Positions 1 to 64,000 of a stretch of DNA of 64,000 nt are shown in pieces (position 1 is the first letter of the stretch; each line of letters begins with the position of its first letter). The DNA lies in the NCBI GenBank assembly GCA_964648665.1, contig CAZYOA010000008.1, positions 550 to 64,549 of the forward strand, given 5' to 3'. Under the pieces are notes generated by a model. It had not been told where the DNA came from. It did not search any database and saw only the letters and a list, made by a program, of their open reading frames with translations. This DNA comes from an uncultured Planctomycetales bacterium (lineage in GTDB: Bacteria > Omnitrophota > Gorgyraeia > Zapsychrales > Aceulaceae). The position numbers were made by a program, and so were the translations under genes.

Positions 1-1775
1 CAAATAGCAATAGGATCCTCATCGTATTGCGCAACAAACATCGATATAATCAAATCCATCTTAATAGAGTTGCCCTTATCATCAAAGAATCTTACTGTCT
101 TAATATCCTCTTGCTTAAAAATAAAAGGTTTTTCAGATTTTAAATAATCATCTACATCTTTACCCGGATGCATCGCTAAAAATCTTGCACGGCCATCAAG
201 AGTCATTGTCTCAGAATTAATATTATTAAGATCTGCTCCAAAAACTTCAACATTCTCTGGTTCAAATGTCTTTTCGCTTTTTACTCTTCGAATAGAATCT
301 ACATTCTCTTTTCGAGAGCTTATCTCTTGTCTATACTCATCCAAACTCTTGTTTCCATGCTCTTCCAAGATTTCTGTTAATGCCATCCCCGCTCCACACC
401 CTGCATCTAAAACACGCAAAGGTCTACCACGCGCAATGCGGTGAGCTTCGCTAGCAAATCTTTTTAAAAATAGAGCTAAGGGATTTTTAGCTTGTGCTTT
501 CTTAAACCTAAGATCAACCTGATTTAGCCACCAATCATAGTTTTTTATTCCACGATATGCCGTGTACTCTCTTTGCCGTGATAACAAATAATCCTGAGCT
601 GTCTTCTTTGAAAATTCTAATACACTTGAAATTCTTCGCAATTTAGCCGGAGAACAAGATTTAGTAACTTCTAAAATTCTATCTTCTGGAACAATCGCAT
701 CTCGTGTATTTCCCAAAAAGCTCATACCACCCGAGAAATATTTTCTTGGAACACGTCGGTTTTCATGTTTGTCATATTCAACCTTAACAAAGTCGCACAC
801 ACCTTTTTTAAAGGCATCTAAATATTGTCGATAAATCTTTTCTCTAATTTCTTTATCATCAACATCAACACCAGAAATTTTGGCTTGATTACTATATTTT
901 TGATTTAAAACCGAATTTTTAAGCGTATTTTTAAACCATGTTGCCAGAATTAAAGAATTATAAACTTGGCGAAGATTGGCAAAGTTTTTACCTTGATTCA
1001 CTTCCTTTTCAATCTCAGGAAGAACAATTTCTCGAACAATTTGAGATGAAAAGTTACTAGTTTGCTTTGTTTCATTCTCATTGTCTAGCTGTGCACCTAT
1101 TTTCTGATTATCCAAATTGTTTTCAAGCGACAAATAATCTTCTTCAAGCATAACTTTTAGATGACTTTTTACAACAAAGGCGCGTGGTCCATTTTCATAG
1201 ACAACTGCCTTTTCCGGCACAATCCATACTTTATTAAATGTATTAACTGGTATTTGCGTTGTTCCATATTTCTCAAAAGCTTCCTTGTAAATTCGATCCC
1301 AAAATCTTTTTCCGAGTTCGTCTTCTGGATAAACCAAAGAAGCTGTAATTTGCTTTAAAATATAATCTTGAGCTAAGAGGTCCCGACCCATTTCTGTTTG
1401 GCTAAAGGCATCTGGGATAATGCGATCTTCCTCATATGGAGATAAATTGACCCAAAGGTCTTCTTCTGGAATCGTTAAAGAAGCTAAGAAATATTTAATA
1501 AGCTTTTCACTCTCTTGCGTAAATTCTTTGTCATTTAAATTTGTATCACCAACATCAACAATGAAATCTAATTCAAAAGGATTTTTTGGATTAACACGAA
1601 CACCTCGCAGCAAAACAGGAGAAAAGCTTGGCGTAAGCGTAACCATAGTTCCTGGCGCAGGCAAGAAACTTAATGTTTGCGCAGAAGCAGGCACAGCCAT
1701 ATTGGTTAAGAATGCCAAAATAACAAACCAACTAATTAACTTATAATAATATTTTAATATTGTCTTTTTATTCAT
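1..1775 (-). CDS. Large exported or membrane-anchored protein with class I SAM-dependent methyltransferase domain (N-terminal part only; C-terminus lies beyond the left window edge)
   Basis: Absent from the ORF track because it has no stop inside the window. Manual minus-strand translation from ATG at 1775 stays open to position 3 (about 590 codons): MNKKTILKYYYKLISWFVILAFLTNMAVPASAQTLSFLPAPGTMVTLTPSF... The basic N-region, hydrophobic core and ASA-Q resemble a Sec signal or anchor. Near the edge, RPLRVLDAGCGAGMAL (motif I) then VEVFGADLN are typical of class I methyltransferases. The + strand ORFs 1161..1358 and 1420..1746 lie antisense inside it. Confidence 0.6.
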   Translation of the reverse strand, partial: MNKKTILKYYYKLISWFVILAFLTNMAVPASAQTLSFLPAPGTMVTLTPSFSPVLLRGVRVNPKNPFELDFIVDVGDTNLNDKEFTQESEKLIKYFLASLTIPEEDLWVNLSPYEEDRIIPDAFSQTEMGRDLLAQDYILKQITASLVYPEDELGKRFWDRIYKEAFEKYGTTQIPVNTFNKVWIVPEKAVVYENGPRAFVVKSHLKVMLEEDYLSLENNLDNQKIGAQLDNENETKQTSNFSSQIVREIVLPEIEKEVNQGKNFANLRQVYNSLILATWFKNTLKNSVLNQKYSNQAKISGVDVDDKEIREKIYRQYLDAFKKGVCDFVKVEYDKHENRRVPRKYFSGGMSFLGNTRDAIVPEDRILEVTKSCSPAKLRRISSVLEFSKKTAQDYLLSRQREYTAYRGIKNYDWWLNQVDLRFKKAQAKNPLALFLKRFASEAHRIARGRPLRVLDAGCGAGMALTEILEEHGNKSLDEYRQEISSRKENVDSIRRVKSEKTFEPENVEVFGADLNNINSETMTLDGRARFLAMHPGKDVDDYLKSEKPFIFKQEDIKTVRFFDDKGNSIKMDLIISMFVAQYDEDPIAI

Positions 1776-1904
1776 ATCTTCGCTTCTAGTTATTAATATT
1801 CATCTACCCTAACACATCAAGTATACATTCTTATATTAAGAAAAAAAGGGCATTTCAGCCGTTTTAAGAAAGCGCTACCTTATTATTAATATTAAGGATA
1901 TTTA

Positions 1905-1937
1905 TAAAAAAAGGCAACTTGAAGAATTCAAGTCGCC
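1905..1937 (-). terminator. Putative rho-independent terminator after the DUF2892 gene
   Basis: Minus strand reads GGCGACTTGAA-TTC-TTCAAGTTGCC (11-bp stem with one G-U pair) followed by TTTTTTTAT. Confidence 0.45.
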
Positions 1938-1966
1938 ACAAATATAGCACATAATCTTTGATATTG

Positions 1967-2146
1967 CTACTTTATGCCCATTTTCTTTAATATTTTCATC
2001 ATCAGGCACCAATTAGTAAAAAATGACTGCAATAAGTTTGCACCTACAAAAGCTGTAAGCCAAAGCCAGCGAATATCAACCCAAACAGCTAAGGCTAAGC
2101 TCAACAAAATCATAAATCCTGCTATACCTCTTAAAATTTTTTCCAT
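1967..2146 (-). CDS. DUF2892/YgaP-like small membrane protein (59 aa)
   Basis: Below the ORF-track size cutoff; found by manual translation: MEKILRGIAGFMILLSLALAVWVDIRWLWLTAFVGANLLQSFFTNWCLMMKILKKMGIK. AAGGAGG lies 5 nt upstream of the ATG. Two TM helices and the FVGxNLxQSxFTxxC pattern recall DUF2892. Replaces the opposite-strand track ORF 1974..2183. Confidence 0.65.
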   Translation of the reverse strand: MEKILRGIAGFMILLSLALAVWVDIRWLWLTAFVGANLLQSFFTNWCLMMKILKKMGIK

Positions 2147-2179
2147 ACCTGCCTCCTTCTTTAAACTTCCTCAATTTTC

Positions 2180-3472
2180 TTAAAATGAATATCGAATTCT
2201 TGTATAAATGTTCTTATTACGCTTCATTTGACCAAATTCTGTATTTTCATCCTCACCCCAAGGCAAGTTAGCCCCAAATGTTACTTTCCACTGATCATTG
2301 ATATCATAAGCAACAACAGGACGAACATAGCCATCATTATCCGTTGGAGAATAAAATGTAAACAAAGATACTCTAACTGTTTGATTCTTAAATAATTTCA
2401 CAATACGATTTGTTAAAAGATGACGACGCTGATCCCATCTATAATCATTAGTCAAAAGATTGTCTCGATAATCATCATAATCAAGCTTTTGCTCATACAT
2501 ATATTGAAAACCAACGTTTAAATCATTACCAAGATCTTTGCTATATCCCATCATAGTTTTAAAAGAAGAGTTTTCAACTGTACGTAAATTTCCTTTACTA
2601 TCATCACGTGAACGGATATAACCAACCTCAATATTTCCAATACCGCTTGCAAAAGGCCCACGCAAACTTCCACCATAAACATCCATAGGTTCATAATAAA
2701 GCTCTCGAGCCGCTTGATTCTTGTAACTTCGAGGATTTTTATCAAAACCATGGAAAAAATAAAGCGCAGCTTCATTGCTACCAAAATTACGATAAACTCT
2801 TAAAGCATACTCATTATTGCTCATTTGAAATGGTGGCTCAATCAAACGTCGTTCAGAATTTACCCCTGCAATACCTTTTTGAAAGGTATCAAAAAACGAA
2901 AGCCGATCGCCTTTAGGAATTGTGTTTGGTGCAAAATGCGGAATTGCAACAAGATCAATATTCGCAAACTTCGGATAAATCGAAACCTTAACGGCATCCG
3001 ATGGTTTCTTTAGATATTCATTATCCCGTCCGATAAGAAACGAAACATAATCTTTTGGAAACATATCGTTAATGAAAAGAAGCTCACCTGTTCCCCACGT
3101 TAAAGCCTGACGCCCTATTTTTAAATCCACAATATCCATTGGCGTCAAGGCTAGATTAAGCTCTCTAAGCTCAAAACCTGTCTTTCCATTATAATATTCA
3201 TCGACAGTAAAATCTCCCTTAAAGCTAAGAGATGCTCCTTTTTGTGCTAAATAATTATCTCCAGAAAAATTATGATTTGCTCTTAACTGAAGTCTTTGTT
3301 CAAAAAGATTATAATTATCTCGCTTTGTATTATCGTCGCTGACCTTAACCCCGTAATCCATTTCAACAAACCCATGAATTTGTGGCCACTCAGCAAAACC
3401 TGTTTGAGCAAAAGCTAAAATAAAAATTAAAGTAAGAACAGCTTTCTTCATCATTGTACCCTGAGTTGTCAT
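2180..3472 (-). CDS. Outer-membrane beta-barrel protein, last gene of the RND exporter operon
   Basis: Signal peptide MKKAVLTLIFILAFAQTGFA-EW, alternating beta-strand pattern, C-terminal IRYSF aromatic terminus. The true start may be the MMKK ATGs at 3454/3451. Confidence 0.6.
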   Translation of the reverse strand: MTTQGTMMKKAVLTLIFILAFAQTGFAEWPQIHGFVEMDYGVKVSDDNTKRDNYNLFEQRLQLRANHNFSGDNYLAQKGASLSFKGDFTVDEYYNGKTGFELRELNLALTPMDIVDLKIGRQALTWGTGELLFINDMFPKDYVSFLIGRDNEYLKKPSDAVKVSIYPKFANIDLVAIPHFAPNTIPKGDRLSFFDTFQKGIAGVNSERRLIEPPFQMSNNEYALRVYRNFGSNEAALYFFHGFDKNPRSYKNQAARELYYEPMDVYGGSLRGPFASGIGNIEVGYIRSRDDSKGNLRTVENSSFKTMMGYSKDLGNDLNVGFQYMYEQKLDYDDYRDNLLTNDYRWDQRRHLLTNRIVKLFKNQTVRVSLFTFYSPTDNDGYVRPVVAYDINDQWKVTFGANLPWGEDENTEFGQMKRNKNIYTRIRYSF

Positions 3473-3490
3473 AAAATTCCTTTTTTAAAA

Positions 3491-4273
3491 TTAGGGTTGA
3501 ATCCATTGCATGGGAGGTTTTCTTAAATATCGTTCAGTAAAAATATTATCAGCAAGTCCAATGTCGTATTGAACATTACTAAACTCCATTACAGTTTCTC
3601 CTCCACGCTCAACGTCTATTGCTCTTGATCTAACAACAGTTGGATGCCCATCAACATCTTGAACTTCTAAAGCCTCAATTGTTCGAACAAGATCTCCGTT
3701 TTTGTTATAATATTCGGCTTTCATCGGAATAAAATTCTTCGCATCAATCCAAACAAGATAATAAGCAAATTCAACACCTTGAGTTTCTTTAGGTGTATTT
3801 TTAATTTTATAAAGCCCATCTTCTTCACCTAAAAGTTCATGGTCATCAGCATAAACACCGCGGCCAGAAACATCTTCATAAACAAAATGAGATCCCACAA
3901 AACTTGAACGCTTATCGCTTGCCGAAATTCGTCTCACCAAATCTAAAGCCGGCAAGTACATCCATCGATCATCATCTTGAGCTATATTTTTCCAAACCAT
4001 ATAAGTCATACGAGCAACATCTGTTGGTTTTTCAAAATAAACATAAAATTTTTGCTCTTCTCCATCTTTAATATTTAAACGCAAGATCTTAAACTGCCGT
4101 ATTCTTTCTCGTCCCTGAGAATCCGTAATTGTCATCTTAACGCTTGACCTTCCATCTCTCGAAGCATAGTACGATACAAGATTAGCTTTGTTTACAATAG
4201 TTTCTACATTTTGAGCAAAAGCAAAATTTGCACTCAAAGCAAGAACAGTTAACATTAAAAATATTTTCTTCAT
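3491..4273 (-). CDS. Outer membrane lipoprotein-sorting (LolA-like) family protein
   Basis: Signal peptide plus DRWMYLPALDLVRRISASDKRSSFVGSHFVYEDV, characteristic of the LolA-like family that accompanies COG1033 RND exporters. ATG immediately follows the RND gene stop (4274). Confidence 0.75.
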   Translation of the reverse strand: MKKIFLMLTVLALSANFAFAQNVETIVNKANLVSYYASRDGRSSVKMTITDSQGRERIRQFKILRLNIKDGEEQKFYVYFEKPTDVARMTYMVWKNIAQDDDRWMYLPALDLVRRISASDKRSSFVGSHFVYEDVSGRGVYADDHELLGEEDGLYKIKNTPKETQGVEFAYYLVWIDAKNFIPMKAEYYNKNGDLVRTIEALEVQDVDGHPTVVRSRAIDVERGGETVMEFSNVQYDIGLADNIFTERYLRKPPMQWIQP

Positions 4274-6787
4274 TTATTTATCCTCCGTTAAACAAGTCTT
4301 TCGTTTTGATAAAAAGTTACAAACACCTGCAGATAGAACCACAATGCCGATTGCTACAAATGTAATCGGTTTCCAACCAACAGCTGTATATCCAAACAAA
4401 ACATAAGCAACCGCCAAAGCCACAAACAAAGCAATCAACATGCAATAGCTACATTTGCAACTTACTCCTTTTTGATTTTGATCAAACATCCAACTAGGAT
4501 TTAATGATACTATAGATGGCAAAATAAATAAAGTCGCAATACTCGATACCGCCATAATTGTAAACATAAAGAAACCAACTGTTTTATACGGAACGAGCGG
4601 TGCTGCCAAAAGTGGCAAGAATCCGATAGCAACAACTAAAGCATTTCGAATAATAGCTCTCCCTGGACCTGCAAACATCTCATCGGCAGTAGCTTCCCAT
4701 GTCTTTTTTTCTTGATGCACTTCAATCGTCCTTTGAATAAAATGAATCGCAAAATCAATCGAGAGCCCAAGTGTTAAGGCTGATAAAACAGCCACCGGCA
4801 TATCATAATCTTTTCCAAAGAATCCTAAAAGACTATAAATAAACAAAATTGTAACTGTCAAAGGGATCATCGAAATTAGCGCCTTTATCGGCGACCTAAA
4901 TAAAAATAACATCATAAAAAGAACAATAACAAAACTTCCTAAGAAATTTTTAAGCATTCCTCCAACCATATTATCTTGCCAAACAACATTGATATATGTA
5001 AGACCGGCCCAATTATAAGATAACTTCATCGGAGGCGGATTCTTCTCTATATACTTAGCAACATGCTTAACAACCTTGTTCATATCTTTATTATCTCCAC
5101 TCTTAAGTTGAATCCACATATTAAGCTTTGAATAATCTGGCGTTGTTAAATGCCAGAGATCATCTGGCTTATGCGAATTCTCAAAGGAGATCAAGCACTG
5201 TGCAACCGCAGGCTTACTTTTCGGAATAACATTGTTGATTCTATCACCACCTAAAAGTTCATAATAAATCTTTTTAACAATATCAGCCAACGATGTTGTC
5301 TTTCCCACAAGTCCTGTTGTCATCAAATTATTTTGTAAATTTTGAACATAATGAAGCATTTTAGGTTCAACAAAGATTTCTGCATCTTTATCTTCCGCCT
5401 CCAAAACAAGATAGGCTTCATACGTTCCTGAAAAATGCTCATTTAAAATTTTATCAGCAACACGAATTGGATGTTTTTTTTCAAACCATCGAACAGGGTT
5501 ATCATTAACCTGAATCTTAGTAATACCATAAACAGAAATCCCAACTAAAATCATCGTAATAATTAAAACAGCTTTGAAGTGACGCATCACAATCATCTTG
5601 ATAACATTTAAAATTTTATCAAGAAACACTCCTTTATCCTGTTTTCCAGACAATCCAAATCCTTCAAACTTTTTAGGATTCATAAGCATGACATAAGCAG
5701 GAATAAGTAGAATTGTCAAAACCCACGCGACTAAAACTCCCGTCGCAACAAAGACACCAAAAACTTGAACTGGAGGAATCGGCGAGAATGACAATGAAAA
5801 GAATCCAACAGCAGACGTCAACGATGTAAACAACATCGGGCTAAAAAGTTCATTTAAAACAAACACAAGAGTCTTTTTTCGATCATGGTAAACATGATAC
5901 TTGTCAAAGAATTCACTCAAAATATGAACCGAATCTAAAACAGCAATCGGCATCAAGAAAATCGGAATCATTGAACTCATAATATGAACCGGAAAACCGA
6001 AACCAATCAAAAGACCCATGGTTATTAAAACTGTTGCGATCGCAACGAGCATAGGTGCGATAATAAGACTTGCAGATTTAAAGAAGAACCACATGAGAAG
6101 AAAAATGACGAGGCCTGCTAACGGTGCAGAAACTGCCATCTGCTTAAACATCTCAGCACCAAACTGATCATTGGCAATAGGAAGACCTGTAAAATGATAT
6201 TCATCTTCTGATGGATATCGATCAACAATTTCTTTAATCTTTTGAGAAACTTCATAACTTAAATCTTTTCGCTCAATCGGAATATACAAAGCAAGAGCTT
6301 TTCCGTTTTCAGAGACAAGCGTTCCATAAAACATTGGATTATCTTGTGCTTCATCTCTAATATGCAAAGCTTCAGCCGTTGTTTTTGGCGGAGATTCCAT
6401 TAGCCAGTTAAAGCGAACTGTTCCAAAATCACCTTGCTGAATGTTATCCTTTGTCGATGGAGAAATAATTTCAGAAGCGATAACACCTTCGATCTTTTTA
6501 ATCTCTTCTGTAATATTATAGATATTTGAAAGCGTATCCACATTAAAAACACCATTAGGATTAGAATCATTAACAACGCCAACAACAACGATATCAAAAA
6601 GAGCAAATTCCTTTTTCATTTCTTTATGAAAAACACGCACTGCAGCATCTTTGGGAAGCATATTTTCTGGATCTGTATCAACCTTAATCCTCACAAACTG
6701 AGTTAAGGCCAGAATAACGGTGACGGCCACAATCCAAACAATAATCTTTGGTTTATTTAAAGCATAATCTATAAATCTCTTAATCAT
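4274..6787 (-). CDS. RND-superfamily exporter (MMPL/COG1033 type, two 6-TM bundles with large periplasmic loops)
   Basis: 837 aa. Repeated TM blocks (residues about 215-370 and 620-770) each follow a soluble domain, the architecture typical of MMPL/HpnN-like predicted exporters. RBS GAAAGGGAAG upstream. Confidence 0.8.
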   Translation of the reverse strand: MIKRFIDYALNKPKIIVWIVAVTVILALTQFVRIKVDTDPENMLPKDAAVRVFHKEMKKEFALFDIVVVGVVNDSNPNGVFNVDTLSNIYNITEEIKKIEGVIASEIISPSTKDNIQQGDFGTVRFNWLMESPPKTTAEALHIRDEAQDNPMFYGTLVSENGKALALYIPIERKDLSYEVSQKIKEIVDRYPSEDEYHFTGLPIANDQFGAEMFKQMAVSAPLAGLVIFLLMWFFFKSASLIIAPMLVAIATVLITMGLLIGFGFPVHIMSSMIPIFLMPIAVLDSVHILSEFFDKYHVYHDRKKTLVFVLNELFSPMLFTSLTSAVGFFSLSFSPIPPVQVFGVFVATGVLVAWVLTILLIPAYVMLMNPKKFEGFGLSGKQDKGVFLDKILNVIKMIVMRHFKAVLIITMILVGISVYGITKIQVNDNPVRWFEKKHPIRVADKILNEHFSGTYEAYLVLEAEDKDAEIFVEPKMLHYVQNLQNNLMTTGLVGKTTSLADIVKKIYYELLGGDRINNVIPKSKPAVAQCLISFENSHKPDDLWHLTTPDYSKLNMWIQLKSGDNKDMNKVVKHVAKYIEKNPPPMKLSYNWAGLTYINVVWQDNMVGGMLKNFLGSFVIVLFMMLFLFRSPIKALISMIPLTVTILFIYSLLGFFGKDYDMPVAVLSALTLGLSIDFAIHFIQRTIEVHQEKKTWEATADEMFAGPGRAIIRNALVVAIGFLPLLAAPLVPYKTVGFFMFTIMAVSSIATLFILPSIVSLNPSWMFDQNQKGVSCKCSYCMLIALFVALAVAYVLFGYTAVGWKPITFVAIGIVVLSAGVCNFLSKRKTCLTEDK

Positions 6788-6904
6788 TATCTTCCCTTTC
6801 TATTTCACGCTCTTTTTTTTCATAAGACCAAGCTAATGCGCCACCATCCAGAACTTCCTTATCATATAAATTTTACTTTTTTGCTCATATGAAATTTTTT
6901 TTAT

Positions 6905-7414
6905 TTATCTTAAAATAATATTTTTTAGCATATTTTCTTCATCAACAGCAACCGCACCACCAATAACCTTAGCAATATTTCCACCAAACATTTTTCCCAT
7001 AAGACCCATGTTCATGCCAGAAATATAAATCTTACCATCATCACCTTGATAAACACCCCAAGCACATGACATAAGCGTAGAAACCTCAGGATTTGTAGTA
7101 AGAACATCGTTGGCATAAGATCCCTTGCATAACTCAACAACTTTCACAGATCTTTTCATGTAAACGCCCTTCTTTTCTAATGTTGCATTAAGATCTCGAA
7201 TCATTGGAGAGCTCCACCCATGCGCCTCAATAGATTGTTTTAGTTTATCACAAGTTTCGTCTATCGTAGCATATCGACTTTCATGGATCGTAATCATCAT
7301 TTTCGGCATTACAATCCAAGAAAATAAAGCTAATGTAATAATACCAAAAATAAATCCAAAAATAAATAACTTAAGACCATCTCTTCTTTTAGAATTTTCT
7401 TTACTTGTAGACAT
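6905..7414 (-). CDS. DUF302 domain protein with N-terminal membrane anchor
   Basis: TM segment LKLFIFGFIFGIITLALFSWIV, then a DUF302-like core (VVELCKGSYANDVL...MSCAWGVYQGDDGKIYISGMN). Confidence 0.6.
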   Translation of the reverse strand: MSTSKENSKRRDGLKLFIFGFIFGIITLALFSWIVMPKMMITIHESRYATIDETCDKLKQSIEAHGWSSPMIRDLNATLEKKGVYMKRSVKVVELCKGSYANDVLTTNPEVSTLMSCAWGVYQGDDGKIYISGMNMGLMGKMFGGNIAKVIGGAVAVDEENMLKNIILR

Positions 7415-7486
7415 TTCTTCTCCTTTTTTTCTAATTTAATATTAGAATATTGACATCCTTAAATATGAACTCCAAAAACCTCTATT

Positions 7487-7804
7487 TTAAAAAAACTTTG
7501 AGATCAAAGAAACTATTTCTTGTTTTGGAACAACACCGACAAAAGTATGAACAATGACTCCACCCTTAAACAAAGAAACTGTCGGAATGCTCATAATGCT
7601 GTAGTTAGATGCAATTTTAGGAGCATCATCAACATTAATCTTTCCAACCTTAATCTTTCCATCAAATTCTTCAGCAATTTCTTTAATAATTGGACCAAGC
7701 ATTCTACAGGGACCACACCAGGGCGCCCAGAAATCAACCAAACACGAAATTTCTGAATTCAAAACCTCTTGCTCAAAATTATTATCACTAAGCTCTATTT
7801 CCAT
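7487..7804 (-). CDS. trxA: Thioredoxin
   Basis: 105 aa, DFWAPWCGPCRMLGP active site, PT cis-Pro motif (MSIPTVSLF). Confidence 0.9.
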   Translation of the reverse strand: MEIELSDNNFEQEVLNSEISCLVDFWAPWCGPCRMLGPIIKEIAEEFDGKIKVGKINVDDAPKIASNYSIMSIPTVSLFKGGVIVHTFVGVVPKQEIVSLISKFF

Positions 7805-7885
7805 GAAATTCTCCTTTCAATTTTAAATATCAAGTCTTTTATAATATCGTATTATCCAGATATTACGTTTAATAAAATAAAAAAA

Positions 7886-8146
7886 TTATTTTTTCAATAT
7901 ACTAAGAATCTTAACGACTCTTTTATCAACAACATTATAACAAGTCTCAACCCCTTCTTTCCTGCCTGAAAGGATTCCCCTTCTTTTTAATATTCCCAAA
8001 TGTTGCGACACGGTTGATTGCGGTAATTTTAATATCTTTACAATCTTAGAAACATTACATTGATTCTTCATCAATCCTTCGACCATTTTTAATCGAACAG
8101 GATGTCCCAAGGCTTTTAACATATCGCTTTCTTTATTATAATCCAT
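7886..8146 (-). CDS. ArsR/SmtB-family winged-helix transcriptional regulator
   Basis: LKALGHPVRLKMVEGL...CNVSKIVKILKLPQSTVSQHLGILKRRGIL is a canonical ArsR HTH. Confidence 0.85.
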   Translation of the reverse strand: MDYNKESDMLKALGHPVRLKMVEGLMKNQCNVSKIVKILKLPQSTVSQHLGILKRRGILSGRKEGVETCYNVVDKRVVKILSILKK

Positions 8147-8182
8147 TTATCATCCTCTCTTATGAAAGTCATCTCTTATTGC

Positions 8183-8217
8183 ATCGCAATATTACGATAT
8201 TACGATGTATTTGTCAA
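8183..8217 (-). promoter_or_regulatory. Sigma70-like promoter with overlapping palindromic operator upstream of arsR-trxA-DUF302
   Basis: Minus strand TTGACA (8212-8217), 17 nt, TAATAT (8189-8194). The + strand ATCGCAAT|ATTACGAT near-palindrome (8183-8198) overlaps the -10, and ATTACGAT is tandemly repeated (8191-8206). Confidence 0.4.
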
Positions 8218-8248
8218 GAAAATATTTATCCAGTCTTCTTTCTGAAAA

Positions 8249-9937
8249 TTATCCTAAAGAAGCTGCCTTTTTTTCAAGTTCTAACATTTTAGTGGAAATA
8301 AAATTATGAAAAGCTCTTCTCTCGATACATCCTACAGATTTATTCTTATCCTTCGTAATCATCAAATACTCCAGATTAAGATTCGAAAATAAACTATTGA
8401 TCTCTTTTGCTGAAGTTTCTATATCAGCCGTAATCCCAACTGACTCCATAATATCAACAGCTAAAAGAAATTCACTCATATCTGCATGCATAAAGACTTG
8501 ACGAATTCCATCAATAGTAATAACACCTTTTAAGCTTAGATCTTTATCGACTACCGGATAATAAAGATGCGCATCATTGCTGAAGATATCAAGTATTTGA
8601 TTTAAAGACGTATTTAAACAAATAGGCGAAATATCCTGATCGATAAAATCTTCTATCCTAATTCCTGTAATTAAATCTTCCTCTGTAACATTTAATCCTA
8701 TCTCTTCTGCTTTTGTGACAGCATATTTCACTGAAGAAGGGCCAACAACTTGAACAATAAGAGTCGTTAAAGTAATAACGAAAACAATGGTTTGCCCCAT
8801 AGGGCTTGGAAAGGCATGAGAAGCGATAACCGAAAGTCCAATTGCGACTCCAGCCTGACTAAAAAGGCAAAACGGAAGGTACTTCTGAACATTCTCAGGC
8901 GCCTTAGAAATTCTCGCACCTAAATTAGATCCCAACATTTTTCCGATTGTCCGGCCAGCTAAATAAACTCCAGACAATATCAAAATCATTGGTGTCAAAT
9001 GAACAAGCTCAAGCTTTGCTCCGACAAAGACAAAGAAAAGAATATATATTGGTGATGCAAAACCTTCTGCAAGTCGAAAAACTTCTTTGCTAATCTGAGG
9101 AATTTTATTAACAACAACAACGCCTAAAGTCATCGCAGCCAAAAGGATGCTCACATGAATAAGCAAAGAAAATCCTAGAACAAACAAAACAGTCCCAACG
9201 AAAAATGCTAAAATACGATCTTTTTCTTTATAGTGTTTTAAAAGCCCTGAAAGAATTAATCCAGAAATCAAGCCAACTAAAACAGCTCCTCCTATTTCAT
9301 AAATCGGCTGCAAAACTGAAAGCAAAACACTATCAGATGGGCTACCTATCAAATTCGAGGCTATACTTGAAGAAAATGCAAACAAAAGTAAGGATAAAGC
9401 ATCATCAAGAGCTACAATGCCAAATATTGTTGTTGTTAAAGGTCCTCTAGTCTTATATTCCCACAAAACATCCGTTGTCGCCGCAGGAGCTGTTGCCGAT
9501 GCGATTGATCCTAAAACAAGACCCAAAGCAAGGCTAAATCTAAAATCATGAAGAATAAAATATCCAACTATTGTTACAAACACTGAAACAAGAAAAAAAG
9601 CAGAAAGACCTTCAAAGAATAAGATATAAATAAATTGCTTCCCATAACGCATCAACACATTCTTCTTGAGTTCTCCTCCGATCATAAAACCAATAAGACC
9701 TAATGCGAAGTAATTAAAAGGCTCAAAAGATTCAATCATCTCATGTGTAATAATATTAAAAATTGAGCTACCAAGCAATACTCCAATGGCAATATATCCA
9801 ACAACCTGAGGAATACGAAGCTTTTGAAATATTCGCCCTCCTACAGTTCCTCCGAATAAAGCAAGTCCAAGAATAAATAAAATATTAATATGAAAAAAAG
9901 ATATTTTCTCCAGAATTATTTCTAGAAAATGTTCCAT
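8249..9937 (-). CDS. Cation:proton antiporter (CPA2/Kef-like) with C-terminal CBS-pair domain
   Basis: About 400 aa polytopic Na_H_exchanger-like region, then two CBS-like repeats (YYPVVDKDLSLKGVITIDGI... and LMITKDKNKSVGCIERRAF). The track start at 9970 is TTG. ATG at 9937 (MEHFLEII) has GGAG 7 nt upstream. Confidence 0.8.
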   Translation of the reverse strand: MEHFLEIILEKISFFHINILFILGLALFGGTVGGRIFQKLRIPQVVGYIAIGVLLGSSIFNIITHEMIESFEPFNYFALGLIGFMIGGELKKNVLMRYGKQFIYILFFEGLSAFFLVSVFVTIVGYFILHDFRFSLALGLVLGSIASATAPAATTDVLWEYKTRGPLTTTIFGIVALDDALSLLLFAFSSSIASNLIGSPSDSVLLSVLQPIYEIGGAVLVGLISGLILSGLLKHYKEKDRILAFFVGTVLFVLGFSLLIHVSILLAAMTLGVVVVNKIPQISKEVFRLAEGFASPIYILFFVFVGAKLELVHLTPMILILSGVYLAGRTIGKMLGSNLGARISKAPENVQKYLPFCLFSQAGVAIGLSVIASHAFPSPMGQTIVFVITLTTLIVQVVGPSSVKYAVTKAEEIGLNVTEEDLITGIRIEDFIDQDISPICLNTSLNQILDIFSNDAHLYYPVVDKDLSLKGVITIDGIRQVFMHADMSEFLLAVDIMESVGITADIETSAKEINSLFSNLNLEYLMITKDKNKSVGCIERRAFHNFISTKMLELEKKAASLG

Positions 9938-9984
9938 GTTAAAACTCCAGTCTAAATTAAAACGATGCAAACATTTTAAGACTT

Positions 9985-10974
9985 TTATGTTAATTTACAA
10001 GATAATTTTAAAGAATCGCCTTTTTGGAAAGAAAGTCGTCTTCTTGCAGACCTGATAATTAAGCGGGCATTATGGATAGTCACTTTTATTTTTTCATCAT
10101 AAATAACATAATTCTTCTTTAGCGCAACAGGCGTAAAACTCGGCATAATAACATTACATCCAGCATCCAAAGCTTTTCTTTGAGCCTTGTTGCCTCCCAG
10201 AGTTGTCAAAGCAGTCGTCACCGGCATATGTGCATTTCTCGTCACAATCCTTGTTAGTGCAATTATTTTTAAAACAAGAGAGATATCTGAAAACTTATGA
10301 CTTGCCAATGGCGTTTGACTCTGCGGCATAAAAGGGCCAATGCCAATCATATCAGGTTGAAAATCTTGATAAAACAAGATATCTTGAACAAGATGCTCTA
10401 GCCTCTGACCCGGAAGACCAACAATATTTCCAGAGCCAACCTGAAATCCAATCTTTCTTAAATATTCTAAAATCTTCAGACGCTTCCTAAGAGATTGACC
10501 CGGATGAAAACTCTTATAAAGATTCTCATCTGCCGTTTCATGCTTTAAAAGATATCGGCTTGCCCCCGCATCATAAAAAGCTTTATAATCATCAAAAGGT
10601 CTTTCACCTAAAGAAAGAGTAACCGCCAAATCAGGACATTGTTTCTTTATTTTTCTTATAACGCTTGAAAACTTATTCCTTGTATAGAAAAGATCATCAC
10701 CAGATTGCAAAACAACCGTTTTAAAACCTTTTGATCGAACATTAGCTGCAGCTCTTACAATTTCAACATCCTTTAATCGCATCCTTTGGGCTTCTTTGTT
10801 TTCTCGACGCAAGCCACAATACAAGCAATTACGAACACAATAAGATGAAAATTCAATCAACCCTCTTAAAAAAACTTTATCCCCACAAAACTGTTTACGA
10901 GTTTGATTTGCTTGATTAAAAAGAACTTTTGAATCTTTATCTTTTAAGAATTCAAAGATTTCATTTCTTGTCAT
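9985..10974 (-). CDS. hydE: [FeFe]-hydrogenase maturase HydE (radical SAM)
   Basis: CVRNCLYCGLRR CX3CX2C motif, about 330 aa, directly after hydG. The track start (11040) is TTG inside hydG. ATG at 10974 (MTRNEIFEFL) lies 4 nt after the hydG stop, with AAGG upstream. Confidence 0.85.
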   Translation of the reverse strand: MTRNEIFEFLKDKDSKVLFNQANQTRKQFCGDKVFLRGLIEFSSYCVRNCLYCGLRRENKEAQRMRLKDVEIVRAAANVRSKGFKTVVLQSGDDLFYTRNKFSSVIRKIKKQCPDLAVTLSLGERPFDDYKAFYDAGASRYLLKHETADENLYKSFHPGQSLRKRLKILEYLRKIGFQVGSGNIVGLPGQRLEHLVQDILFYQDFQPDMIGIGPFMPQSQTPLASHKFSDISLVLKIIALTRIVTRNAHMPVTTALTTLGGNKAQRKALDAGCNVIMPSFTPVALKKNYVIYDEKIKVTIHNARLIIRSARRRLSFQKGDSLKLSCKLT

Positions 10975-10978
10975 AGCC

Positions 10979-12475
10979 TTAGAGATAAAGATCTCTTTCT
11001 CCTTGTTCAACTCTCTGATAAAGACTATAAAACTTATCAAATATCTCGGGCATAAACTCTTTGACCTCTTTAATTTCTTTTTTTAAAACAGGCTCTGCAA
11101 CTTTTCTTGTTTCCTCGCTTGAAAAATCATCAAGCCATTCTTTAAATGTTAAAATTGCATTAATTTTACAAAACTTTCCCTCTTGTCCGCTACGCAAAAG
11201 ATCCATAATACATTTTCCTGTGCGTCCGCATCGATATCCAGCCGTACAAAAAGAAGTGATGTATCCCATCTTTGCAAATTCACGGATAACCTCATCGAGA
11301 TTTCTTGTATCTCCTAAAATAAATTGCTGTTTCTTCTCTTCCTGGTCAGAATAAAACTCCGAATATCCGCCAATACCAATTTTTGTCGATGCATCTGTTT
11401 GCGTCACACCCAAAGAAATAGCTTCTTTCCTAATTTTAGCGCTTTCTCGAGCCGTAATAATCATCCCTGTAAAAGGAATCGACAACCGCACAACAAGAAT
11501 CAATTTCATAAAATCTTTATCAGAAACAAGGTAAGAAGAATCTTTATTTATTGTAGCCCCTAAGGCTGGCTCTAATCGAGGAAATGAAACGGTATGAGGA
11601 CCAATTCCAAATCTTTTTTCAAGTTCTCGCGCATGATACACCAAACCTAAAACCTCAAATTTCCAATCATACAAACCAAAAAGAGCTCCAATGCCAACAT
11701 CGTCAATGCCCGCCTCAAAAGCACGATGCATACAATAAAGCCTCCAGTCATAATCGCCTTTAATCGTTTTTGGTGGATGAACCTTTGTGTAAGTCGGCTG
11801 ATGATAGGTTTCCTGAAAAACTTGATATGTTCCGATACCAACTTCTTTTATACTTCTTAAATCATCAATACAAAACGCTGGCGCATTAACATTAACTCGT
11901 CTAATGCTTCCAATCCCTTTTCTCGTCTGCACATTAACCTCATAGATAGCCTTAAGACTATCTATAATATAATCAACATCATTCTTAGGATGCTCTCCAT
12001 AAACAGCAATCAATCGCTTGTGCCCAATCTTTCCGGCTAAAACCTCAACCTCTTTCTTTATTTCATCCATAGAAAGAACTCTGCGTTGAGCCTCAACATT
12101 ATCTGTCTTAAATCCACAATATTGACAATTATTAACACAATAATTTCCCATGTAAAGCGGAGCAAATGTAACAATTCGATTATTGTAAACTTTCTTTTTA
12201 ATTCGCATTGCCGCTTTTTTCATTCGATCAATTAAATCCGGATTTTCAACGTACAAAAGCGCTGCTGTCTCTTCAGGCGTTAAATTCTGAATTGATTCTG
12301 CTTTAACTAAAATTTTCTCAATATACTCTAGATCTGGATTCTTTGCCTTTTCAAGAGTCTTTAAGATTTCTTTTTCAGATATAAAATTCTTACCATCAAC
12401 AAGATACTTATTAATTTCATCTCTCTTAATTCTTTGATCTATCCAATTATTATTATTATTTTCTATATTGCTCAT
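10979..12475 (-). CDS. hydG: [FeFe]-hydrogenase maturase HydG (radical SAM tyrosine lyase)
   Basis: CVNNCQYCGF radical SAM motif plus C-terminal Cys cluster (CTAGYRCGRTGKC). ThiH-like length. ATGA overlap with the hydF stop. Confidence 0.9.
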   Translation of the reverse strand: MSNIENNNNNWIDQRIKRDEINKYLVDGKNFISEKEILKTLEKAKNPDLEYIEKILVKAESIQNLTPEETAALLYVENPDLIDRMKKAAMRIKKKVYNNRIVTFAPLYMGNYCVNNCQYCGFKTDNVEAQRRVLSMDEIKKEVEVLAGKIGHKRLIAVYGEHPKNDVDYIIDSLKAIYEVNVQTRKGIGSIRRVNVNAPAFCIDDLRSIKEVGIGTYQVFQETYHQPTYTKVHPPKTIKGDYDWRLYCMHRAFEAGIDDVGIGALFGLYDWKFEVLGLVYHARELEKRFGIGPHTVSFPRLEPALGATINKDSSYLVSDKDFMKLILVVRLSIPFTGMIITARESAKIRKEAISLGVTQTDASTKIGIGGYSEFYSDQEEKKQQFILGDTRNLDEVIREFAKMGYITSFCTAGYRCGRTGKCIMDLLRSGQEGKFCKINAILTFKEWLDDFSSEETRKVAEPVLKKEIKEVKEFMPEIFDKFYSLYQRVEQGERDLYL

Positions 12476-13725
12476 TTCAACGCCTTTTTTTTAACCTGTT
12501 GATAAATATTAAAACTCTCAGAAAAAGGCTCAAGAACTCTTTCCAAAACACCCTGTAAAAAAGAAATGCATACTCCATAATTTGTTACCGGAACTCCTAT
12601 TTTCTTAGCATAATACATGCGCCTTAAGGTTTCTTTTCGAGTGATCATGCAAGATCCACATAAAACCGCTAATTTATATTCAGATAAATCCTCTGGATAA
12701 TCTCGTCCCGAACAAACATCAATCTTAAGATCTGCTTTTGTATACTCTTTAAGCCATCGAGGAATTTTAACGCGTCCAATATCATCTTCTACCGCATGAT
12801 GACTACACGCTTCTGCAATTAAAACTCGATCGCCATCTTTAAGTGAATCAATTGCACAAACACCTTCAACCATCTGATTAAGATCACCTTTAAGACGTGC
12901 AAAAACAATAGAAAATGTTGTACATTTAACATCGCTAGGCGTCCCTACAACCATTCGATCAACAACCTGAGAATCACAAACAACAATATCTGGAGGTGTC
13001 TTCAGCCTATCTAAAACAGACAAATACTCGCTCTCCTTAACGATAAGCGCAGAAGAATCATGATCAAGAGCATCTCGAATAGTTTGGACTTGAGGCAAAA
13101 TAATTCTTCCCTTAGGAGCTTCTAAATCAATCGGAACAATCAACACCGATAATCCTCCCTTAGGCATCAAATCCCCAATCAACGCCGAAGGTTTAATAAA
13201 ATCTTCAGGACAACATTCAATCAATTGCTCTTTAAGCAACAAAACATATTCATTTCTTTTTTCAAGATTTACACTTGAGCACAAAACAACTTTTTCAGTC
13301 TTTTTTCTTAAATCTTTAACAAAATCATCCGAAGGCTGCTGAATATCAATCTTGTTTACAACAATAATCAATGGCATGTTTTGTTGCTTTGCCTGATCAC
13401 AAACATAATCTTCAAATTCTGTCCAAACTTCAGACTCAACAATCAAAACAACAACATCGCTTCGATCAAAAATCCTTTTTGTCTTCTTAATACGCAATTC
13501 TGAAAGATCAGATGAATCGTCTAGCCCTGCTGTATCCAAAAATACAACAGGCCCAATCGGAAGAAGCTCCATCGCTTTTTCAACAACATCTGTTGTTGTT
13601 CCAGCAATCTCTGACGTGATCGCAACATTCTGCCCCACCACAACGTTAAGAAAACTTGACTTTCCTACATTTGTTCGACCAAAAAGACCAATCTGAAGCC
13701 TTAATGATTTCGGTGCCGTCTTCAT
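12472..13725 (-). CDS. hydF: [FeFe]-hydrogenase maturation GTPase/scaffold HydF
   Basis: G1 GRTNVGKSS, G3 DTAG, G4 NKID. C-terminal cluster motif CSHH...46 residues...LCGSC. Confidence 0.9.
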   Translation of the reverse strand: MKTAPKSLRLQIGLFGRTNVGKSSFLNVVVGQNVAITSEIAGTTTDVVEKAMELLPIGPVVFLDTAGLDDSSDLSELRIKKTKRIFDRSDVVVLIVESEVWTEFEDYVCDQAKQQNMPLIIVVNKIDIQQPSDDFVKDLRKKTEKVVLCSSVNLEKRNEYVLLLKEQLIECCPEDFIKPSALIGDLMPKGGLSVLIVPIDLEAPKGRIILPQVQTIRDALDHDSSALIVKESEYLSVLDRLKTPPDIVVCDSQVVDRMVVGTPSDVKCTTFSIVFARLKGDLNQMVEGVCAIDSLKDGDRVLIAEACSHHAVEDDIGRVKIPRWLKEYTKADLKIDVCSGRDYPEDLSEYKLAVLCGSCMITRKETLRRMYYAKKIGVPVTNYGVCISFLQGVLERVLEPFSESFNIYQQVKKKALK

Positions 13726-13728
13726 CAG

Positions 13729-13986
13729 TTAATCCTGCTCTAGTTTTCCTAAGCCCGATTTTACAAAAACACCATCAATAGCTCCAAGCTGTCCTGTCAA
13801 TGCTCCAACTTCATCCGTATTGGCATCTACAATCAATGTCATAACACTTAAGCCTCTCTCCTTATACGGAATTCCCATGCGACCAACAAACATTGCAGCA
13901 TGTTCATGCAAAACATGATTTACATCTTCAGCACTCTTGTCTCTATTTTCAATGATAATTCCAACAAATCCTAACCGTTTCTTCAT
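13729..13986 (-). CDS. TM1266-family putative iron-only hydrogenase system regulator (ACT-like)
   Basis: About 85 aa, GFVGIIIENRDKSAEDVNHVLHEHAAMFVGRMGIPY...LIVDANTDEVGALTGQLG. This family typically sits next to hydEFG. ATG at 13986 is preceded by AGGAGG. Confidence 0.7.
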   Translation of the reverse strand: MKKRLGFVGIIIENRDKSAEDVNHVLHEHAAMFVGRMGIPYKERGLSVMTLIVDANTDEVGALTGQLGAIDGVFVKSGLGKLEQD

Positions 13987-14008
13987 CACATCCTCCTTTT
14001 TAAAAATA

Positions 14009-14045
14009 AACCCAACTTTATCATGAAGATAAGTCGGGTTTTTTA
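14009..14045 (-). terminator. Imperfect hairpin with flanking T-runs between the stand-alone REC gene and the TM1266/hydFGE genes
   Basis: AACCCGACTTATC...GATAAAGTTGGGTT on the minus strand, followed by TATTTTTAAAAAGGAGG. Could be a partial terminator or attenuator inside the long operon. Confidence 0.35.
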
Positions 14046-14111
14046 TATTGCCCCCTTAGCGTTAGGATAACCTCCCTATTCTTTAGGAATTAAATTAATT
14101 TTCTATTATTT

Positions 14112-14495
14112 TTACTGTATATATTGTTCTACGATCTTTAAAAAATACTCTGGGTCAATCGGCTTTTCTAATATTGCCTTAACAGGCAAAAGTGTTTCAC
14201 CGGTTTCATAATCAAAAGCAAAATTAGAAGCTTTTTTAATACCGGAAACAATAATAACAGGAATATTTTTTGTTGATTCATCAGATTTTAATTTCTGGGA
14301 AATATCGAATCCTTTCGAATCATGCTCCATCATAATATCAAGAGAAATAAGGTCTGGTTTCTCGCTTTGAGCTTTTACAAATCCCTCTTCGCCACCATTA
14401 GCAGACACAACTACAAAATCTTTAGCTTCCAAAAGAACTGTCACCGCTTGTATGAAATCAGGGTCGTCATCAACAAGCAAAACTTTCTTAGACAT
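14112..14495 (-). CDS. Stand-alone response-regulator receiver (CheY-like) protein
   Basis: VLLVDDDPD, phospho-acceptor PDLISLDIMM, IPVIIVSG, LEKPI. No output domain. Close paralog of the REC domain of 18410..19297. Confidence 0.85.
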   Translation of the reverse strand: MSKKVLLVDDDPDFIQAVTVLLEAKDFVVVSANGGEEGFVKAQSEKPDLISLDIMMEHDSKGFDISQKLKSDESTKNIPVIIVSGIKKASNFAFDYETGETLLPVKAILEKPIDPEYFLKIVEQYIQ

Positions 14496-14554
14496 TACAT
14501 CCTCCTTTTTTAGAATTCGTATTGTGATATTCTACAAGCAAATCTATCTTTTGT

Positions 14555-16300
14555 CTACTTTCGATATTCCGCACGCGGAATATATTTTGTATGCAAAAGA
14601 TGATGAGCCTTCTCGCCTAAAGGCTTACCAAGAAAATCTTTATACAACTTTTGAATATATGGATTATCATGTGAACATCGAACACTTTTCGCAGCATCCT
14701 CATCATAAAGCCCTTTAGCTCGAGCGGTTCTAACCTCATCATTAATCATATAAGGTTGTCCACCACCTCCAACACATCCTCCAGGACAAGCCATAACCTC
14801 AACGAAATGATAAGGCAAAGGCTCATTATTCTTTATCGCATCGCGTATTCTATCTAAAACAGAAACAACATTTGCAAGACCATGCGCAACAGCAATTTTA
14901 ACCTCTGTTCCTTTTATATCAATCGATGTCTCTTTGACTCCTTCAAGCCCTCGAACATCTTTAAAATCAAATTCTTTCAAATTTTCTTTTGTAATAACAG
15001 CATATGCTGTACGCAATGCGGCTTCCATGACCCCGCCTGTTGCGCCAAAAATTGTTCCTGCACCAGAATACTCGCCTAATAAAAGATCCGGCTCTTCATC
15101 TGGAAGATTATTAAAATCAAGTCCAGCTTGTCGAATCATACGAATAAGCTCACGCGTCGTAATAACCACATCAACATCCTGATATCCAGAAGCAAACATC
15201 TCTTCCGATCTAGAAATTTCATACTTCTTAGAGGTACATGGCATAATTGAAATAACTTTTATTTTCTTAGGATCAATCTTTTTTTGCTCAGCATAATACG
15301 TCTTAGTTAAAACACCTAAAATCTCATGCGGAGACTTAGTTGATGAAAAATGCTCAATCATGTCTGTATAAAACTTTTCCATAAAATCAACCCAAGATGG
15401 ACAACATGTTGTAATCATCGGCAAAACGCCTTTTTTATGAACAAAGCGTTCGACAAATTCATTCCCCTCCTCCATGATTGTCACATCAGCTGCAAAATTA
15501 GTATCGAAAACTGTATCAAATCCTAAACGTCTCAAAAGAGCATAAAGTTTTTTTGTTAGATTTACGCCTGGCTCATATCCAAAGCCTTCACCAACAGCAA
15601 CGCGAACAGCTGGAGCAATCTGAACAACACAATGTATCTCAGGATCTTGAAGCGCCTCCCAAACTTTGGCTGTATCATCTTTTTCAAAAATAGCTCCTGT
15701 TGGACAATGCGCAGAACACTGACCGCATCGAACACAAGGAGATTCACCCAAAACAATATCTCCCGCTGGTGAAATGCGCGTATTCACACCTCTTTCTAAG
15801 AAAGATAATGCCCAAACAGCTTGTGTCGATTGACAAACTTCAACACATCGGCCACATTTAATACATTTTGAAGGATCTAAAACAATTGTATTCGTTGTAT
15901 TATCTTTTGGGATTTCTCTAACAATCTTTTTAAATTGTTCTTCGCGAATTCCAAAATCAGAAACAAGAGTTTGAAGTTCACAATTATTATTTCTTCCACA
16001 CTTCAAGCAATCATTAGGATGATCTGACAAAATAAGCTCTATGACAGTTTTGCGTGTCTCAACAATCTCTGGATCATGCGTAATAATATCCATGCCTTCT
16101 TCGAAAGGCGTACAGCACGATCTCAGCATCTTGCTTGTCCCCTTAACACGAACAATGCATATACCGCAAGCTGCAGAAGGACTAACATCTGAATGATGGC
16201 AAAGAGTTGGAATCTTAACCTGAACTTTTTTCGCTGCATCAAGAATGGTCGTCCCTTTCTCGACCTCAACTGATATTCCGTTTATTATTCCTTTAATCAT
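14555..16300 (-). CDS. hndD: [FeFe]-hydrogenase catalytic subunit (HndD/HydA, group A3-like)
   Basis: N-terminal 2Fe-2S and multiple 4Fe-4S Cys motifs. H-cluster signatures TTCCPSW, MPCTSKKYE, EVMACPGGCVGGGGQP. Confidence 0.95.
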   Translation of the reverse strand: MIKGIINGISVEVEKGTTILDAAKKVQVKIPTLCHHSDVSPSAACGICIVRVKGTSKMLRSCCTPFEEGMDIITHDPEIVETRKTVIELILSDHPNDCLKCGRNNNCELQTLVSDFGIREEQFKKIVREIPKDNTTNTIVLDPSKCIKCGRCVEVCQSTQAVWALSFLERGVNTRISPAGDIVLGESPCVRCGQCSAHCPTGAIFEKDDTAKVWEALQDPEIHCVVQIAPAVRVAVGEGFGYEPGVNLTKKLYALLRRLGFDTVFDTNFAADVTIMEEGNEFVERFVHKKGVLPMITTCCPSWVDFMEKFYTDMIEHFSSTKSPHEILGVLTKTYYAEQKKIDPKKIKVISIMPCTSKKYEISRSEEMFASGYQDVDVVITTRELIRMIRQAGLDFNNLPDEEPDLLLGEYSGAGTIFGATGGVMEAALRTAYAVITKENLKEFDFKDVRGLEGVKETSIDIKGTEVKIAVAHGLANVVSVLDRIRDAIKNNEPLPYHFVEVMACPGGCVGGGGQPYMINDEVRTARAKGLYDEDAAKSVRCSHDNPYIQKLYKDFLGKPLGEKAHHLLHTKYIPRAEYRK

Positions 16301-16324
16301 CTAAAAAACTCCTTTTTATATATC

Positions 16325-18064
16325 TTATCTTCTAATTGCTGAAAATCGACACACTTCAAAACAGCGTCCACATTGAATACATTTTTCCTGATCAATAACA
16401 TACGGTTGATCTTTGCTTCCTGTAATCGCGTCTACAGGACAATTTCTAGCGCAAAGTCCACATCGCTTACATTTTTCTTCAATAACTGCATAACTAAATA
16501 AATCTGAACATTTTCCAGAAGGACATCGCTTGTCTAAAATATGAGCAAGATATTCTGCTTCAAAAAATTTCATTGTTGACAAAACAGGATTTGCGGCTGT
16601 CTGACCTAACCCGCAAAGAGACGCTTTTTGCATACATGCTGAAATAACTCGTAATTTTCTTAAATCATCCAGCTCTCCTTTTCCTTCTGAAATCTTTGTC
16701 AAAAGACCTAAAAGCTGTGTCCCTCCAATTCGACAAGGCGCACATTTTCCACATGATTCTTCAACGCAAAATCCTAAATAAAATTTTGCAATATCAACCA
16801 TACAATCCGTTTCATCCATAACAATCATTCCACCAGACCCCATGATTGATCCCAATTTTTGAAGACTTTCATATTCAACTGGTGTATCAAAGAATTCCTC
16901 CGGAATAACACCTCCCGAAGGTCCACCTGTTTGAATCGCTTTAATCTTTTTCCCATCTAAAACACCACCCCCAATATCAAAAACAATCTCACGCAACGTT
17001 GTTCCCATGGGAACTTCAACTAATCCTGAATTTTGAACTTTTCCAGTTACAGCAAAAACTTTCGTTCCTTTAGATGTTTCTGTTCCAATCGAAGAAAACC
17101 ATTTTCCTCCTTTTAAAAGAATAATCGGAATGTTCGCCAATGTCTCAACATTATTAATAACCGTAGGCTTACCCCATAACCCTTTAATTGAAGGATACGG
17201 CGGTCTCGGCCTCGGGCATCCTCTTTTTCCTTCGATAGAAGCAATCAAAGCTGTTTCTTCTCCGCAAACAAAAGCGCCAGCACCAAGTCGAATTTCTAAA
17301 TCAAAATCAAATCCTGAGCCAAAAATATTCTCACCTAAAAGTCCATACTTTCTAGCTTGATTAATCGCCAAATTAATACGTTTAATCGCCAAAGGATATT
17401 CTGCACGAATATACAAAAACCCTTTTGTTGCACCAATCGCATAACCTGAAATCATCATTCCCTCTAAAACAGAATGAGGGTCTCCTTCTAAAACGCTACG
17501 ATCCATATACGCTCCTGGATCTCCCTCGTCAGCGTTACAAATAACATATTTTTGATCAGACTCAACACCTTTAGCAAAATTCCATTTCATCCATGTTGGA
17601 AATCCTCCACCGCCTCGTCCTCGCAACCCACTGATCTTCATCTCATCAATAACGAAATCCTGAGATTTCTTTGATAAAATCTTTTTAAACGCTTGATATC
17701 CATCTTGACAAATATAATCATCAATATTTTCTGGGTCAATAACTCCACAATTTCTCAACACAACTCTTAATTGTTTATTATCAATCTTGAAAACAAGCTC
17801 TTGTATAACTTTGTTCTTTTTTAATGTTTTTTCAATAATCAAATCAAGATCTTCTTCTTTGACATTTGCATAAACAACATTTTCAGGAAGAATTTTAAAA
17901 ACGATACCTTTATTATAAAGACCTATATCTGCGGCCCTGACCACCTGGATAGAATCAGCAAGATTCTGATCTCTAAGCTTTGAAATCAAAATGTCATAAA
18001 AATGCTTTGTTTTTTTATTTTCTTTTGTATCTTTAATTAAAACGATTTTCTTGTATCTAGACAT
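16325..18064 (-). CDS. hndC: NuoF-like flavoprotein subunit of the hydrogenase (HndC/HydB), NAD(P)/FMN-binding with C-terminal 2x[4Fe-4S]
   Basis: GRGGGGFPTWMKW, CGKCAPCR, C-terminal CKRCGLCARNCP and CIQCGRCFEVC ferredoxin motifs. Confidence 0.9.
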   Translation of the reverse strand: MSRYKKIVLIKDTKENKKTKHFYDILISKLRDQNLADSIQVVRAADIGLYNKGIVFKILPENVVYANVKEEDLDLIIEKTLKKNKVIQELVFKIDNKQLRVVLRNCGVIDPENIDDYICQDGYQAFKKILSKKSQDFVIDEMKISGLRGRGGGGFPTWMKWNFAKGVESDQKYVICNADEGDPGAYMDRSVLEGDPHSVLEGMMISGYAIGATKGFLYIRAEYPLAIKRINLAINQARKYGLLGENIFGSGFDFDLEIRLGAGAFVCGEETALIASIEGKRGCPRPRPPYPSIKGLWGKPTVINNVETLANIPIILLKGGKWFSSIGTETSKGTKVFAVTGKVQNSGLVEVPMGTTLREIVFDIGGGVLDGKKIKAIQTGGPSGGVIPEEFFDTPVEYESLQKLGSIMGSGGMIVMDETDCMVDIAKFYLGFCVEESCGKCAPCRIGGTQLLGLLTKISEGKGELDDLRKLRVISACMQKASLCGLGQTAANPVLSTMKFFEAEYLAHILDKRCPSGKCSDLFSYAVIEEKCKRCGLCARNCPVDAITGSKDQPYVIDQEKCIQCGRCFEVCRFSAIRR

Positions 18065-18065
18065 T

Positions 18066-18413
18066 TTAGTTCACCTTTATATTAAAAATATGATCATTCA
18101 ATAAATATTTTCCTGATGCATGTTTATCAATAATCTTAATCGCTGTTTCTTCATCCACTCCCCCATAGACAACCGTTGGCATTCCTTGAACGCAAACTTC
18201 AACCAATGGTTCAGCATGGCACATTCCAGAACATCCACATTGTTCAATTGCAATTTCTGCCTTGCGCTTTTCTTTTTCTTCAACGAGTGTCTTAAAAACT
18301 TTATCAGCGCCAGCGGCAATACCGCATGTGCTCATTCCAACTTTAATCCAATCGCCTTTTCTTTTTTGCCCTTGACTTTTAATTTGATCTAAATTTACTT
18401 TTTCATTTTTCAT
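18066..18413 (-). CDS. hndB: Small thioredoxin-like [2Fe-2S] subunit (HndB-like)
   Basis: 115 aa, MSTCGIAAGA...CGCSGMCHAEPLVEV Cys pattern. Position between the hndA-like and hndC-like genes. Confidence 0.75.
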   Translation of the reverse strand: MKNEKVNLDQIKSQGQKRKGDWIKVGMSTCGIAAGADKVFKTLVEEKEKRKAEIAIEQCGCSGMCHAEPLVEVCVQGMPTVVYGGVDEETAIKIIDKHASGKYLLNDHIFNIKVN

Positions 18414-19297
18414 TTTGAAGAAATCTCCTTCTCAACCGTCTCTTTAGAATATTCCGATAAAATATCCATAATTTCATTTCGTTTAACTTTTCCATATGTT
18501 TTATTATCAATCGTCATAACCGGGGCAAGACCACAACACCCTAAACAGCGAACAGATTGAAGATGAAAAAGGCCATCTTTTGTTGTTTGCCCTTCTTCAA
18601 CATGAAGAATGTTCTTAATCTCAGTAACAATGTCTGCTGCCCCCTTTAAATAACAAGCTGTTCCCATACAAACTGAAATTAAATGCTTTCCAGGAGGATC
18701 AATCTTAAAGTAATTGTAAAACGTAATTACCTCATAAATTCTGGCTAAAGGAATATCTAGAATTCGAGAAAGTTCAAAAGATACATCTCTAGGCACATAG
18801 CCATAATGATTCTGGATTTCATGCAAAACCATAACAAGATTACCTTTCTTTCCTTTCCATTTCTCTGCTAAAGCATCCAGCTCCCCAACAACCTTACGAT
18901 GTTCTTCTCCAGTTTTTCGAATATAAGCACGAGCCATCTTTAATAATATTTCAGGCTTAACAGGCTTTTCTAAAACAGCCTTTACCGGAAGCGCTTTTTC
19001 ATTTGGCTTCAAATCAAAAGGAAAATTAAGTTCTTTTCGAGCTCCCGTAATCAAGACAACAGGGATATCTTTAATCGCAGCATCATTAGCCATAGCTTTA
19101 GCCGTTTCTGCTCCTTCTGTTTTATACGTCATCATCATATCAAGAAAAATTAAATCCGGAGATTCATCTTTTACTTTCTGAAAACCTTCTTGACCATTCG
19201 ATGCAACAACAACATCGTATCCACTAGCTTCCAGCAAAAGCGATGTCGCCTCCGTGTAATCATGATCATCATCAATAATAAGTATTTTATTTCTCAT
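18410..19297 (-). CDS. hndA: Fusion protein: N-terminal response-regulator receiver domain + NuoE/HndA-like [2Fe-2S] hydrogenase subunit
   Basis: Residues 1-125 form a complete REC (ILIIDDDHD, PDLIFLDMMM, IPVVLITG, LEKPV). Residues about 150-295 are NuoE-like (LHEIQNHYGYVP, SVCMGTACYLKG, VRCLGCCGLAPVM). Single uninterrupted ORF with ATG start and 4-bp overlap with hndB. Confidence 0.85.
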   Translation of the reverse strand: MRNKILIIDDDHDYTEATSLLLEASGYDVVVASNGQEGFQKVKDESPDLIFLDMMMTYKTEGAETAKAMANDAAIKDIPVVLITGARKELNFPFDLKPNEKALPVKAVLEKPVKPEILLKMARAYIRKTGEEHRKVVGELDALAEKWKGKKGNLVMVLHEIQNHYGYVPRDVSFELSRILDIPLARIYEVITFYNYFKIDPPGKHLISVCMGTACYLKGAADIVTEIKNILHVEEGQTTKDGLFHLQSVRCLGCCGLAPVMTIDNKTYGKVKRNEIMDILSEYSKETVEKEISSK

Positions 19298-19312
19298 TTC
19301 AATTCCCTTTTT

Positions 19313-21151
19313 CTATACTTTTTTAATCCTAAACTTAAATGAATTACCACTCGCCTTTGGTTCAACCCAAATTCGCCCTCCATGCTTTTCTATGATCTCT
19401 TTTGTAATAAAAAGTCCGATCCCTGTTCCTTTTACGGTTTCCATCCCCCTGTAAATAATACGAGAAAACTTTTTAAATAATTTATCGACATCGATAGATT
19501 CAATCGGTTGACCATCATTATAAACTTCCACTTCAATTTCATCGCCTTTTTCTTCTAAAGAAATTCGTATTTGTCCTTTAACTTTCGCATATTTAATAGC
19601 ATTACTCAAAAGATTATTAGAAACAATCTGCAAGAGTCCCGCATCACCTAAAATTTTAACACCTGAATCAAGATTATTAATAATCTCAATATCTTTCTCC
19701 TTGGCTTGTTGCAAAAAAGATTCAATTGTAATATCAAAAACATGCTCTTTAACTAAAAGTTCATTCTTAGTCAGCTGAAGCTCTGCTTTTTCAATACGAC
19801 TTAAGTTTAAAAAGTTTTTTACTGTTACTGTTAAATAATCTAAATTTCGAGACACAGAAGCAAGTGTCTTTTCTTGCTTTTCATTAATTTCACCTAAAAT
19901 CTTATTCTTCAAAAGATATGTATTTAAAACAATCGAAGACAGAATGCCTTTAAGTTCGTGCGAAACAAACCCGATAAGATCAAGATAACGCGTATTTAAG
20001 ATCTCAACCTTTTCTTTCGACTTCTTTAAGCTTTCCTCTCTTCTAGCAAGCTTTCCAGACATATCGTTAAAAGAGGAAATAAGTTCATTAAGCTCCTGAA
20101 TAGATGTTTTTTCAGTAATTTTACTATCTAAATTTCCTCTAGAAATCTTTCGGGTTGTAACCAATACTTCATTTAACGGTCTCGTAATCGATCCTGTCAG
20201 AATATAGAAAAAGACTCCTGCTAACAAAGCTGTTAAGAAAATAATCATAAAAAAAGCAAGGAATGTATTTCGTCCCATAATTAAAAATGGTTTTTCTAAA
20301 ATACCTACATATAAAATCCCAATGATATTTCCTTTTATGTTCTTAATCGGCTCGTAGGCCGTAATATACCAATCAGTCACAACAAAAGCTTTATCAAACC
20401 ATTTCTCGCCTTCTTTAACAACCCGTCTATAAACTTCATCTGATACGCGTGTTCCAATCGCTCTTTGACCTTCAGCGTCTAGAACATTAGTTGCAATACG
20501 AACATCATTTTGGAAAATTGTTACTGTTCCAACAGGCTTATCTTCATAAAACTTATTTTCAAAAACAAAATCAGAAATGCTATCAATAAGCTCAAAATTT
20601 TGATTAATAATCCGTCCACCATACAAGACTTTTACAACTTTTTCTGAAGAATTTAAAATCGGACGAGCATGCTCAATGACCATCAAATCACGAACAACCA
20701 TTTTCTCAGTCGGACTAGCCTTTAACGTTGACTTAATAATAATCGATGCATCTTCTCTCTCTGGAACAATTTCTCTAAATTCATCACTTGAAATAATCCG
20801 ATATCCACCAACAGGCTTCTTTGAATTAAGAGCCTTTAAAACAATCTCATTATTTAGTTGAAGAGCATCCGCTTGATTTACTAATTTCAAATAATCTAAG
20901 CCCGCTTTGCCTTCAACCTCTTTAAGATTCTGACTCGGATCCATAAGATCAATGGCTAAGCTAGCAAGCTGCAACTGTTGAGCGCATACCGTATTGACAA
21001 TTCTTAAATCATTTCTAATACGATCTTGTGCTTGCTCAAAAATGTATTTCTTAATAAAAAAGAATCCAAAAATAGACATACACACAACTAAAAATAAAAT
21101 GACGTATGATAAAGAAATTAAGATTTGAGTTCTAAGATTTATATTTTTCAT
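19313..21151 (-). CDS. Sensor histidine kinase (TM - periplasmic Cache-like domain - TM - HAMP - HisKA - HATPase)
   Basis: Two TM segments flank an approx 260-aa extracytoplasmic domain. HAMP (TRPLNEVLVTTRKISRGNLD), H-box FVSHELKGIL, N/G boxes (NLLSNAIKY, GTGIGLFITKEI). The track start 21175 is TTG. First ATG at 21151 (MKNINLRT). Confidence 0.85.
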   Translation of the reverse strand: MKNINLRTQILISLSYVILFLVVCMSIFGFFFIKKYIFEQAQDRIRNDLRIVNTVCAQQLQLASLAIDLMDPSQNLKEVEGKAGLDYLKLVNQADALQLNNEIVLKALNSKKPVGGYRIISSDEFREIVPEREDASIIIKSTLKASPTEKMVVRDLMVIEHARPILNSSEKVVKVLYGGRIINQNFELIDSISDFVFENKFYEDKPVGTVTIFQNDVRIATNVLDAEGQRAIGTRVSDEVYRRVVKEGEKWFDKAFVVTDWYITAYEPIKNIKGNIIGILYVGILEKPFLIMGRNTFLAFFMIIFLTALLAGVFFYILTGSITRPLNEVLVTTRKISRGNLDSKITEKTSIQELNELISSFNDMSGKLARREESLKKSKEKVEILNTRYLDLIGFVSHELKGILSSIVLNTYLLKNKILGEINEKQEKTLASVSRNLDYLTVTVKNFLNLSRIEKAELQLTKNELLVKEHVFDITIESFLQQAKEKDIEIINNLDSGVKILGDAGLLQIVSNNLLSNAIKYAKVKGQIRISLEEKGDEIEVEVYNDGQPIESIDVDKLFKKFSRIIYRGMETVKGTGIGLFITKEIIEKHGGRIWVEPKASGNSFKFRIKKV

Positions 21152-21773
21152 TTTTCGTTCTCTGGACTCCAGCAAAATAGTTAACCACCTCTAGCTCAAG
21201 GCGAACATTAACGTTGTTAACAAAGAAACTTTCTGGAACTTTTAAATTAATTGGAGCAAAATTTAAAGCACCTTTCATCCCTAAAGAAACCATTTTATCA
21301 ACAACCTGTTGAGCTGCAAAATAAGGAACAGCAATAACACCGACCTTAATTTTATTCTTCTTAACAAAATTATCAAGCTTATCTATAGAAAAAATTGAAA
21401 CACCCACTTCTTGCCCATACTTCAAAGGATCAATATCAAACGCAGCAGCAATATGAATCTTTTCTTTCGAAAACCCATCATATTGCATCAAAGCTCTTCC
21501 AATATGACCGGCACCAACAATAATAACATTTTGAATCTTATCTTTTCCCAAAAGTGTATTGATTTGGTCAATAAGATCATCAACAATATATCCACCTCTT
21601 TTATTCCCAGAAATATTAAGCAAAGAAAAATCTTTTCGAACTTGAGCAGAATTAGACCCTACAACATTAGCCAAATGACCTGAGAAAACCTTTTCAGAGC
21701 CTAATTCTTTCAATCGATAAATTGCATCTCTGTAACGATAAAGCCTAGAAACAGATTGTTTTGTGGTTGCCAT
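21132..21773 (-). CDS. rex: Redox-sensing transcriptional repressor Rex
   Basis: SRLYRYRDAIYRLKELG winged helix, Rossmann VIIVGAGHIGRAL. The track start 21806 is GTG and would lie upstream of the predicted -10. ATG at 21773 (MATTKQSV) preferred. Confidence 0.85.
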   Translation of the reverse strand: MATTKQSVSRLYRYRDAIYRLKELGSEKVFSGHLANVVGSNSAQVRKDFSLLNISGNKRGGYIVDDLIDQINTLLGKDKIQNVIIVGAGHIGRALMQYDGFSKEKIHIAAAFDIDPLKYGQEVGVSIFSIDKLDNFVKKNKIKVGVIAVPYFAAQQVVDKMVSLGMKGALNFAPINLKVPESFFVNNVNVRLELEVVNYFAGVQRTKNEKYKS

Positions 21774-21806
21774 ATTATTATTCTCTAATTCACTAATTAA
21801 GAGCAC

Positions 21807-21859
21807 AATATACCATACTGACTATATTTGTCAACACAATAAAGTGAAAATAATCACAA
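21807..21859 (-). promoter_or_regulatory. Sigma70-like promoter plus candidate Rex operator upstream of rex
   Basis: Minus strand TTGACA (21829-21834), 16 nt, TATATT (21807-21812). Just upstream, TTGTGATTATTTTCACTT (21842-21859) matches 11 of 14 specified positions of the Rex consensus TTGTGAAnnnnTTCACAA. Confidence 0.35.
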
Positions 21860-21930
21860 CAGATTTAACAAAAAAGGCTAGCTTCTTTTAAGAAGATAGC
21901 CCCTAAAACACCGTAATCTATATAATTATC

Positions 21931-22134
21931 TTAAAGCGGCTTTACAGCCTTCGCCTTAAACCCCTTATCGTCTTTTTCTAAATCAAATTCAACGTCTTGT
22001 TCTTCTTTTAATGTTTTGTACCCTGACTCCTGCTGAATCTCACTAAAATGAACAAATGCATCTTCACCAGACTCAGAAGTAATAAACCCGTAACCCTTCT
22101 GGGCATTGAACCATTTTACTTTACCTTTTGTCAT
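21931..22134 (-). CDS. Cold-shock protein (CspA family)
   Basis: 67 aa, [16 protein letters not shown] (RNP1) and DAFVHFS (RNP2). Confidence 0.9.
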
Positions 22135-22431
22135 TGTGCCTTCCTTCTTGAGACGTTTCGAGAAGACAAGATTCTCAAGAATCTCTTTCTTCTCTCGTGC
22201 TTAACCTATTTTTTACAATACATGACAAATATTTACTTGTCAACAACATTAGCGAGAAATCAGAATAATTTTATAAAAATACCCATGGCGGAGGCATCGG
22301 AACTTTCTTTAAGATATTAAAAATACCGCCAAGAATACTAAACGGAACTTTTAGCAATGCGCACCCAGATTGCGAAAAACATAAGATACAAAGAAAAACT
22401 ATAAAGAAACTTATTTTTGTTTTATTTGTCA

Positions 22432-23487
22432 TCAACAAATCCGAGGCAGTTGCGATGATGAAAGCATATGAATAATGCGCTTAGTCCCAATTTGACTATT
22501 AGCGACAACCATTGCTTTATCACTTTTTGAGACATGGCCAATAATACTTGCATCTTTAGAAAGATTATTCGATTTTAAAAGATCTAAAACTTTTATTGCT
22601 TCACATTCTGGAACAAAACAAACAAATCGTCCTTCATTAGCAACATATAAAGGATCAATTCCTAAAACTTCACACGCCGCGCGGACATCTTCTCTTACAG
22701 GAATTTCATTTTCAGTAATTTCCATCTTGAATTTAGAAGTTTTTGCAATCTCAACAAGGGCTGTGCCCAACCCCCCTCGTGTTAAATCACGCATACAATG
22801 TATTGTAACCTTTGAATCTAAGAGCTGCAATACTAAAGAAGACAAAGACGCACAATCACTTTCAATAACATTTTCAAAAGTTAAGCCTTCACGCGTTGCC
22901 ATAATCGCCATTCCATGGCGAGCAATATCTCCACTTAGAATAATGCAATCGCCATCTTCAATCGAAGCTGGCGAAATATTCTGATCATGCTCAACAATTC
23001 CAACACCCGATGTATTAATAAAAATTCCATCAGCTTTTCCTTTGTCCACAACCTTAGTATCTCCTGAAACAATTTGAACATTGGATTCTTCAGCAGCTTT
23101 TTGCATAGAATTCACAACTCGCCAAAGAACATCCATAGAAAGCCCCTCTTCTAAAATAAATCCAACTGTTAAGAAGAGCGGTCGCGCTCCACACATTGCA
23201 AGATCATTAACTGTTCCTTGAATCGATAAAGATCCAATGTCGCCTCCGGGAAAAAATATTGGATCAACAACATAGGAATCTGTTGTCATTGCAATTTTGT
23301 TCCCTGGAAGTTCACTCACAGCTCCATCATGAGACTGATCAAGATGTTCATTCTTGAAAACCTTCCGAAACATTTTATCAATCAGCTGATTCATCAAAGT
23401 GCCCCCACTCCCATGAGCAAGCATAACATAAGGATAATCCGATACCGGAATTGGACAACTTGGTAAATTATATTCTTTTTTCTTCAT
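22432..23487 (-). CDS. hypE: [NiFe]-hydrogenase maturation protein HypE
   Basis: AIR-synthase-like fold motifs ([15 protein letters not shown]) and the diagnostic C-terminal PRIC. Confidence 0.9.
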
Positions 23488-24572
23488 TATTCTCTCTTAT
23501 AGCGATAGTAAGCGCTACAAGCCCCTTCGGATGAAACCATAGGAGCCCCTAACGGATGATCAGGTCGACACTGTTTTCCAAAAGCATCACATTCATTAGG
23601 CTTTTTAATTCCTTGCAAAACTAACGCACTAATACACTCTTTTGGTTCATTTGCTGTAATATTGCTGACATCAAATATTTTCTCTGCATCAAACTTTGAA
23701 TAATCCTTCTTTAAAATAAGTCCACTTCGAGGAATGCTACCAATTCCCCTCCACTTCCTAGAAGAAACTTCAAAAACGTGATCAATAATTTCTTTTGCCA
23801 CAATATTTCCTTCTCTGCGCACGGAACGAACATATTGATTTTCAACTTCATATCGATTTTCTTCAAGCTGTTTAACGCACATATAGATACCTTGTAAAAT
23901 ATCAAATGGTTCGAATCCGGTTACCACAATCGGTGTCTTATATTTCGCGGCTAAAGGCTCATATTCTTCATAACCCATAATCGTACAAACATGCCCTGCT
24001 GCCAAAAAACCTTGTACTTGATTTTTATCTGAAGATAAAATCATTTCAATCGCAGGTGGAACTAAAACATGCGAAACTAAAAGAAAAAAATTATTAATAT
24101 TTTGCTTTTTAGCTTGATATGCAGCCATAGCGTTTCCTGGCGCAGTCGCTTCAAATCCAACAGCAAAAAAAACAACTTTTTTATCAGAATTCTTTCTAGC
24201 AACTTCAAGTGCATCCATTGGAGAATAAACAATGCGAACATCTCCCCCTTCAGCCTTTACAGAAAGTAAATCTTTTTGGCTACCAGGAACTCTTAGCATA
24301 TCTCCGAAAGAACAAAAAATAACATCGTCTCGAGAAGCAATTGCAATCGCACGATCAACAGACTCTAAGGGTGTAACACAAACAGGACATCCAGGACCAT
24401 GGACGAGAGTAATCTCTTTTGGAAGAAGTTCATCAAGGCCAAATCGAATAATTGAATGTGTCTGCCCACCACAAATCTCCATGATTGTCCATGATTTCTT
24501 TGTTATCTGCTTAATCGCCTGAGCAACCCCTTGAACACTTTCTTTGTTTCGATATTCATCAACAAATTTCAT
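23487..24572 (-). CDS. hypD: [NiFe]-hydrogenase maturation protein HypD
   Basis: [24 protein letters not shown] motifs. 1-nt overlap with hypE. Confidence 0.9.
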
Positions 24573-24815
24573 TTATTCGCCTTCATATAACTCATCAATT
24601 TCACTTAAATACTCTAAAGTTTTCACAGCTTCCTCTTCATCCACTTGGCTTATAGCAAATCCGGCATGAACAATAACATAATTTCCAACCTTTGCATCAG
24701 GTACATAAGCCAAGTTAACTTCTTTTTGAATACCTGAGAAATCAACTTTTCCTTTTCTCTCTAATGCATCATTTCCTTCAATATTTATAATTTTTCCAGG
24801 AACAGCTAAACACAT
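24573..24815 (-). CDS. hypC: [NiFe]-hydrogenase maturation chaperone HypC
   Basis: Canonical N-terminus MCLAVPGKI at ATG 24815, preceded by AAGGAAAAG. The track start 24863 is TTG and adds 16 non-conserved residues. Confidence 0.85.
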   Translation of the reverse strand: MCLAVPGKIINIEGNDALERKGKVDFSGIQKEVNLAYVPDAKVGNYVIVHAGFAISQVDEEEAVKTLEYLSEIDELYEGE

Positions 24816-24887
24816 TTTCTTTTCCTTTTTTTTATTAAAACATACCATTATCTTTTCAATCAAAAAATGCTGAAGAAATTTAGTATA

Positions 24888-27143
24888 TCACACTTTCCTT
24901 GACGCACCAAAGACTTGCCCAAGAGAAATTCCGCCATCGTTTGTTGGAATTCTCTGATGCCAATAAGGTGAAAATTCTTCCTCTTTGAGTCGCTTAACAC
25001 AATGCTCTAAAAGATATTTATTTTGAAAACATCCTCCAGTTAAAACAATTTTCTTTAATCCGCTTCGCATTGATATCGCAATGACAATATCAACTAACGT
25101 ATTATGAAATTTTCTCGCAATTATTCCCTTATCAATTCCAGATTTAAGATCTTTTAAAATATCTCGAATAAAAGATTCTTCAACAATCAAACTTTCATTC
25201 TTTTTTATATCAAAAGAATACACACAATTTGATTCCTTGTCGGAAATAGAAAACTCAACATTCATCGCAGCTTGACCTTCAAAATCAGAATAATAACAAA
25301 ACCCTAAAAGCGAACTAACTGCATCAAAAATTCGCCCCACACTTGACGTTAAAGGACTGTTTATTTTCTTTATCAACATCGACCTTAAGTTTATTAATTC
25401 TTCAGACTTAAACATTTTAAGCAGCTCTATATTTTCATCTTTAAAAATCTTCTCTCCTAGCACATGAAACAATAATCCCACCGCTGATCTCCTAGGCTCT
25501 CTTATCGCAGCTTCACCTCCAGGTAAAGGAAACTGTGAGAAATATGCAAAACGTTTAAATCCATTCTTATCAATTTTGAGAAACTCACCACCCCAAATTG
25601 TTTGATCATCACCATATCCTGTTCCATCAAAACAAACACCTAGCACTTCGTCCTTAATTTCATTTTCAGCCATACAAGAACACACATGAGCATAATGATG
25701 CTGGATTTCTTCTTTTAGAAATCCAGATTCTTGAGCAAATTGTGTTGATAAATAATTAGGATGTTTATCACAAGCTATCAAAGCTGGAATAACATTGTAC
25801 ATTTTTGTTAAATCTTTAATTGTTTTCTCAAAGGTTTTCAGTGTTTTTGGAGTTTCTAAATCTCCAATATGTTGACTAACAAAAATATTTTCTTTACTTG
25901 AAAAAGCTATCGTATTTTTTATCTGCGATCCAACTGCCAAAACAAAATTCTTAACATCTTTAACAAAAACTGGAAGCGGAGCAAAACCTCTCGCACGTCT
26001 TAAAACCATTTCTCGATCTGCCATAATACGAACAATAGAGTCATCAGAATGATGAGCAATTTCTCTATTGTGAACTAAGAATCCATCTGCAATATGATTA
26101 AGCACATTTATCACATCAACATTATCAGTGCAAATTGTTTCTTCTGCCAAGTTTGCACTTGTTGCTACAATTGGTCGCTTTAAAATCTCAAGCAATAAGA
26201 TATGAAGCGGCGTAAAACTAATCATAACACCAAGATAAGGATTTCCTGGTGCAACATTCTCAACAATTCTTATGTTTTCCTTTTTCTTTAAAAAAACAAT
26301 CGGCGCTTCGCTAGACAATAGGCTTCGTTTCTCAAGATCAGATATTTCGCAATCCTTTTCAACTTCTTCAAGAGAATTGTACATAATTGCAAAAGGTTTA
26401 AGTCCTCTCTTTTTTCGATCGCGAAGCTTTTTCACAGCTTCCTCGTTTTGAGCATCAACAACTAAATGAAATCCGCCTAATCCTTTTATTGAAAGAACAT
26501 CTCCAGCCTTAATCATTTCAGCGGCTTTTAGCAGAGCATCATAATGTGATGCAATTACTTCTCCGTTTTTATTTACAATTTCAATATGAGGACCACACTT
26601 TGAACATGCATTTGGTTGTGCATGAAACCTTCTATTTTCTGGATCATCATATTCTTTTTGACATTCTAAGCACATTTCGAAATTTTTCATCGTCGTGTTT
26701 ACACGATCATAAGGCAAGCTTTCAATAATACTGTATCGTGGGCCACAAAGCGTGCAATTTGCAAAAGGATATCGATAACGTCTATTATTAGAATCTAAAA
26801 TTTCTTTGCGACACTCTGGACAAGTAGAAATATCTGGTAAGATTAAAGCTTCTTTTTTTCCAGAAGCACTTTCTTTGATTTGGAAATCCGTAAAACCAAT
26901 AGGATCTAAAAAGGAATGTTCTAAGCTTTGAATAAATGATATGGAAGGCTTTTCTTTTTCAATAGAAGAAAGAAATTGGTCTAAGGTATTTTTATTTGAT
27001 TCTACTTCAATGATGACGCCATAGGAAGAGTTTTGAACAAAGCCGACCACATTTAAACTACCAGCAAGACGATAAATAAACGGGCGAAAACCAACACCCT
27101 GGACAGCTCCACGAATAATAATTCGAAGTCTTAATTTTTCCAT
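24888..27143 (-). CDS. hypF: Carbamoyltransferase HypF
   Basis: Acylphosphatase domain (IRGAVQGVGFRPF), two Zn-finger CxxC pairs (CPECRKE...CTLCGPR; CLECQKE...CSKCGPH), YrdC-like and Kae1-like domains. ATG at 27143 (the track TTG start adds 3 aa). Confidence 0.9.
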   Translation of the reverse strand: MEKLRLRIIIRGAVQGVGFRPFIYRLAGSLNVVGFVQNSSYGVIIEVESNKNTLDQFLSSIEKEKPSISFIQSLEHSFLDPIGFTDFQIKESASGKKEALILPDISTCPECRKEILDSNNRRYRYPFANCTLCGPRYSIIESLPYDRVNTTMKNFEMCLECQKEYDDPENRRFHAQPNACSKCGPHIEIVNKNGEVIASHYDALLKAAEMIKAGDVLSIKGLGGFHLVVDAQNEEAVKKLRDRKKRGLKPFAIMYNSLEEVEKDCEISDLEKRSLLSSEAPIVFLKKKENIRIVENVAPGNPYLGVMISFTPLHILLLEILKRPIVATSANLAEETICTDNVDVINVLNHIADGFLVHNREIAHHSDDSIVRIMADREMVLRRARGFAPLPVFVKDVKNFVLAVGSQIKNTIAFSSKENIFVSQHIGDLETPKTLKTFEKTIKDLTKMYNVIPALIACDKHPNYLSTQFAQESGFLKEEIQHHYAHVCSCMAENEIKDEVLGVCFDGTGYGDDQTIWGGEFLKIDKNGFKRFAYFSQFPLPGGEAAIREPRRSAVGLLFHVLGEKIFKDENIELLKMFKSEELINLRSMLIKKINSPLTSSVGRIFDAVSSLLGFCYYSDFEGQAAMNVEFSISDKESNCVYSFDIKKNESLIVEESFIRDILKDLKSGIDKGIIARKFHNTLVDIVIAISMRSGLKKIVLTGGCFQNKYLLEHCVKRLKEEEFSPYWHQRIPTNDGGISLGQVFGASRKV

Positions 27144-27165
27144 AGCACGCAACGTTTCTAAGCAA

Positions 27166-27606
27166 TCAAATAAATTTCTTCTCTAAAAAACATTTCTTAA
27201 TAAACTCGATAGCATCTAAAAGATTATTTTGAGCTTTATCTGAAAGCTTTTCTCCAAAATCATTAAACTCATATCCACGGATACCCAAAACATATGCCTT
27301 CGTATCGGCCTTGAATAAATCATGCGCTAAAGCTAGCACAGCTTCAGGTTCGATACTATGTGTTGAAAAACTTATATCGGATTTAGGTTGAATCTCTTTA
27401 AAGAAAAATGGCTCTTGACCTTTGAGTGCTGCATCCGCAAAGATAACAACATCGTGCTCTGAAACACTTGAGGCATCTTCAACAGTCAGCTGATAATCAG
27501 AATCAACAGTTACGTCAGGGAGATTGAATTTTTCGATCGCATCAGCTAAGGCAGGACCCAATCCATCATCAAGTCGTCCAGGATTGCCATAACCAATCAA
27601 CAGCAT
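27166..27606 (-). CDS. hoxW: Hydrogenase maturation endopeptidase (HoxW/HycI family)
   Basis: MLLIGYGNPGRLDDGLGP N-terminus and a conserved His region. Located directly after hoxH. The track start 27615 is TTG. Confidence 0.8.
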   Translation of the reverse strand: MLLIGYGNPGRLDDGLGPALADAIEKFNLPDVTVDSDYQLTVEDASSVSEHDVVIFADAALKGQEPFFFKEIQPKSDISFSTHSIEPEAVLALAHDLFKADTKAYVLGIRGYEFNDFGEKLSDKAQNNLLDAIEFIKKCFLEKKFI

Positions 27607-27624
27607 TTTACTCAAAGCAAAAAA

Positions 27625-29067
27625 CTATTCCTTTACCTTTTTATCAACAAGCTCGCCTTTATGATCAAACAAGCTAACCATCAATGGCATCTTACCCATA
27701 GCATGCGTTGCACAAGAAAGGCATGGGTCATACGCTCTAATAGCAACTTCAATATGATTTAAAAGGCCTTCTGTGATTTCTGGTTTTCCACTCAAATGAT
27801 CTTCAGCAACCCTTTGAACAGCCATATTCATTGGCGTATTATTATTTGTTGTTGAAACAATCAAATTCGCCATAGTCACTTGATCATTCTCATCAACTTT
27901 ATAATGATGGAACAATGTGCCACGAGGCGCTTCAAGAAGGCCGACAGCCTCACCGCGTCGCTTACCTGTTTTAACAAGGTCTGTCCCTTGAAGATCAGGA
28001 TCGTTTAAAAGTTCTTTTATTTTTTCAATAGAATGCAATGTTTCAATCATTCGCGTCCAATGATAAGCCAACGTCATATGATTTGGCTTTCCACCTGTAA
28101 TCGCCATAAACTCTTGACGCTCTTTCTCAGCTAAAGGCGTATCAATAAAATCACAAATATTAACACGAGACAAAGGTCCAACGCGATACCAGCCATCTTC
28201 CGCACCAATAGATTTGATAAAAGGAAATTTCATATAAGACCAATCTTTAACTTCCTCAGCAATGTAGTCAACGTAATTTTTATAATCAACTTGATCAAAG
28301 ATTTTATTTCCATCCTTATCAACAGCTCTTAAATTTCCATGATAAAGATCCATCGCTCCATCTTTTCGAACAAGTCCAAGATGATTGGATTCAAAAGTAC
28401 CAAACGTTTTGGCTAAATCAACATTTTTAAGCGTATAATCTTTAGCAATCTCAACAGCCCCAATTGCCCATTCAACCATTTGATCGATATCTTTTAAAAG
28501 AAAATCTCTCTCTTCAATTGAAAGATTTTTATTAACACCACCAGGAATCGCACCTGTACCATGAATTTTCTTTCCAGCAGTCGCTTTAATAATTTCCTGG
28601 CCATATTTTCTCATCATAACACCTTGAACAGCTAGCTCTGGAAACTTCTGTGCAACACCAATAACATTTCTGATTGCAGGATCAGCATCAAATCCAAATA
28701 AAAGATCTGGAGAACAAAGATGAAAGAAATGAAGCGCGTGAGATTGAAACATTTGTCCATAATGCATCAAGCGACGTATTTTCTCAGCTGTTGGAGTTAA
28801 TTCATCAACGCCAGCGATAATATCCATTGCTTTTGCAGCTGCTAAATGATGGCTTACAGGACAAATTCCACATAACCTTTGAACTAACACAGGGACTTCC
28901 CAGTAAGGACGGCCAATAATAAAACGCTCAAAGCCTCTAAACTCAACAATATGAAGCCTTGCTTGTTTAACATTATTTTGGTCATCTAGCAAAAGAGAAA
29001 CTTTACCATGACCTTCGACGCGTGTTACCGGCTCGATAGTTATTCTTTTTAAATTATTGTCACTCAC
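27625..29067 (-). CDS. hoxH: [NiFe]-hydrogenase large subunit, group 3d (HoxH)
   Basis: RVEGHG, L1 RLCGICPVSH, L2 DPCLSCATH followed by a 25-aa C-terminal extension (protease substrate). The track start is TTG at 29073. GTG at 29067 has AGGAG 7 nt upstream. Confidence 0.9.
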   Translation of the reverse strand: MSDNNLKRITIEPVTRVEGHGKVSLLLDDQNNVKQARLHIVEFRGFERFIIGRPYWEVPVLVQRLCGICPVSHHLAAAKAMDIIAGVDELTPTAEKIRRLMHYGQMFQSHALHFFHLCSPDLLFGFDADPAIRNVIGVAQKFPELAVQGVMMRKYGQEIIKATAGKKIHGTGAIPGGVNKNLSIEERDFLLKDIDQMVEWAIGAVEIAKDYTLKNVDLAKTFGTFESNHLGLVRKDGAMDLYHGNLRAVDKDGNKIFDQVDYKNYVDYIAEEVKDWSYMKFPFIKSIGAEDGWYRVGPLSRVNICDFIDTPLAEKERQEFMAITGGKPNHMTLAYHWTRMIETLHSIEKIKELLNDPDLQGTDLVKTGKRRGEAVGLLEAPRGTLFHHYKVDENDQVTMANLIVSTTNNNTPMNMAVQRVAEDHLSGKPEITEGLLNHIEVAIRAYDPCLSCATHAMGKMPLMVSLFDHKGELVDKKVKE

Positions 29068-29085
29068 GTTCAAGCTCCTGTCTTA

Positions 29086-29631
29086 TTAATCATATTTAAT
29101 TAACTCGTATGGTAAATCAAGCGGCTTATTATTTAAAAGAGCCACTAATGCTTCCCAGATTGTATCTGCTGATGGTGGACATCCTGGAAGATGATAATCC
29201 ATCTTAACAACTTCATGACATGGATACACTCGATCTAAACAAAGAGGAATTTCTTTATCTGATGGAATTTTTCCAGATGGGTTATAAACCGTTGGCCCAT
29301 TTAAATAAGCTTCATCCAAGCATTCTTTTAAAGGAATGCTGTTTCGCATCGCAGGAAGACCACCGTTAATCGCACAATCTCCAAGAGAAATCAAAATATC
29401 GCAATTCTCTCTGAAATATTTTAGATTATGAACATTTTCCTCGTTAGCACATCCACCTTCAATTAAACCTACAAGACATCGACCTGTAAATTTTTTAAGA
29501 TCATCAATAGGTGACTTGTCGAAATCGACAAGTTCAATAAGTTTTAAGATGCGCTCATCAATATCTAAAATAGACATATGACATCCGAAACATCCTGCTA
29601 AAGAAGCTGTTGCAATTTTTGGTTTTGCCAT
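29086..29631 (-). CDS. hoxY: [NiFe]-hydrogenase small subunit, group 3d (HoxY)
   Basis: 181 aa, ASLAGCFGCHMS proximal-cluster motif, GGC, HLPGCPP. Confidence 0.85.
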   Translation of the reverse strand: MAKPKIATASLAGCFGCHMSILDIDERILKLIELVDFDKSPIDDLKKFTGRCLVGLIEGGCANEENVHNLKYFRENCDILISLGDCAINGGLPAMRNSIPLKECLDEAYLNGPTVYNPSGKIPSDKEIPLCLDRVYPCHEVVKMDYHLPGCPPSADTIWEALVALLNNKPLDLPYELIKYD

Positions 29632-29657
29632 TTTTAAATTCCTCTTATTTTTAAAAC

Positions 29658-30368
29658 TTAATTATTCTTTTCGATATCGGAACCAATTGGTTTTTGATCA
29701 TACAATCTTTTCCCTATAGGTGTTGCGAATCCAACTCTTTTCTTAATAATAGCGCCAACCGGACACACATCAGCAGCTTTATCGCTTAATTTCATATCTG
29801 TATCACCTAGTTTTGCATTTGCATTAACAGCAACTTTTTTCTCTGCACCGCGCCCAACAAACTCAAAAACAGTTTTTCCATCTACATCGCGCGACGCGTT
29901 AACACATCGTCCACATAAAATACATCGATTACGATCAATAAAGATATCAGGATGAGATCCATCAAGATCTCGATCTGGAAATAAATATGGAAATTTTGGT
30001 GCGCAAATACCTAAACGATAAGCTTCAGCCTGAAGATCGCAATTTCCACTCTTTTCACAAAACATACAAAAATGATTTCCTTCAACAAATAACATGTCAA
30101 TAATATCTCGCCTAACACCTTCCATCTCTTCAGTCTTGTTCTCAATTTCCATTCCGTTAACAGCAGGCTCCGTACAAGATGTTTGACATCGTCCGTTAAC
30201 TTTAACAGTACAAACACGACAACTTCCGTGCGGTGTTAAATCTTTAAGATAACAAAGCCGAGGAATATAAATACCCGCTTCATCAGCCGCCTCCATAATT
30301 GTCTGCCCAGATTTTGCCTTTACTTCAACTCCATCAATCTTTATCGTAATTGTCTTTTCGCTCATCAT
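29658..30368 (-). CDS. hoxU: Diaphorase Fe-S subunit HoxU (NuoG N-terminal-like)
   Basis: 2Fe-2S motif CYLKDLTPHGSCRVC, then CMFCEKSGNC and CILCGRCV. Start chosen at MMSEKTITIKIDG (ATG 30368), preceded by AAGGAAAT. The track ATG at 30425 lies inside hoxF. Confidence 0.85.
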   Translation of the reverse strand: MMSEKTITIKIDGVEVKAKSGQTIMEAADEAGIYIPRLCYLKDLTPHGSCRVCTVKVNGRCQTSCTEPAVNGMEIENKTEEMEGVRRDIIDMLFVEGNHFCMFCEKSGNCDLQAEAYRLGICAPKFPYLFPDRDLDGSHPDIFIDRNRCILCGRCVNASRDVDGKTVFEFVGRGAEKKVAVNANAKLGDTDMKLSDKAADVCPVGAIIKKRVGFATPIGKRLYDQKPIGSDIEKNN

Positions 30369-30378
30369 ATTTCCTTTT

Positions 30379-32196
30379 TTATTCTGTGTAAAGTACCGAT
30401 TTTCTACCTGCCGCTTGTTCGGCATCGCCTAAAGCCGCACGAATATCAAATGTTGGATGCATTCCGTCATCTGCTTTCTTTACAAGAGCTTCATATAACG
30501 GCTTAAAATTCTTCAGAGTTGTCAAGATTGGATTTGGCGACGTTTGTCCGAGGCCGCAACGGCTAGCCTTTTTAATACTTTCTCCAAGAGACTGAAGATA
30601 CTCTAAATCAGCAGGCTCACCTTTTCCGTTCATAATTTCTTCTAATTTCTTTTTAAGCAAAACATTACCAACTCGACATGGTGTGCAATATCCACAGCTT
30701 TCATCAACAAAAAATTCCATATACTCATGCACAGCTTTAAGCAAATCACATTTTGGTCCAAAAATAACCATCGAACCACCCGTCCCTAAATCGTTATAGC
30801 AAATAATACGCGAGAACTCATCTTTACCAATAAATTGTCCTGACGGACCTCCAACCAAAACAGCTTTCGCATCATCTGCTCCAACATCTTTTAGAAGATC
30901 AGTAATCGTAACCCCAAATGGATATTCATAAATTCCTGGTTTTTTACAATACCCGCAAACGCTTAAAACTTTTGTCCCAGAACTGTTTGTTGATCCAATT
31001 GATAAAAACCAATCTGAACCTTTTTCTAAAATACGTGTTACCGAACAAAACGTTTCAACATTATTAACACTTGTCGGTGATTCCAAATATCCTTTTTGCG
31101 CCGGAAACGGAGGGCGAGTTTTTGGATCTCCTCGAAGCCCCTCACAAGAACTAATCAAAGCGCTTTCTTCACCACAAATATATGCGCCAGATCCCATTTG
31201 AATACGAATATCAAAATCAAACCCTTCCTTACCTTTAACTGCTTTTCCAAGAAGACTCTGATCCCTTCTCGCTTTTAGTTTTAACTCTAAAAACTTTCTT
31301 AAATATGCATATTCACCTCTTAAATATAAAATTCCCGTATTCGCGCCAATAGCATATCCTGCAATCGTCATACCTTCAAACAAAAGATCAAACTTTTCAG
31401 TTAAAAGAACTCGATCCTTAAATGTTCCCGGCTCACCTTCGTCAGCATTACAAATCACAAATTTATTATTTCCTTTAGCTGAACGCGTAAATTGCCACTT
31501 AAGCCCTGTTGGAAAACCAGCACCGCCTCTACCTCTAAGCTTTGCTATCTTAACAATATCAATAACTTTTTCAGATTTTAAAGCAAGCGCACGTTCAAGT
31601 GCCTGCCCAGAAACATTATCTGAAAAAATAACATCTCCTGCCTTTAAAACATTATTTACAACAGCAGATTGTACGAGATCATCGGCATTATTTCCATCAC
31701 CTATTCCTAGGGAGAGCTTTGAAGGATCTACATCATTTTTTAAACTTTGCACAATTTCTTTTACTTTTTCTGGCGTTAATGATGGGGCAACAGTATCATT
31801 AATAATCGCTGCTGGTGCCTGATCGCACATGCCAATACAAGGCGTATACTCTAAAGTAATTTTCCCATCTGATGTCGTTTCACCAAAACCAATTCCTAAT
31901 TCAGAAGAAAAAACTTCAGCAACATCTTTTAAACCTTTCATGCGATCAACAGTATCATTGCAAAGTCTGATTACGGTTTTTCCTTTTTGCTCTTTAGAAA
32001 GAAAAGAATAAAAAGAAACAACACTTTCAACTTCAACGCGATGAGCGTTTACTTGTTTTGCAATCGCATCCATAGCTTCAGATGAAACACAACCAAATTC
32101 TTTTTGGACAAATTGAACAATATCCATCATGCGTTTACGATCGTTATTATTAGATTGACAAATTTTTTGAACAGCTTGTTGCAGGGAATCGCTCAT
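30379..32196 (-). CDS. hoxF: Diaphorase flavoprotein HoxF (NuoE-like N-terminal domain fused to NuoF-like NAD/FMN module)
   Basis: N-terminal thioredoxin-like 2Fe-2S Cys pattern (RLCNDT...CIGMCDQAPA), GRGGAGFPTGLKW, CGYCTPCR. ATG at 32196 with AAAGGTG 6 nt upstream (the track start is GTG). Confidence 0.9.
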   Translation of the reverse strand: MSDSLQQAVQKICQSNNNDRKRMMDIVQFVQKEFGCVSSEAMDAIAKQVNAHRVEVESVVSFYSFLSKEQKGKTVIRLCNDTVDRMKGLKDVAEVFSSELGIGFGETTSDGKITLEYTPCIGMCDQAPAAIINDTVAPSLTPEKVKEIVQSLKNDVDPSKLSLGIGDGNNADDLVQSAVVNNVLKAGDVIFSDNVSGQALERALALKSEKVIDIVKIAKLRGRGGAGFPTGLKWQFTRSAKGNNKFVICNADEGEPGTFKDRVLLTEKFDLLFEGMTIAGYAIGANTGILYLRGEYAYLRKFLELKLKARRDQSLLGKAVKGKEGFDFDIRIQMGSGAYICGEESALISSCEGLRGDPKTRPPFPAQKGYLESPTSVNNVETFCSVTRILEKGSDWFLSIGSTNSSGTKVLSVCGYCKKPGIYEYPFGVTITDLLKDVGADDAKAVLVGGPSGQFIGKDEFSRIICYNDLGTGGSMVIFGPKCDLLKAVHEYMEFFVDESCGYCTPCRVGNVLLKKKLEEIMNGKGEPADLEYLQSLGESIKKASRCGLGQTSPNPILTTLKNFKPLYEALVKKADDGMHPTFDIRAALGDAEQAAGRKSVLYTE

Positions 32197-32361
32197 AAAA
32201 AACACCTTTTATTTGAAATGGTTTAATTTTTTATATAATCACGTCGAGAAATAAACATCTTGGTGTGCTTAGATCGTGAAAACTGGAACAATTAAAGATA
32301 TTATACATTTTTTCTTGTTTCCGTGCAAAGCATTTATTAAAAATGTTAATATTTCCGAGAT

Positions 32362-33045
32362 CTACACATCTGCAATGAATTTAGCTTTTTTACCAACACT
32401 TTCTTGACGCTTACTCTTAAGCCATGACACCCACTGACTCATTCCCTCACCATTTAAAGAAGAAACATGAACAATCTCTACTTTTGAATTCAATTTTCTT
32501 ATATCACTTACAACATGATCAATATCAAAATTCAAAACACCCAGAAGATCAACCTTGGTCAAAAGCACAATATCTGCAGCCCTAAAAACAGTTGGATATT
32601 TAGCAACTTTATCATCTCCCTCTGGAATACTTAAAAGAACAACCTTTATGTTCTCGCCAAGATCAAACTCACCAGGACAAACCATATTGCCGACATTCTC
32701 AATAAAAAGATAATCGGCCTCATTAACATTCAATCCAGAAAGACTTTCAGTCACTTGATTTGCATACAAATGACAACTCATGCCAGTATTAATCTGCACA
32801 ACATCCAAAGCATTAGATTCTAATCTATCTGCATCTCGCGTAGTTTGCAAATCTCCTACGATAACTGTTGTTTTTTGTTCCGGCAAAAGTGCAGAAATTG
32901 TTTTCTCCAACAATGTTGTTTTTCCACTCCCCGGAGAACTAATAAAATTAACAGCTAACAGATCAGCATTTTTAAAAATTTCACGATTTTTTTCTGCAAT
33001 CGCATCGTTATCTTTTAAAATTCTTTTTGCAATAGTAACTTTCAT
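32362..33045 (-). CDS. hypB: Hydrogenase nickel-incorporation GTPase HypB
   Basis: P-loop SSPGSGKTTLL, CH motif (MSCHLYA), NVGNMVCP, TKVDL. ATGA overlap with hypA. Confidence 0.9.
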   Translation of the reverse strand: MKVTIAKRILKDNDAIAEKNREIFKNADLLAVNFISSPGSGKTTLLEKTISALLPEQKTTVIVGDLQTTRDADRLESNALDVVQINTGMSCHLYANQVTESLSGLNVNEADYLFIENVGNMVCPGEFDLGENIKVVLLSIPEGDDKVAKYPTVFRAADIVLLTKVDLLGVLNFDIDHVVSDIRKLNSKVEIVHVSSLNGEGMSQWVSWLKSKRQESVGKKAKFIADV

Positions 33046-33392
33046 TTAGATTCCTTACCTTGAATTGACTTTAAAATAATTTCATCCCCTTTTAAAACTT
33101 TAACATCAGCTTTTCGACATGTTGGACACAAGAAATCATTAAGACTTGGCTGAAATTGTTTTTTACAAATATTACATTCAGACAAAGGCGCAACCTCTAT
33201 AATCTTTAGCGTTGCATTCCTTGCAATCGTATCTTGTCGCACAGCTAAAAACGCTTGCTGCATTACCTCAGGGACAATTTGTCTTAAAAATCCTGCTTCT
33301 ATTTCAATCTCTTCAATTTCCTTAAGGTTGTTCTTCTCTGCAACATCAAAAACTTGTTCCATTAATCCAACAGCAATCGACATTTCATGCAT
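33042..33392 (-). CDS. hypA: Hydrogenase nickel-insertion protein HypA
   Basis: MHEMSIA N-terminal Ni site. Zn motif CNICKK...CPTCRK. Confidence 0.9.
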   Translation of the reverse strand: MHEMSIAVGLMEQVFDVAEKNNLKEIEEIEIEAGFLRQIVPEVMQQAFLAVRQDTIARNATLKIIEVAPLSECNICKKQFQPSLNDFLCPTCRKADVKVLKGDEIILKSIQGKESK

Positions 33393-33624
33393 TTTTTATC
33401 CTATTCTTGAATATCACAAAAAAGTGGTTTTCTTATATCCAAGGCGAAAACTTCTAATTTTTCCAAATTTCTAGATATCTTTTCAAATTTAAAAATCACT
33501 AAATCCTATCAGCTTTGCAAATTCACTCGACAAAACAAGATATCGTTTAGACTTGATTAAACTTTCAAGAATGCAAATATAGAAAGTACGCACTCAATTA
33601 TTTTTTGAAATCTTTTTAACAAGA

Positions 33625-34338
33625 TTAAAGACCTAGAAATTTTATGGCATATCCACAAGAAAAAACAGCCAACCCTGCTAAAGCATGGCTATAACGTTCA
33701 AAACGCCTAAAAGGAACAAAGCTCATACCAAAAGCGCCTAAAAGAACAGCACCAAGCATTGTTGAGATTGTTACGAGACTAAAAATACTAGCCACAATAA
33801 TCATTGAAGAAAAGCTTTCTTTAACAGCTGGATACATCAAAAGAGGAATCAGAGGTTCGCAAGGACCTAAAACAAAAATGACAAACAAAGCCCAAGGAAT
33901 TGGTTTTGCTAAATATTCTTTCTCGTGAACATGAGAATGTTCTTCAACATGTTTATGCTTATGATTGTGAATAGATCCATCGCTATGAACATGCGAATGC
34001 GTGTGAGGCTTATTTCTGATTGCTCTTCGAATACCCCAGATAAAATAAACAAACCCAAATGTAATCAAAGCCCAACCAGCCCATTCTCCTCGAATAGACT
34101 CAAAAATCTCAAGTTTTAAAACAGCAAGCCCTAAGCTTGCACCAACTAATCCTAAGATAATAGAGCTCCCAACATGCCCGATGCCACAACAAATTGTGAT
34201 TACGACAGTTTTGAGATACGACCATTTTCTTGCCTTAGCCATAACAATAAACGGAACATAATGATCTGGCCCAAAAAGAGTATGAAAAAATCCGATTGAC
34301 GCAGCCGTAAAACTTAAGATAATCGTTTCATTAGACAT
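33625..34338 (-). CDS. Putative nickel/cobalt transporter, polytopic membrane protein with His-rich loop (UreH/NicO-like)
   Basis: Six predicted TM helices, FHTLFGPDHY in TM1, central loop HTHSHVHSDGSIHNHKHKHVEEHSHVHEKE. Adjacent to hypAB. Confidence 0.5.
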   Translation of the reverse strand: MSNETIILSFTAASIGFFHTLFGPDHYVPFIVMAKARKWSYLKTVVITICCGIGHVGSSIILGLVGASLGLAVLKLEIFESIRGEWAGWALITFGFVYFIWGIRRAIRNKPHTHSHVHSDGSIHNHKHKHVEEHSHVHEKEYLAKPIPWALFVIFVLGPCEPLIPLLMYPAVKESFSSMIIVASIFSLVTISTMLGAVLLGAFGMSFVPFRRFERYSHALAGLAVFSCGYAIKFLGL

Positions 34339-34347
34339 TTTTATCTC

Positions 34348-36456
34348 CTACAAAATAATTCGTGCATCAACAGCAAAACTACCATCTTTATTTGTAATTA
34401 AGGGATTGATGTCAATCTCTTTAACCAATGGTGCTAAGCGCTGAATAGAATAAAGCGTTTGAATGATAGAAGGCTTATGTGCTTGAACGCCTCTAAATCC
34501 ATCTAAAATTTTCTTTGCCTTAATATCATTTAAAAGACGCCCTGCCTCCATCTTACCGAACGGCACAATGCGAAAAGATACATCTTTTAACGCTTCAACA
34601 AAAACACCACCTAGACCAAACATAACAACTGGACCAAATTGTGGATCATTGCTCATGCCAACAATACATTCAATCCCTTTAACCATTTGAATCAAATTAA
34701 CACCGAGAATATTAGCATCTGGCATAGCGGCAGAAACATTATTCATCATTTTATTAAATTTCTCTCTAAGCTGCTCTTCATTTTGAATATTAACAGCAAC
34801 ACCCCCAACATCTGATTTATGGATAATTTCAGGTGAAGTAATTTTTATAGCCAAAGGATACATATCTTTAGCCTGCTCAATAGCTTCATCGAGATTACGA
34901 GCAAATCCCCATTTTGGCGTCGGGACTCCACAAAGTTCTAAAACTTTACGCGCTTCATGTTCAAGCAAAATAGTCCGTCCAACACTTTTAATTTTCTCAA
35001 TCATATCCACAACTTCTTGTGGAGCAGGATCAATCTTTGGCAACTCTTTCTTTCGTCCTGAAATTTCTCTCCACTTATAAAGAGCACGCAATGAAGAAAC
35101 AGCTTCGCTCACTTCACTAAAAGCCGGAATATGATTATCATTTAAATAATGAAGAGCTTCCGTCGTACGAGCACCACCAACCATCGCCACAACAACAGGC
35201 TTATTTCGATTTACATTTGTATACTCTTTAACAATTGTCTTTGCAATATCAATTGGATTTGTTACAGCTGTTTCGCAATAAAGAACAATAACAGCTTTAA
35301 TTCGATCTTCAGTAAAAGCTATTCTCGTTGATTCCTCATAACCTTTCATGCCACTGCCACCTGTGATATCAATTGGATTTTTCGTACTTCCAAAATCAGG
35401 CATGGTTTTTCTAAATTTTTCTTCTAACCATTTAGAATCATCAATTAATTTAATACCTTCAAGCTCACATTCATCTGTCGTTGCAACGCCAATACCTCCA
35501 CCATTTGTAATAATAACAGTCTCGTCACCTTTCGGCAGCGGTAAAGAAAAAGCACGCGCCCAATCAAAGGCTTGCGTAAATGTTTTAGCTCGCAAAAGTC
35601 CAAGTTGTTTAAAAACACCTTCATAAATTTTATCTGATCCCGACAATGATCCCGTATGTGAGGCTGCTGCTTTTGCTCCTCTCGTCGATGATCCAACCTT
35701 TAATATCACAACTGGCTTTTTAATTTCTGTTTCAAGAAACTTTCGTCCCTCCTTGATTCCTTCCATATAAATTAAAATCGCATCAACATCATCATCATTG
35801 TTAAAATACTCAATCAAATCTTTTTCATCAATATCCGCTTTATTTCCAAGATTGACTAAAGAAGCAAGCCCAATCTTTTCCATAGCAGTCCATCCCATCA
35901 AAGAAATCGCAAGTGCTCCACTCTGAGAAATAAAAGCAATCTTTCCAGGTCGAATATCACTTGGCCCAAAACTTGCATTTAATTTTGATGGTGTATACAC
36001 GTATCCGAACATATTTGGCCCTAAAAGCGCGATATTGTTTTTATCCGCAACTTTCTTAAGCCGATCCTCGTCTTCAGTATTTCCAACCTCGCCAAAACCA
36101 GAAGTGATCACGGCAACTCCTTTAACACCCTTACGCGCACAACCTTCAAGTGTTTGAATCACAAGTGGAGCAGGAATAGAAATAATAGCAACATCAACAT
36201 CACCAGGAACTTCTTCGACAGTTTTATAAGCTTTTTTACCCAAAACTTCATCATCGTTAGGATTGATTGGATAAATTTCACCTTCATATCCGCAATCAAT
36301 GATATTTTTTAAAATCTGATAACCTACTTTTCCTGGCTTAGAAGATGCTCCAACAACAGCAACGCCGCGAGGCTTAAAAATAGCATTCAAATCTTTTTTA
36401 TGATTTTGGTCTTCTGGTTCTTTCTTATTCAAACGAAACAAATCGCTAATCGACAT
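34348..36456 (-). CDS. Acetyl-CoA synthetase (ADP-forming), fused alpha-beta (NDP-forming acyl-CoA synthetase family)
   Basis: 702 aa. CoA-binding N-terminus RGVAVVGASSKPGKVGYQILKNI, ligase-CoA domain with SHTGSLSG phospho-His loop, C-terminal ATP-grasp. Confidence 0.85.
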   Translation of the reverse strand: MSISDLFRLNKKEPEDQNHKKDLNAIFKPRGVAVVGASSKPGKVGYQILKNIIDCGYEGEIYPINPNDDEVLGKKAYKTVEEVPGDVDVAIISIPAPLVIQTLEGCARKGVKGVAVITSGFGEVGNTEDEDRLKKVADKNNIALLGPNMFGYVYTPSKLNASFGPSDIRPGKIAFISQSGALAISLMGWTAMEKIGLASLVNLGNKADIDEKDLIEYFNNDDDVDAILIYMEGIKEGRKFLETEIKKPVVILKVGSSTRGAKAAASHTGSLSGSDKIYEGVFKQLGLLRAKTFTQAFDWARAFSLPLPKGDETVIITNGGGIGVATTDECELEGIKLIDDSKWLEEKFRKTMPDFGSTKNPIDITGGSGMKGYEESTRIAFTEDRIKAVIVLYCETAVTNPIDIAKTIVKEYTNVNRNKPVVVAMVGGARTTEALHYLNDNHIPAFSEVSEAVSSLRALYKWREISGRKKELPKIDPAPQEVVDMIEKIKSVGRTILLEHEARKVLELCGVPTPKWGFARNLDEAIEQAKDMYPLAIKITSPEIIHKSDVGGVAVNIQNEEQLREKFNKMMNNVSAAMPDANILGVNLIQMVKGIECIVGMSNDPQFGPVVMFGLGGVFVEALKDVSFRIVPFGKMEAGRLLNDIKAKKILDGFRGVQAHKPSIIQTLYSIQRLAPLVKEIDINPLITNKDGSFAVDARIIL

Positions 36457-36523
36457 AACATGCCTCTTTCTAGAAAATATATATATATGTTAATAATAAA
36501 CTTATATTAGGAATGACGTGGAT

Positions 36524-36551
36524 ATTATAGCAAATAATAATTGTTTTTCAA
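36524..36551 (-). promoter_or_regulatory. Sigma70-like promoter upstream of the ADP-forming acetyl-CoA synthetase gene
   Basis: Minus strand TTGAAA (36546-36551), 16 nt, TATAAT (36524-36529). Confidence 0.4.
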
Positions 36552-36626
36552 CGAAGTAATTTGATAAACCAAACTACTCAAAAATTAGGCACTTTTTTTG
36601 TTAAAATTTAAGCAAGTTTATGCTTA

Positions 36627-38636
36627 TTAAAATTCGAAGCTAACTCCAGAATAAAAACTTCTCCCTTCGGCAGGATAAAACCCTATTTGATCACTGCCAG
36701 AAGAATAAACACCATATGCATCATACATGCGATCAAAAATATTCTTTACGCTAAACCAAAACTTTACATTTTTATACTGATAATCTGCCTTAAAATTAAA
36801 CGTAACATGTGAATTTAATTTTGGCTGATTATTAGCCTGATCACTAATCGCAAAACACTTATCTACATAATCTGCAGAAAACATTGTCGTTAGCTTATCA
36901 AAGATATCGACTGAAATGCCCGCAGAAACAATATTTCTAGGAACAAAAGGAACTTTGTTTCCTGAATACGTTCCTCCCTTAAAGAATGCATCCTGATAAG
37001 TCCAACTAATAAAAGGCTCTAACATTTCCTTGAATAATTTTACTTTAGTACTCGCCTCAAAACCATAATGTCTTGCTTGAGGATCATAATTTGAATTCTT
37101 ATTTGTTAAAGGATCATAATAAATCTCATCAAAAACATCCATTAAGAATATGCTCGCATCAGCCATAAGCCAAGACAAAGAAACATCGCGAATTCCAATT
37201 TCATAATTATGTGATGTTTGATGTTTAAGATCTGCATTTAATCCGCCACCACCACCCCAAGCAGCATAAACATTTTGATAATATTCATCCGTCGCAGGAA
37301 GTCGAAACGATCTAGAATAATCAAAATAAACTTGAGAACGATCATTATACTTATATCCCAAACCAAAATTGAAAGCTCCTTCTGAAATTGATCTTGTATC
37401 TTTATTAACAGACACAGATTTCTGATCAAAGTCGTAAAAAGCCCACGTTGCACGTCCACCAAAGCTGGTTAAGAATTTTTCATTAAATTCTATATTCTCT
37501 AAGCCATAAAGACCAAACGTTTGCTTTTTAATATCTACAAAATCTTGTGCAGAACTTTGATTTCCGCTTCGAATATTATCTTTAGAGTCAAAAAAATCAA
37601 AACCCAAAGTTGTGTTATTCTTAATGCCATCTGTTACCTCTGATTTAAATTGAACTTTAGGTCTAACTTCAAACGAATTAATTTGATGAAGTGTTTCATA
37701 GCGTCCCCAGGAGGAAACAGACAAAGACTTATTGTCTCTTTTGCGATAAGAAAACCCAGAAGAAAATTCTACCTCAGTATCTTTTATCAAGAAATCAACC
37801 TTCGGCGTCATGTTTACAAAGAAATCAGAAGTCCACCCTTTATCGTCTGGATACTTTGTTCCCTTGCGCCCAACAGAAGAAACATCTGATGCAAAAAGAG
37901 CTCCAGGCATTCCATAGCGATCTTTGTGATATCCAGAGGAAAATCCTAAAGAAACTTTTTCTGCAATTGAAATATCAAAATTCCCTAAATAATCATTAGA
38001 CCAATAATCATTATTCGCACGATAGCCCGATGATTGCTGATGAGTGTAATTAAAGAAGTAATCCAAATCTTTAATCGTTGCACCCATCGATAAAAAAGAC
38101 TTCATATGCTGATAACTTCCTATTTCTGTTCCTATTCGAAACGGAGACTTAGAATCCTGATATCCTTTCTTGGTAATAATATTGACCACGCCAGCTGATG
38201 CATTATCTCCATAAAGAACAGTTGACGGACCTTTAAGAATTTCAATACGTTCTACAGAATCAAGGTTAATTTGCCCCCAATCCGCACCTGACAGGTCCAC
38301 TTGATTTGTTCTTCTTCCATCAACCAGAACAAGAATATTCATTTTACTTGTTTCACCAAATCCTCGAATATCGATATTGACACCTTTTGGATTACCAAGA
38401 TAATCTGCGACAAAAATGCCTCCCTGTGACTTCATAGCCTCAGGGATTGATGTTGCTGTTGAACGCTCAATATCTTCTCGAGTAATCACAGAAACATCTC
38501 GCATAAGATTTAAAACATTAACATTACTTCGACTCGCTAAAACATTGATCTCTCCTAAATCAAGATAATCATCTGCCGAAACAACATTTGAAACAAATAA
38601 GCACATCCCTATCAAAAAAATAATCTTTTTTTTCAT
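36627..38636 (-). CDS. btuB: TonB-dependent outer-membrane receptor, probably cobalamin/corrinoid uptake (BtuB-like)
   Basis: Signal peptide, plug domain (IEILKGPSTVLYGDNASAGVVNIITKKG), long beta-barrel ending GVSFEF. Preceded by a cobalamin riboswitch. Confidence 0.8.
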   Translation of the reverse strand: MKKKIIFLIGMCLFVSNVVSADDYLDLGEINVLASRSNVNVLNLMRDVSVITREDIERSTATSIPEAMKSQGGIFVADYLGNPKGVNIDIRGFGETSKMNILVLVDGRRTNQVDLSGADWGQINLDSVERIEILKGPSTVLYGDNASAGVVNIITKKGYQDSKSPFRIGTEIGSYQHMKSFLSMGATIKDLDYFFNYTHQQSSGYRANNDYWSNDYLGNFDISIAEKVSLGFSSGYHKDRYGMPGALFASDVSSVGRKGTKYPDDKGWTSDFFVNMTPKVDFLIKDTEVEFSSGFSYRKRDNKSLSVSSWGRYETLHQINSFEVRPKVQFKSEVTDGIKNNTTLGFDFFDSKDNIRSGNQSSAQDFVDIKKQTFGLYGLENIEFNEKFLTSFGGRATWAFYDFDQKSVSVNKDTRSISEGAFNFGLGYKYNDRSQVYFDYSRSFRLPATDEYYQNVYAAWGGGGGLNADLKHQTSHNYEIGIRDVSLSWLMADASIFLMDVFDEIYYDPLTNKNSNYDPQARHYGFEASTKVKLFKEMLEPFISWTYQDAFFKGGTYSGNKVPFVPRNIVSAGISVDIFDKLTTMFSADYVDKCFAISDQANNQPKLNSHVTFNFKADYQYKNVKFWFSVKNIFDRMYDAYGVYSSGSDQIGFYPAEGRSFYSGVSFEF

Positions 38637-38653
38637 TCTTATCCTTTCTATCT

Positions 38654-38690
38654 AAATAAAAAACTCCCAACCGAAAAATCAGCTGGGAGT
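38654..38690 (-). terminator. Intrinsic terminator forming the expression platform of the cobalamin riboswitch
   Basis: Minus strand ACTCCCAGC-TGATTTTTCG-GTTGGGAGT followed by TTTTTTATTT, about 20 nt before the RBS (AAAGGA) of the receptor gene. Confidence 0.6.
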
Positions 38691-38760
38691 GCATCCTCGA
38701 AACTATAGCCCTCAACAATTATTTATATGTTGTCCTAAGCGCAACATACAAAATATATAA

Positions 38761-38872
38761 CTTTAGGAAGGCATTCTGGCTTCTAGAAATTTTCTAGTTA
38801 CAGCAGCGGGACTGCATCTGATTTACACAGATTTTCCCTTTTAAGCTCTCAATTTCTTAAGAGCACCTAAAG
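38761..38872 (-). promoter_or_regulatory. Cobalamin (B12) riboswitch aptamer
   Basis: Minus strand: CTTTAGG (P1 5' side) ...AAAAGGGAAAATCTGTGTAAATCAGATGCAGTCCCGCTGCTGTAA... CTAGAAAATTTCTAG hairpin ... AAGCCAGAATGCC (B12-box-like) ...CCTAAAG (P1 3' side). This matches the conserved AGGGAA / GUG-AAAUC / CCCGCnnCUGUAA / GCCAnnnnnnGCC core of the cobalamin riboswitch class. Confidence 0.75.
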
Positions 38873-38882
38873 ATTAAGAATT

Positions 38883-39380
38883 TTAAAGAACGTGTGCAAA
38901 ACGAGTTTGCTTTATTCGCTTTGCAATCAATTCGTAAGCACCAAAAAATAAAACACTATAAACAACTGTGCTTATCAACGTCGCTCTGAAGAATGGAATC
39001 GCAAGCGTAAAGCACATCGATAACCCTTTAAGTGTCATAGGATAATACCCTGACAACCAAAACCCAAAATTTGTGATGACAAAGAATAAAAACGCAGAAG
39101 TTATCCCTGAAAAAGCAATATTTCTAAAACTTTTTTTATTGCGAACCCAAATACCAAGAGCAGAAATCAAAATAAGACTTCCCCATGTAAACATAATGAC
39201 TGGATGAATTCCTAAAATAACATCTGTTGCCATCATCAAAAAAACAGGAAAAAGCATCGCATACTTCTTTTTAAAATAAACACCGCCAAAAAGAACCAAT
39301 GCAATCACCGGGGTAAAATTAGCCGGATGAACAAGCAGCCTCATCAAAACACCAACTATTAATAATCCAAATACCAACAT
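38883..39380 (-). CDS. Small polytopic membrane protein, DUF6580-like putative transporter component
   Basis: 165 aa, 5 TM helices. N-terminal RLLVHPANFTPVIALVLFGG resembles the HPxNFTP motif I associate with DUF6580. Assignment from memory only. Confidence 0.45.
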   Translation of the reverse strand: MLVFGLLIVGVLMRLLVHPANFTPVIALVLFGGVYFKKKYAMLFPVFLMMATDVILGIHPVIMFTWGSLILISALGIWVRNKKSFRNIAFSGITSAFLFFVITNFGFWLSGYYPMTLKGLSMCFTLAIPFFRATLISTVVYSVLFFGAYELIAKRIKQTRFAHVL

Positions 39381-39460
39381 TCATCTACTCCTTTTTTAAA
39401 TTTGATTCATTATAATCATGATTTCTTAAAAAACCAACAAAATATTTTTCTTAAATATGT

Positions 39461-40171
39461 CTATGAAGGAATCAACCACTCAACCTCTCTTAACAACTCT
39501 TCAATCTTAAAAGGCTTTGTCATATACTTCTGCGCTCCAACAACTTTTCCAACAAGACGATCAGCATCATCCTGAAGAGCTGTTAACATAATGATCGGAG
39601 TTGATTCATCTTTACTTTCTCGACGAATCTTTCGACAAACTTCAAATCCATTTAACTTAGGCATCTTTAAATCCAAGATAACTAAATCTGGAGATTCCGT
39701 TAAATATTTCTGATAAGCCTCTTCTCCATCTGAAGCCGTAAAAGTTTCATATCCTGCCTTTTCAAAATGAGCATTCAATAGCGTTACAAGATCTTTTTCA
39801 TCATCAACAATCAAAATTTTCTTTCTTTGATCAGATAAAACAATTGTTTGCTGACAAAAGAAATCAAAAAATTTCTTTTCATCCTCACTGTTCGACTTAA
39901 CAATCTTTACACCTATGCGATAAAGATCAAAATCATCAAGCTTTAACGCCCAAACAACTTTTGTCATTAAGAAAATTTCTTCTTCATCTTTAATCTGAAT
40001 CGCAAGATGAACTTCTTGACCTTTACTAATCTTTAATCCTGAGCGAAAACAAATACCTTCCGGGCTTAAATTAATTGTTGTTGTTTCAAAAAACTCTTCG
40101 GAAATATCAGGCACTTTAAAACGTCCCGAAATATCAATATCTGCTCTTTTATGTTCTCTTTTTTCTGTCAT
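39461..40171 (-). CDS. PilZ domain - receiver domain fusion protein (c-di-GMP-binding response regulator without DNA-binding output)
   Basis: N-terminal PilZ with intact REHKR (RxxxR) and NLSPEG (D/NxSxxG) motifs. C-terminal REC (ILIVDDEKD, DLVILDLKMP, IIMLTA, MTKPF). Confidence 0.8.
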   Translation of the reverse strand: MTEKREHKRADIDISGRFKVPDISEEFFETTTINLSPEGICFRSGLKISKGQEVHLAIQIKDEEEIFLMTKVVWALKLDDFDLYRIGVKIVKSNSEDEKKFFDFFCQQTIVLSDQRKKILIVDDEKDLVTLLNAHFEKAGYETFTASDGEEAYQKYLTESPDLVILDLKMPKLNGFEVCRKIRRESKDESTPIIMLTALQDDADRLVGKVVGAQKYMTKPFKIEELLREVEWLIPS

Positions 40172-40220
40172 TCTCCACCTTCTCTTTTTTAATTTTAAAC
40201 ATCTTTATATCTATACACCA

Positions 40221-43200
40221 TTAAGCTCTAACAACAGGAAACGTAACAAAAAAATTAGATCCGCTTCCAACTTCACTCTCGACACTTATTTTCCCACCAT
40301 GACGTTCCAAAATCATGTAAACAGTGCTCAGCCCCAAGCCTGTTCCTTTGCCCTGTTCTTTTGTCGTATAAAATGGTTCGAAAATCTTTTTCTGAACTTC
40401 CCGAGACATGCCACTACCCGTATCTTGAACCTCGATAACAGCTTCTTTTTCTCCATCTAAAATAGACGTCGTAATAACAATCTCTCCTTTGCTGTCAATA
40501 GAATCTATGGCATTCGCAAATAAATTAAAGAAAATCTGTTCAAGCAAAATTCGGTCTGCCTGAACAATAATTTCCCTAGCAGAAAAATTCATATTAAAAG
40601 AAATATCTTTCCCTTTAAATGTATTTTGAGCAAGAGATATAATACTTTTTAAAGCTTCGTGCAAAGAAACCTCAATAAGTTCAATCTCTGAATATCGAGA
40701 AAAATTTAAAAGATCAACAACAACCTTGTTCGCGCGCTCAGCAGCATCTGTAATCATTTTCAAATGTTTTTTTCCGCCTTCTCCTAATTTCTTAATTTTA
40801 TCCTCTAGAACTCCAGCGCTAAGCAAAATAATCGACAGTGGATTTTTCACTTCATGGGCAACGCCAGCAGAAAGCTGACCAATAGCTGCCATCTTTTCAG
40901 ATTGCAAAAGTTGTTGCTGAGTTTGCTTCAACTGCTTGTGCACTTTTTGCAAATCCAGAAACATGCTTTCAAGCTTTTGTTCCGCTTGTTTTCGTTGCGT
41001 TACATCAGCCCCAATACACAAAACTTCCTTTTGCCCTAAATCATTAACCGTTACTTTATTCGTCCAGGCAACCCACATCTTGCTACCATTTTTTCTTATA
41101 TTTTGATTTTCATTAAGAGCGTACCGATCGGGGTGAATACAGATATCGTCAATCATTCGCTTGAGATCTCGACCAGAATCATCTGTTAGCGGAACAATCG
41201 TTCCAACAACACTTTTCCCGACAATATCATCAATATGATAACCAAAGAATTTCTGTGCAAAATCATTGACGAATACCACATTTCCTTTTTCATCCATACG
41301 TAAAATAATACTATTGGCCCCTTCGACTAAAGCTCTATATTTTTCTTCACTCTTTCGAAGTGCCCGCTCACTCTCTTTGCGCTTTGTAATATCATTCATC
41401 GTTCCAATCATTCGCTCAACAACACCATTTTCATCAGGAAGAAAAACACCATGATCTTCAACATAAATATAATTTTTATTTCTTTGACGAAATCGATACT
41501 CAACTTCATAAGGCTGAAGATTCTTCATTCTTTCATTCAAAACAGTTATCGCTTCCGTTCTGTCATCCGGATGAATATGATCAGTCCATTGCTCTATGCG
41601 AAAATCTCTATACTCCTCAGAAGGATAACCTGTTACTCTTTCAATCGCTCCTGACCAATAAATTCTTCCAGAAACAATATCGTAAGCATAAACAAGCTGA
41701 CCTGTCTGCTCGGACATGATTCGATATCGCTTCTCACTCTCAACCAACTCCTCTTCTGTCTGAATGCGCGCAATAACTCCACCCAAGCGAGAAGCAATAA
41801 CTTCAATTGAATTGCGCGTCAAAAGGGATGTTTCCTTAAAAATATGCGAAGCTAATAAGATAACAGCTACAATTTCTGATCGATCTTCAACAGGAATAAG
41901 AGCAACAGCTCTAAGGCCTTCTTCGCCACAAGCTTTATCCGTAGAAAAATTCATTTCTTCATGCAAACCATAAATGGAATGCCCTGCAAACATATCTCGA
42001 GCTTTTTCTTCATTAAGTTCTAAAGCTTCAATGCTAGATGCAAATTCATAAGTAAAACCTCTATGCACAACCATTTGTGGCTTTTTCTCATTCTTATCAA
42101 TTAAATAAACAGCGCCGCAATCAAACTCCTCGAGCTCTAGCAATGCCCCTAAAAGATCATCAGTAGCATTTTTAAGACTATGTCGAGAAGAAAGCGCAAT
42201 TCCTAAATCTCTTTGAAGAGATATAATTTTTTCATTCTTTCGTCTTTCTGTAACATCTTCACCAGAACTTAAAATACCAAGACATTTTCCATCTGCTGAT
42301 TTAAGCGTCGAATTATTCCAAAGAATATTTCTTTCTTCTCCTCGCTTTGTTAAAATTATATTTTCATAATATCGTAAAAGTTCTGTTTCTCCTGCCATCA
42401 ACCGATTATGCACTTCCTTAACACGACCAACAACCTTTTGAGAAAGAAACATCTCAAACCAGTTTTTTCCTAATATTTCATGCTTCTTGTATCCTAAAAT
42501 TTCACAACCTCGCTCATTGATAAGTATAATATTTCCCTCTTGATCTAACGCAAGCATCATAACTCCTGCAATATCTAAGTATTGGCGAGCCAAATCTTTT
42601 TCCACCCTTAAAGCTTGCTCAACCTTTTTTCGACTCAAGATCTCGCAATTAAGATCATCCCTGCTTGCGGTTACATCTTTTAAGTTTAAAGCCATTTGCC
42701 TAAAAGACTGAGCAAGTTCTCCTAATTCATCTTCAGAATCAACATCAATTTTAGCATTTAGATTTCCGCTTCCAATATCCAATGCTGCATTCTTCAACTT
42801 AAGCAACTGAATAGCAATAGAATCAGAAATTAAAAAACCAATTAAAGCCGATAATCCTATCGAAATTAATGATACTAATAAAATAATTGTTTTAATTCGA
42901 TTAACATCTGAAAAAACTTTTGAACTCTTATAAGAAAGAATAAGAAACCAGCCTAAGCCCTCATACTGATCAAATCCTTTAGATTGCGCATAAGCAATAA
43001 ATCTTTCTTCTTGCTTTTTTTGCTTATCAGCGAAGAAATGAGTTTTATTATTTAAAAATTTCTCAAAATTAAAAGAAGAGTCTTTTAAAAAAGTAGGATC
43101 TGACGAATAGATCAAAGATCCACTCTTTGAGCGCAACTGGAAAACGGGCACAGATACATTTTTACTCGAAAGTCGCAAGGCTTCATCTGTTTCAGCCTGT

Positions 43201-43883
43201 TCAACAGAATTAATAATTCTTACAAACGCATCAAAATTTGCAATTGCTCTTAAAATTCCTAAGAAATTTCCATTTTTATCATTAATGCGCAAGCACAAAT
43301 TAATGCCCGTAATATTTGAGCTTTCATCAAATTTAACATCTTCAACAAAAATTCCTTTTTCTTTAGCTTCCACCCACCAGTGTTCATCAGCCTGATAATA
43401 ATCACTTGTAACTCCCGTTTGCGCAATATTAACCCCATAGCGGTTCGTGACAAAAATCTCGCCAAAAACAGGATACCCGTATTCTCCAGAAAAAAATCTT
43501 AAATGTCTTTTTAAAACTCTAGCAAGAGGATTGTCCGAAAGACTATTTAAGAAATCTTTATCCTGATTGGAATCAACCAATTTCCATCTATCTTCACGAT
43601 CTTGAATATAAGATTTAAGATTATCAATATTTGAAAATTCTTGATTAGAATCTAAAATAACCTGTTGAAGCCTAGGATCAGATAAAGCATCTCGAAATAT
43701 TTGAATTTTATTAAAAATATCTCGATCAATTTTATTTAACGTTGTCTGAGCTAAAACAGCAGAGCTGCGCCCAATATTTTTTTCAAGTGCTTTTTGAGTT
43801 ATCGATGTGGATATATACCCAACCGCCGCAAGAAAAAGAGTGACGACTAAGAAGCTTAAAATTAATTTAATGCCAATTTTCAT
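40221..43883 (-). CDS. Large multi-sensor histidine kinase (TM - Cache-like periplasmic domain - TM - HAMP - PAS - GAF - PAS - PAS - HisKA - HATPase)
   Basis: 1220 aa. HAMP (SEDELGELAQSFRQMALNL), several PAS-like blocks, H-box VAHEVKNPLS, N box NLFANAIDS, G boxes DTGSGM and GTGLGLS. Confidence 0.85.
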   Translation of the reverse strand: MKIGIKLILSFLVVTLFLAAVGYISTSITQKALEKNIGRSSAVLAQTTLNKIDRDIFNKIQIFRDALSDPRLQQVILDSNQEFSNIDNLKSYIQDREDRWKLVDSNQDKDFLNSLSDNPLARVLKRHLRFFSGEYGYPVFGEIFVTNRYGVNIAQTGVTSDYYQADEHWWVEAKEKGIFVEDVKFDESSNITGINLCLRINDKNGNFLGILRAIANFDAFVRIINSVEQAETDEALRLSSKNVSVPVFQLRSKSGSLIYSSDPTFLKDSSFNFEKFLNNKTHFFADKQKKQEERFIAYAQSKGFDQYEGLGWFLILSYKSSKVFSDVNRIKTIILLVSLISIGLSALIGFLISDSIAIQLLKLKNAALDIGSGNLNAKIDVDSEDELGELAQSFRQMALNLKDVTASRDDLNCEILSRKKVEQALRVEKDLARQYLDIAGVMMLALDQEGNIILINERGCEILGYKKHEILGKNWFEMFLSQKVVGRVKEVHNRLMAGETELLRYYENIILTKRGEERNILWNNSTLKSADGKCLGILSSGEDVTERRKNEKIISLQRDLGIALSSRHSLKNATDDLLGALLELEEFDCGAVYLIDKNEKKPQMVVHRGFTYEFASSIEALELNEEKARDMFAGHSIYGLHEEMNFSTDKACGEEGLRAVALIPVEDRSEIVAVILLASHIFKETSLLTRNSIEVIASRLGGVIARIQTEEELVESEKRYRIMSEQTGQLVYAYDIVSGRIYWSGAIERVTGYPSEEYRDFRIEQWTDHIHPDDRTEAITVLNERMKNLQPYEVEYRFRQRNKNYIYVEDHGVFLPDENGVVERMIGTMNDITKRKESERALRKSEEKYRALVEGANSIILRMDEKGNVVFVNDFAQKFFGYHIDDIVGKSVVGTIVPLTDDSGRDLKRMIDDICIHPDRYALNENQNIRKNGSKMWVAWTNKVTVNDLGQKEVLCIGADVTQRKQAEQKLESMFLDLQKVHKQLKQTQQQLLQSEKMAAIGQLSAGVAHEVKNPLSIILLSAGVLEDKIKKLGEGGKKHLKMITDAAERANKVVVDLLNFSRYSEIELIEVSLHEALKSIISLAQNTFKGKDISFNMNFSAREIIVQADRILLEQIFFNLFANAIDSIDSKGEIVITTSILDGEKEAVIEVQDTGSGMSREVQKKIFEPFYTTKEQGKGTGLGLSTVYMILERHGGKISVESEVGSGSNFFVTFPVVRA

Positions 43884-43895
43884 AATATTTTAAAT

Positions 43896-44867
43896 TTAAA
43901 TTTGAATAGCTAGTAAAAAGATACCAACTGCCAGTAAAAAAGAAACACAACTAACGATTAACGCTTTAACTCCTTGAGGAGAAAATATATTCTTAATATT
44001 TGCACTCAACCCAATAGCAGCCATTGCAATGCTCCAAAACAATGTCAAAATTACCTTTAAAACTGGGCGTAAAAATTCAATACCTGGAAAAAATGTAAAG
44101 GCAAGTCCACCCGCCAAGAATCCCCAAAGATACCAAGGAACATGCAACCTACCCTTTGAGAAACTAGCAAACAATGGAACAAGAAATAACAATCCTGTAT
44201 AACGTACAGCTTTTACAGATATTGCAAGATTCGCCATATCAACAGGCAAGCTACGAGCAGCAACCTTAACAAATCCTGTAAACTGCAAAGTGCTTCCAGA
44301 TAAAACCGCATAATCATTATTTGCCATATTAAGATAGCCTTGTAAAAAAGGTAAAATAACAAACAGACCAATAATTCCTGAAATAAATACAGGAACTAAA
44401 CTTATAGAAACTTCATCAGAATCAGCATCAATCGCTTTAGAAGCAATAATAATTGCAGAAGCACCACAAATCGCAGACCCGGTTGTCAAAAGATAACTTA
44501 TTTTTTCTTTAATTTTAAAAAGTGAGGATAAAAATAAAACTGAAATAATATAAACAATGAAAATAAATAAAATTAAAAATATATAATCAGATTTAATTTG
44601 ATGAAAAATTTCAAATTTTAAATTAACACATCCATACAAAACAACTCCAACAGGAATAAATAAAGAAGGTGAAATGCGAATACCAGCACGAAACCGCTGA
44701 GGAATCGGAACAAATGAATTAACCATAATTCCAATTAAAAGCGCAACAAAAAGAGGGTCAAGCAAAGGATTCGCGGTTACACCTCGAATAAAGAAAGCTA
44801 AGCATCCAATTATTAAAGCAAAAAAAATGCCACATCTACTTTCCTTAAGTTGAATGGCTTGTTGCAA
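43896..44867 (-). CDS. YeiH/UPF0324-family integral membrane protein (putative sulfate-exporter-family transporter)
   Basis: About 10 TM helices, GSAICGASAII motif typical of YeiH-like proteins. TTG start with AAAGGGGA upstream. Confidence 0.5.
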   Translation of the reverse strand: MQQAIQLKESRCGIFFALIIGCLAFFIRGVTANPLLDPLFVALLIGIMVNSFVPIPQRFRAGIRISPSLFIPVGVVLYGCVNLKFEIFHQIKSDYIFLILFIFIVYIISVLFLSSLFKIKEKISYLLTTGSAICGASAIIIASKAIDADSDEVSISLVPVFISGIIGLFVILPFLQGYLNMANNDYAVLSGSTLQFTGFVKVAARSLPVDMANLAISVKAVRYTGLLFLVPLFASFSKGRLHVPWYLWGFLAGGLAFTFFPGIEFLRPVLKVILTLFWSIAMAAIGLSANIKNIFSPQGVKALIVSCVSFLLAVGIFLLAIQI

Positions 44868-45105
44868 GCCGATCCCCTTTCTTTAAAAAATTATACAATC
44901 AAAAGATTGTCGATTTGAAGTCAAATCATTATAACGCAAAACCTTACAAACAAAAATGACTTTTTAAAAGAGATTTTTTTCTTAAAATTACAATAATTTC
45001 CATATTTTTGATAAATTTATTTAAAATCAAAGATTTTACTATTGTGTTATAAAGAAAATATGATACAATTCCAGTTAATAAAGCTTTAACGAAAGGAATG
45101 CTATT

Positions 45106-45276
45106 ATGGCTCACAAAATTACAGACAAATGCACAGCATGTGGAACATGTATTTCAGAGTGCCCAGTCGAAGCGATTTCACAAGGCGATCCAATTTACAT
45201 AATTGATGCAGAAAAATGCATTGACTGTGGAGCATGTGTAAGTTCATGCCCTACTGAAGCAATTGTCGCTGAATAA
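45106..45276 (+). CDS. 2x[4Fe-4S] ferredoxin (56 aa)
   Basis: Below the ORF-track cutoff; manual translation: MAHKITDKCTACGTCISECPVEAISQGDPIYIIDAEKCIDCGACVSSCPTEAIVAE. Two CxxCxxCxxxCP motifs, AAAGGAA RBS 7 nt upstream, terminator downstream. Confidence 0.85.
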   Translation: MAHKITDKCTACGTCISECPVEAISQGDPIYIIDAEKCIDCGACVSSCPTEAIVAE

Positions 45277-45302
45277 GAAATCAGTAGCTTTATAAGATGT
45301 TA

Positions 45303-45345
45303 CAAAAAGGCCCTAAAATAATTTTTTAGGGCCTTTTTTATTTTA
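45303..45345. terminator. Bidirectional rho-independent terminator between convergent ferredoxin and phoH genes
   Basis: AAAAAGGCCCTAAAA-TAAT-TTTTAGGGCCTTTTTTATTTT, with A/T runs on both sides. Confidence 0.65.
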
Positions 45346-45362
45346 ATCCTGCCTATTTTAAA

Positions 45363-46682
45363 TTAAAGCTCTTCAACCGCTAACGATGCTAATTCAGAAC
45401 GCTCACTCTTCGTTAGAAAAACATGTCCAAATATCTTAGATTTCTTTAATCTTTCAACAATATAAGAAAGCCCATTAGAGTTCGCATCTAAATAGGGATT
45501 ATCAATCTGGTCAGGATCACCCGTTAAAACAATCTTTGTTCCTTCTCCCGCACGAGAAACAATAGTTTTAATTTCATGTGGCGTTAAATTCTGAGCTTCA
45601 TCAACAATCAAAAATTGATCTGGAATGCTGCGTCCTCGAATATAAGTTAACGCTTCAACTTGAATTAAATCAGATCGCATCAGATTTTCAACTGTAAGAT
45701 CACTGGTTGATACACCTTTAATTTTCTGAATCATTGAGCGCTTTAAAATAAATTCCAAGTTGTCATAAATGGGCTGCATCCAATAGGTAAGTTTTTTCTC
45801 TTTGCTTCCTGGCAAATATCCGATATCTTTACCCAAAGGAATAATCGGTCTGGCAACAAGAAGTCTTTCATAAAGTGATGTCTTTTCCATGACCATTGAA
45901 AGTCCACAAGCAATAGCCATTAAGGTCTTTCCTGTTCCAGCCTGCCCAACAAGCGTTACAAGCTTAATTTCATCATTCAAGAGAAGATCAAAAGCAAAAC
46001 GTTGCTCCATGCTTAACGGATGGATGCCCATTGCGCTAAATTCTTTCTTAATTGGAATAAGAGTATTCTCCGCGAGATTATACCGACAAATTGCTGAGGA
46101 CGAAGGGTCTTCCTTCGCCTTAACTAAAACATGCTCATTTTCAAGAAAAGTATATCCTTTCGACTCAAGGCTATCCTGAGTATAAAGCTGGTTAAGCTCT
46201 CCTTTTGAGATTTCGATTTCTCTCCACCCTTTATAAAGATGAGAATACTCAACTTTTTGCTTCTCATAATCTGCAGATTTTATTCCTAAAACCTCTGCTT
46301 TAATACGAGCATTAATATCCTTTGAAATAAAGAAAACTATTTCTTTCTTTCTTTGAAGATCCCAAGCAACAGCTAAGATTTTATTATCATTTAATCGAGC
46401 ATCAATATCTGGAAGCTCAACATCTTTCGGTCCAAAAGAAATTATTAAAGTTCCACCATTTGACATCTTTGCACCTTTTTTAAGCGCTCCTTTTTTAATC
46501 AATCCATCAATCTCTCTTAAAACCTCGCGAGCATGCATTCCTTTTTTATCCGGGCTTGTCTTAAACTTATCAAGCTCCTCAATAACAACAATCGGAATAA
46601 TAACATTATTATCTGCAAACGAATAAAGGGAATGAGGATTATGTATTAAAACATTTGTATCAAGAACAAAATTCTTTTTCAT
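45363..46682 (-). CDS. PhoH-like ATPase with N-terminal PIN domain (PhoH2/YlaK type)
   Basis: N-terminal PIN (FVLDTNVLIH), Walker A GQAGTGKT, Walker B LIVDEAQN, GDPDQID. Confidence 0.85.
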   Translation of the reverse strand: MKKNFVLDTNVLIHNPHSLYSFADNNVIIPIVVIEELDKFKTSPDKKGMHAREVLREIDGLIKKGALKKGAKMSNGGTLIISFGPKDVELPDIDARLNDNKILAVAWDLQRKKEIVFFISKDINARIKAEVLGIKSADYEKQKVEYSHLYKGWREIEISKGELNQLYTQDSLESKGYTFLENEHVLVKAKEDPSSSAICRYNLAENTLIPIKKEFSAMGIHPLSMEQRFAFDLLLNDEIKLVTLVGQAGTGKTLMAIACGLSMVMEKTSLYERLLVARPIIPLGKDIGYLPGSKEKKLTYWMQPIYDNLEFILKRSMIQKIKGVSTSDLTVENLMRSDLIQVEALTYIRGRSIPDQFLIVDEAQNLTPHEIKTIVSRAGEGTKIVLTGDPDQIDNPYLDANSNGLSYIVERLKKSKIFGHVFLTKSERSELASLAVEEL

Positions 46683-46716
46683 TTAAGTCTCCCGGATAAT
46701 TTTTGAAATAAAATGA

Positions 46717-48462
46717 CTATACACTTTTTAAAACAGCACCTGTGTCTGCACTTGTCACAAAAGCAGCATACCGATTAAGCCAACCTCCGCGCACCTTAGA
46801 TTTAAATGGCTTAAGTTTTTCTAAACGTTTTTTTAATTCATCATTTGACAATTTAACATTCAGCTTATTCTTATGTGCATCAATTTCAATAATATCTCCG
46901 TTTTTCAAAATCGCAATCTCTCCGCGAGCAGCTGCTTCCGGAGAAATATGGCCAATACAAAGTCCTCGTGTTCCACCTGAAAAACGTCCATCTGTAATCA
47001 ATGCCGCCCTGATACCAGCACCTTTAAGCGCCGATGTTGGCGAAAGCATCTCCTGCATACCAGGACCTCCCTTTGGTCCTTCATAGCGAATAACAACAAC
47101 ATCGCCATCTTTAACCTGTCCCTTTAAGATTCCCTTAAGTGCATCTTCTTGAGATTCATAAATTTTAGCCGGACCAGAAAAAGCAAACATATCTTCATCT
47201 ACACCGCTTGTTTTTACAACAGATCCTTTTCGAGCAATATTACCAAATAAAATCGCCAATCCTCCCTCTCTGGAAAATGCATTTTTAGCAGAACGTAAAA
47301 TCTTTCCATCTGGACTTGGAGATTTCTTAACATATTTTCCAAGAGTCCCGTAAACAGTTTTAGCATCTAACGTTAAAGGCGCCTTGCTTCCTTTGTCGAT
47401 CGACTTTAAAATTGCTCCCATACCTCCGATAGAATGAACATCTTGAATATGAACATCCATTCTCGATGGAGAAATTTTAATAACATTTGGAGTTAATTTT
47501 GAAAGCTCATTGATGCGTTTCAAATTATATTTAATTCCAGCCTCATGCGCCAATGCCAAAACATGCAAAACCGTATTTGTTGATCCACCCATCGCCATAT
47601 CTAGGATAAAAGCATTATCAATAGAGTGTCGTTTTAAAATATCAAGGGGCCTTGCATTCTTTTTTAATAATTGCAAAAGTTGGCGAGAAGCTTTTTTAAC
47701 CAAATCTATTCTTTTTGGGTTTATTTTATATTGATTTTTTCTACCCTTAACTGGAATCGTTGCTGTAATTGTTCCATTACCAGGAAGAGCAAAACCCAAA
47801 ACCTCACCTAGACAATTCATAGAATTTGCTGTAAACATTCCTGAACAGCTTCCGAAGCTCGGACACGCACAAGACGTAAGACTTCTTAGAGATTTTTCAC
47901 TCATTTTCCCTGCACTATGTTTTCCAACACCTTCAAAAATCGAAACTAAATCCGTGCAACGGCTTCCGGCAAGCATTGGGCCCCCACTAACATAAATAGA
48001 AGGAATATTAACTCTGGCCATTGCGTTATACATCGCAGGAACAATCTTGTCACAATTGCCGATACCAATCCAAGCATCACAAGGATGTGCTCCAATAATT
48101 GTTTCAATCTGATCCGTAATCAATTCACGAGAAGCTAGGGAATATTTCATTCCAAAATGCCCCATTGCAATCCCATCACAAATAGCTCCACCAATATTGG
48201 CATACCAAACATTAACTCCTTGGCTTTCCAATTCTTTTTTAACAATTGCACCTAATTGATCTAAATGTGCATGGCCAGGAATTTGGTTTGTATACGAATT
48301 AATAATTGTGACAAACGGACGCTTTAAATCTTTAATAGATTTTAAAACACCTTCTGCCATCATCAAAGACACGCTTGGGAGCATATGTGGCCCAGAACGA
48401 AATACACCGCTTCCATTCTTTCGAACATTTTCAATACCTTGATTAACTGCTCTTTTAGACAT
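46717..48462 (-). CDS. ilvD: Dihydroxy-acid dehydratase (IlvD/Edd family)
   Basis: CDGIAMGH, GNCDKIVPAM, SGGPM, TDGRFSGGT motifs. 581 aa. Confidence 0.85.
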   Translation of the reverse strand: MSKRAVNQGIENVRKNGSGVFRSGPHMLPSVSLMMAEGVLKSIKDLKRPFVTIINSYTNQIPGHAHLDQLGAIVKKELESQGVNVWYANIGGAICDGIAMGHFGMKYSLASRELITDQIETIIGAHPCDAWIGIGNCDKIVPAMYNAMARVNIPSIYVSGGPMLAGSRCTDLVSIFEGVGKHSAGKMSEKSLRSLTSCACPSFGSCSGMFTANSMNCLGEVLGFALPGNGTITATIPVKGRKNQYKINPKRIDLVKKASRQLLQLLKKNARPLDILKRHSIDNAFILDMAMGGSTNTVLHVLALAHEAGIKYNLKRINELSKLTPNVIKISPSRMDVHIQDVHSIGGMGAILKSIDKGSKAPLTLDAKTVYGTLGKYVKKSPSPDGKILRSAKNAFSREGGLAILFGNIARKGSVVKTSGVDEDMFAFSGPAKIYESQEDALKGILKGQVKDGDVVVIRYEGPKGGPGMQEMLSPTSALKGAGIRAALITDGRFSGGTRGLCIGHISPEAAARGEIAILKNGDIIEIDAHKNKLNVKLSNDELKKRLEKLKPFKSKVRGGWLNRYAAFVTSADTGAVLKSV

Positions 48463-48563
48463 AGCATTCTCCTTATAATGTAAAAATTATAAACTTAGTT
48501 TAACTTAACCTTGATTTTGATATAGACAGGATTAGATCTATTTTTGAAAAGCAAAAAAACCTT

Positions 48564-49241
48564 CTACAAAGCTTTCCTTCGAGTCATCATCTCGTACACA
48601 ATTAAAGAAAAACCTAAAAATGTAAAATTATAAATAAAATCCTCAACTGGAATCGATAAAATGCGCGCTCCCCATATTGAAGCCGAATTATAAGAAACAA
48701 CTGGGATGCCAGTTAGGATTCCATTAAAAACTAAGAAAGGCGCATAGCAAATCAATATATACGCAAAGAAATTCTTTTTAAAAACAATACCTTTAAAAAA
48801 ATTAACAGAAAGAAAGAAAAATCCCGCTAAAAGAATTAAACTCATCGCCGTATAGCTTTGATCTTGAAACCGTAAAGCCAAAGCCATTAAAAATACAATG
48901 AAAATATAAATAATATTTTTATTATATTCAACATCGTCATTCTTTTTTGAAAAATAACATATAACCTCGTAAATAAAAATACAACTAAAAGGAACGACTA
49001 CAAAAAATAAAACCTCTTCAATCGGAAGATTAACAATTTTAAAAGATCCGACATATGCTGAATTAAAAGACCAGTCTTTTACCCATGTTGCAATCATGTC
49101 CCAGGCAACATAAAACGATCCAACCAAAAAAATAGAGCTGAACACATTAGGCCATTTCTTAAAATAAGAAATTCTGCGCTCAAATGATAACAATAATGGA
49201 ATACTTACGATGCTAATAATAATCCAAAAATAAAGACTCAT
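48564..49241 (-). CDS. Lycopene cyclase domain protein (fused two-domain CrtYc/Yd-type)
   Basis: 225 aa, about 7 TM helices. Two copies of the PxEE/D cyclase motif (LPIEEVLFFVVVPF and IPVEDFIYNFTF). Adjacent to crtB/crtI. Confidence 0.7.
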   Translation of the reverse strand: MSLYFWIIISIVSIPLLLSFERRISYFKKWPNVFSSIFLVGSFYVAWDMIATWVKDWSFNSAYVGSFKIVNLPIEEVLFFVVVPFSCIFIYEVICYFSKKNDDVEYNKNIIYIFIVFLMALALRFQDQSYTAMSLILLAGFFFLSVNFFKGIVFKKNFFAYILICYAPFLVFNGILTGIPVVSYNSASIWGARILSIPVEDFIYNFTFLGFSLIVYEMMTRRKAL

Positions 49242-49268
49242 AGTTCTCCTTATGTTATTTAATATTTT

Positions 49269-50231
49269 ATGTTTAAACTGCTAGACAATCAAGAGCAATT
49301 TTTTATTTGGAAACTTTGTTTTTTCAGATACAATAAAATAATGAATAAACTACAGAAATCTTTAATTGCTAAAGGCTTTAAAGAATCTAGAAAAATTACT
49401 AAAAATAATGCTCACACTTTTTATTTGTGTTCTTTGTTTTTATCAAAACCGAAGCGCCTTGCAGCCTACAGTATTTATACTTTATGCCGCTTAGCCGATA
49501 GCTCCGTTGATTCTTCAAAATCACAAAGAAAAGATCTCGAAAAAATTAAAAAAAATATTACTCAATGCTATCAATCTACGTCTCTGAATGATCCCATCTT
49601 ATGCGCGTTTCAAGAAACTGTTTATCAATATGATATTCCTAAAAAATACTTTGATGAATTGCTTGATGGAATGGGTATGGATTTAAAACAAAATTCTTAC
49701 GATAGCTTTGATATGCTCTACACCTATTGCTATAAAGTCGCAAGCATCGTTGGTCTTGTCATGTTAAAAATCTTTGGATACACAAACCCTCTGGCTGAAC
49801 TCCATGCCGTTGAACTTGGCATCGCGATGCAACTCACAAACATTTTGCGCGATGTCAAAGAAGATTCTGATCTTGGCCGCATCTATATTCCAAAATCTGA
49901 CCTTATTCAGCATCAAGTCTCAGAACTTAATATTAAATCTTGCACACTTGATTCAAACTTTAAAAATTTAATGATTGATCAAATTAAACTTGCACGCCTA
50001 TACTATTCAAAGGCAAGTCGAGGCATTCACTTTATAGAAAATTCTCGATGTCGCTTTGTTACATTTTTAATGATGAATTTATACGCTGACATACTTAATG
50101 AAATTGAAAACAACGATTACGATGTTTTTTCTAAAAAAATCTACGTACCTTTTATAAAGAAAATTAAAAAAATTAGTATTTTAATTATTAAATTCTTTAA
50201 AAACGATTTTCTTATTTTTCCCCCACAATAA
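49269..50231 (+). CDS. crtB: Phytoene (or dehydrosqualene) synthase, squalene/phytoene synthase family
   Basis: SIYTLCRLADSSVD (first Asp-rich motif) and NILRDVKEDSDLGRIYIP (second motif). An alternative ATG at 49341 (MNKLQKSL) may be the true start. Confidence 0.8.
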   Translation: MFKLLDNQEQFFIWKLCFFRYNKIMNKLQKSLIAKGFKESRKITKNNAHTFYLCSLFLSKPKRLAAYSIYTLCRLADSSVDSSKSQRKDLEKIKKNITQCYQSTSLNDPILCAFQETVYQYDIPKKYFDELLDGMGMDLKQNSYDSFDMLYTYCYKVASIVGLVMLKIFGYTNPLAELHAVELGIAMQLTNILRDVKEDSDLGRIYIPKSDLIQHQVSELNIKSCTLDSNFKNLMIDQIKLARLYYSKASRGIHFIENSRCRFVTFLMMNLYADILNEIENNDYDVFSKKIYVPFIKKIKKISILIIKFFKNDFLIFPPQ

Positions 50232-51663
50232 GATCAGAAACAATTTTTGAGCTTGCTATAACAACAGGCAATCCTCCGCCAGGCTGAGTACTGGCTCCAA
50301 CATAAAAAATATTCTTATTTCTTTGATCAACATTAGAAGGCCTAAAGAATGCACTTTGAAATAAATTATGCGCAAGTCCAAAAGTTGCTCCATTCTTTAT
50401 GTTATATTGACTGATAAAATCTTTTGGGCAAAATTTATGCTCAATTTCAATCATCTCTTCAATATTTTGCCCTGTAACTTCATTAATCTTTCGATAAACA
50501 AGATCTTTAATTCTTTTCTCATGCTGATCGATGTCATCATCTTTATTTTTAAGATTTGGAACCGGAACCAAAATATAAGCAATTTCTTTGCCCTTTGGAG
50601 CAAGGCTCTGATCAGTCACTGTCGGAACATGAAGATAAAAAGATAAATCATCTGAAATCACTTCAGAACTAAAAATATCATTTAGGTTTTTACGTAAATC
50701 CGAAGCAAAAAATAAATTATGATGATCCAAATTCTTAAGCTTATCATTTAACCCCAAATATAATAAGAATGTCGAACAAGAATACCGATAATCCGGGATT
50801 TTTCGTCTTAAAATATCTGTTTGCGCATACGCGTAATCTGCATTAATAATAACCTTATCAAACATCTGAGACTGCCCTTTAACTTGAACGCAAATCTGGC
50901 TACTTTTTGGATACACAGACCGAACTTCATGATCATAGTGAAATTTAACTCCGTTTTTTAAAGCAATCTTTTCTAATGCTTTTGGAATCTCGTACATCCC
51001 TCCGATTGGATGAGCAATTTTCTGAACATGATCTGCATAAGAAATAATGCTATAAAAAGCTGGCGCCTCAAATGGTGAAACTCCCATAAACATCGCCTCA
51101 AATGTAAAGGCATAGCAAAGCTTTTCACTTTTAAAGAATTTCTTAGCCAAATTCCAATACGAAGAAAACGGTTCTAATTTAATGAGCAGGTTCCAATATT
51201 CTGGGTTTAAAAGTGACGCTTTCGTAAAATGTTTAAACAAAAGGGGCCGAACTGAATGATAAAAATCTTCTGTTTTCTTGATAAATTCATCGAACCCAAC
51301 AGATCCACCCTCTTCGAAACGCTCGATCTCTTGTTTTGTTTTTTCCATGTCTTTAGAAACAGTGAAAACATCCCCATCAGGATAAAAAATCTTATAATTT
51401 GTTTCAAGAACCTTTAAGTTTAAATAATCTTCCATTTTCTCAGAGCAGTCATCAAAAACTTCTTTAAAAAAGTCTGGCATCAAAACAAAAGATGGTCCCA
51501 TGTCAAATTTAAAACCTTGATCCTCAAGCATATGATTGCGCCCACCACAACAGGAAAGCTTTTCAAAAACATCAACACTAAATCCTTTAGAAGATAGCCG
51601 AGCTGCGGCTGAAAGTCCGCCAACACCAGCACCAATAATTGCGATTCTTTGATCTCTATTCAT
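50212..51663 (-). CDS. crtI: Phytoene desaturase family FAD-dependent oxidoreductase (CrtI/CrtN-like)
   Basis: IAIIGAGVGGLSAAARLSSKGFSVDVFE dinucleotide fold, C-terminal VGASTQPGGGLP. ATG at 51663 preceded by AGGAG (the track start 51693 is TTG). Confidence 0.8.
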   Translation of the reverse strand: MNRDQRIAIIGAGVGGLSAAARLSSKGFSVDVFEKLSCCGGRNHMLEDQGFKFDMGPSFVLMPDFFKEVFDDCSEKMEDYLNLKVLETNYKIFYPDGDVFTVSKDMEKTKQEIERFEEGGSVGFDEFIKKTEDFYHSVRPLLFKHFTKASLLNPEYWNLLIKLEPFSSYWNLAKKFFKSEKLCYAFTFEAMFMGVSPFEAPAFYSIISYADHVQKIAHPIGGMYEIPKALEKIALKNGVKFHYDHEVRSVYPKSSQICVQVKGQSQMFDKVIINADYAYAQTDILRRKIPDYRYSCSTFLLYLGLNDKLKNLDHHNLFFASDLRKNLNDIFSSEVISDDLSFYLHVPTVTDQSLAPKGKEIAYILVPVPNLKNKDDDIDQHEKRIKDLVYRKINEVTGQNIEEMIEIEHKFCPKDFISQYNIKNGATFGLAHNLFQSAFFRPSNVDQRNKNIFYVGASTQPGGGLPVVIASSKIVSDLIVGEK

Positions 51664-51671
51664 AACATCTC

Positions 51672-52595
51672 CTATTTTTCTTGTGTCAAACAAATAAATT
51701 TACATCTACGCATTTTAATATCTAAGGCAAGTTCATTCTTAGGATCAAGCACTAACGCTTTTTCAATATATTGATCATAAGAATCTCTATCCCCATTCTT
51801 AAGATAAATTTGAGCTAGCCGAACATACGGATCCGGAAAAAACGGATCACCAGCAATGGCTTTTTCTAAGAATTCCTTTGCTCTAAGTAAATCTTGTCCA
51901 AAAACTACAGGAATAAGCATGTAATAGCTTCCTAATCCAAATTTAACAACTGGATCATCAGGACTCATTTTCTCAATAATCGATAAATGTTTTAAAACAC
52001 CTGCCCCGTTAATAGCTTTCGAAATTGGCCCTCCATAATGAGCAATCATCCCCTTTGCTGCAGCATAAAGCCCATGAGAGCGTAAATAATTTTTGTCATC
52101 AGCTTGCCCTCTTTTTGCCAAATTAATAACTTTTCCTGACAATCGAATAGATTTATTAAAATCCATTTGAATATACCAAATATAGGCTAAAGACAACTGC
52201 GCTGGAGCAAAACATGGATCACTCTTTATAACATTTTCAAGAATTGGAATAGCTTTAGCATAATCATGTTTTCGTCTTAAGCATTCAGCTTTTCCCCAGA
52301 GCCCTTCAATACTATCTGGCTGCATCCTTAAGAGGTCTGAGAAATAATTTAGCGCTTCATCTGTTTGATAATTATTAAGCGCAATTAGCCCTGAAACGTA
52401 AAGCAATGAAAGCTTGTCTAAATCGAAAACATCATCCCCTGATAAACTTTTTTCAGATGCTTGATCTGCTAGATTATGAAGACTGATCCAATCAAGCGAA
52501 CTCGCAAAAGCCGAAGAAAAAGTTAAAAAACAAAGAATAATTAAAACTTTAAAACACGCAAAAATGTTTTGTTTTTGCTTTAAGAAAAAATCCAT
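51672..52595 (-). CDS. Secreted TPR-repeat protein
   Basis: Signal peptide (FLTFSSAFA). Repeated A/L/Y-rich 34-residue patterns (ALNYFSDLLRMQPD, AIPILENVIKSDP, EFLEKAIAGDP, YIEKALVLDP). Confidence 0.6.
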   Translation of the reverse strand: MDFFLKQKQNIFACFKVLIILCFLTFSSAFASSLDWISLHNLADQASEKSLSGDDVFDLDKLSLLYVSGLIALNNYQTDEALNYFSDLLRMQPDSIEGLWGKAECLRRKHDYAKAIPILENVIKSDPCFAPAQLSLAYIWYIQMDFNKSIRLSGKVINLAKRGQADDKNYLRSHGLYAAAKGMIAHYGGPISKAINGAGVLKHLSIIEKMSPDDPVVKFGLGSYYMLIPVVFGQDLLRAKEFLEKAIAGDPFFPDPYVRLAQIYLKNGDRDSYDQYIEKALVLDPKNELALDIKMRRCKFICLTQEK

Positions 52596-53788
52596 TTCTT
52601 AATAACTCCCTTTTTATTTTTAAAACTTGGTAATTTTATTAAATAAACAATGTGCCATAAAATCCAAGCTATAAATCCCTTAACGTCAATTCCTAGAATA
52701 TTCGCAATTCCTTTTCGTCTTCCAATATTAGCAAGCTGTCCCAAAGAATCAAATGAAAATGATTTATTTTCTTTGTTCTTCATAGTCGCAATAATATTTC
52801 GAGCAACAATTTTAGCTTCACGAGTTGCATGCTGCGCAGTCGGAGGATAAACTCCATTTTCTTTTATATTTGAAATATATGCACAATCACCCAAAGCCCA
52901 AGAAGCAGACAAACCTTCAACTCTAAGACAATCATCAACAACGATGCGGCCTCTTTGCTTTTTAGCATTTAAGCCTTCAATAATGGCGCCCGTCTTATTT
53001 CCTGCTGTCCAGATTAAAGTTTCAGATTCAACAACTTCTCCAGACTCTAAACAAATCCCTTGATCTGAGAAATCAACAACACGAGATTTTAATTTTATTT
53101 CAACATTCTGTTTTTCAAAATGATTTTGAGCATAAAGCCCTGACTCTGCCTTCATTTCCGAAATAATAATATCCCCTGGATGAATCAAAATAATTCGAAC
53201 TAAATAAGATAAAAATCCATAGCGTTTTCGCAACGTCTTATCAGTTAAATCATAAATCGCTCCGAGCGTCTCTACCCCAGTAAATCCTCCACCGGCAACA
53301 ATAAATGTTAAAAGTTTCTTTTGAATCTTTTGATCCGACTCCTGAGAAGCTCTATCAAAACATGTTTCAATATGCGTTCTTATTTTCTGTGCATCATCAA
53401 TAGACTTCATACATAAAGACTTAGTCTGAACATTTTTCATACCAAAAAAATTGGGCTCAACGCCTAGAGCAAAAACAACGTGATCATAAAATATTTCATT
53501 AGAATTTGTTTTAACCGTTTTATTTTCTAAATCAACAGATAAAACTTCACCACAAACAAAATTAATATTCTTTAGAATTTCTTTAATTGGAATAGCGACA
53601 TCATCACTAGAAAGGGCTCCAGAAACAACTTCATGCAACATTGGAGTAAAAAGAAAAGAATCATTTCTTGAAACAAGTGTAACATCAACCTTGAATCCAG
53701 AATTGATTCTTTTTTGAAGTTCATAGGCGGTGTAGATACCAGAGAATCCACCGCCTAAAATTAAAATACGAGGGTTTTTATTTTCCAC
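52580..53788 (-). CDS. ndh: Type II NADH dehydrogenase-like FAD-dependent pyridine nucleotide-disulfide oxidoreductase (NDH-2)
   Basis: ILILGGGFSGIY and FIVAGGGFTGVE dinucleotide motifs, ALGDCA, C-terminal amphipathic/TM tail. GTG start. Confidence 0.75.
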   Translation of the reverse strand: MENKNPRILILGGGFSGIYTAYELQKRINSGFKVDVTLVSRNDSFLFTPMLHEVVSGALSSDDVAIPIKEILKNINFVCGEVLSVDLENKTVKTNSNEIFYDHVVFALGVEPNFFGMKNVQTKSLCMKSIDDAQKIRTHIETCFDRASQESDQKIQKKLLTFIVAGGGFTGVETLGAIYDLTDKTLRKRYGFLSYLVRIILIHPGDIIISEMKAESGLYAQNHFEKQNVEIKLKSRVVDFSDQGICLESGEVVESETLIWTAGNKTGAIIEGLNAKKQRGRIVVDDCLRVEGLSASWALGDCAYISNIKENGVYPPTAQHATREAKIVARNIIATMKNKENKSFSFDSLGQLANIGRRKGIANILGIDVKGFIAWILWHIVYLIKLPSFKNKKGVIKKWIFS

Positions 53789-53804
53789 GATTTCTTTTAA
53801 TAAA

Positions 53805-54218
53805 TTACTTTTTTCGAGCTAAAAGTTTGTCTAAAGAAAATGTTCCAGCCCCAAGATGCAAAATAACCAAAGAACTCATTAAAACAGTTGCAGGATAAAA
53901 ATAATCTGTTGGATGAACTTTGATAATTGCAACAGCCATAATCGCAATAAACCCAACAGCTGCCATTCGAGCTAAAAATCCAGCAGCAAAGAATATGCCA
54001 AAGATTAATTCAGACCAAGCCACAAAGGATGCCATTGTCGCAGAAAATCCCAACCCGCTCATCATGGTTGTAAAATTATCCATTCCTGGACCACCCATAA
54101 ACCCAAACAACTTTCCAGCACCAGCTTTGATAAAAATCCATGCAATAAAGAAACGTAAAAGAACAACGCTCCAACCAGCAGCAGTTTGGTGAATTTTTTT
54201 ACAAATACTACAGCACAT
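53805..54218 (-). CDS. DoxX-family membrane protein
   Basis: 137 aa, 4 TM helices, LLRFFIAWIFIKAGAGKLFG pattern. Strong AAGGAGG RBS. Confidence 0.7.
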   Translation of the reverse strand: MCCSICKKIHQTAAGWSVVLLRFFIAWIFIKAGAGKLFGFMGGPGMDNFTTMMSGLGFSATMASFVAWSELIFGIFFAAGFLARMAAVGFIAIMAVAIIKVHPTDYFYPATVLMSSLVILHLGAGTFSLDKLLARKK

Positions 54219-54227
54219 AATGCCTCC

Positions 54228-54620
54228 TTATTTTATCCAAAGACCATGCTTATTACAAAATTCAAGAACTTTAACATCATCTGCATCTGTCATAAAAACA
54301 GCCTCTGGCGCTGAGCCAGGCTTTAAATATTTTCGCTGAACTTCACTGCAAGATTTAAGTTCAATAAATTCAATATAATGATCCTCTTCCATAGGATGTG
54401 GAACATCTCCAACTTTAACTTTATAGCCACCTTCAATCTTCTCAACAACCGGAACATGCTTTTCTTTTCCTTGATCAGCTGTTTTTGGTTCTGCAACCTT
54501 TAGAGGATTACCACAACAAGAAATTTCACAATTTGATTCACAGCCTCGCAAAGCTTCAACTAAGCAATCACAGTTGTCTCCATCTGAACATGTATAAATC
54601 TTAGAACAATCACAAGACAT
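54228..54620 (-). CDS. Superoxide reductase (desulfoferrodoxin-like) with atypical Cys-rich N-terminal domain
   Basis: Centre II ligand motifs EKHVPV, HPMEEDHYIEFIEL, CNKHGLW. The N-terminal 37 aa contain 9 Cys, including the SCCGNPLK motif. AAAGGAGG RBS. Confidence 0.8.
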   Translation of the reverse strand: MSCDCSKIYTCSDGDNCDCLVEALRGCESNCEISCCGNPLKVAEPKTADQGKEKHVPVVEKIEGGYKVKVGDVPHPMEEDHYIEFIELKSCSEVQRKYLKPGSAPEAVFMTDADDVKVLEFCNKHGLWIK

Positions 54621-54717
54621 ATTGCCTCCTTTATATTAGATAAATATTTTCTATTTTGAATATATTAGCACAAAGCTGTTTACCCTCAAAGGAGTATCTG
54701 GAAAGCAAAAATAACGG

Positions 54718-55242
54718 TTAACGATTAGTCAAAGCTCCTAAAAGGCCAGCGCCAAGAATAATCAAAGCGGGATGAATCTTTGTAAACATGAAAAGACTAA
54801 AGGCAATAATAATCAACAGAACATTTTTCCAGCTAATTAAATTCACAACACCAACCGTTTGAAATGCCACGGCTACAATCATAGCAAAAACAACAACCTG
54901 GATCGTACTAAAAGCTCCCTTGACAGAGGGAATATCTTTGTATTGATTATAAAAATACGTAGCAACAAGGACGAGAATAACAGGAGATAAAAGATTTGCA
55001 ATGTTGGCAACAATTGCGCCAGGGACACCCGCAACTTTATTACCTGTATATGTAGCAAATTTTACTGAGATCGCACCTGGGAAAATCTTAACAATTCCTA
55101 AAACTTCTAGGAACTCTTCTCTAGCTAGCCAATGATAACGCTCAACAACGTCCTTTTCAATTAAAGGCAAAAATGAATACGCGCCCCCAACAGCAAACAA
55201 GCCAATCCTAAAAAAAACTAAAAAAAGATCAAATAAAACCAT
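54718..55242 (-). CDS. Chromate-transporter (CHR) family protein, short single-domain form
   Basis: FFRIGLFAVGGAYSFLPLIEKDVVERYHWL is typical of the CHR family. 174 aa corresponds to one half of a full ChrA. Confidence 0.7.
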   Translation of the reverse strand: MVLFDLFLVFFRIGLFAVGGAYSFLPLIEKDVVERYHWLAREEFLEVLGIVKIFPGAISVKFATYTGNKVAGVPGAIVANIANLLSPVILVLVATYFYNQYKDIPSVKGAFSTIQVVVFAMIVAVAFQTVGVVNLISWKNVLLIIIAFSLFMFTKIHPALIILGAGLLGALTNR

Positions 55243-55276
55243 GCCCTATCTCCTGAATTACTTAAATCTATGCTTT

Positions 55277-56782
55277 TTACAATTCTGCCCAAAAATCAAT
55301 ATTAATCATTATTCCAGAACCTCCACCAATCATTCCCGGAGGAAGATTTGTAGTTAACTCTGGCGTTTGATAAATTGAAGGGACATTGGTTCCCATATCA
55401 AAATAATTAGAAACAATGCTGCCAATAACATCCGTTTGTTTTGTAATTGTTATTGTGTCTTCAGCGAAAAATGCACCCATCGCTGCTGTTTGAGATTCAT
55501 AAAACCCAATGGTATTTGGAGTCATGATACCAAAAGAATTCGATGGAAAAGAATTGTTACCCGACGTAACAAGGTTTATGTTTACTTCCGTATCACCCTC
55601 AACAAGGACCGTTCCTGATCCACTATATGTTATTGTGGTATCTCCACCTTTTTTATTAAAATTTAAATCATTATTTCCTTCAATATAGATTTTCCCTGTA
55701 ATCGACAAATTCCCATTACCATCCATACTGATACTATTTGTACCATCCGAATAATTAAACGAACTGTTCGGCTTGATATCGTTAAGTTCAGTCGTTAAAG
55801 GAAGTGCTTCGGACTTAAACTTTGCCTGTATCGTCATGCTTGGATCATTGGGGTCAGGATCAGACAGGCTCGGAAACGTAATAGAGTCTCCTAAATCATA
55901 CGCATGTATTGTTTCATTATCCGAAAAAACATTACTAGCTCCTTTATTCCCTCCCCATCCATCTGTTACATAAACTCCATCAACCGTCTCCTTAACCGAA
56001 TTACCAGCCACATCAGGATTACCAATACCCGCACTTCCGCTTAACGCAACAACACCGTTTTTAACCCTCAGCTCGGAATTAAGAGTCGAGACTGTTTCTC
56101 CATTAAAAATAGTTGTCGGGAGAGGCGCGATCTTTGCCTGCAAAGCTGCGTCAAGACTCGTGTAATTATTTCGAACAAATTCTGCTGTTCCTCCTAGATT
56201 AACAGCTAAATCTGTTGGACCAAGACCGTCTCCCAAAATAATAACAGACCCTGCAATATTAACATTCCCATTAATCATCGCACCTGATTGTCCTGCCCCA
56301 GCAAAAATAACATTGTCCCAAGGAGATGAGCTTGTCGCCGAAACATACGCCAAAATAGTTGCCGTTGCATCCTGAATCGTACTTGTCGAAAGAATCTGAA
56401 TTTGATCAGAAGCACTTCGATTTTTTAGTTTAACTGAGTATTGCCCCCCATTTAAAGAAGTGTTTGTGTAGGGAACGTGATAATAAGTGGTCGTATCTGG
56501 ACCGATGCTAAAAGATCCAATATTTCCATCATTCCAGCTTCCTGTCGCAGCATAATCTAATCTTAAATCAGATATAGCACGCTGCAATCCAGACTCAGCA
56601 ATATAAAGAGCCACGGTCTCAAGCCTCTGCCTTTCTGAAATTCGCGCTTCGCTCGTTGCAGACAACATAAAAGCAGCACTCAACCCAATCAGAACAACCG
56701 TAACAAGATAAGAAATTAACAACAAGCTTCCGCGCCTATTGTTTAATTTTCCCAATATATTATTCACTTGTTTAGCGCTCAT
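55277..56782 (-). CDS. PilX-N-like large pseudopilin / pilus-tip-associated protein
   Basis: N-terminal RRGSLLLISYLVTVVLIGLSAAFMLSATSEARISERQRLETVALYIAESGL resembles the PilX_N domain. The rest is Gly/Asn/Thr-rich, beta-rich. 1-nt spacing from the upstream pseudopilin gene. Confidence 0.5.
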   Translation of the reverse strand: MSAKQVNNILGKLNNRRGSLLLISYLVTVVLIGLSAAFMLSATSEARISERQRLETVALYIAESGLQRAISDLRLDYAATGSWNDGNIGSFSIGPDTTTYYHVPYTNTSLNGGQYSVKLKNRSASDQIQILSTSTIQDATATILAYVSATSSSPWDNVIFAGAGQSGAMINGNVNIAGSVIILGDGLGPTDLAVNLGGTAEFVRNNYTSLDAALQAKIAPLPTTIFNGETVSTLNSELRVKNGVVALSGSAGIGNPDVAGNSVKETVDGVYVTDGWGGNKGASNVFSDNETIHAYDLGDSITFPSLSDPDPNDPSMTIQAKFKSEALPLTTELNDIKPNSSFNYSDGTNSISMDGNGNLSITGKIYIEGNNDLNFNKKGGDTTITYSGSGTVLVEGDTEVNINLVTSGNNSFPSNSFGIMTPNTIGFYESQTAAMGAFFAEDTITITKQTDVIGSIVSNYFDMGTNVPSIYQTPELTTNLPPGMIGGGSGIMINIDFWAEL

Positions 56783-56783
56783 A

Positions 56784-57338
56784 TCAATTCCTCATTTGTA
56801 ATTCAAAGTTTAGCCGATACGGCTCGAAATCGTCTCTTTGCGTTGTATTTTCACCAATAAGTTCAACTTCCACAATATCCGGAGTTGCTAATTGTCGTCT
56901 AAATTGCACAGATTGAATATTATGCGCCACAATATCTGTTGTTGGGCCGTACGAATTAATCTGATGGAGCTCTGTTAAGTTGGCTCCTCCTAAAATATAC
57001 TGAATCATATTCGATTGCCAAACAATAGTCCCCTGCAGTGAAAGTCCAGCGACTCTCCGGAGTCTAATCGATGGATACCAGACACCGTTAGCAGGCACAT
57101 CGTTAATCGCAATCGATGCGGTCTCAAACAATTCTTTTTTCATTTGTTCCATAGCTTTGCGCAGCTCTCTCTGGAGACCAATTTGAGCCTGATTAATGCT
57201 CCAACTACTTTGAGCCGCTTGCAAAGAGATATATAATGCACCTGTTATCAGAGAAAAAATTAATACCGTAACCATTGCTTCAACTAAGGTAGCAGCTCTT
57301 CGTGTATTTATTTTTTTATTAACTCTTTTTCTTTTCAT
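56784..57338 (-). CDS. Prepilin-type N-terminal domain protein (PilW/GspJ-like minor pseudopilin)
   Basis: MKRKRVNKKINTRRA-ATLVEAMVTVLIFSLITGAL: basic leader, hydrophobic helix with Glu at +5. Confidence 0.6.
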   Translation of the reverse strand: MKRKRVNKKINTRRAATLVEAMVTVLIFSLITGALYISLQAAQSSWSINQAQIGLQRELRKAMEQMKKELFETASIAINDVPANGVWYPSIRLRRVAGLSLQGTIVWQSNMIQYILGGANLTELHQINSYGPTTDIVAHNIQSVQFRRQLATPDIVEVELIGENTTQRDDFEPYRLNFELQMRN

Positions 57339-57346
57339 TTCTTTCT

Positions 57347-57916
57347 CTATTTCCTTGCATTCAGCATAACCAGATTTACAATTGAATCAATTTCACCACT
57401 TAAATCTAAATCCTCACCAATGTCCAAAATTCCATTCAGATTAATGTCTTCTCCAATAATGCGATCATGCTTATCTTCCCAACAAACAACAATTCTTATC
57501 TCCAGCAAATCTGGATCAGTTGAATCAATATAAATAGTTCCAATACCGTTTGGTGAATTTAATAAAAACGTATCACCCAGAGTTCCTCCAGAAACATAAT
57601 CTGTTAAAATAAGATCATAATCATGGCTGCGTATCTCTTCCATTTTTGATTGTGCAGCAGCAACAGCTGTTGTTTTGTTGCCAGCAAGACTTGCCGTGGC
57701 AGATGTATACACAAATAAATTAAGCATACCAACGATGACAACCGTAAGAATGCCAACAACAACAAGCACTTCAACTAATGTAAATGCATTTAATCTTCTT
57801 TTAGGGGAAAAATAAGAATCTAAAAGTCTCTTTGAGGAAAAGGACTTTTCATTGCGAAAGATATTACAACCGGCTATTTTCTTAAACCATTTAGGAGCTT
57901 CTACCTTACAACACAT
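57347..57916 (-). CDS. Prepilin-type N-terminal domain protein (PilV/GspI-like minor pseudopilin) with long leader and C-terminal Ca-binding-like loops
   Basis: ...KRRLNA-FTLVEVLVVVGILTVVIVG with Glu+5. The ATG at 57916 has a strong GGGAGGTGG RBS, giving a 44-aa leader. C-terminal DINLNGILD and DLDLSGEID loops. Confidence 0.6.
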   Translation of the reverse strand: MCCKVEAPKWFKKIAGCNIFRNEKSFSSKRLLDSYFSPKRRLNAFTLVEVLVVVGILTVVIVGMLNLFVYTSATASLAGNKTTAVAAAQSKMEEIRSHDYDLILTDYVSGGTLGDTFLLNSPNGIGTIYIDSTDPDLLEIRIVVCWEDKHDRIIGEDINLNGILDIGEDLDLSGEIDSIVNLVMLNARK

Positions 57917-58007
57917 AGCCTACCACCTCCCTCTACTATAAGTATAAAATATTTTTACCCGATATTCCGATATATCTTTTATTGACTATATTAAGGATTT
58001 AATCATT

Positions 58008-58721
58008 TTAATCAATCAACTTACCATTTTCATCAAAATATTTAGCAGCAACCATGCGTCCATTTCGATCATACGACTTAGCATAGCCCCCTTTACCCTG
58101 ACTCGTTAAGCTCCATTCATACATTAAGCTTCCATCACGAAAATAAACCTTACCAACACCTATTTCTGTGTTTTTACTGTCCGGAATCCACAAAGCATCT
58201 TCAAAATCCTCTTGCTTGCTTACAATGCCATCAGAAAAATATTCTTTATTCTTAATTAGTGCACCTAAAAAATATTCTGATTCCCGCCTCATCTGTCCAT
58301 CTAAATAATATTCTCGATAACTTTGATCAAGTTTATTGTCACGATAATATTCCTTACCATGCGTATTTTTTGTTTTATTGATAAATTCAACAGGCCCGTT
58401 AGGAATATCTTGCGTGCAATCATAAATCTTACGATCTACGCTTTTACATTGAGAAAAAGCTTCTCCATCCTCAAGAAACACAACATCATAATATGTGCGA
58501 TTTGGATTCAAGCGCAAAGTTTTCGTAATTTCTCCAAATACTTTTCTTTTTGGTTTTTTAGTAACAGTGACCTTATTTTCTGGCTGTCTCTGTTCGACAA
58601 GCTCGGGGCCTAAATCCGCTTTGGATAAAAGCAAACTATTAATAATCCCAAACGCAAAAACGAAAGCGACGATTAAAGCTAAAATAACGACAATATCTTT
58701 TTTCTGTTTTAAAAAATTCAT
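58008..58721 (-). CDS. Membrane-anchored MORN-variant repeat protein (YwqK-like)
   Basis: N-terminal TM (IVVILALIVAFVFAFGII). Repeats of the G-x-x-Y-Y-x-x-G type (GKEYYRDNKL, REYYLDGQM, KEYFSDGIV, KVYFRDGSL, KSYDRNGRM, AKYFDENGKL). Confidence 0.55.
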   Translation of the reverse strand: MNFLKQKKDIVVILALIVAFVFAFGIINSLLLSKADLGPELVEQRQPENKVTVTKKPKRKVFGEITKTLRLNPNRTYYDVVFLEDGEAFSQCKSVDRKIYDCTQDIPNGPVEFINKTKNTHGKEYYRDNKLDQSYREYYLDGQMRRESEYFLGALIKNKEYFSDGIVSKQEDFEDALWIPDSKNTEIGVGKVYFRDGSLMYEWSLTSQGKGGYAKSYDRNGRMVAAKYFDENGKLID

Positions 58722-58799
58722 TATGTATCCATGTAAAATATTTATTTTATTCTATCACTTCTAAATACAAATATCTATCTGATATAAAGTTATTTTTTA

Positions 58800-58838
58800 C
58801 ATAAAAAGGGGGAGAATTTTCTTAAAAATTCCCCCCCC
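58800..58838 (-). terminator. Rho-independent terminator after the FKBP gene
   Basis: Minus strand GGGGGGGAATTTTT-AAG-AAAATTCTCCCCC followed by TTTTTAT. Confidence 0.55.
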
Positions 58839-58860
58839 TACATTACCATCTCTAAAACTT

Positions 58861-59358
58861 TTACTGAATATCAACAACTTTAACATCAAAGACAAGATCT
58901 TTACCTGCCAAAGGATGATTAAAGTTAAAAACGATTGTTTCTTCTTTAATCTCAGAAACAACCGCTGGAACTGGCTTTCCTTCTTTGGTTTGCAAAGGAA
59001 TCATCATGCCAGGCTTTAACTCAACATCTGGTGGCAAAATTGTTTTTGGAACTTCTTGAAAAAGCTCTGGATTCATTTCTCCATAAGCATCTTTAGCAGA
59101 AACACTAATTTTCTTTTGATCACCTTCTTTAAGTCCAATCATTTGACTTTCAAGTCCAGGGATGATATTGCCCTCACCTTGCACATACTTCAAAGGCTCT
59201 TTTCCTTCTGACGTATCAACCGTTTGTCCATCAACAGTCAATGTGTAATCAAATTTTACTGTTTCTCCCTTTTCAATCATTTTTGTTCTCCCTTCTACAG
59301 TTGTACTATGAGCCATCAACATTATCGATAACGACACCAAGATTGTTAAATATCTCAT
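58861..59358 (-). CDS. Secreted FKBP-type peptidyl-prolyl cis-trans isomerase (SlyD-like with IF insert)
   Basis: Signal peptide MRYLTILVSLSIMLMAHS. VKFDYTLTVDGQTVDTS..., IPGLESQMIGLKEGD, FNFNHPLAGKDLVFDVKVVDI. ATG at 59358 preceded by AAAGGAG (the track start is TTG). Confidence 0.85.
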   Translation of the reverse strand: MRYLTILVSLSIMLMAHSTTVEGRTKMIEKGETVKFDYTLTVDGQTVDTSEGKEPLKYVQGEGNIIPGLESQMIGLKEGDQKKISVSAKDAYGEMNPELFQEVPKTILPPDVELKPGMMIPLQTKEGKPVPAVVSEIKEETIVFNFNHPLAGKDLVFDVKVVDIQ

Positions 59359-59454
59359 TTTTTCTCCTTTCAATAACCTACGATGCTACTTTAAGACTTT
59401 TTGTCTCTCAGTTAAGCATTTTTCTTTAAAACGCATTAAAAAATTTATTATCTA

Positions 59455-59495
59455 CAAAATAAAAAACCGCAAGATGAGAAAATTCTCACCTTACG
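59455..59495 (-). terminator. Rho-independent terminator after the acyltransferase gene
   Basis: Minus strand CGTAAGGTGAGA-ATTT-TCTCATCTTGCG (12-bp stem with two G-U pairs) followed by GTTTTTTATTTT. Confidence 0.5.
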
Positions 59496-59603
59496 ATAAA
59501 AAATATCTATTTCTTACAATGTACCGAAAGAACTTCAGGCATTATGATCAAATACAAAAGAATCGTCAATATGTTTTTAAATTTATCTAAAACCAGAAAC
59601 GCC

Positions 59604-60527
59604 TTAAGAAAAAAAAGAAGCCCATCTCTTGTTAAGCCATCCTCCCCATTGCAAGGGATATTTCTTAACAAAAGATTCTATCGATTGGCTTAAACTTGAG
59701 ATATTCTTAAACGTATTTTCTTCAGAAGAAAGTTTGTTTTCTATTTCTATTTCTTTCTCAATAAAAATATCAAATTTACCCTGATCATCCCTTGCAATAA
59801 ACATAGGCACGAGACTCGACCCTATTCGCTCATTAAATAAAACAGGACCGACCGAGCGAGCTACTTTACAATTTAAAAAATCAACTTCAACGCCAGAATC
59901 TTCAGGAGCAACTTCATCAAGCAAAATAAAAAGAAGTTCGTTCCTTCGCAAACATGCCAATGTTTTCTTAATAAAATTCTTTTGAGGACTAGTTGGGATC
60001 ATCTGAATGCTCCATCGAGCAGAAAACTTAAGCATAAAATTACTAAATTCTTGATCCCTCATAGAACGAATGACAACATTAACCTTATATCCTTTTTTCA
60101 CAAGCCCCAAAAGCATCAAAGGAAAATTTCCAAAATGAGCTGTCACGCCAACGACACCACATCCTTTTTTCAAAGATTCCTTTAAATTTTCCTCCCCATG
60201 AAACGTTAAAGCATTTAAAAATTCTTCCGATCTACTAGCATAATAAAGCATGTCCACCATAGATTGACCGAGATTATCAAAACACGCTCGTATCATCACC
60301 TCATACTGCTCAGGTGTTTTTGATTCTCCGTACACAGCACTAAAATTCTTCTTACAAATCTTTTTTAATGTCTCAAGCCAAGGATAGGCTATCCAAAATA
60401 AAATACGTATGATCGGATCAACGCATCCGCGCGGCAAAACCGTAAACGCATATAAAAAAAACTTAAGACTCGCATTTGAAAATTGTCTTAAAAGTTCCCG
60501 TATTTTTTTTGACCAAAATTTCTTCAT
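59604..60527 (-). CDS. Lysophospholipid/lipid A biosynthesis acyltransferase family protein (LpxL/HtrB-like)
   Basis: 307 aa, N-terminal membrane segment, GVVGVTAHFGNFPLM (HxGNxE/P-type catalytic His region), LLDEV... block. Confidence 0.65.
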   Translation of the reverse strand: MKKFWSKKIRELLRQFSNASLKFFLYAFTVLPRGCVDPIIRILFWIAYPWLETLKKICKKNFSAVYGESKTPEQYEVMIRACFDNLGQSMVDMLYYASRSEEFLNALTFHGEENLKESLKKGCGVVGVTAHFGNFPLMLLGLVKKGYKVNVVIRSMRDQEFSNFMLKFSARWSIQMIPTSPQKNFIKKTLACLRRNELLFILLDEVAPEDSGVEVDFLNCKVARSVGPVLFNERIGSSLVPMFIARDDQGKFDIFIEKEIEIENKLSSEENTFKNISSLSQSIESFVKKYPLQWGGWLNKRWASFFS

Positions 60528-60557
60528 ATTTTAGATATTTTAAATTTTTAGTTTTAA

Positions 60558-61016
60558 TCAGAGGAATTTATTCTTTATTGAAGATCTTGTAAAATAGAAA
60601 ATAAAAAGCGCCCAAAAGACAAGTTCAAAAACATAAAGAGTGACTAACACATCCTTAGCAAATACAGAAAAATCAATCTCAATACCACGATATACGCGCT
60701 GATATTGTTCTGTTAAATAATTTGTATATTTAAAAAAATACTCTGGATAATGTTTAAAATAAATCGTCACAATAGAAAAGCCTGCAAGCCAGAGACCTAA
60801 CTTTCTAAAAATTTCCTTTTTAAATAAGATGCCCGTAGCAACAGCTATGCCGAAAAGGCGAATGCCCCAAGAAAAATAATATCTCACAATCTCAAACCAT
60901 TCAGGCGAAGGACTCATAAAATTATACCCATACCAATATCCAGCTGTTAAATATTGATAAATACCAAGGGCTGAACCAATAAAAATTAAAATTGAGAAAA
61001 CAATTAATGAAGGCAT
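60558..61016 (-). CDS. Hypothetical integral membrane protein (4 TM)
   Basis: 152 aa with four hydrophobic segments, ATG start. No recognisable motif. Confidence 0.4.
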   Translation of the reverse strand: MPSLIVFSILIFIGSALGIYQYLTAGYWYGYNFMSPSPEWFEIVRYYFSWGIRLFGIAVATGILFKKEIFRKLGLWLAGFSIVTIYFKHYPEYFFKYTNYLTEQYQRVYRGIEIDFSVFAKDVLVTLYVFELVFWALFIFYFTRSSIKNKFL

Positions 61017-61042
61017 AAAGCAATCCTATTCATAAAATAATT

Positions 61043-61579
61043 TTAAGAACAAACATCAACCGTTGCTATCGGAGTTAGAGTACACTTGTCAAGACCCTCT
61101 TCACCAACCTTCCATCTTAAAATCCAATTCGGTTTACATCCCACTTCTGTTGTCGGATCATTGTAATCACTCCAAGCATCACAACGATAAGCAAAGCAAT
61201 AACGTCCTACTCCCGGATTATATCGACATCGATATTTTATTTGTTCAGCAAGATCAATCGGTCTAAAACTTAAATAACTATCAAAATCTAATGGATAATC
61301 CCTTCCTCCCAAATTAGTTTCAAGATCTTGCGTTGACCCAACAATAGAATCTGAATTCCAGCTAGGTTTACGCGTGAACGCTCCAATATCAGGTGGATAA
61401 TAATAACCATGATTTGTAAGATATTCAGCCTGTGCAGCGTTGATTTCTCCTAGCTGATAAACAGCGCAATCATAGAGATCGTTTTCGTTTGGCGCAGTGT
61501 CTGCAAAAAGTTTTTGAGAAATAAGAATACTAAGGATACCAACTAAAATAACAAGTAAAAAAAACTTTTGAAATTTCAT
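61043..61579 (-). CDS. Hypothetical secreted Cys-rich protein
   Basis: Signal peptide MKFQKFFLLVILVGILSILISQKLFA-DT. 8 Cys in the mature part (YRCRYNPGVGRYCFAYRCDAW...). No family recognised. Confidence 0.4.
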   Translation of the reverse strand: MKFQKFFLLVILVGILSILISQKLFADTAPNENDLYDCAVYQLGEINAAQAEYLTNHGYYYPPDIGAFTRKPSWNSDSIVGSTQDLETNLGGRDYPLDFDSYLSFRPIDLAEQIKYRCRYNPGVGRYCFAYRCDAWSDYNDPTTEVGCKPNWILRWKVGEEGLDKCTLTPIATVDVCS

Positions 61580-61768
61580 ATTTTTGCTCCTAAGAAATAA
61601 ATTCTTTATAATTTTGTCTCTTTAATTATAACGTTTTTAAAACAAAACACCAGAAAAACGCATTGAAATATCAAATTGCAAAAAAAATGCCTTTTCTATT
61701 GTTTCCACTCTCTTTTAACTATAAAATAAGTATATAAATTATTTATTAAGATTCTTTAAGGAGAAACT

Positions 61769-62926
61769 ATGAAAAAACTTTTATTCTGTTCATGCTTTAT
61801 TTTATCGTTTTGTCTTATCGCAAGCGGCCTCGCTTTTGCAAGCACTCCATCACAAAGAGATGCTTTGATTGCTCAGCAACTTAATTGCACCGAGAGCAAA
61901 ATGCAAGGCTCTGTCGGCTGGTCTGACGTTTGTTACAAAGACTTTGGCGCGTCACACGATTTTAGCGATTCAGGCCTTATGCTTGTTTCTGCTTCAAGCG
62001 GTGTTGATGCTGAAGCACGCATCAGAGAACTTGAATACACCTATGCCAATTCCGATCAATCCGGTGAGATTGAAACTCCTGGAATTGATTCTGATCCTTT
62101 CTTCAATAAAGAAAAAGAAATTAAAGAAGATAAAGAAACAAGTTTTCTTGATCACGAGAATCCTTTAACAAAAGTTGAAATGGGAACATCCATTTCTCAT
62201 GTTCGATATCTTGAACGTGATTTAATGAAAACCCAAGGAAACATGTACGGTGTTTTTATTAATTATTCGAACAGAAACTCCGAACCTAAACCCATTAAAA
62301 CATTAAAAGATTTTATTGAAAATGACGTATTAAAATTCGATGCAAAATACAGTCGTGGCAACGTTGATTATGACAGCAATGGAACAGGTAGCAAAGAAGG
62401 CGACAAAGATTACATGTTTGAAATGCGAGCTGTCATAGGGTTCGATGTTCCAACCACAGAATTTCTTTTTACTCCATATGTGGGACTTGGGCATCGCTAT
62501 CTCTATAATGACGGACGAGGAACAACAAGCACAGGCCACGGAGGATATCGTCGTGAATCACGATATTATTACGCACCAATTGGAATTGATGTTAAAAGAG
62601 AGCTTTCTAAAACATGGGATCTGACACTCAACCTAGAATATGATTACTTTTTATTTGGTAGACAAAAAAGCTATCTTAGCGATGTTGTTGGTGGAGGTTA
62701 TCCAGATATTAAAAATAAGCAAAATGATGGCTATGGCGCTCGAGGTTCGGTTAAACTCTTAAAAAAAGACAAAGAAATTGATTTCTTTATTGAGCCTTTT
62801 TTCCGTTACTGGAACATGGAAGACTCAGAAACAACAAGTTATGTTCGTGGTGCCTATATTCATACTGGAATCGAACCAACAAACACTTCAGTAGAAATGG
62901 GATGTAAAACAGGTATCCGTTTCTAA
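61769..62926 (+). CDS. Putative outer-membrane beta-barrel protein
   Basis: Signal peptide ending LAFA-ST, AAGGAGAA RBS, Tyr/Gly-rich amphipathic strands in the C-terminal 200 aa, terminal GIRF. Confidence 0.5.
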   Translation: MKKLLFCSCFILSFCLIASGLAFASTPSQRDALIAQQLNCTESKMQGSVGWSDVCYKDFGASHDFSDSGLMLVSASSGVDAEARIRELEYTYANSDQSGEIETPGIDSDPFFNKEKEIKEDKETSFLDHENPLTKVEMGTSISHVRYLERDLMKTQGNMYGVFINYSNRNSEPKPIKTLKDFIENDVLKFDAKYSRGNVDYDSNGTGSKEGDKDYMFEMRAVIGFDVPTTEFLFTPYVGLGHRYLYNDGRGTTSTGHGGYRRESRYYYAPIGIDVKRELSKTWDLTLNLEYDYFLFGRQKSYLSDVVGGGYPDIKNKQNDGYGARGSVKLLKKDKEIDFFIEPFFRYWNMEDSETTSYVRGAYIHTGIEPTNTSVEMGCKTGIRF

Positions 62927-62955
62927 AGCACACTTCTTAAGAAATATCTTAAACC

Positions 62956-62989
62956 AAAACTAAAGCCGGCTTTCGCCGGCTTTAGTTTT
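62956..62989. terminator. Bidirectional rho-independent terminator between convergent genes
   Basis: Perfect hairpin AAAACTAAAGCCGGC-TTTC-GCCGGCTTTAGTTTT. Confidence 0.7.
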
Positions 62990-63013
62990 ATAGAATCTTT
63001 TTTAAATATTAAT

Positions 63014-63889
63014 TTAATACATCGGTTGATATCGCGACTTACCAAACGCTAAAACTGGGAAGAATATAAACGGAAGAAACATCAGCCCTAAGCCAAAACC
63101 AGCACCCTTGCCAAAATTTCTTGCAACGCCGATATGCATAGCAATCGTAACAAAAAAGTTTACTATGGGAACTAACAACAATAACAAAAGCCATCCAGAT
63201 CTCCCGCCTATCTTTAAAAGCACATAAAGATTATAAATCGGAATGATACATGTCCAGCCTGAATATCCAGCTTTATTAAAAACAATCCACGTTGACCAAA
63301 GAATTAAGACACCAAACATTAAACCAATAATACCAAAATACGCAGGAGTTTCTTTTCTAAGAATTTCTTCACGCTTTTCTTTGATGTCAGACATAAAATT
63401 AGATAACAAGATATCTTTTATTTTAAGATTTTTATTATACTTATCAACAATTTCATTTTTCTTCCTTGAAAAACTTCCAAAAGGTTTTACTGAATTCTTT
63501 AGTTGAGCTTCAGGAAGAGATTTTTTAATTAAATTAGAATCTTCAAAGCTTTTTAACTTAAGAATACTAATATTTTCTTTTTGAATTTTATCAGCAGAAC
63601 TCTTTTCTTGAGAAAATTCGTCCATAACAAGAACGGGGATTTTACTTGCATAAGAAGTCTCTGCTTGAGTTCTCAACTCCAAAAGTTGTTCTACCTTAAC
63701 TCCATCAATGCTTTTGATTTCATCCATGTAATATGTAATCTTTAAGCCATCTAAACCAATCTTGATATACTTATCTGTTTTCTGAACAACGTCTCCTTCG
63801 ACAATTCGTCCAGATTTCAAAACTATAGTTTCAGCAAAAGCTATGCAAGGAATAAATGCGATAAGAAAGAAAAGAATAAGCTTTTTCAT
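63014..63889 (-). CDS. Secreted/membrane protein with C-terminal DUF5684-like membrane domain
   Basis: Signal peptide. C-terminal FNKAGYSGWTCIIPIYNLYVLLKIGGRSGWLLLLLLVPIVNFF...FGKGAGFGLGLMFLPFIFFPVLAFGKSRYQ matches my recollection of the DUF5684 pattern. Confidence 0.55.
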   Translation of the reverse strand: MKKLILFFLIAFIPCIAFAETIVLKSGRIVEGDVVQKTDKYIKIGLDGLKITYYMDEIKSIDGVKVEQLLELRTQAETSYASKIPVLVMDEFSQEKSSADKIQKENISILKLKSFEDSNLIKKSLPEAQLKNSVKPFGSFSRKKNEIVDKYNKNLKIKDILLSNFMSDIKEKREEILRKETPAYFGIIGLMFGVLILWSTWIVFNKAGYSGWTCIIPIYNLYVLLKIGGRSGWLLLLLLVPIVNFFVTIAMHIGVARNFGKGAGFGLGLMFLPFIFFPVLAFGKSRYQPMY

Positions 63890-64000
63890 AAACGATCTCC
63901 TTTTTACAATATTTTATCATACTGCAACAACAATCTATAAACTTATTAGAAACTTTATGAAAAAGGATTTTAGGATTTATAAAATAGACTTTATAAATTT

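Follow-up and report, generated by a model that had tools for sequence, protein, structure and literature searches.

Kinase and receiver genes within a predicted Rex-controlled [FeFe] hydrogenase operon of Omnitrophota: a candidate for direct control of the enzyme

Results

Organization of the locus

The stretch of DNA analysed here (64,000 nucleotides in all, hereafter the window) stems from an Omnitrophota metagenome. On its minus strand lie, in order, a Rex box with a promoter, rex, a sensor histidine kinase gene, a fusion of a receiver domain (REC) to hndA (REC~hndA), hndB, hndC, hndD and the gene for a free receiver, closed by a terminator; beyond it, on the same strand, a TM1266-like gene is followed by hydF, hydG and hydE (Table 1). 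A first-pass annotation had described this co-directional string, and every feature was recovered on the minus strand at the coordinates of Table 1, with all domain calls upheld by Pfam. From rex to the free receiver gene the spacings are a 20-nt overlap, then 15, -4, 1, 24 and 59 nt. The kinase gene does run into the end of rex, as first noticed: the two genes share 20 nt, from the kinase ATG to the rex 3' end, and an identical 20-nt overlap is found in Ca. Velamenicoccus archaeovorus. For rex we used the ATG start (21773), the start proposed by the ORF tool being a GTG at 21806. The position of hndB between hndA and hndC is conserved in related loci.

Table 1. Genes and regulatory features of the hydrogenase locus, in the direction of transcription.
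Feature	Coordinates	Strand	Domains or basis
Rex operator-like palindrome TGTGA-N6-TCAC	21843..21858	-	9/10 of core
Sigma-70-like promoter TTGACA-16-TATATT, TG extension	21807..21834	-	score 11/12
rex, 213 aa from ATG	21132..21773	-	Put_DNA-bind_N + CoA_binding (Pfam); 213 aa on public contigs too
Sensor histidine kinase, 612 aa	19313..21151	-	TM1, bimodular periplasmic sensor, TM2, HAMP, HisKA, HATPase_c (Pfam, hydropathy, AF2)
REC~HndA fusion, 295 aa	18410..19297	-	Response_reg + 2Fe-2S_thioredx (Pfam)
hndB, 115 aa	18066..18413	-	weak 2Fe-2S_thioredx match, under Pfam cut-off
hndC, NuoF-like FMN/NAD(P) subunit	16325..18064	-	Complex1_51K, NADH_4Fe-4S, Fer4
hndD, [FeFe]-hydrogenase catalytic subunit	14555..16300	-	Fe_hyd_lg_C, Fe_hyd_SSU, Fer2_4, NADH-G_4Fe-4S_3
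Free single-domain receiver, 127 aa	14112..14495	-	Response_reg only
Intrinsic-terminator-like hairpin (A-tract, 14-bp stem, U-tract)	14002..14044	-	RNA fold of intergenic region
TM1266-like ACT-fold protein	13729..13986	-	PF21699
hydF, hydG, hydE maturases	9985..13725	-	Pfam

The Rex box is the sole match in the 64-kb window, and it lies just upstream of the top-scoring sigma-70-like site of the scanned region (9500-23000). Rex itself carries PF06971, PF02629 and the GAGHIG motif, and its operator is conserved in related loci: in L008, L010, L011, L014 and L039 equivalent boxes precede rex by 50-90 nt, and a search of 1.2 Mb of loci gave 45 boxes, about half of them less than 170 nt upstream of rex or hndA. 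This conservation of the predicted box supports the earlier idea of a Rex layer over the kinase signalling. At the other end, the hairpin after the free receiver gene (MFE -24.7 kcal/mol, z -2.4) is present in both the MFE and the centroid structures; our consensus terminator scan missed it because its loop is too long. The upstream CSD gene is closed by a terminator-like hairpin and T-run of its own at about 21903..21870, as read from the sequence. With the Rex-box promoter and the terminator as predicted bounds, rex, the kinase gene, REC~hndA, hndB, hndC, hndD and the free receiver gene would form a single operon of seven genes under the control of Rex. That Rex controls [FeFe] hydrogenase genes is experimentally established in Caldicellulosiruptor (PMC6391272), and the Rex-repressed hydrogenase operons of Caldicellulosiruptor, Clostridia and Thermotogae likewise have a TTGTGA-N-TCACAA operator before rex and the [FeFe] hydrogenase genes, with autoregulation (PMC6391272); here, however, rex leads the hydrogenase operon itself and a two-component module is inserted between the two.

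The TM1266-like protein, of the PF21699 type (E 5.9e-31), is encoded beside hydF. It had been counted as part of the regulatory wiring, but we include neither it nor hydF/G/E, because they occur in most clusters that lack kinase and receiver, with hydFGE as generic partners of hndABCD across related loci, and because all of them lie here behind the intrinsic terminator.

The hydrogenase and its fused receiver

NuoE-like, small thioredoxin-like, NuoF-like and H-cluster subunits in one operon, together with hydEFG, place the hydrogenase in group A3, members of which have already been noted in Omnitrophota (PMC10066038), and by its subunit set the enzyme is predicted to be of the electron-bifurcating type. 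The set and order of subunits are identical to those of HndABCD from Desulfovibrio fructosovorans and HydABC from T. maritima, A. woodii and T. kivui (group A3, Bfu-type). The literature searched yielded no account of a receiver on the NuoE-like subunit, nor any publication describing this arrangement of kinase, receiver and hydrogenase.

In the fusion, the receiver (residues 1-127) is joined by a helical connector, to about residue 147, to a NuoE/HydC-like [2Fe-2S] subunit that is 29-43% identical to subunit C of bifurcating enzymes (HydC etc.; 7P5H, 8A6T, 7Q4V); none of its solved matches (145-160 aligned columns, targets mostly 150-216 residues) covers the receiver part. Helix alpha5 (115-147) runs unbroken into HndA in the AlphaFold2 model, and the connector measures 37 residues in 78 of 81 sequences. 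The phosphorylation residues D9, D10, D11, D53, T84 and K111 are each retained in 72-81 of the 81 fusions, nine of which have lost the acceptor Asp while keeping the receiver domain. Both domains occur together in at least 117 clusters at 90% identity, the named ones being nearly all from Omnitrophota.

Two receivers from an old duplication

The fused and the free receiver align without gaps over 127 residues (45% identical, 70% similar, E 3e-41) and score 117-120 bits against each other, compared with 43-50 bits for either against the third receiver of the window (PilZ-REC, 39461..40171). Their Pfam Response_reg scores are 59 and 61 bits (cut-off 30), and both have a complete set of phosphorylation residues, the free receiver differing from the fused one in having Ser at position 84 (D9-11, D53, S84, K111). 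That the two are paralogs had been proposed from shared motifs, and alignment and phylogeny bear this out: each is the other's closest paralog lineage, in sister groups. In the tree, fused and free receivers form one family (172/200 bootstraps) in which the fused ones are monophyletic (171/200), and the free receiver of the window groups with the free receiver of another species in 196/200 replicates and with the fused receiver of its own genome in 0/200. As judged from these trees, the pair stems from an old rather than a recent duplication, with the free receiver as the ancestral form of the family. Neither carries a DNA-binding output, in agreement with the first-pass annotation: one consists of Response_reg only, the other of Response_reg and 2Fe-2S_thioredx, and no such regulator is encoded nearby. 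Homologs of the free receiver are all single-domain proteins among the matches listed, and among solved structures RR468 is its best match (E 2.5e-13).

When the family is compared with CheY, Spo0F and RR468, its beta4-beta5 segment is longer by about 5-8 residues and its beta3-alpha3 loop by one. The unusual insert described before the last strand therefore exists, although the term remodelled alpha4 suits it better than plain insertion: the AlphaFold2 model departs from the canonical (beta-alpha)5 fold in that residues 85-106 are predicted to be non-helical (pLDDT about 70).

The sensor of the kinase

Sensing outside the cytoplasm, as first proposed from a Cache-like domain, is confirmed by the two hydrophobic segments found by hydropathy on either side of an external region of about 260 residues and by its Pfam matches, and the ligand can now be narrowed to a best candidate. 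The second module of the sensor (module B) is of the formate type: it matches sCache_3_3 over its full length (profile positions 3-100 of 107, E 1.7e-33) and Cache_3-Cache_2 in part (E 1.6e-23), and the sensor matches the formate-bound structures 8PY1 and 8PY0. The markers of formate-binding Cache domains are defined in PMC11804620; in our own mapping onto R6/R3 numbering, taken from the printed alignment, R218 corresponds to the Arg (PacF R142), T221 and T234 to the Thr at +3 and +16, Y266 to the Tyr (R6 Y160) and T209 to the Thr (R6 T100), and all five residues are invariant across 64 kinase orthologs. The sensor and the formate-specific Cache domains (PacF dCache; sCache R3 and R6; PDB 8PY0, 8PY1; PMC11804620) thus have both the Pfam signature and the binding residues in common, which makes formate the best ligand candidate.

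The likeness is not complete. The Phe that closes the pocket and excludes acetate (R6 F175) is replaced by Tyr281, which is at least 90% conserved. Furthermore, in our model of the kinase (AlphaFold2, pLDDT 84) the formate-type module adjoins TM2 and is preceded by an additional PAS-like module, whereas in PacF it is the membrane-distal module that is of this type. The formate Cache family is also reported to occur almost exclusively in chemoreceptors (PMC11804620), while the present member belongs to a histidine kinase.

The kinase core

The kinase family comprises more than 120 clusters among the matches listed, including one from the Ca. Velamenicoccus genome. In the 64 orthologs, the phospho-accepting His and the acidic residue that follows (H398, E399) and the N, F and G2 boxes (N513/N517, F559/F562, G575/G577/G579) are invariant. 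The H-box reads HELKG and so lacks the HisKA phosphatase motif H-E/D-x-x-T/N; position 402, equivalent to T264 of HK853, is Gly in 57 orthologs, Ala in three, Asn in three and Val in one. Aligned to D411-N-G-I-G of HK853, the G1 box is N-D-G-x-P instead of D-x-G-x-G (Asn in 63/64 and Pro in 61/64 orthologs), and with Asn at the usual adenine-binding Asp of well-studied GHKL ATPases, kinase activity should not be presumed.

HK853 is the nearest solved kinase core (E 1.5e-20 by sequence, top Foldseek ranks), and HK853-RR468 of Thermotoga maritima thus provides the closest solved structures for both partners, a HisKA kinase and a single-domain receiver without DNA-binding output. The present system differs in that an enzyme subunit carries one of the receiver copies as a fusion, in the Gly and Asn at the T264 and D411 positions, in its formate-type Cache sensor and in receivers that, as modelled, have no alpha4.

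Distribution across related loci

The acceptor Asp of the fused receiver co-varies with the kinase. D53 is kept in all nine loci with the kinase immediately upstream (the window, L006-L010, L012-L014), and it is replaced in all four loci from which both the kinase and the free receiver are absent (L011 and L091, Glu; L090, Asn; L092, His). Fisher's exact test on this two-by-two table gives 1/715, by our own arithmetic on small counts from phylogenetically related loci whose kinship is ignored. We consider this apparent co-evolution the strongest new evidence that the kinase feeds the tethered receiver, as had been suggested. The kinase also appears tied to the free receiver, in line with the original proposal of one kinase for both: a receiver gene after hndD (orthologs in L008, L012, L014 and L039) occurs only in kinase-containing loci (5/5), and Ca. 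Velamenicoccus has rex-kinase and a free receiver only. About half of the loci with kinase and REC~HndA lack the free receiver, which is therefore accessory.

In L029, L030 and L039 an unfused receiver with its own stop codon lies directly upstream of hndA, and in Raymondbacteria an unfused receiver lies directly downstream of it, which provides a Rosetta-stone argument for a link between receiver and HndA. Against the proposal counts L028, where the kinase stands beside an unfused HndA with a mere receiver remnant. Fusions of canonical receivers to NuoE are found in other lineages, in hydrogenase-like as well as formate-dehydrogenase-like clusters, and appear to have arisen independently; one of them (L094) lies beside a kinase whose core differs but whose bimodular sensor is of the same type. 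Elsewhere, a GAF-kinase and two free receivers accompany an FdhA-NuoE-NuoF complex. The signalling module described here is a conserved feature of Omnitrophota, a point that the first-pass annotation did not make.

Discussion

What we observe (gene order, domains, paralogy, phyletic co-variation, operator conservation and the sensor signature) leads us to infer phosphotransfer, a ligand and an effect on the enzyme, and we find it fairly probable, if far from settled, that the [FeFe] hydrogenase is under two nested controls, transcription by Rex and direct control of the enzyme by the kinase and receivers. In the first layer, suggested by the conserved operator, Rex would bind its box at the operon promoter and let go as the NADH/NAD+ ratio rises, whereupon the hydrogenase would be made along with its own signalling proteins. 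In the second, the membrane kinase would use its formate-type Cache module to sense a small molecule in the periplasm, formate being the likeliest, and would phosphorylate Asp53 of the receiver at the N-terminus of HndA, the NuoE-like [2Fe-2S] subunit near the flavin site. Since a connector of fixed length carries alpha5 of the receiver unbroken into the first HndA helix, phosphorylation might move HndA, alter how it associates or change the oligomeric state of the complex, and hydrogenase activity or direction could be switched without new gene expression. This helical continuity and the lack of a linked DNA-binding regulator are what point to direct post-translational control. The same kinase would serve the free receiver, which may dock on the Hnd complex or on the tethered receiver, or drain phosphate from the latter; a phosphate sink would be useful because the kinase lacks the HisKA phosphatase residue (H-E-x-x-T/N).

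A conventional transcriptional two-component system, in which the true partner is a DNA-binding regulator elsewhere in the genome, the receivers are sinks or buffers and the hydrogenase is not regulated at the protein level, strikes us as improbable. Output-less receivers are established phosphate sinks, as with CheY1/CheY2 of Sinorhizobium, the same sensor type is accompanied by an NtrC-type sigma-54 activator in L094, and our search for regulators was confined to the loci and the window. However, no DNA-binding regulator stands beside the kinase in about 13 Omnitrophota loci or near hnd in the window, only 15 nt separate the kinase gene from REC~hndA, a mere sink would have no need of a length-invariant helical tether to HndA, and the retention of the domain as a pseudo-receiver after loss of the kinase suggests a role on the enzyme. 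That nine of the 81 fusions keep the domain without the acceptor Asp could mean that the fused receiver is mainly a structural or assembly domain without a phospho-switch, the kinase acting through the free receiver only or being dead; the N-x-G-x-P form of the degenerate G1 box and the predicted absence of alpha4, part of the usual switch surface, would agree with this. We nevertheless give such a reading little credence, given how widely the phosphorylation residues persist among the 81 fusions and given that the phospho-His, the Glu that follows it and is essential to the kinase, and the N, F and G2 boxes are (nearly) invariant. Moreover, in 4/4 cases D53 and the kinase are missing together, and in two of these D53 has given way to Glu, the classic phosphomimetic for a receiver Asp.

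A less drastic departure would keep the wiring as proposed, with the free receiver as a pure phosphate sink that shortens the lifetime of the signal and has no second output. Its presence only where the kinase is, and the Gly of the HELKG box in 57 of 64 orthologs, would suit such a role, but we hold it to be unlikely, though less so than the two preceding readings: free receivers appear ancestral, and as sole receiver of the cluster in Ca. Velamenicoccus and Raymondbacteria they must carry an output there, while their position directly beside hndA suggests binding to HndA. Both one-kinase/two-CheY sinks and enzyme-fused receivers are known. The CheA-CheY1/CheY2 system of Sinorhizobium resembles the present one in that one kinase serves two output-less receivers, although the kinase is of a different class and the sink role here is putative. 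CheB, PleD and RpfG have receivers that control the attached enzyme; here, what would be regulated is an iron-sulfur subunit within a redox enzyme of several subunits rather than a catalytic domain in the same chain.

Returning to the direct control of the enzyme that we favour, its parts, being small, soluble or easily truncated proteins, make the hypothesis directly testable, and the natural D53E, D53N and D53H variants without kinase constitute ready-made controls.

Fermenters and syntrophs owe their redox balance to electron-bifurcating hydrogenases, which are also studied for hydrogen production, and to our knowledge their control is either transcriptional (Rex) or exerted via sensory hydrogenase paralogs. 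Formate and H2 are interchangeable interspecies electron carriers. Formate would thus be a sensible signal, through which the electron pressure of the community would bear on the activity of the hydrogenase or on its direction, and some Omnitrophota are predicted to require external formate for the Wood-Ljungdahl pathway (PMC10066038). A membrane kinase acting on an enzyme-fused receiver, with no DNA-binding regulator, would be an undescribed mode of regulation for this enzyme class. If this is true, an extracellular sensor would, by way of a receiver attached to the subunit next to the bifurcating flavin, switch the enzyme itself and do so rapidly, and this would be the first post-translational, signal-dependent switch described for bifurcating enzymes. 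More broadly, and only as a tentative possibility, the NuoE-like subunit of enzymes that bifurcate electrons by means of a flavin may be a direct target of two-component phosphorylation; the [FeFe] hydrogenase of Omnitrophota would then be gated by a formate-sensing kinase on the time scale of phosphotransfer, with the free receiver as a detachable second regulatory subunit, and the same logic may have evolved independently elsewhere.

Gene organization and operon boundaries

Pfam bears out every gene and domain call of the first-pass annotation, which had read a co-directional string of rex, a Cache-HAMP histidine kinase (HK), a receiver fused to HndA (REC~HndA; its receiver part is the fused REC), hndBCD, a stand-alone receiver (free REC), a TM1266-like gene and hydFGE from the sequence alone, and the genes called on identical metagenome contigs in public data form the same set. 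The source organism belongs to Candidatus Omnitrophota. rex and HK share 20 nt, with the HK start codon inside the 3' end of rex, as they do in Ca. Velamenicoccus archaeovorus, and the spacings from rex to the free REC are, in order, -20, 15, -4, 1, 24 and 59 nt. Upstream of rex, a hairpin with a T-run can be read after a cold-shock gene, followed by the Rex-type palindrome and then by a sigma-70-like promoter (TTGACA-16-TATATT), the best in the scanned region 9500-23000; the counts from the consensus promoter and terminator scan did not exceed those of shuffled sequence. Reading of the sequence and RNA folding place a terminator-like hairpin after the free REC, which the consensus scan overlooked because its loop is long. 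We read rex to the free REC as a single seven-gene unit. About 15 nt separate the end of the hairpin from the TM1266 ribosome-binding site, with no space in 13986-14000 for a separate promoter, so that expression of the maturase genes would require read-through or a promoter that overlaps the hairpin. These genes may be expressed by read-through or attenuation, and TM1266-hydFGE is probably an attenuated downstream continuation of the unit.

Features of the window and of comparison loci (coordinates of the window unless a locus is named)
Feature	Position	Strand	Description
rex	21773..21132	minus	winged-helix and Rossmann domains (Pfam)
HK	21151..19313	minus	sCache_3_3 / Cache_3-Cache_2, HAMP, HisKA, HATPase_c (Pfam)
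REC~HndA fusion	19297..18410	minus	Response_reg and 2Fe-2S_thioredx (Pfam)
hndB	18413..18066	minus	weak 2Fe-2S_thioredx match
hndC	18064..16325	minus	NuoF-like
hndD	16300..14555	minus	catalytic subunit, [FeFe] hydrogenase
free REC	14495..14112	minus	127 aa, Response_reg only
terminator-like hairpin	about 14044..14002	minus	A-tract, 14-bp stem, U-tract
TM1266-like	13986..13729	minus	PF21699
hydF, hydG, hydE	13725..9985	minus	maturases
Rex-type palindrome	21843-21858		upstream of rex
149-aa ORF	27166..27615		position of a maturation endopeptidase; no Pfam match
Hox-type [NiFe] hydrogenase	27625-33392		HoxU, HoxY, HoxH and hypA/B/F/C/D/E, with the fusion below
HoxE~HoxF fusion	30379..32205		608 aa
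second two-component pair	39461-43883		1220-aa dCache-HAMP-multi-PAS kinase, then PilZ-REC protein (PilZ N-terminal, receiver C-terminal)
carotenoid-type genes	48564-51693		lycopene cyclase domain, phytoene/squalene synthase, amine-oxidase-type desaturase
superoxide reductase	54228-54620		desulfoferrodoxin type
chimeric-looking ORF	L028 1837-2052		71 aa, between HK and unfused hndA
tandem REC-NuoE-REC-NuoE	L095 8001-9737		578 aa
kinase and REC~NuoE cluster	L094 2983-12713		bimodular formate-type-sensor kinase, NtrC-type regulator, REC-REC, canonical-REC~NuoE, NuoF-like, hydrogenase-like gene
kinase and two-receiver cluster	L087 6274-15460		GAF-histidine kinase, two single-domain RECs of the window's family, then FdhA-like/NuoE/NuoF-GltD complex

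The Hox-type hydrogenase lies directly upstream of the rex-REC string and is co-directional with it; its NuoE-like domain carries no receiver. The dCache kinase and PilZ-REC protein form the window's one further two-component pair, and it is an anaerobe's genome that has the carotenoid-type genes and the superoxide reductase. Across positions 1-64000, the plus strand holds only 6 of the 56 ORFs that reach 100 aa, three of these inside or overlapping longer minus-strand ORFs; the GC skew is negative throughout and its cumulative curve monotonic, which places the window within a single replichore.

Rex and TM1266

The Rex layer is ordinary. The palindrome upstream of rex is the sole match in the 64-kb window, and the 1.2 Mb of fetched loci hold 45 TGTGA-N6-TCACA boxes (at least 9/10 positions), about half of them no farther than 170 nt in front of rex or hndA. 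Every HK locus whose sequence takes in rex and the region upstream of it has such a box, apart from L012 (no box) and L009. In Caldicellulosiruptor bescii, gel shifts showed that Rex represses the [FeFe] hydrogenase genes and rex itself (PMC6391272). The TM1266-like protein, initially regarded as a further sensory layer, was rejected as part of the wiring: it is present in most clusters devoid of HK and REC, and lies behind the terminator in the window.

Distribution of the kinase-receiver module

Scanning one genome per GTDB species yielded 80 loci, which were annotated with the window's proteins. A cluster of rex, hndABCD, TM1266 and hydFGE without kinase or receiver is the common form, occurring in Omnitrophota as well as in MAGs labelled Fibrobacter, Firestonebacteria, Verrucomicrobia, Spirochaetes and others. 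HK together with REC~HndA is found in a subset of Omnitrophota (L006-L014), the fusion comprising at least 117 clusters at 90% identity and the HK family more than 120 clusters among the matches listed. In L029, L030 and L039 the gene immediately preceding hndA encodes an unfused REC that ends in a stop codon of its own. A REC follows hndD in the window, L008, L012, L014 and L039, and on a Raymondbacteria contig hndA is directly followed by a free REC. In Ca. Velamenicoccus, rex-HK comes first; the hydrogenase after it is arranged differently and its HndA is unfused, and behind it lie, in order, hydG/E, a free REC and hydF.

The two receivers are old paralogs

The paralogy of the two receivers proposed in the first-pass annotation holds: they are 45% identical over their full length without gaps, and both have the complete set of phosphorylation residues. 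A word-indexed search with the free REC returned no fused REC and is no measure of closest-homolog status, and we therefore searched the fetched loci with phmmer and built a neighbor-joining tree with 200 bootstraps. Fused RECs were monophyletic in 171 replicates and the fused plus free core family in 172; the window's free REC grouped with that of L008 in 196 replicates and with the window's own fused REC in none, on which ground a recent within-genome duplication or gene conversion was rejected. On this tree, an old duplication separates fused and free RECs into sister paralog lineages, of which the free form looks ancestral. As judged by eye, their similarity at the kinase-docking residues of α1 is not above the domain average.

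Compared with CheY, Spo0F and RR468 (the receiver of the solved Thermotoga pair HK853-RR468), the family has one additional residue in the β3-α3 loop (DMMMTYKTEG, without Pro), and the NFPFD-type insert noticed at first reading is real, with 5-8 extra residues ahead of β5 (the NFPFD...LPVKA segment). An AlphaFold2 model (81-sequence alignment, pLDDT 83) renders this segment non-helical and lacks α4, while α5 (115-147) runs unbroken into the first HndA helix; the connector from K111 to W147 is 37 residues long in 78 of 81 fusions. A stable α4 is likewise missing from FAT GUY receivers; assignment to that family was rejected, as the PFxFATGY motif is absent.

The phospho-acceptor co-varies with the kinase

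The acceptor Asp (D53) is retained in 72 of 81 fusions and otherwise replaced by His (5), Glu (2) or Asn (2), amounting to at least three kinds of substitution in different backgrounds. We examined the genomic context of each variant type for which a long enough contig was available. Upstream of the fusion are rex directly, without HK, in L011 (D53E); a cold-shock gene and a small membrane ORF, without rex or HK, in L091 (D53E); unrelated genes in L090 (D53N); and a divergent csgG in L092 (D53H). The Cache kinase and the free REC are absent from all four loci, and HK is immediately upstream in 9/9 loci that keep D53; a simple Fisher test of HK presence against D53 state gives 1/715, ignoring phylogenetic kinship. 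This pattern suggests that HK signals to the fused REC. No clean link was seen between D53 loss and deletion of the α4 segment, which affects all five His variants and several Asp-containing fusions.

L028 is an exception of another sort, where HK is followed by an ORF with only a REC remnant and then by unfused HndA. This seemingly chimeric ORF joins an HndB-like N-terminus (GMSTCEIAAG) to a β5-α5 remnant (VKEVLEKPLKP...), and is either a product of fusion decay or an assembly artefact of the 2.5-kb contig.

The kinase core

The closest solved relative of HK is HK853 and that of the free REC is RR468, its single-domain partner. The 64 HK orthologs do not vary at the phospho-His, at the Glu after it or in the N, F and G2 boxes. 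The HisKA phosphatase position (T264 in HK853) is Gly in 57 of them (H-box HELKG, residues 398-402, without the phosphatase Thr/Asn), which suggests weak HK phosphatase activity and would thereby give a phosphate-sink receiver a purpose. The G1 box reads N-x-G-x-P rather than D-x-G-x-G (residues 544-549, Y-N-D-G-x-P; Asn in 63/64, Pro in 61/64), with Asn at the adenine-binding position, and this deviation is the chief reservation that the sequence raises about kinase activity.

A candidate formate sensor

Hydrophobic segments at about 10-32 and 296-318 of HK enclose an external region of about 260 residues, which an AlphaFold2 model (pLDDT 84) resolves into a long helix, a PAS-like module (76-181) and a second module (186-285) running into TM2. 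The second module is a full-length sCache_3_3 match, and its only solved-structure matches are 8PY1 and 8PY0, the formate-bound sCache domains of Monteagudo-Cascales et al. (PMC11804620). This match came from a sequence search with the periplasmic fragment; Foldseek with the whole HK model returned kinase cores only and no sensor match. The formate-specific Cache family was defined by a Pfam signature, exactly that of the HK sensor, and by conserved binding residues, and is reported to occur almost exclusively in chemoreceptors (PMC11804620), whereas the window's sensor belongs to a histidine kinase. When the marker residues of the formate-binding proteins PacF, R6 and R3 were mapped from the printed alignments, R218 (PacF R142, R6 R111), T221 (Thr at +3), T234 (Thr at +16), Y266 (R6 Y160) and T209 (R6 T100) proved invariant among the 64 orthologs, and Y281, at the position of the pocket-closing Phe (R6 F175), is conserved in at least 90%. 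Owing to this signature and these residues, formate is the best candidate ligand of HK, though not an established one. No formate-metabolism genes were found in the window.

Recurrence of receiver-NuoE fusions

From 1.84 billion representatives, a profile that unintentionally retained HndA columns drew a noisy list dominated by multi-REC proteins. The list nevertheless contained independent REC~NuoE fusions whose receivers are ordinary and CheY-like (P0375, P0411, P0425, P0484), as well as a tandem REC-NuoE-REC-NuoE protein (P0393) in a formate-dehydrogenase-like NuoEF cluster. P0375, from an independent lineage, belongs to a hydrogenase-like cluster preceded by a kinase that shares the bimodular sensor type of the window's HK, an NtrC-type regulator and a REC-REC protein; that sensor shares about 50% identity with the window's in its core (alignment read by eye) and keeps 6/6 marker positions, on a kinase core of a different type. 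The tandem protein of L095 is accompanied by NfnB/GltD-like, NuoF-like and molybdopterin formate-dehydrogenase-like genes and three REC-AraC regulators. The sediment contig L087 likewise has one kinase with two output-less receivers beside a NuoEF-type enzyme. One more distant member of the REC family adjoins multihaem cytochromes instead, and the association is therefore not universal.

Implications for hydrogenase control

Rex control, HndABCD, TM1266 and hydEFG are already known. In the literature searched, covering REC-NuoE/REC-HndA fusions, Omnitrophota hydrogenase regulation and TM1266, we found no prior description of a module of kinase, REC~HndA and free REC, nor of its candidate formate input or of recurrent REC~NuoE fusions. 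The module is two-component signalling with an enzyme-tethered receiver and no new category. The best-supported reading is that of a Rex-gated operon in which a periplasm-sensing kinase exerts protein-level control over a receiver-carrying hydrogenase. In its favour are the phyletic co-variation, the Rosetta-stone occurrence of free and fused RECs beside hndA, the rigidity of the connector, the lack of any linked DNA-binding partner and the recurrence of fusions in independent cases. We infer that phosphorylation would alter the enzyme, and that the free REC would act as a sink or as a second regulatory subunit. In solved Bfu enzymes the [2Fe-2S] subunit HndA/HydC adjoins the bifurcating flavin subunit, and hence this subunit is a plausible control point.

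Follow-up and report, generated by a model that had tools for sequence, protein, structure and literature searches.

Can the phosphorylation state of a two-component system act directly on a hydrogenase? This question is raised by one gene in a 64,000-nucleotide stretch of DNA from an uncultured bacterium of the Omnitrophota (the whole stretch is referred to as the window), in which a response-regulator receiver (REC) domain is fused in frame to the NuoE/HndA-like subunit of a probable electron-bifurcating [FeFe]-hydrogenase. The gene and its parts are as follows.

18410..19297, minus strand: REC-HndA, one 295-aa open reading frame combining a CheY-like receiver and a NuoE/HydC/BfuC-type [2Fe-2S] subunit (Pfam PF00072 + PF01257)
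18935..19285, minus strand: receiver domain (residues 5-121; Pfam) with the acidic pocket D9/D10/D11, acceptor D53 (nt 19139-19141), T84 and K111
18860..18955, minus strand: predicted continuous helix (residues 115-146) connecting alpha5 of the receiver with the first helix of the four-helix bundle in the NuoE half (AlphaFold model m83f4ecbe4883)
18449..18874, minus strand: NuoE/HydC-like domain (residues 142-283), a helical bundle plus thioredoxin-like fold with Cys210, Cys215, Cys251 and Cys255 as [2Fe-2S] ligands

Translation of the minus strand yielded a single reading frame of 295 codons with an ATG start and no interruption, as a sequence-only reading of this locus had claimed; its coordinates were right and lacked only the strand. 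It had also overlooked the stand-alone receiver at 14112-14495, rex at the operon head and the sub-clades whose receiver is without the Asp, all described below. The motifs that it had quoted were all found in the protein (IIDDDHD at residues 7-13, PDLIFLDMMM at 47-56, VVLITG at 80-85, LEKPV at 109-113, CMGTAC at 210-215 and CLGCC at 251-255). That reading had itself raised the concern that the junction might be an assembly or frameshift artefact merging a response-regulator gene with hndA. We regard this as vanishingly improbable. A 175-aa protein with 89% identity (P0118) seemed at first glance to be an unfused close relative, but this candidate was rejected since its contig (L169) encodes the complete fused frame of 295 codons, so that the short protein represents a start-codon miscall. 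In this closest relative the full frame is kept and changes are mostly synonymous, with dN/dS values of 0.02 for the REC domain, 0.11 for the linker and 0.03 for the NuoE domain. Purifying selection on the REC half thus equals that on the NuoE half in strength.

An initial scan of GTDB genomes with the whole protein as query returned mostly unfused NuoE genes, among which the VCMGTACY pattern is widespread, and only two fused loci (L005 and L006). A metagenome scan with an alignment of the REC domain and linker only took its place. The REC+NuoE architecture is shared by at least 117 protein clusters (clustered at 90% identity, 57-76% identical) from Omnitrophota and related metagenome-assembled genomes, and more distant proteins formed at least 8 further clusters (50%-identity clusters), for example in Thermodesulfovibrionales. 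The 117 or more clusters stem independently from NCBI, JGI, ENA and Logan assemblies and share a conserved linker, which speaks against an artefact; recurrence of the same two-domain protein on this scale is far beyond chance. All fused members come from uncultured organisms. On the question of whether the architecture was already common and functionally described, the answer is divided: it is common in public metagenomes, where it is annotated just as 'NADH-quinone oxidoreductase subunit E' or 'response regulator', but a functional description was not found in the literature. A literature search returned no published account of a REC+NuoE/HndA/HydC protein, of PF00072+PF01257 or of Omnitrophota hydrogenase regulation of this kind, and the architecture was absent from the titles and abstracts of the best 10 of 43 matches in the response-regulator census literature.

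Having a real fusion in hand, its genetic context indicates which complex the NuoE half belongs to. The operon has the order rex–HK–(REC-hndA)–hndB–hndC–hndD–REC–hydF/G/E, where HK is a histidine kinase, and comprises the following features besides REC-hndA, the kinase and the stand-alone receiver.

21842..21859, no strand assigned: weak Rex-box-like palindrome AAGTGAAAATAATCACAA, an 18-mer with 3 mismatches that lies immediately 5' of a TTGACA -35-like hexamer preceding rex
21132..21806, minus strand: rex, gene of a Rex-type redox-sensing repressor at the operon head (Pfam Put_DNA-bind_N + CoA_binding)
18066..18413, minus strand: HndB, small thioredoxin-like [2Fe-2S] protein (PF01257 at 19.9 bits, below the cut-off)
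16325..18064, minus strand: HndC, NuoF-like FMN/NAD(P)H subunit of BfuB type (Pfam Complex1_51K, SLBB, NADH_4Fe-4S, 2x Fer4)
14555..16300, minus strand: HndD, [FeFe]-hydrogenase catalytic subunit made up of H-cluster, small-subunit and N-terminal Fe-S domains (Fe_hyd_lg_C at 305 bits, Fe_hyd_SSU, Fer2_4, NADH-G_4Fe-4S_3, Fer4)
13729-13989, minus strand: TM1266-like ACT protein, downstream of the operon's hydrogenase genes (Pfam)
12472-13725, minus strand: HydF, H-cluster maturation (Pfam)
10979-12475, minus strand: HydG-like protein, H-cluster maturation (Pfam)
9985-11040, minus strand: HydE-like radical SAM protein, H-cluster maturation (Pfam)

The last four make up an H-cluster maturation block spanning 9985..13989 on the minus strand. 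The assignment of the operon to the bifurcating hndABCD kind held up well. HndC matches bifurcating HydB chains over its full length (7t2r_B, 1e-220; 7q4v_B, 3.5e-218), including the C-terminal CxxCxxCxxxCP motifs, and contains all four domain types by which BfuB is defined, namely the FMN domain, SLBB, NADH_4Fe-4S and a C-terminal 2x[4Fe-4S] ferredoxin domain (PMC9304861). The best PDB matches of HndD are HydA1 of A. woodii (8e-176) and of T. kivui (8e-169), and its Pfam domains are catalytic and Fe-S domains only, with no PAS domain. The complex is therefore probably a HydABC/HndABCD-type [FeFe]-hydrogenase, either electron-bifurcating or confurcating. The N-terminus of HndC aligns with the N-terminal domain of 7t2r_B but lacks its Cys residues, and HndB, which carries Cys motifs, probably supplies the B5 [2Fe-2S] cluster in place of the HydB N-terminal domain; HndB is fused to HndC in one related locus (L001) and many others. 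The canonical hndABCD gene order described previously was confirmed. The tight spacing was seen for hndA/hndB (4-bp overlap, ATGA) and hndB/hndC (1 nt apart), while hndC and hndD are separated by 24 nt rather than 1-2 nt. The hndC gene lies 350 nt downstream of REC-hndA in the same operon, as it does in every related locus with enough sequence. The operon contains no NuoE-like gene besides REC-hndA, whose product must therefore pair structurally with HndC; a single further NuoE-like domain was seen in the annotated neighbourhood, as part of the NuoF-like gene of an upstream NiFe Hox cluster. Rex control of HydABC/HndABCD-type operons is a known theme, and rex occupies the same position in nine related loci (L001, L089, L091, L102, L105, L107, L109, L111 and L169). 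The Rex-box-like palindrome can be taken only as a hint because the window holds 15 such matches compared with 10 +/- 3 expected by chance.

The NuoE half is complete, as had been claimed, with a 2Fe-2S_thioredx match (PF01257, IPR002023; residues 142-283, 161 bits, E 2e-47) and all four Cys ligands (C210, C215, C251 and C255), which are invariant in 128 of 128 fused proteins. Its best PDB sequence matches are HydC/BfuC chains (7t2r_C, 8a6t_C and 7q4v_C). A Foldseek search against the PDB with the AlphaFold model, whose NuoE half consists of helices at 136-194 and a beta-alpha-beta region at 205-283, matched this half to HydC/BfuC/NuoE chains (probability 1.00, TM normalised to the target of ca. 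0.6) and returned no chain spanning both halves. The predicted helix connecting the two domains has a pLDDT of ca. 82-90, with uncertain inter-domain geometry (pTM 0.60). Within the linker-helix region, a K-T-G-x-x-H-R motif and W147 are conserved (G130 in 94, H133 in 95 and W147 in 123 of 132 aligned sequences), and Gly130 may introduce a break into the modelled helix. The receiver joins the HydC-type N-terminal bundle, which is static, and not the mobile [2Fe-2S] domain. In characterised complexes, the ferredoxin branch is gated as HydC moves in and out, and the N-terminal bundle of HydC lies where HydB meets HydA (PMC10021017; PMC8880783; PMC9304861).

The receiver half is likewise intact. 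Its Response_reg match (PF00072) covers residues 5-121 and profile positions 1-109 of 111 with 59.2 bits against a cut-off of 30.2 (E 5e-16). In alignments, D10/D11 (the acidic pair), D53 and T84 fall on the functional residues of B. subtilis PhoP, and K111 falls on the Lys that is conserved in CpxR. The full set of five canonical phospho-site residues is present, and neither these alignments nor that of the family give any sign of a degenerate receiver. Across a 132-row alignment composed of 128 fused and 4 REC-REC proteins, K111 is found in 132, D9 in 127, T84 in 121 and D53 in 119 sequences. The clade to which the window belongs retains all five residues, and ca. one sixth of the fused proteins have E, N, H, S, G or C instead of the acceptor Asp. 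The receiver must therefore also have a structural role that is independent of phosphorylation, and the complex works without the switch. In the AlphaFold model, the REC half shows five strands and helices 1, 2, 3 and 5. The alpha4 position (residues 85-106) is instead taken by a conserved, lower-confidence loop with a 5-residue insertion, which the alignment shows to be common to a second receiver of the operon (see below). Because the modelled receiver has no regular alpha4, the usual alpha4-beta5-alpha5 output surface appears to be altered.

Two further signalling genes flank the hydrogenase genes.

19313..21151, minus strand: membrane sensor histidine kinase with TM, sCache_3_3 (Cache_3-Cache_2), TM, HAMP, HisKA and HATPase_c (Pfam)
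14112..14495, minus strand: REC2, a stand-alone receiver of 127 aa without output domain, paralogous to the fused REC and sharing its alpha4-region insertion

The adjacent kinase noted earlier was confirmed by its HAMP, HisKA and HATPase_c domains (Pfam) and its stop codon (19313), which lies 15 nt upstream of the REC-hndA start. Its H-box reads FVSHELKGIL in the window, and SHE(L/F)KG is found in 28 of 28 kinase orthologues, placing Gly at His+4. Thr or Asn at this position is needed for HisKA phosphatase activity (PMC3510030) and, as judged from the H-box, the kinase lacks it. A PDB sequence search with the kinase sensor domain returned only two chemoreceptor sCache domains (1e-6) and no ligand lead. 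REC2 is 45% identical to the fused REC over 127 aa without gaps. The third and last REC domain of the window does not have the alpha4-region insertion and pairs with another kinase 20 kb away.

Comparison across loci ties these signalling genes to the phospho-site. Of 24 loci in which the Asp is intact, 20 have the sCache-type kinase immediately upstream of REC-NuoE and 4 have no adjacent kinase; of the 7 loci with E, N, S or G at this position, none has it (Fisher p = 1.3e-4, calculated on non-redundant loci with phylogeny ignored). The second REC is present in 12 of 14 loci with the kinase and in none of 10 without it. One otherwise syntenic locus that is 74% identical (L087) carries D53E and is devoid of rex, the kinase and REC2, and none of 20 loci encoding close relatives of HndA without the fusion contains a kinase or a REC. 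Elsewhere, free-standing REC genes adjoin NuoE genes, which is a split form of the same REC–NuoE association. Kinase, fused REC and paralogous stand-alone REC are gained and lost together.

Based on these results, we consider it somewhat more probable than not that REC-HndA is a genuine NuoE/HydC-type subunit whose receiver is the phosphorylation target of the adjacent sCache-HAMP kinase, resulting in direct control of the hydrogenase. We infer the last step, phosphorylation-dependent control through the gating subunit, and it is strengthened by three observations: the kinase co-varies with the acceptor Asp, the module is without a DNA-binding output, and a predicted helix joins the receiver to the subunit whose motion gates bifurcation. 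Several observations count against this reading: ca. one sixth of the fused proteins are without the acceptor Asp, 4 loci that keep it have no adjacent kinase, the modelled inter-domain geometry is uncertain with Gly130 inside the helix, the receiver sits on the static bundle, and a DNA-binding regulator accompanies the same kinase type in one distant locus (L088, see below). Mechanistically, the Cache domain would sense an extracytoplasmic signal and thereby determine whether D53 is phosphorylated. A change that this brings about at the beta5-alpha5 face could be passed via the alpha5 helix to the HndA four-helix bundle at the HydB/HydA interface, acting either sterically or through REC-REC pairing between protomers. 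This may alter complex assembly, or else how the [2Fe-2S] domain swings in and out and so gates the low-potential ferredoxin branch, and would switch the hydrogenase within seconds, in addition to slower Rex-dependent transcriptional control. Because the kinase has no Thr/Asn for HisKA phosphatase activity, the most likely role of REC2 would be that of a phosphate sink, or of a competitor by which the switch is reset. We put forward the full scheme tentatively, namely that two-component phosphorylation acts directly on the assembly or the HydC-in/out gate of the bifurcating enzyme, that the Cache cue thereby decides on confurcation of NAD(P)H and ferredoxin electrons to H2 within seconds and that the free receiver is the reset sink.

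Other explanations for the co-occurrence of these genes have to be weighed. The receiver could be a purely structural module for assembly, dimerisation or docking, with phosphorylation being irrelevant and kinase adjacency incidental. Sub-clades with N, H, S, G, C or the phosphomimetic E at position 53 do retain both REC and the hydrogenase genes. However, the window's clade keeps the five phospho-site residues, and where the Asp has been lost the kinase and REC2 have gone as well, which is the opposite of incidental, making a pseudo-receiver quite improbable here. A different possibility is that signalling runs in reverse, where the redox or conformational state of HndA would set phosphate acceptance by its receiver, making REC-HndA a redox-dependent sink and REC2 the true output. 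One kinase common to two paralogous receivers would fit this, as would the absence of the phosphatase residue, because of which phosphate sinks matter. A published precedent also exists for receivers that are linked to Fe-S chemistry and signal back to their own kinase (PMC7078487). Nevertheless, 2 of 14 kinase loci are without REC2 and have the fused REC, which is the element that tracks the kinase most tightly, and nothing indicates a target of REC2. We therefore view such feedback as unlikely, although it and direct control are not mutually exclusive.

The kinase might also act through a DNA-binding regulator encoded elsewhere, in which case the two receivers, neither of which has a recognised output domain (the fused partner is NuoE, and REC2 is a receiver only by Pfam), would buffer or relay phosphate in a Spo0F-like manner with no direct effect on the enzyme. 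Single-domain receivers are frequent members of phosphorelays. At one distant locus (L088), the genes that come after a homologous sCache kinase encode a sigma54-type REC-AAA+ regulator, a REC-REC protein and then REC-NuoE; a sigma54-type DNA-binding regulator next to the same kinase type implies transcriptional output in at least one lineage. A PAS-GerE protein is further encoded near the L001 module. On the other hand, the annotated genes of the Omnitrophota-type modules inspected include no DNA-binding REC or Hpt protein, the operon already has a dedicated transcription regulator in Rex, and a side branch gives no reason to keep a covalent fusion to a structural subunit at a dN/dS of 0.02. 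A mainly transcriptional pathway thus seems a poor fit for the window, and we still favour direct control of the enzyme.

Compared with known systems, the subunit set and order match those of HndABCD from Desulfovibrio (Solidesulfovibrio) fructosovorans and HydABC(D) from Thermotoga maritima, Acetobacterium woodii and Thermoanaerobacter kivui (group A3/Bfu), and bifurcating HydA/B/C chains are the best PDB matches of all three large subunits. In contrast, none of the solved or surveyed HydC/BfuC subunits bears a receiver, whereas here a complete two-component system is part of the operon; a survey of Bfu enzymes whose tree was built on 1558 sequences of BfuB makes no mention of response regulators or kinases (PMC9304861). 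The arrangement is analogous to that of response regulators with enzymatic output such as the CheB methylesterase, the PleD/WspR diguanylate cyclases and RpfG, which likewise carry an N-terminal phosphorylatable REC connected via alpha5, with an adjacent kinase and post-translational output. In these proteins REC phosphorylation controls the fused catalytic domain. Their partner is a self-contained enzyme, while here it is one subunit among several in a redox complex and serves in electron transfer, and the receiver is predicted by AlphaFold to be without a regular alpha4.

Signalling proteins inside hydrogenase gene clusters are also known from sensory [FeFe]-hydrogenase systems. HydS/HfsB, which contain a PAS domain, are encoded together with Ser/Thr kinase-phosphatase or histidine-kinase-like ATPase genes beside bifurcating operons of Firmicutes and Thermotogae, and a DRTGG / HATPase_c_2 / Fe_hyd_lg_C+FeS cluster of this sensory-hydrogenase type lies downstream in L088. 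In HydS/HfsB systems (group C), sensing falls to a distinct homologue of hydrogenase without catalytic function, and the presumed output is transcription. Here, by contrast, an extracytoplasmic Cache domain is the sensor, PAS domains are absent from HndD and the catalytic complex itself bears the receiver, on its NuoE-like subunit. Single-domain receivers such as CheY at the flagellar motor, DivK and the CheY1/CheY2 sink of Sinorhizobium offer a further parallel, since REC2 likewise shares a kinase without phosphatase residue with a second receiver. There is no chemotaxis or cell-cycle context in our case, and the partner receiver resides within a metabolic enzyme.

In fermenters and syntrophs, bifurcating hydrogenases determine the redox balance. 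To our knowledge, their known regulation is transcriptional (Rex and HydS-type sensors), and their catalytic gating is thought to be purely internal, depending on nucleotide binding and cluster reduction. If the proposed direct control is true, it would represent the first post-translational, signal-controlled gate on flavin-based electron bifurcation and would mean that cells can override the internal gating logic from outside. It would provide a natural handle for trapping conformations of the complex, be it with BeF3-, by mutation of D53 or in the D-to-E and D-to-N variants that occur in nature, and would add a subunit of a redox complex as a new output class among response regulators. As the REC-NuoE family is abundant in the Omnitrophota, a phylum with almost no experimental physiology, it also offers a biochemical entry point to the hydrogen metabolism of these organisms.

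We analyzed the hydrogenase operon around REC-hndA, a gene whose product joins a CheY-like receiver (REC) to a NuoE/HydC-type [2Fe-2S] subunit. The uninterrupted 295-codon frame claimed by the sequence-only reading was borne out, with the gene lying on the minus strand, and every REC and NuoE motif quoted there is present in the translation. The tight spacing it described (a 4-bp overlap or gaps of 1-2 nt) holds for hndA/hndB (4 bp) and hndB/hndC (1 nt) but not for hndC/hndD, which are 24 nt apart. A ribosome-binding site of the AGGGA type precedes the REC-hndA start codon, and REC-hndA begins 15 nt after the end of the kinase gene. The operon genes, all on the minus strand, are arranged in the following order.

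21806-21132, minus: rex, head of the operon (Pfam)
21151-19313, minus: sensor histidine kinase (sCache_3_3, HAMP, HisKA, HATPase_c)
18410..19297, minus: REC-hndA, 295 uninterrupted codons, ATG at 19297
18413-18066, minus: hndB
18064-16325, minus: hndC (FMN domain, SLBB, NADH_4Fe-4S, two ferredoxin motifs)
16300-14555, minus: hndD (H-cluster and small-subunit domain)
14495-14112, minus: REC2, a 127-aa stand-alone receiver
3' of REC2, minus: TM1266-like ACT protein, then hydF, hydG and hydE

The alignment of HndC with HydB from solved bifurcating hydrogenases covers the whole protein (7t2r_B, 1e-220; 7q4v_B, 3.5e-218). HndD was nearest to HydA1 of A. woodii (8e-176) and T. kivui (8e-169); for the NuoE part of REC-HndA the nearest were the HydC/BfuC chains 7t2r_C, 8a6t_C, 9n5u_C and 7q4v_C. 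At the sequence level the enzyme fits the definition of a Bfu/HydABC-type hydrogenase, with the caveat that its B5 cluster would come from a separate HndB, as in D. fructosovorans Hnd. Elsewhere in the annotated neighbourhood, a NuoE-like domain was seen just once, joined to the NuoF-like gene of the Hox-type NiFe hydrogenase encoded upstream. Because REC-hndA is the sole NuoE-like gene of its operon, REC-HndA must, judged by gene content, be the structural partner of HndC and not an accessory regulator.

Directly upstream of rex there is a second hydrogenase island, an NAD(P)-linked one of the NiFe type (22432-33045, minus strand). Its genes, and further ones beyond it, are listed here.

22432-27152, minus: HypF, HypC, HypD, HypE
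27166-27615, minus: 149-aa ORF with no Pfam match, possible endopeptidase
27625-29073, minus: NiFe hydrogenase large subunit
29086-29631, minus: NiFe hydrogenase small subunit
29658-30425, minus: HoxU-like protein
30379-32205, minus: NuoE-NuoF fusion of the NiFe island
32362-33045, minus: HypB-like GTPase
34348-36456, minus: ADP-forming acetyl-CoA synthetase
36627-38636, minus: TonB-dependent receptor, after the PilZ-REC pair
39461-40171, minus: PilZ-REC protein, pairs with the 1220-aa kinase
40221-43883, minus: 1220-aa histidine kinase, a separate signalling pair with PilZ-REC

The window contains three receiver domains: the fused REC, REC2 and the PilZ-REC protein 20 kb away beside its own kinase. 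It can be described as a hydrogen-metabolism island with two NAD(P)H-coupled hydrogenases; the receiver is found on just one of them. A Rex-box-like palindrome with three mismatches (21842-21859) adjoins a TTGACA hexamer before rex. Just upstream of it is a cold-shock-domain gene (21931-22134), whose position is kept in the related loci L169 and L087. L087 also keeps the order of PilZ-REC, TonB receptor and synthetase, and at the matching end it has a catalytic domain like that of histidine kinases.

Within REC-HndA, Pfam assigns residues 5-121 to Response_reg (59.2 bits, cut-off 30.2) and residues 142-283 to 2Fe-2S_thioredx (161 bits). The sequence-only reading had allowed for a degenerate receiver or an artefactual junction. 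In alignments, the functional residues of B. subtilis PhoP have their counterparts in D10/D11 (the acidic pair), D53 (the acceptor) and T84, and K111 matches the Lys conserved in CpxR; by sequence, the domain qualifies as a phosphorylatable REC. When 5.8 billion proteins were searched, 2991 matches came up, and all of the best 117 clusters (57-76% identity) combine PF00072 and PF01257. With the fusion recurring in at least 117 clusters and a complete frame in L169, an artefact can practically be discounted. Sources of these clusters are named Candidatus Omnitrophota/Omnitrophica, Ca. Gygaella and Ca. Aureabacteria, and the fused proteins are labelled 'NAD(P)H-dependent oxidoreductase subunit E', 'NADH-quinone oxidoreductase subunit E' or 'response regulator'. 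An exhaustive search of 50%-identity representatives added at least eight divergent fused clusters (32-37% identity), one of them from Thermodesulfovibrionales. In an alignment of 132 rows (128 fused proteins and four REC-REC proteins), K111 is found in 132/132, D9 in 127/132, T84 in 121/132 and D53 in 119/132; the four Cys ligands are unchanged in all 128 fused proteins. Rough dN/dS values between the window and L169, with dS near saturation, were 0.02 for REC, 0.11 for the linker and 0.03 for NuoE.

The single close relative that seemed unfused, P0118 (175 aa; GCA_028693815.1, JAQUUP010000022.1), was rejected as a start-codon miscall. In the public annotation of this closest relative, hndA begins at an internal Met (MARIYVRK...), so that the 120 codons of the REC region go unannotated; its contig, L169, shares synteny with the window and has the complete 295-codon frame. 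Such miscalls will hide the REC-NuoE fusion in database counts. Among other variants, P0152 (578 aa, 50% representatives) contains Response_reg and 2Fe-2S_thioredx stretches twice each, pointing to either a tandem REC-NuoE-REC-NuoE duplication or a mis-assembly. L009, a 2545-nt contig of Candidatus Susulua stagnicola with an sCache kinase, a short REC-like fragment (E 8e-4) and a NuoE ORF in another frame, could be a frameshifted or decaying fusion. In L002-L004 (Thermodesulfovibrionales, protein P0220), a distant D53E REC-NuoE comes after two sulfite/nitrite-reductase-like genes (NIR_SIR, dsrAB-like) and before a NuoF-like gene. The contigs stop short of any catalytic partner, so its enzyme may be a member of the Bfu family that is not a hydrogenase.

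To compare gene neighbourhoods, 80 metagenome loci were gathered via the REC and linker alignment, supplemented with further contigs and annotated with profiles built from the window's own proteins. Collapsing yielded 41 non-redundant fused proteins, 31 with enough upstream sequence to be judged. An sCache kinase lies directly upstream in 20/24 loci with an intact acceptor Asp and in 0/7 where it is replaced (E, N, S, G; Fisher p = 1.3e-4, without phylogeny correction). Two of the four intact-Asp exceptions have other phospho-site defects (DDN in L112; K-to-R and T-to-S in L116), and in a third, L088, the kinase is two genes upstream. The clearest single case of Asp loss with kinase loss is L087, whose protein is 74% identical to REC-HndA but carries D53E and D10N. 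Its wider context (PilZ-REC, TonB receptor, ADP-forming acetyl-CoA synthetase, cold-shock gene) matches the window; rex, kinase and stand-alone REC are absent. In L006 and L134, further D-to-E loci, rex is directly upstream and leaves no space for a kinase. Pseudo-receiver sub-clades comprise P0107, P0111-P0120 and P0068 (D53N/H), P0002, P0078 and P0220 (D53E), and L131-L137 (D53S/G/C). Some carry a phosphomimetic Glu and others neutral residues, and the kinase is absent in every assessable locus.

REC2 is evidently a paralogue of the fused REC (45% identical, gapless, with an insertion common to both). A stand-alone REC is present in 12/14 loci with kinase and 0/10 without (p = 6.7e-5). Twenty loci with a close unfused HndA relative have neither kinase nor REC. 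These co-occurrence patterns indicate that kinase, receiver(s) and this hydrogenase form one evolutionary module, in which the acceptor Asp appears to be retained only alongside the kinase. Free REC genes belonging to the same subfamily also occur immediately before unfused NuoE genes of a second [FeFe]-hydrogenase cluster, which has either a short NuoF-like gene and a long HydA or a NuoF-like gene of ~1050 aa. This is seen in pattern B (Rex-REC/NuoE/HndC/HndD-HK-REC~NuoE...; L090, L094, L099, L108, L141) and in pattern C (Rex-HK-...-NuoE-REC-REC-NuoE-HndB-HndC-HndD; L011, L119, L121, L122, L126, L128, L129), where two REC genes stand between two NuoE genes. These genes are a split version of the REC-NuoE association, which thus exists both split and fused and in more than one hydrogenase type.

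The orthologous kinases share the H-box SHE(L/F)KG (28/28), with an acidic residue after the His in all 28 and Gly at His+4. In HisKA kinases, the acidic residue after the His serves kinase activity and Thr/Asn at His+4 phosphatase activity (Willett and Kirby 2012, PMC3510030). Our inference is that this kinase is unable to dephosphorylate its receivers efficiently and that the paralogous free receiver may serve as a phosphate sink or a competitor. In the distant locus L088 the kinase has the canonical H-box AHEINNP.

An AlphaFold model of REC-HndA (86 sequences, pLDDT 82.8, pTM 0.60) shows receiver strands 1-5 and helices 1, 2, 3 and 5, with a conserved, lower-confidence loop at the alpha4 position (residues 85-106). 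One predicted helix (residues 115-146) links REC alpha5 directly with the NuoE four-helix bundle's first helix; C-terminal to the bundle lies the thioredoxin-like fold. The linker conserves K-T-G-x-x-H-R and W147; Gly130, also conserved, may break this helix in reality, and the modelled domain orientation is uncertain. Among solved structures, no chain covers both halves. Cryo-EM studies divide HydC into a four-helix bundle at the N-terminus, close to where HydB and HydA meet, plus a mobile C-terminal [2Fe-2S] domain, whose 'HydC-in/HydC-out' swing puts cluster C1 near FMN or near the B2/B3/B4 clusters and is the proposed gate of the low-potential ferredoxin branch (PMC10021017, PMC8880783, PMC9304861). 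In the NiFe-HydABCSL dimer, two HydC subunits are in mutual contact (PMC8880783). Given this position and motion, a receiver on the HydC bundle would be well placed to influence the complex, through pairing with the receiver of a neighbouring protomer, docking on or releasing mobile domains, or altering the HydA/HydB interface.

The best supported explanation, which we hold somewhat more probable than all others combined, has three parts. Rex would set operon transcription by NADH/NAD+, the Cache kinase would signal an outside cue through phosphorylation of D53 in REC-HndA, and this phosphorylation would change hydrogenase assembly or gating, with REC2 resetting the system. Signalling might also run in reverse, the enzyme being a redox sensor and REC2 the output, which we regard as unlikely. 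Similarly improbable is a pathway with transcriptional output that uses the two RECs as no more than relays or sinks: a sigma54-type regulator does accompany the kinase, but solely in the distant locus L088, and no DNA-binding receiver was found among the annotated genes of the inspected Omnitrophota-type modules. A purely structural pseudo-receiver seems less probable still. Natural D-to-E, -N, -H, -S and -G lineages retain the REC domain, implying that the domain has a further role independent of phosphorylation and that the enzyme can do without the switch; yet the coincidence of Asp loss with kinase loss speaks against structure alone. These lineages weaken the claim that the switch is essential and leave intact that of a switch where Asp and kinase are kept.

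Compared with a classical two-component system, the system in the window has no recognised output domain and a kinase without the phosphatase residue. The closest working likeness is to response regulators with enzyme outputs such as CheB, PleD and RpfG; here, however, the 'output' would be a subunit of a multi-subunit redox complex. Whether the architecture is already common and described had been raised by the sequence-only reading. It is widespread in metagenomes, but we found neither REC+NuoE nor such hydrogenase regulation described in the open-access papers searched, including the main Bfu-family survey (PMC9304861). The REC-NuoE fusion is thus widespread and, in the open-access papers searched, unremarked, and the putative switch on REC-HndA is experimentally testable.
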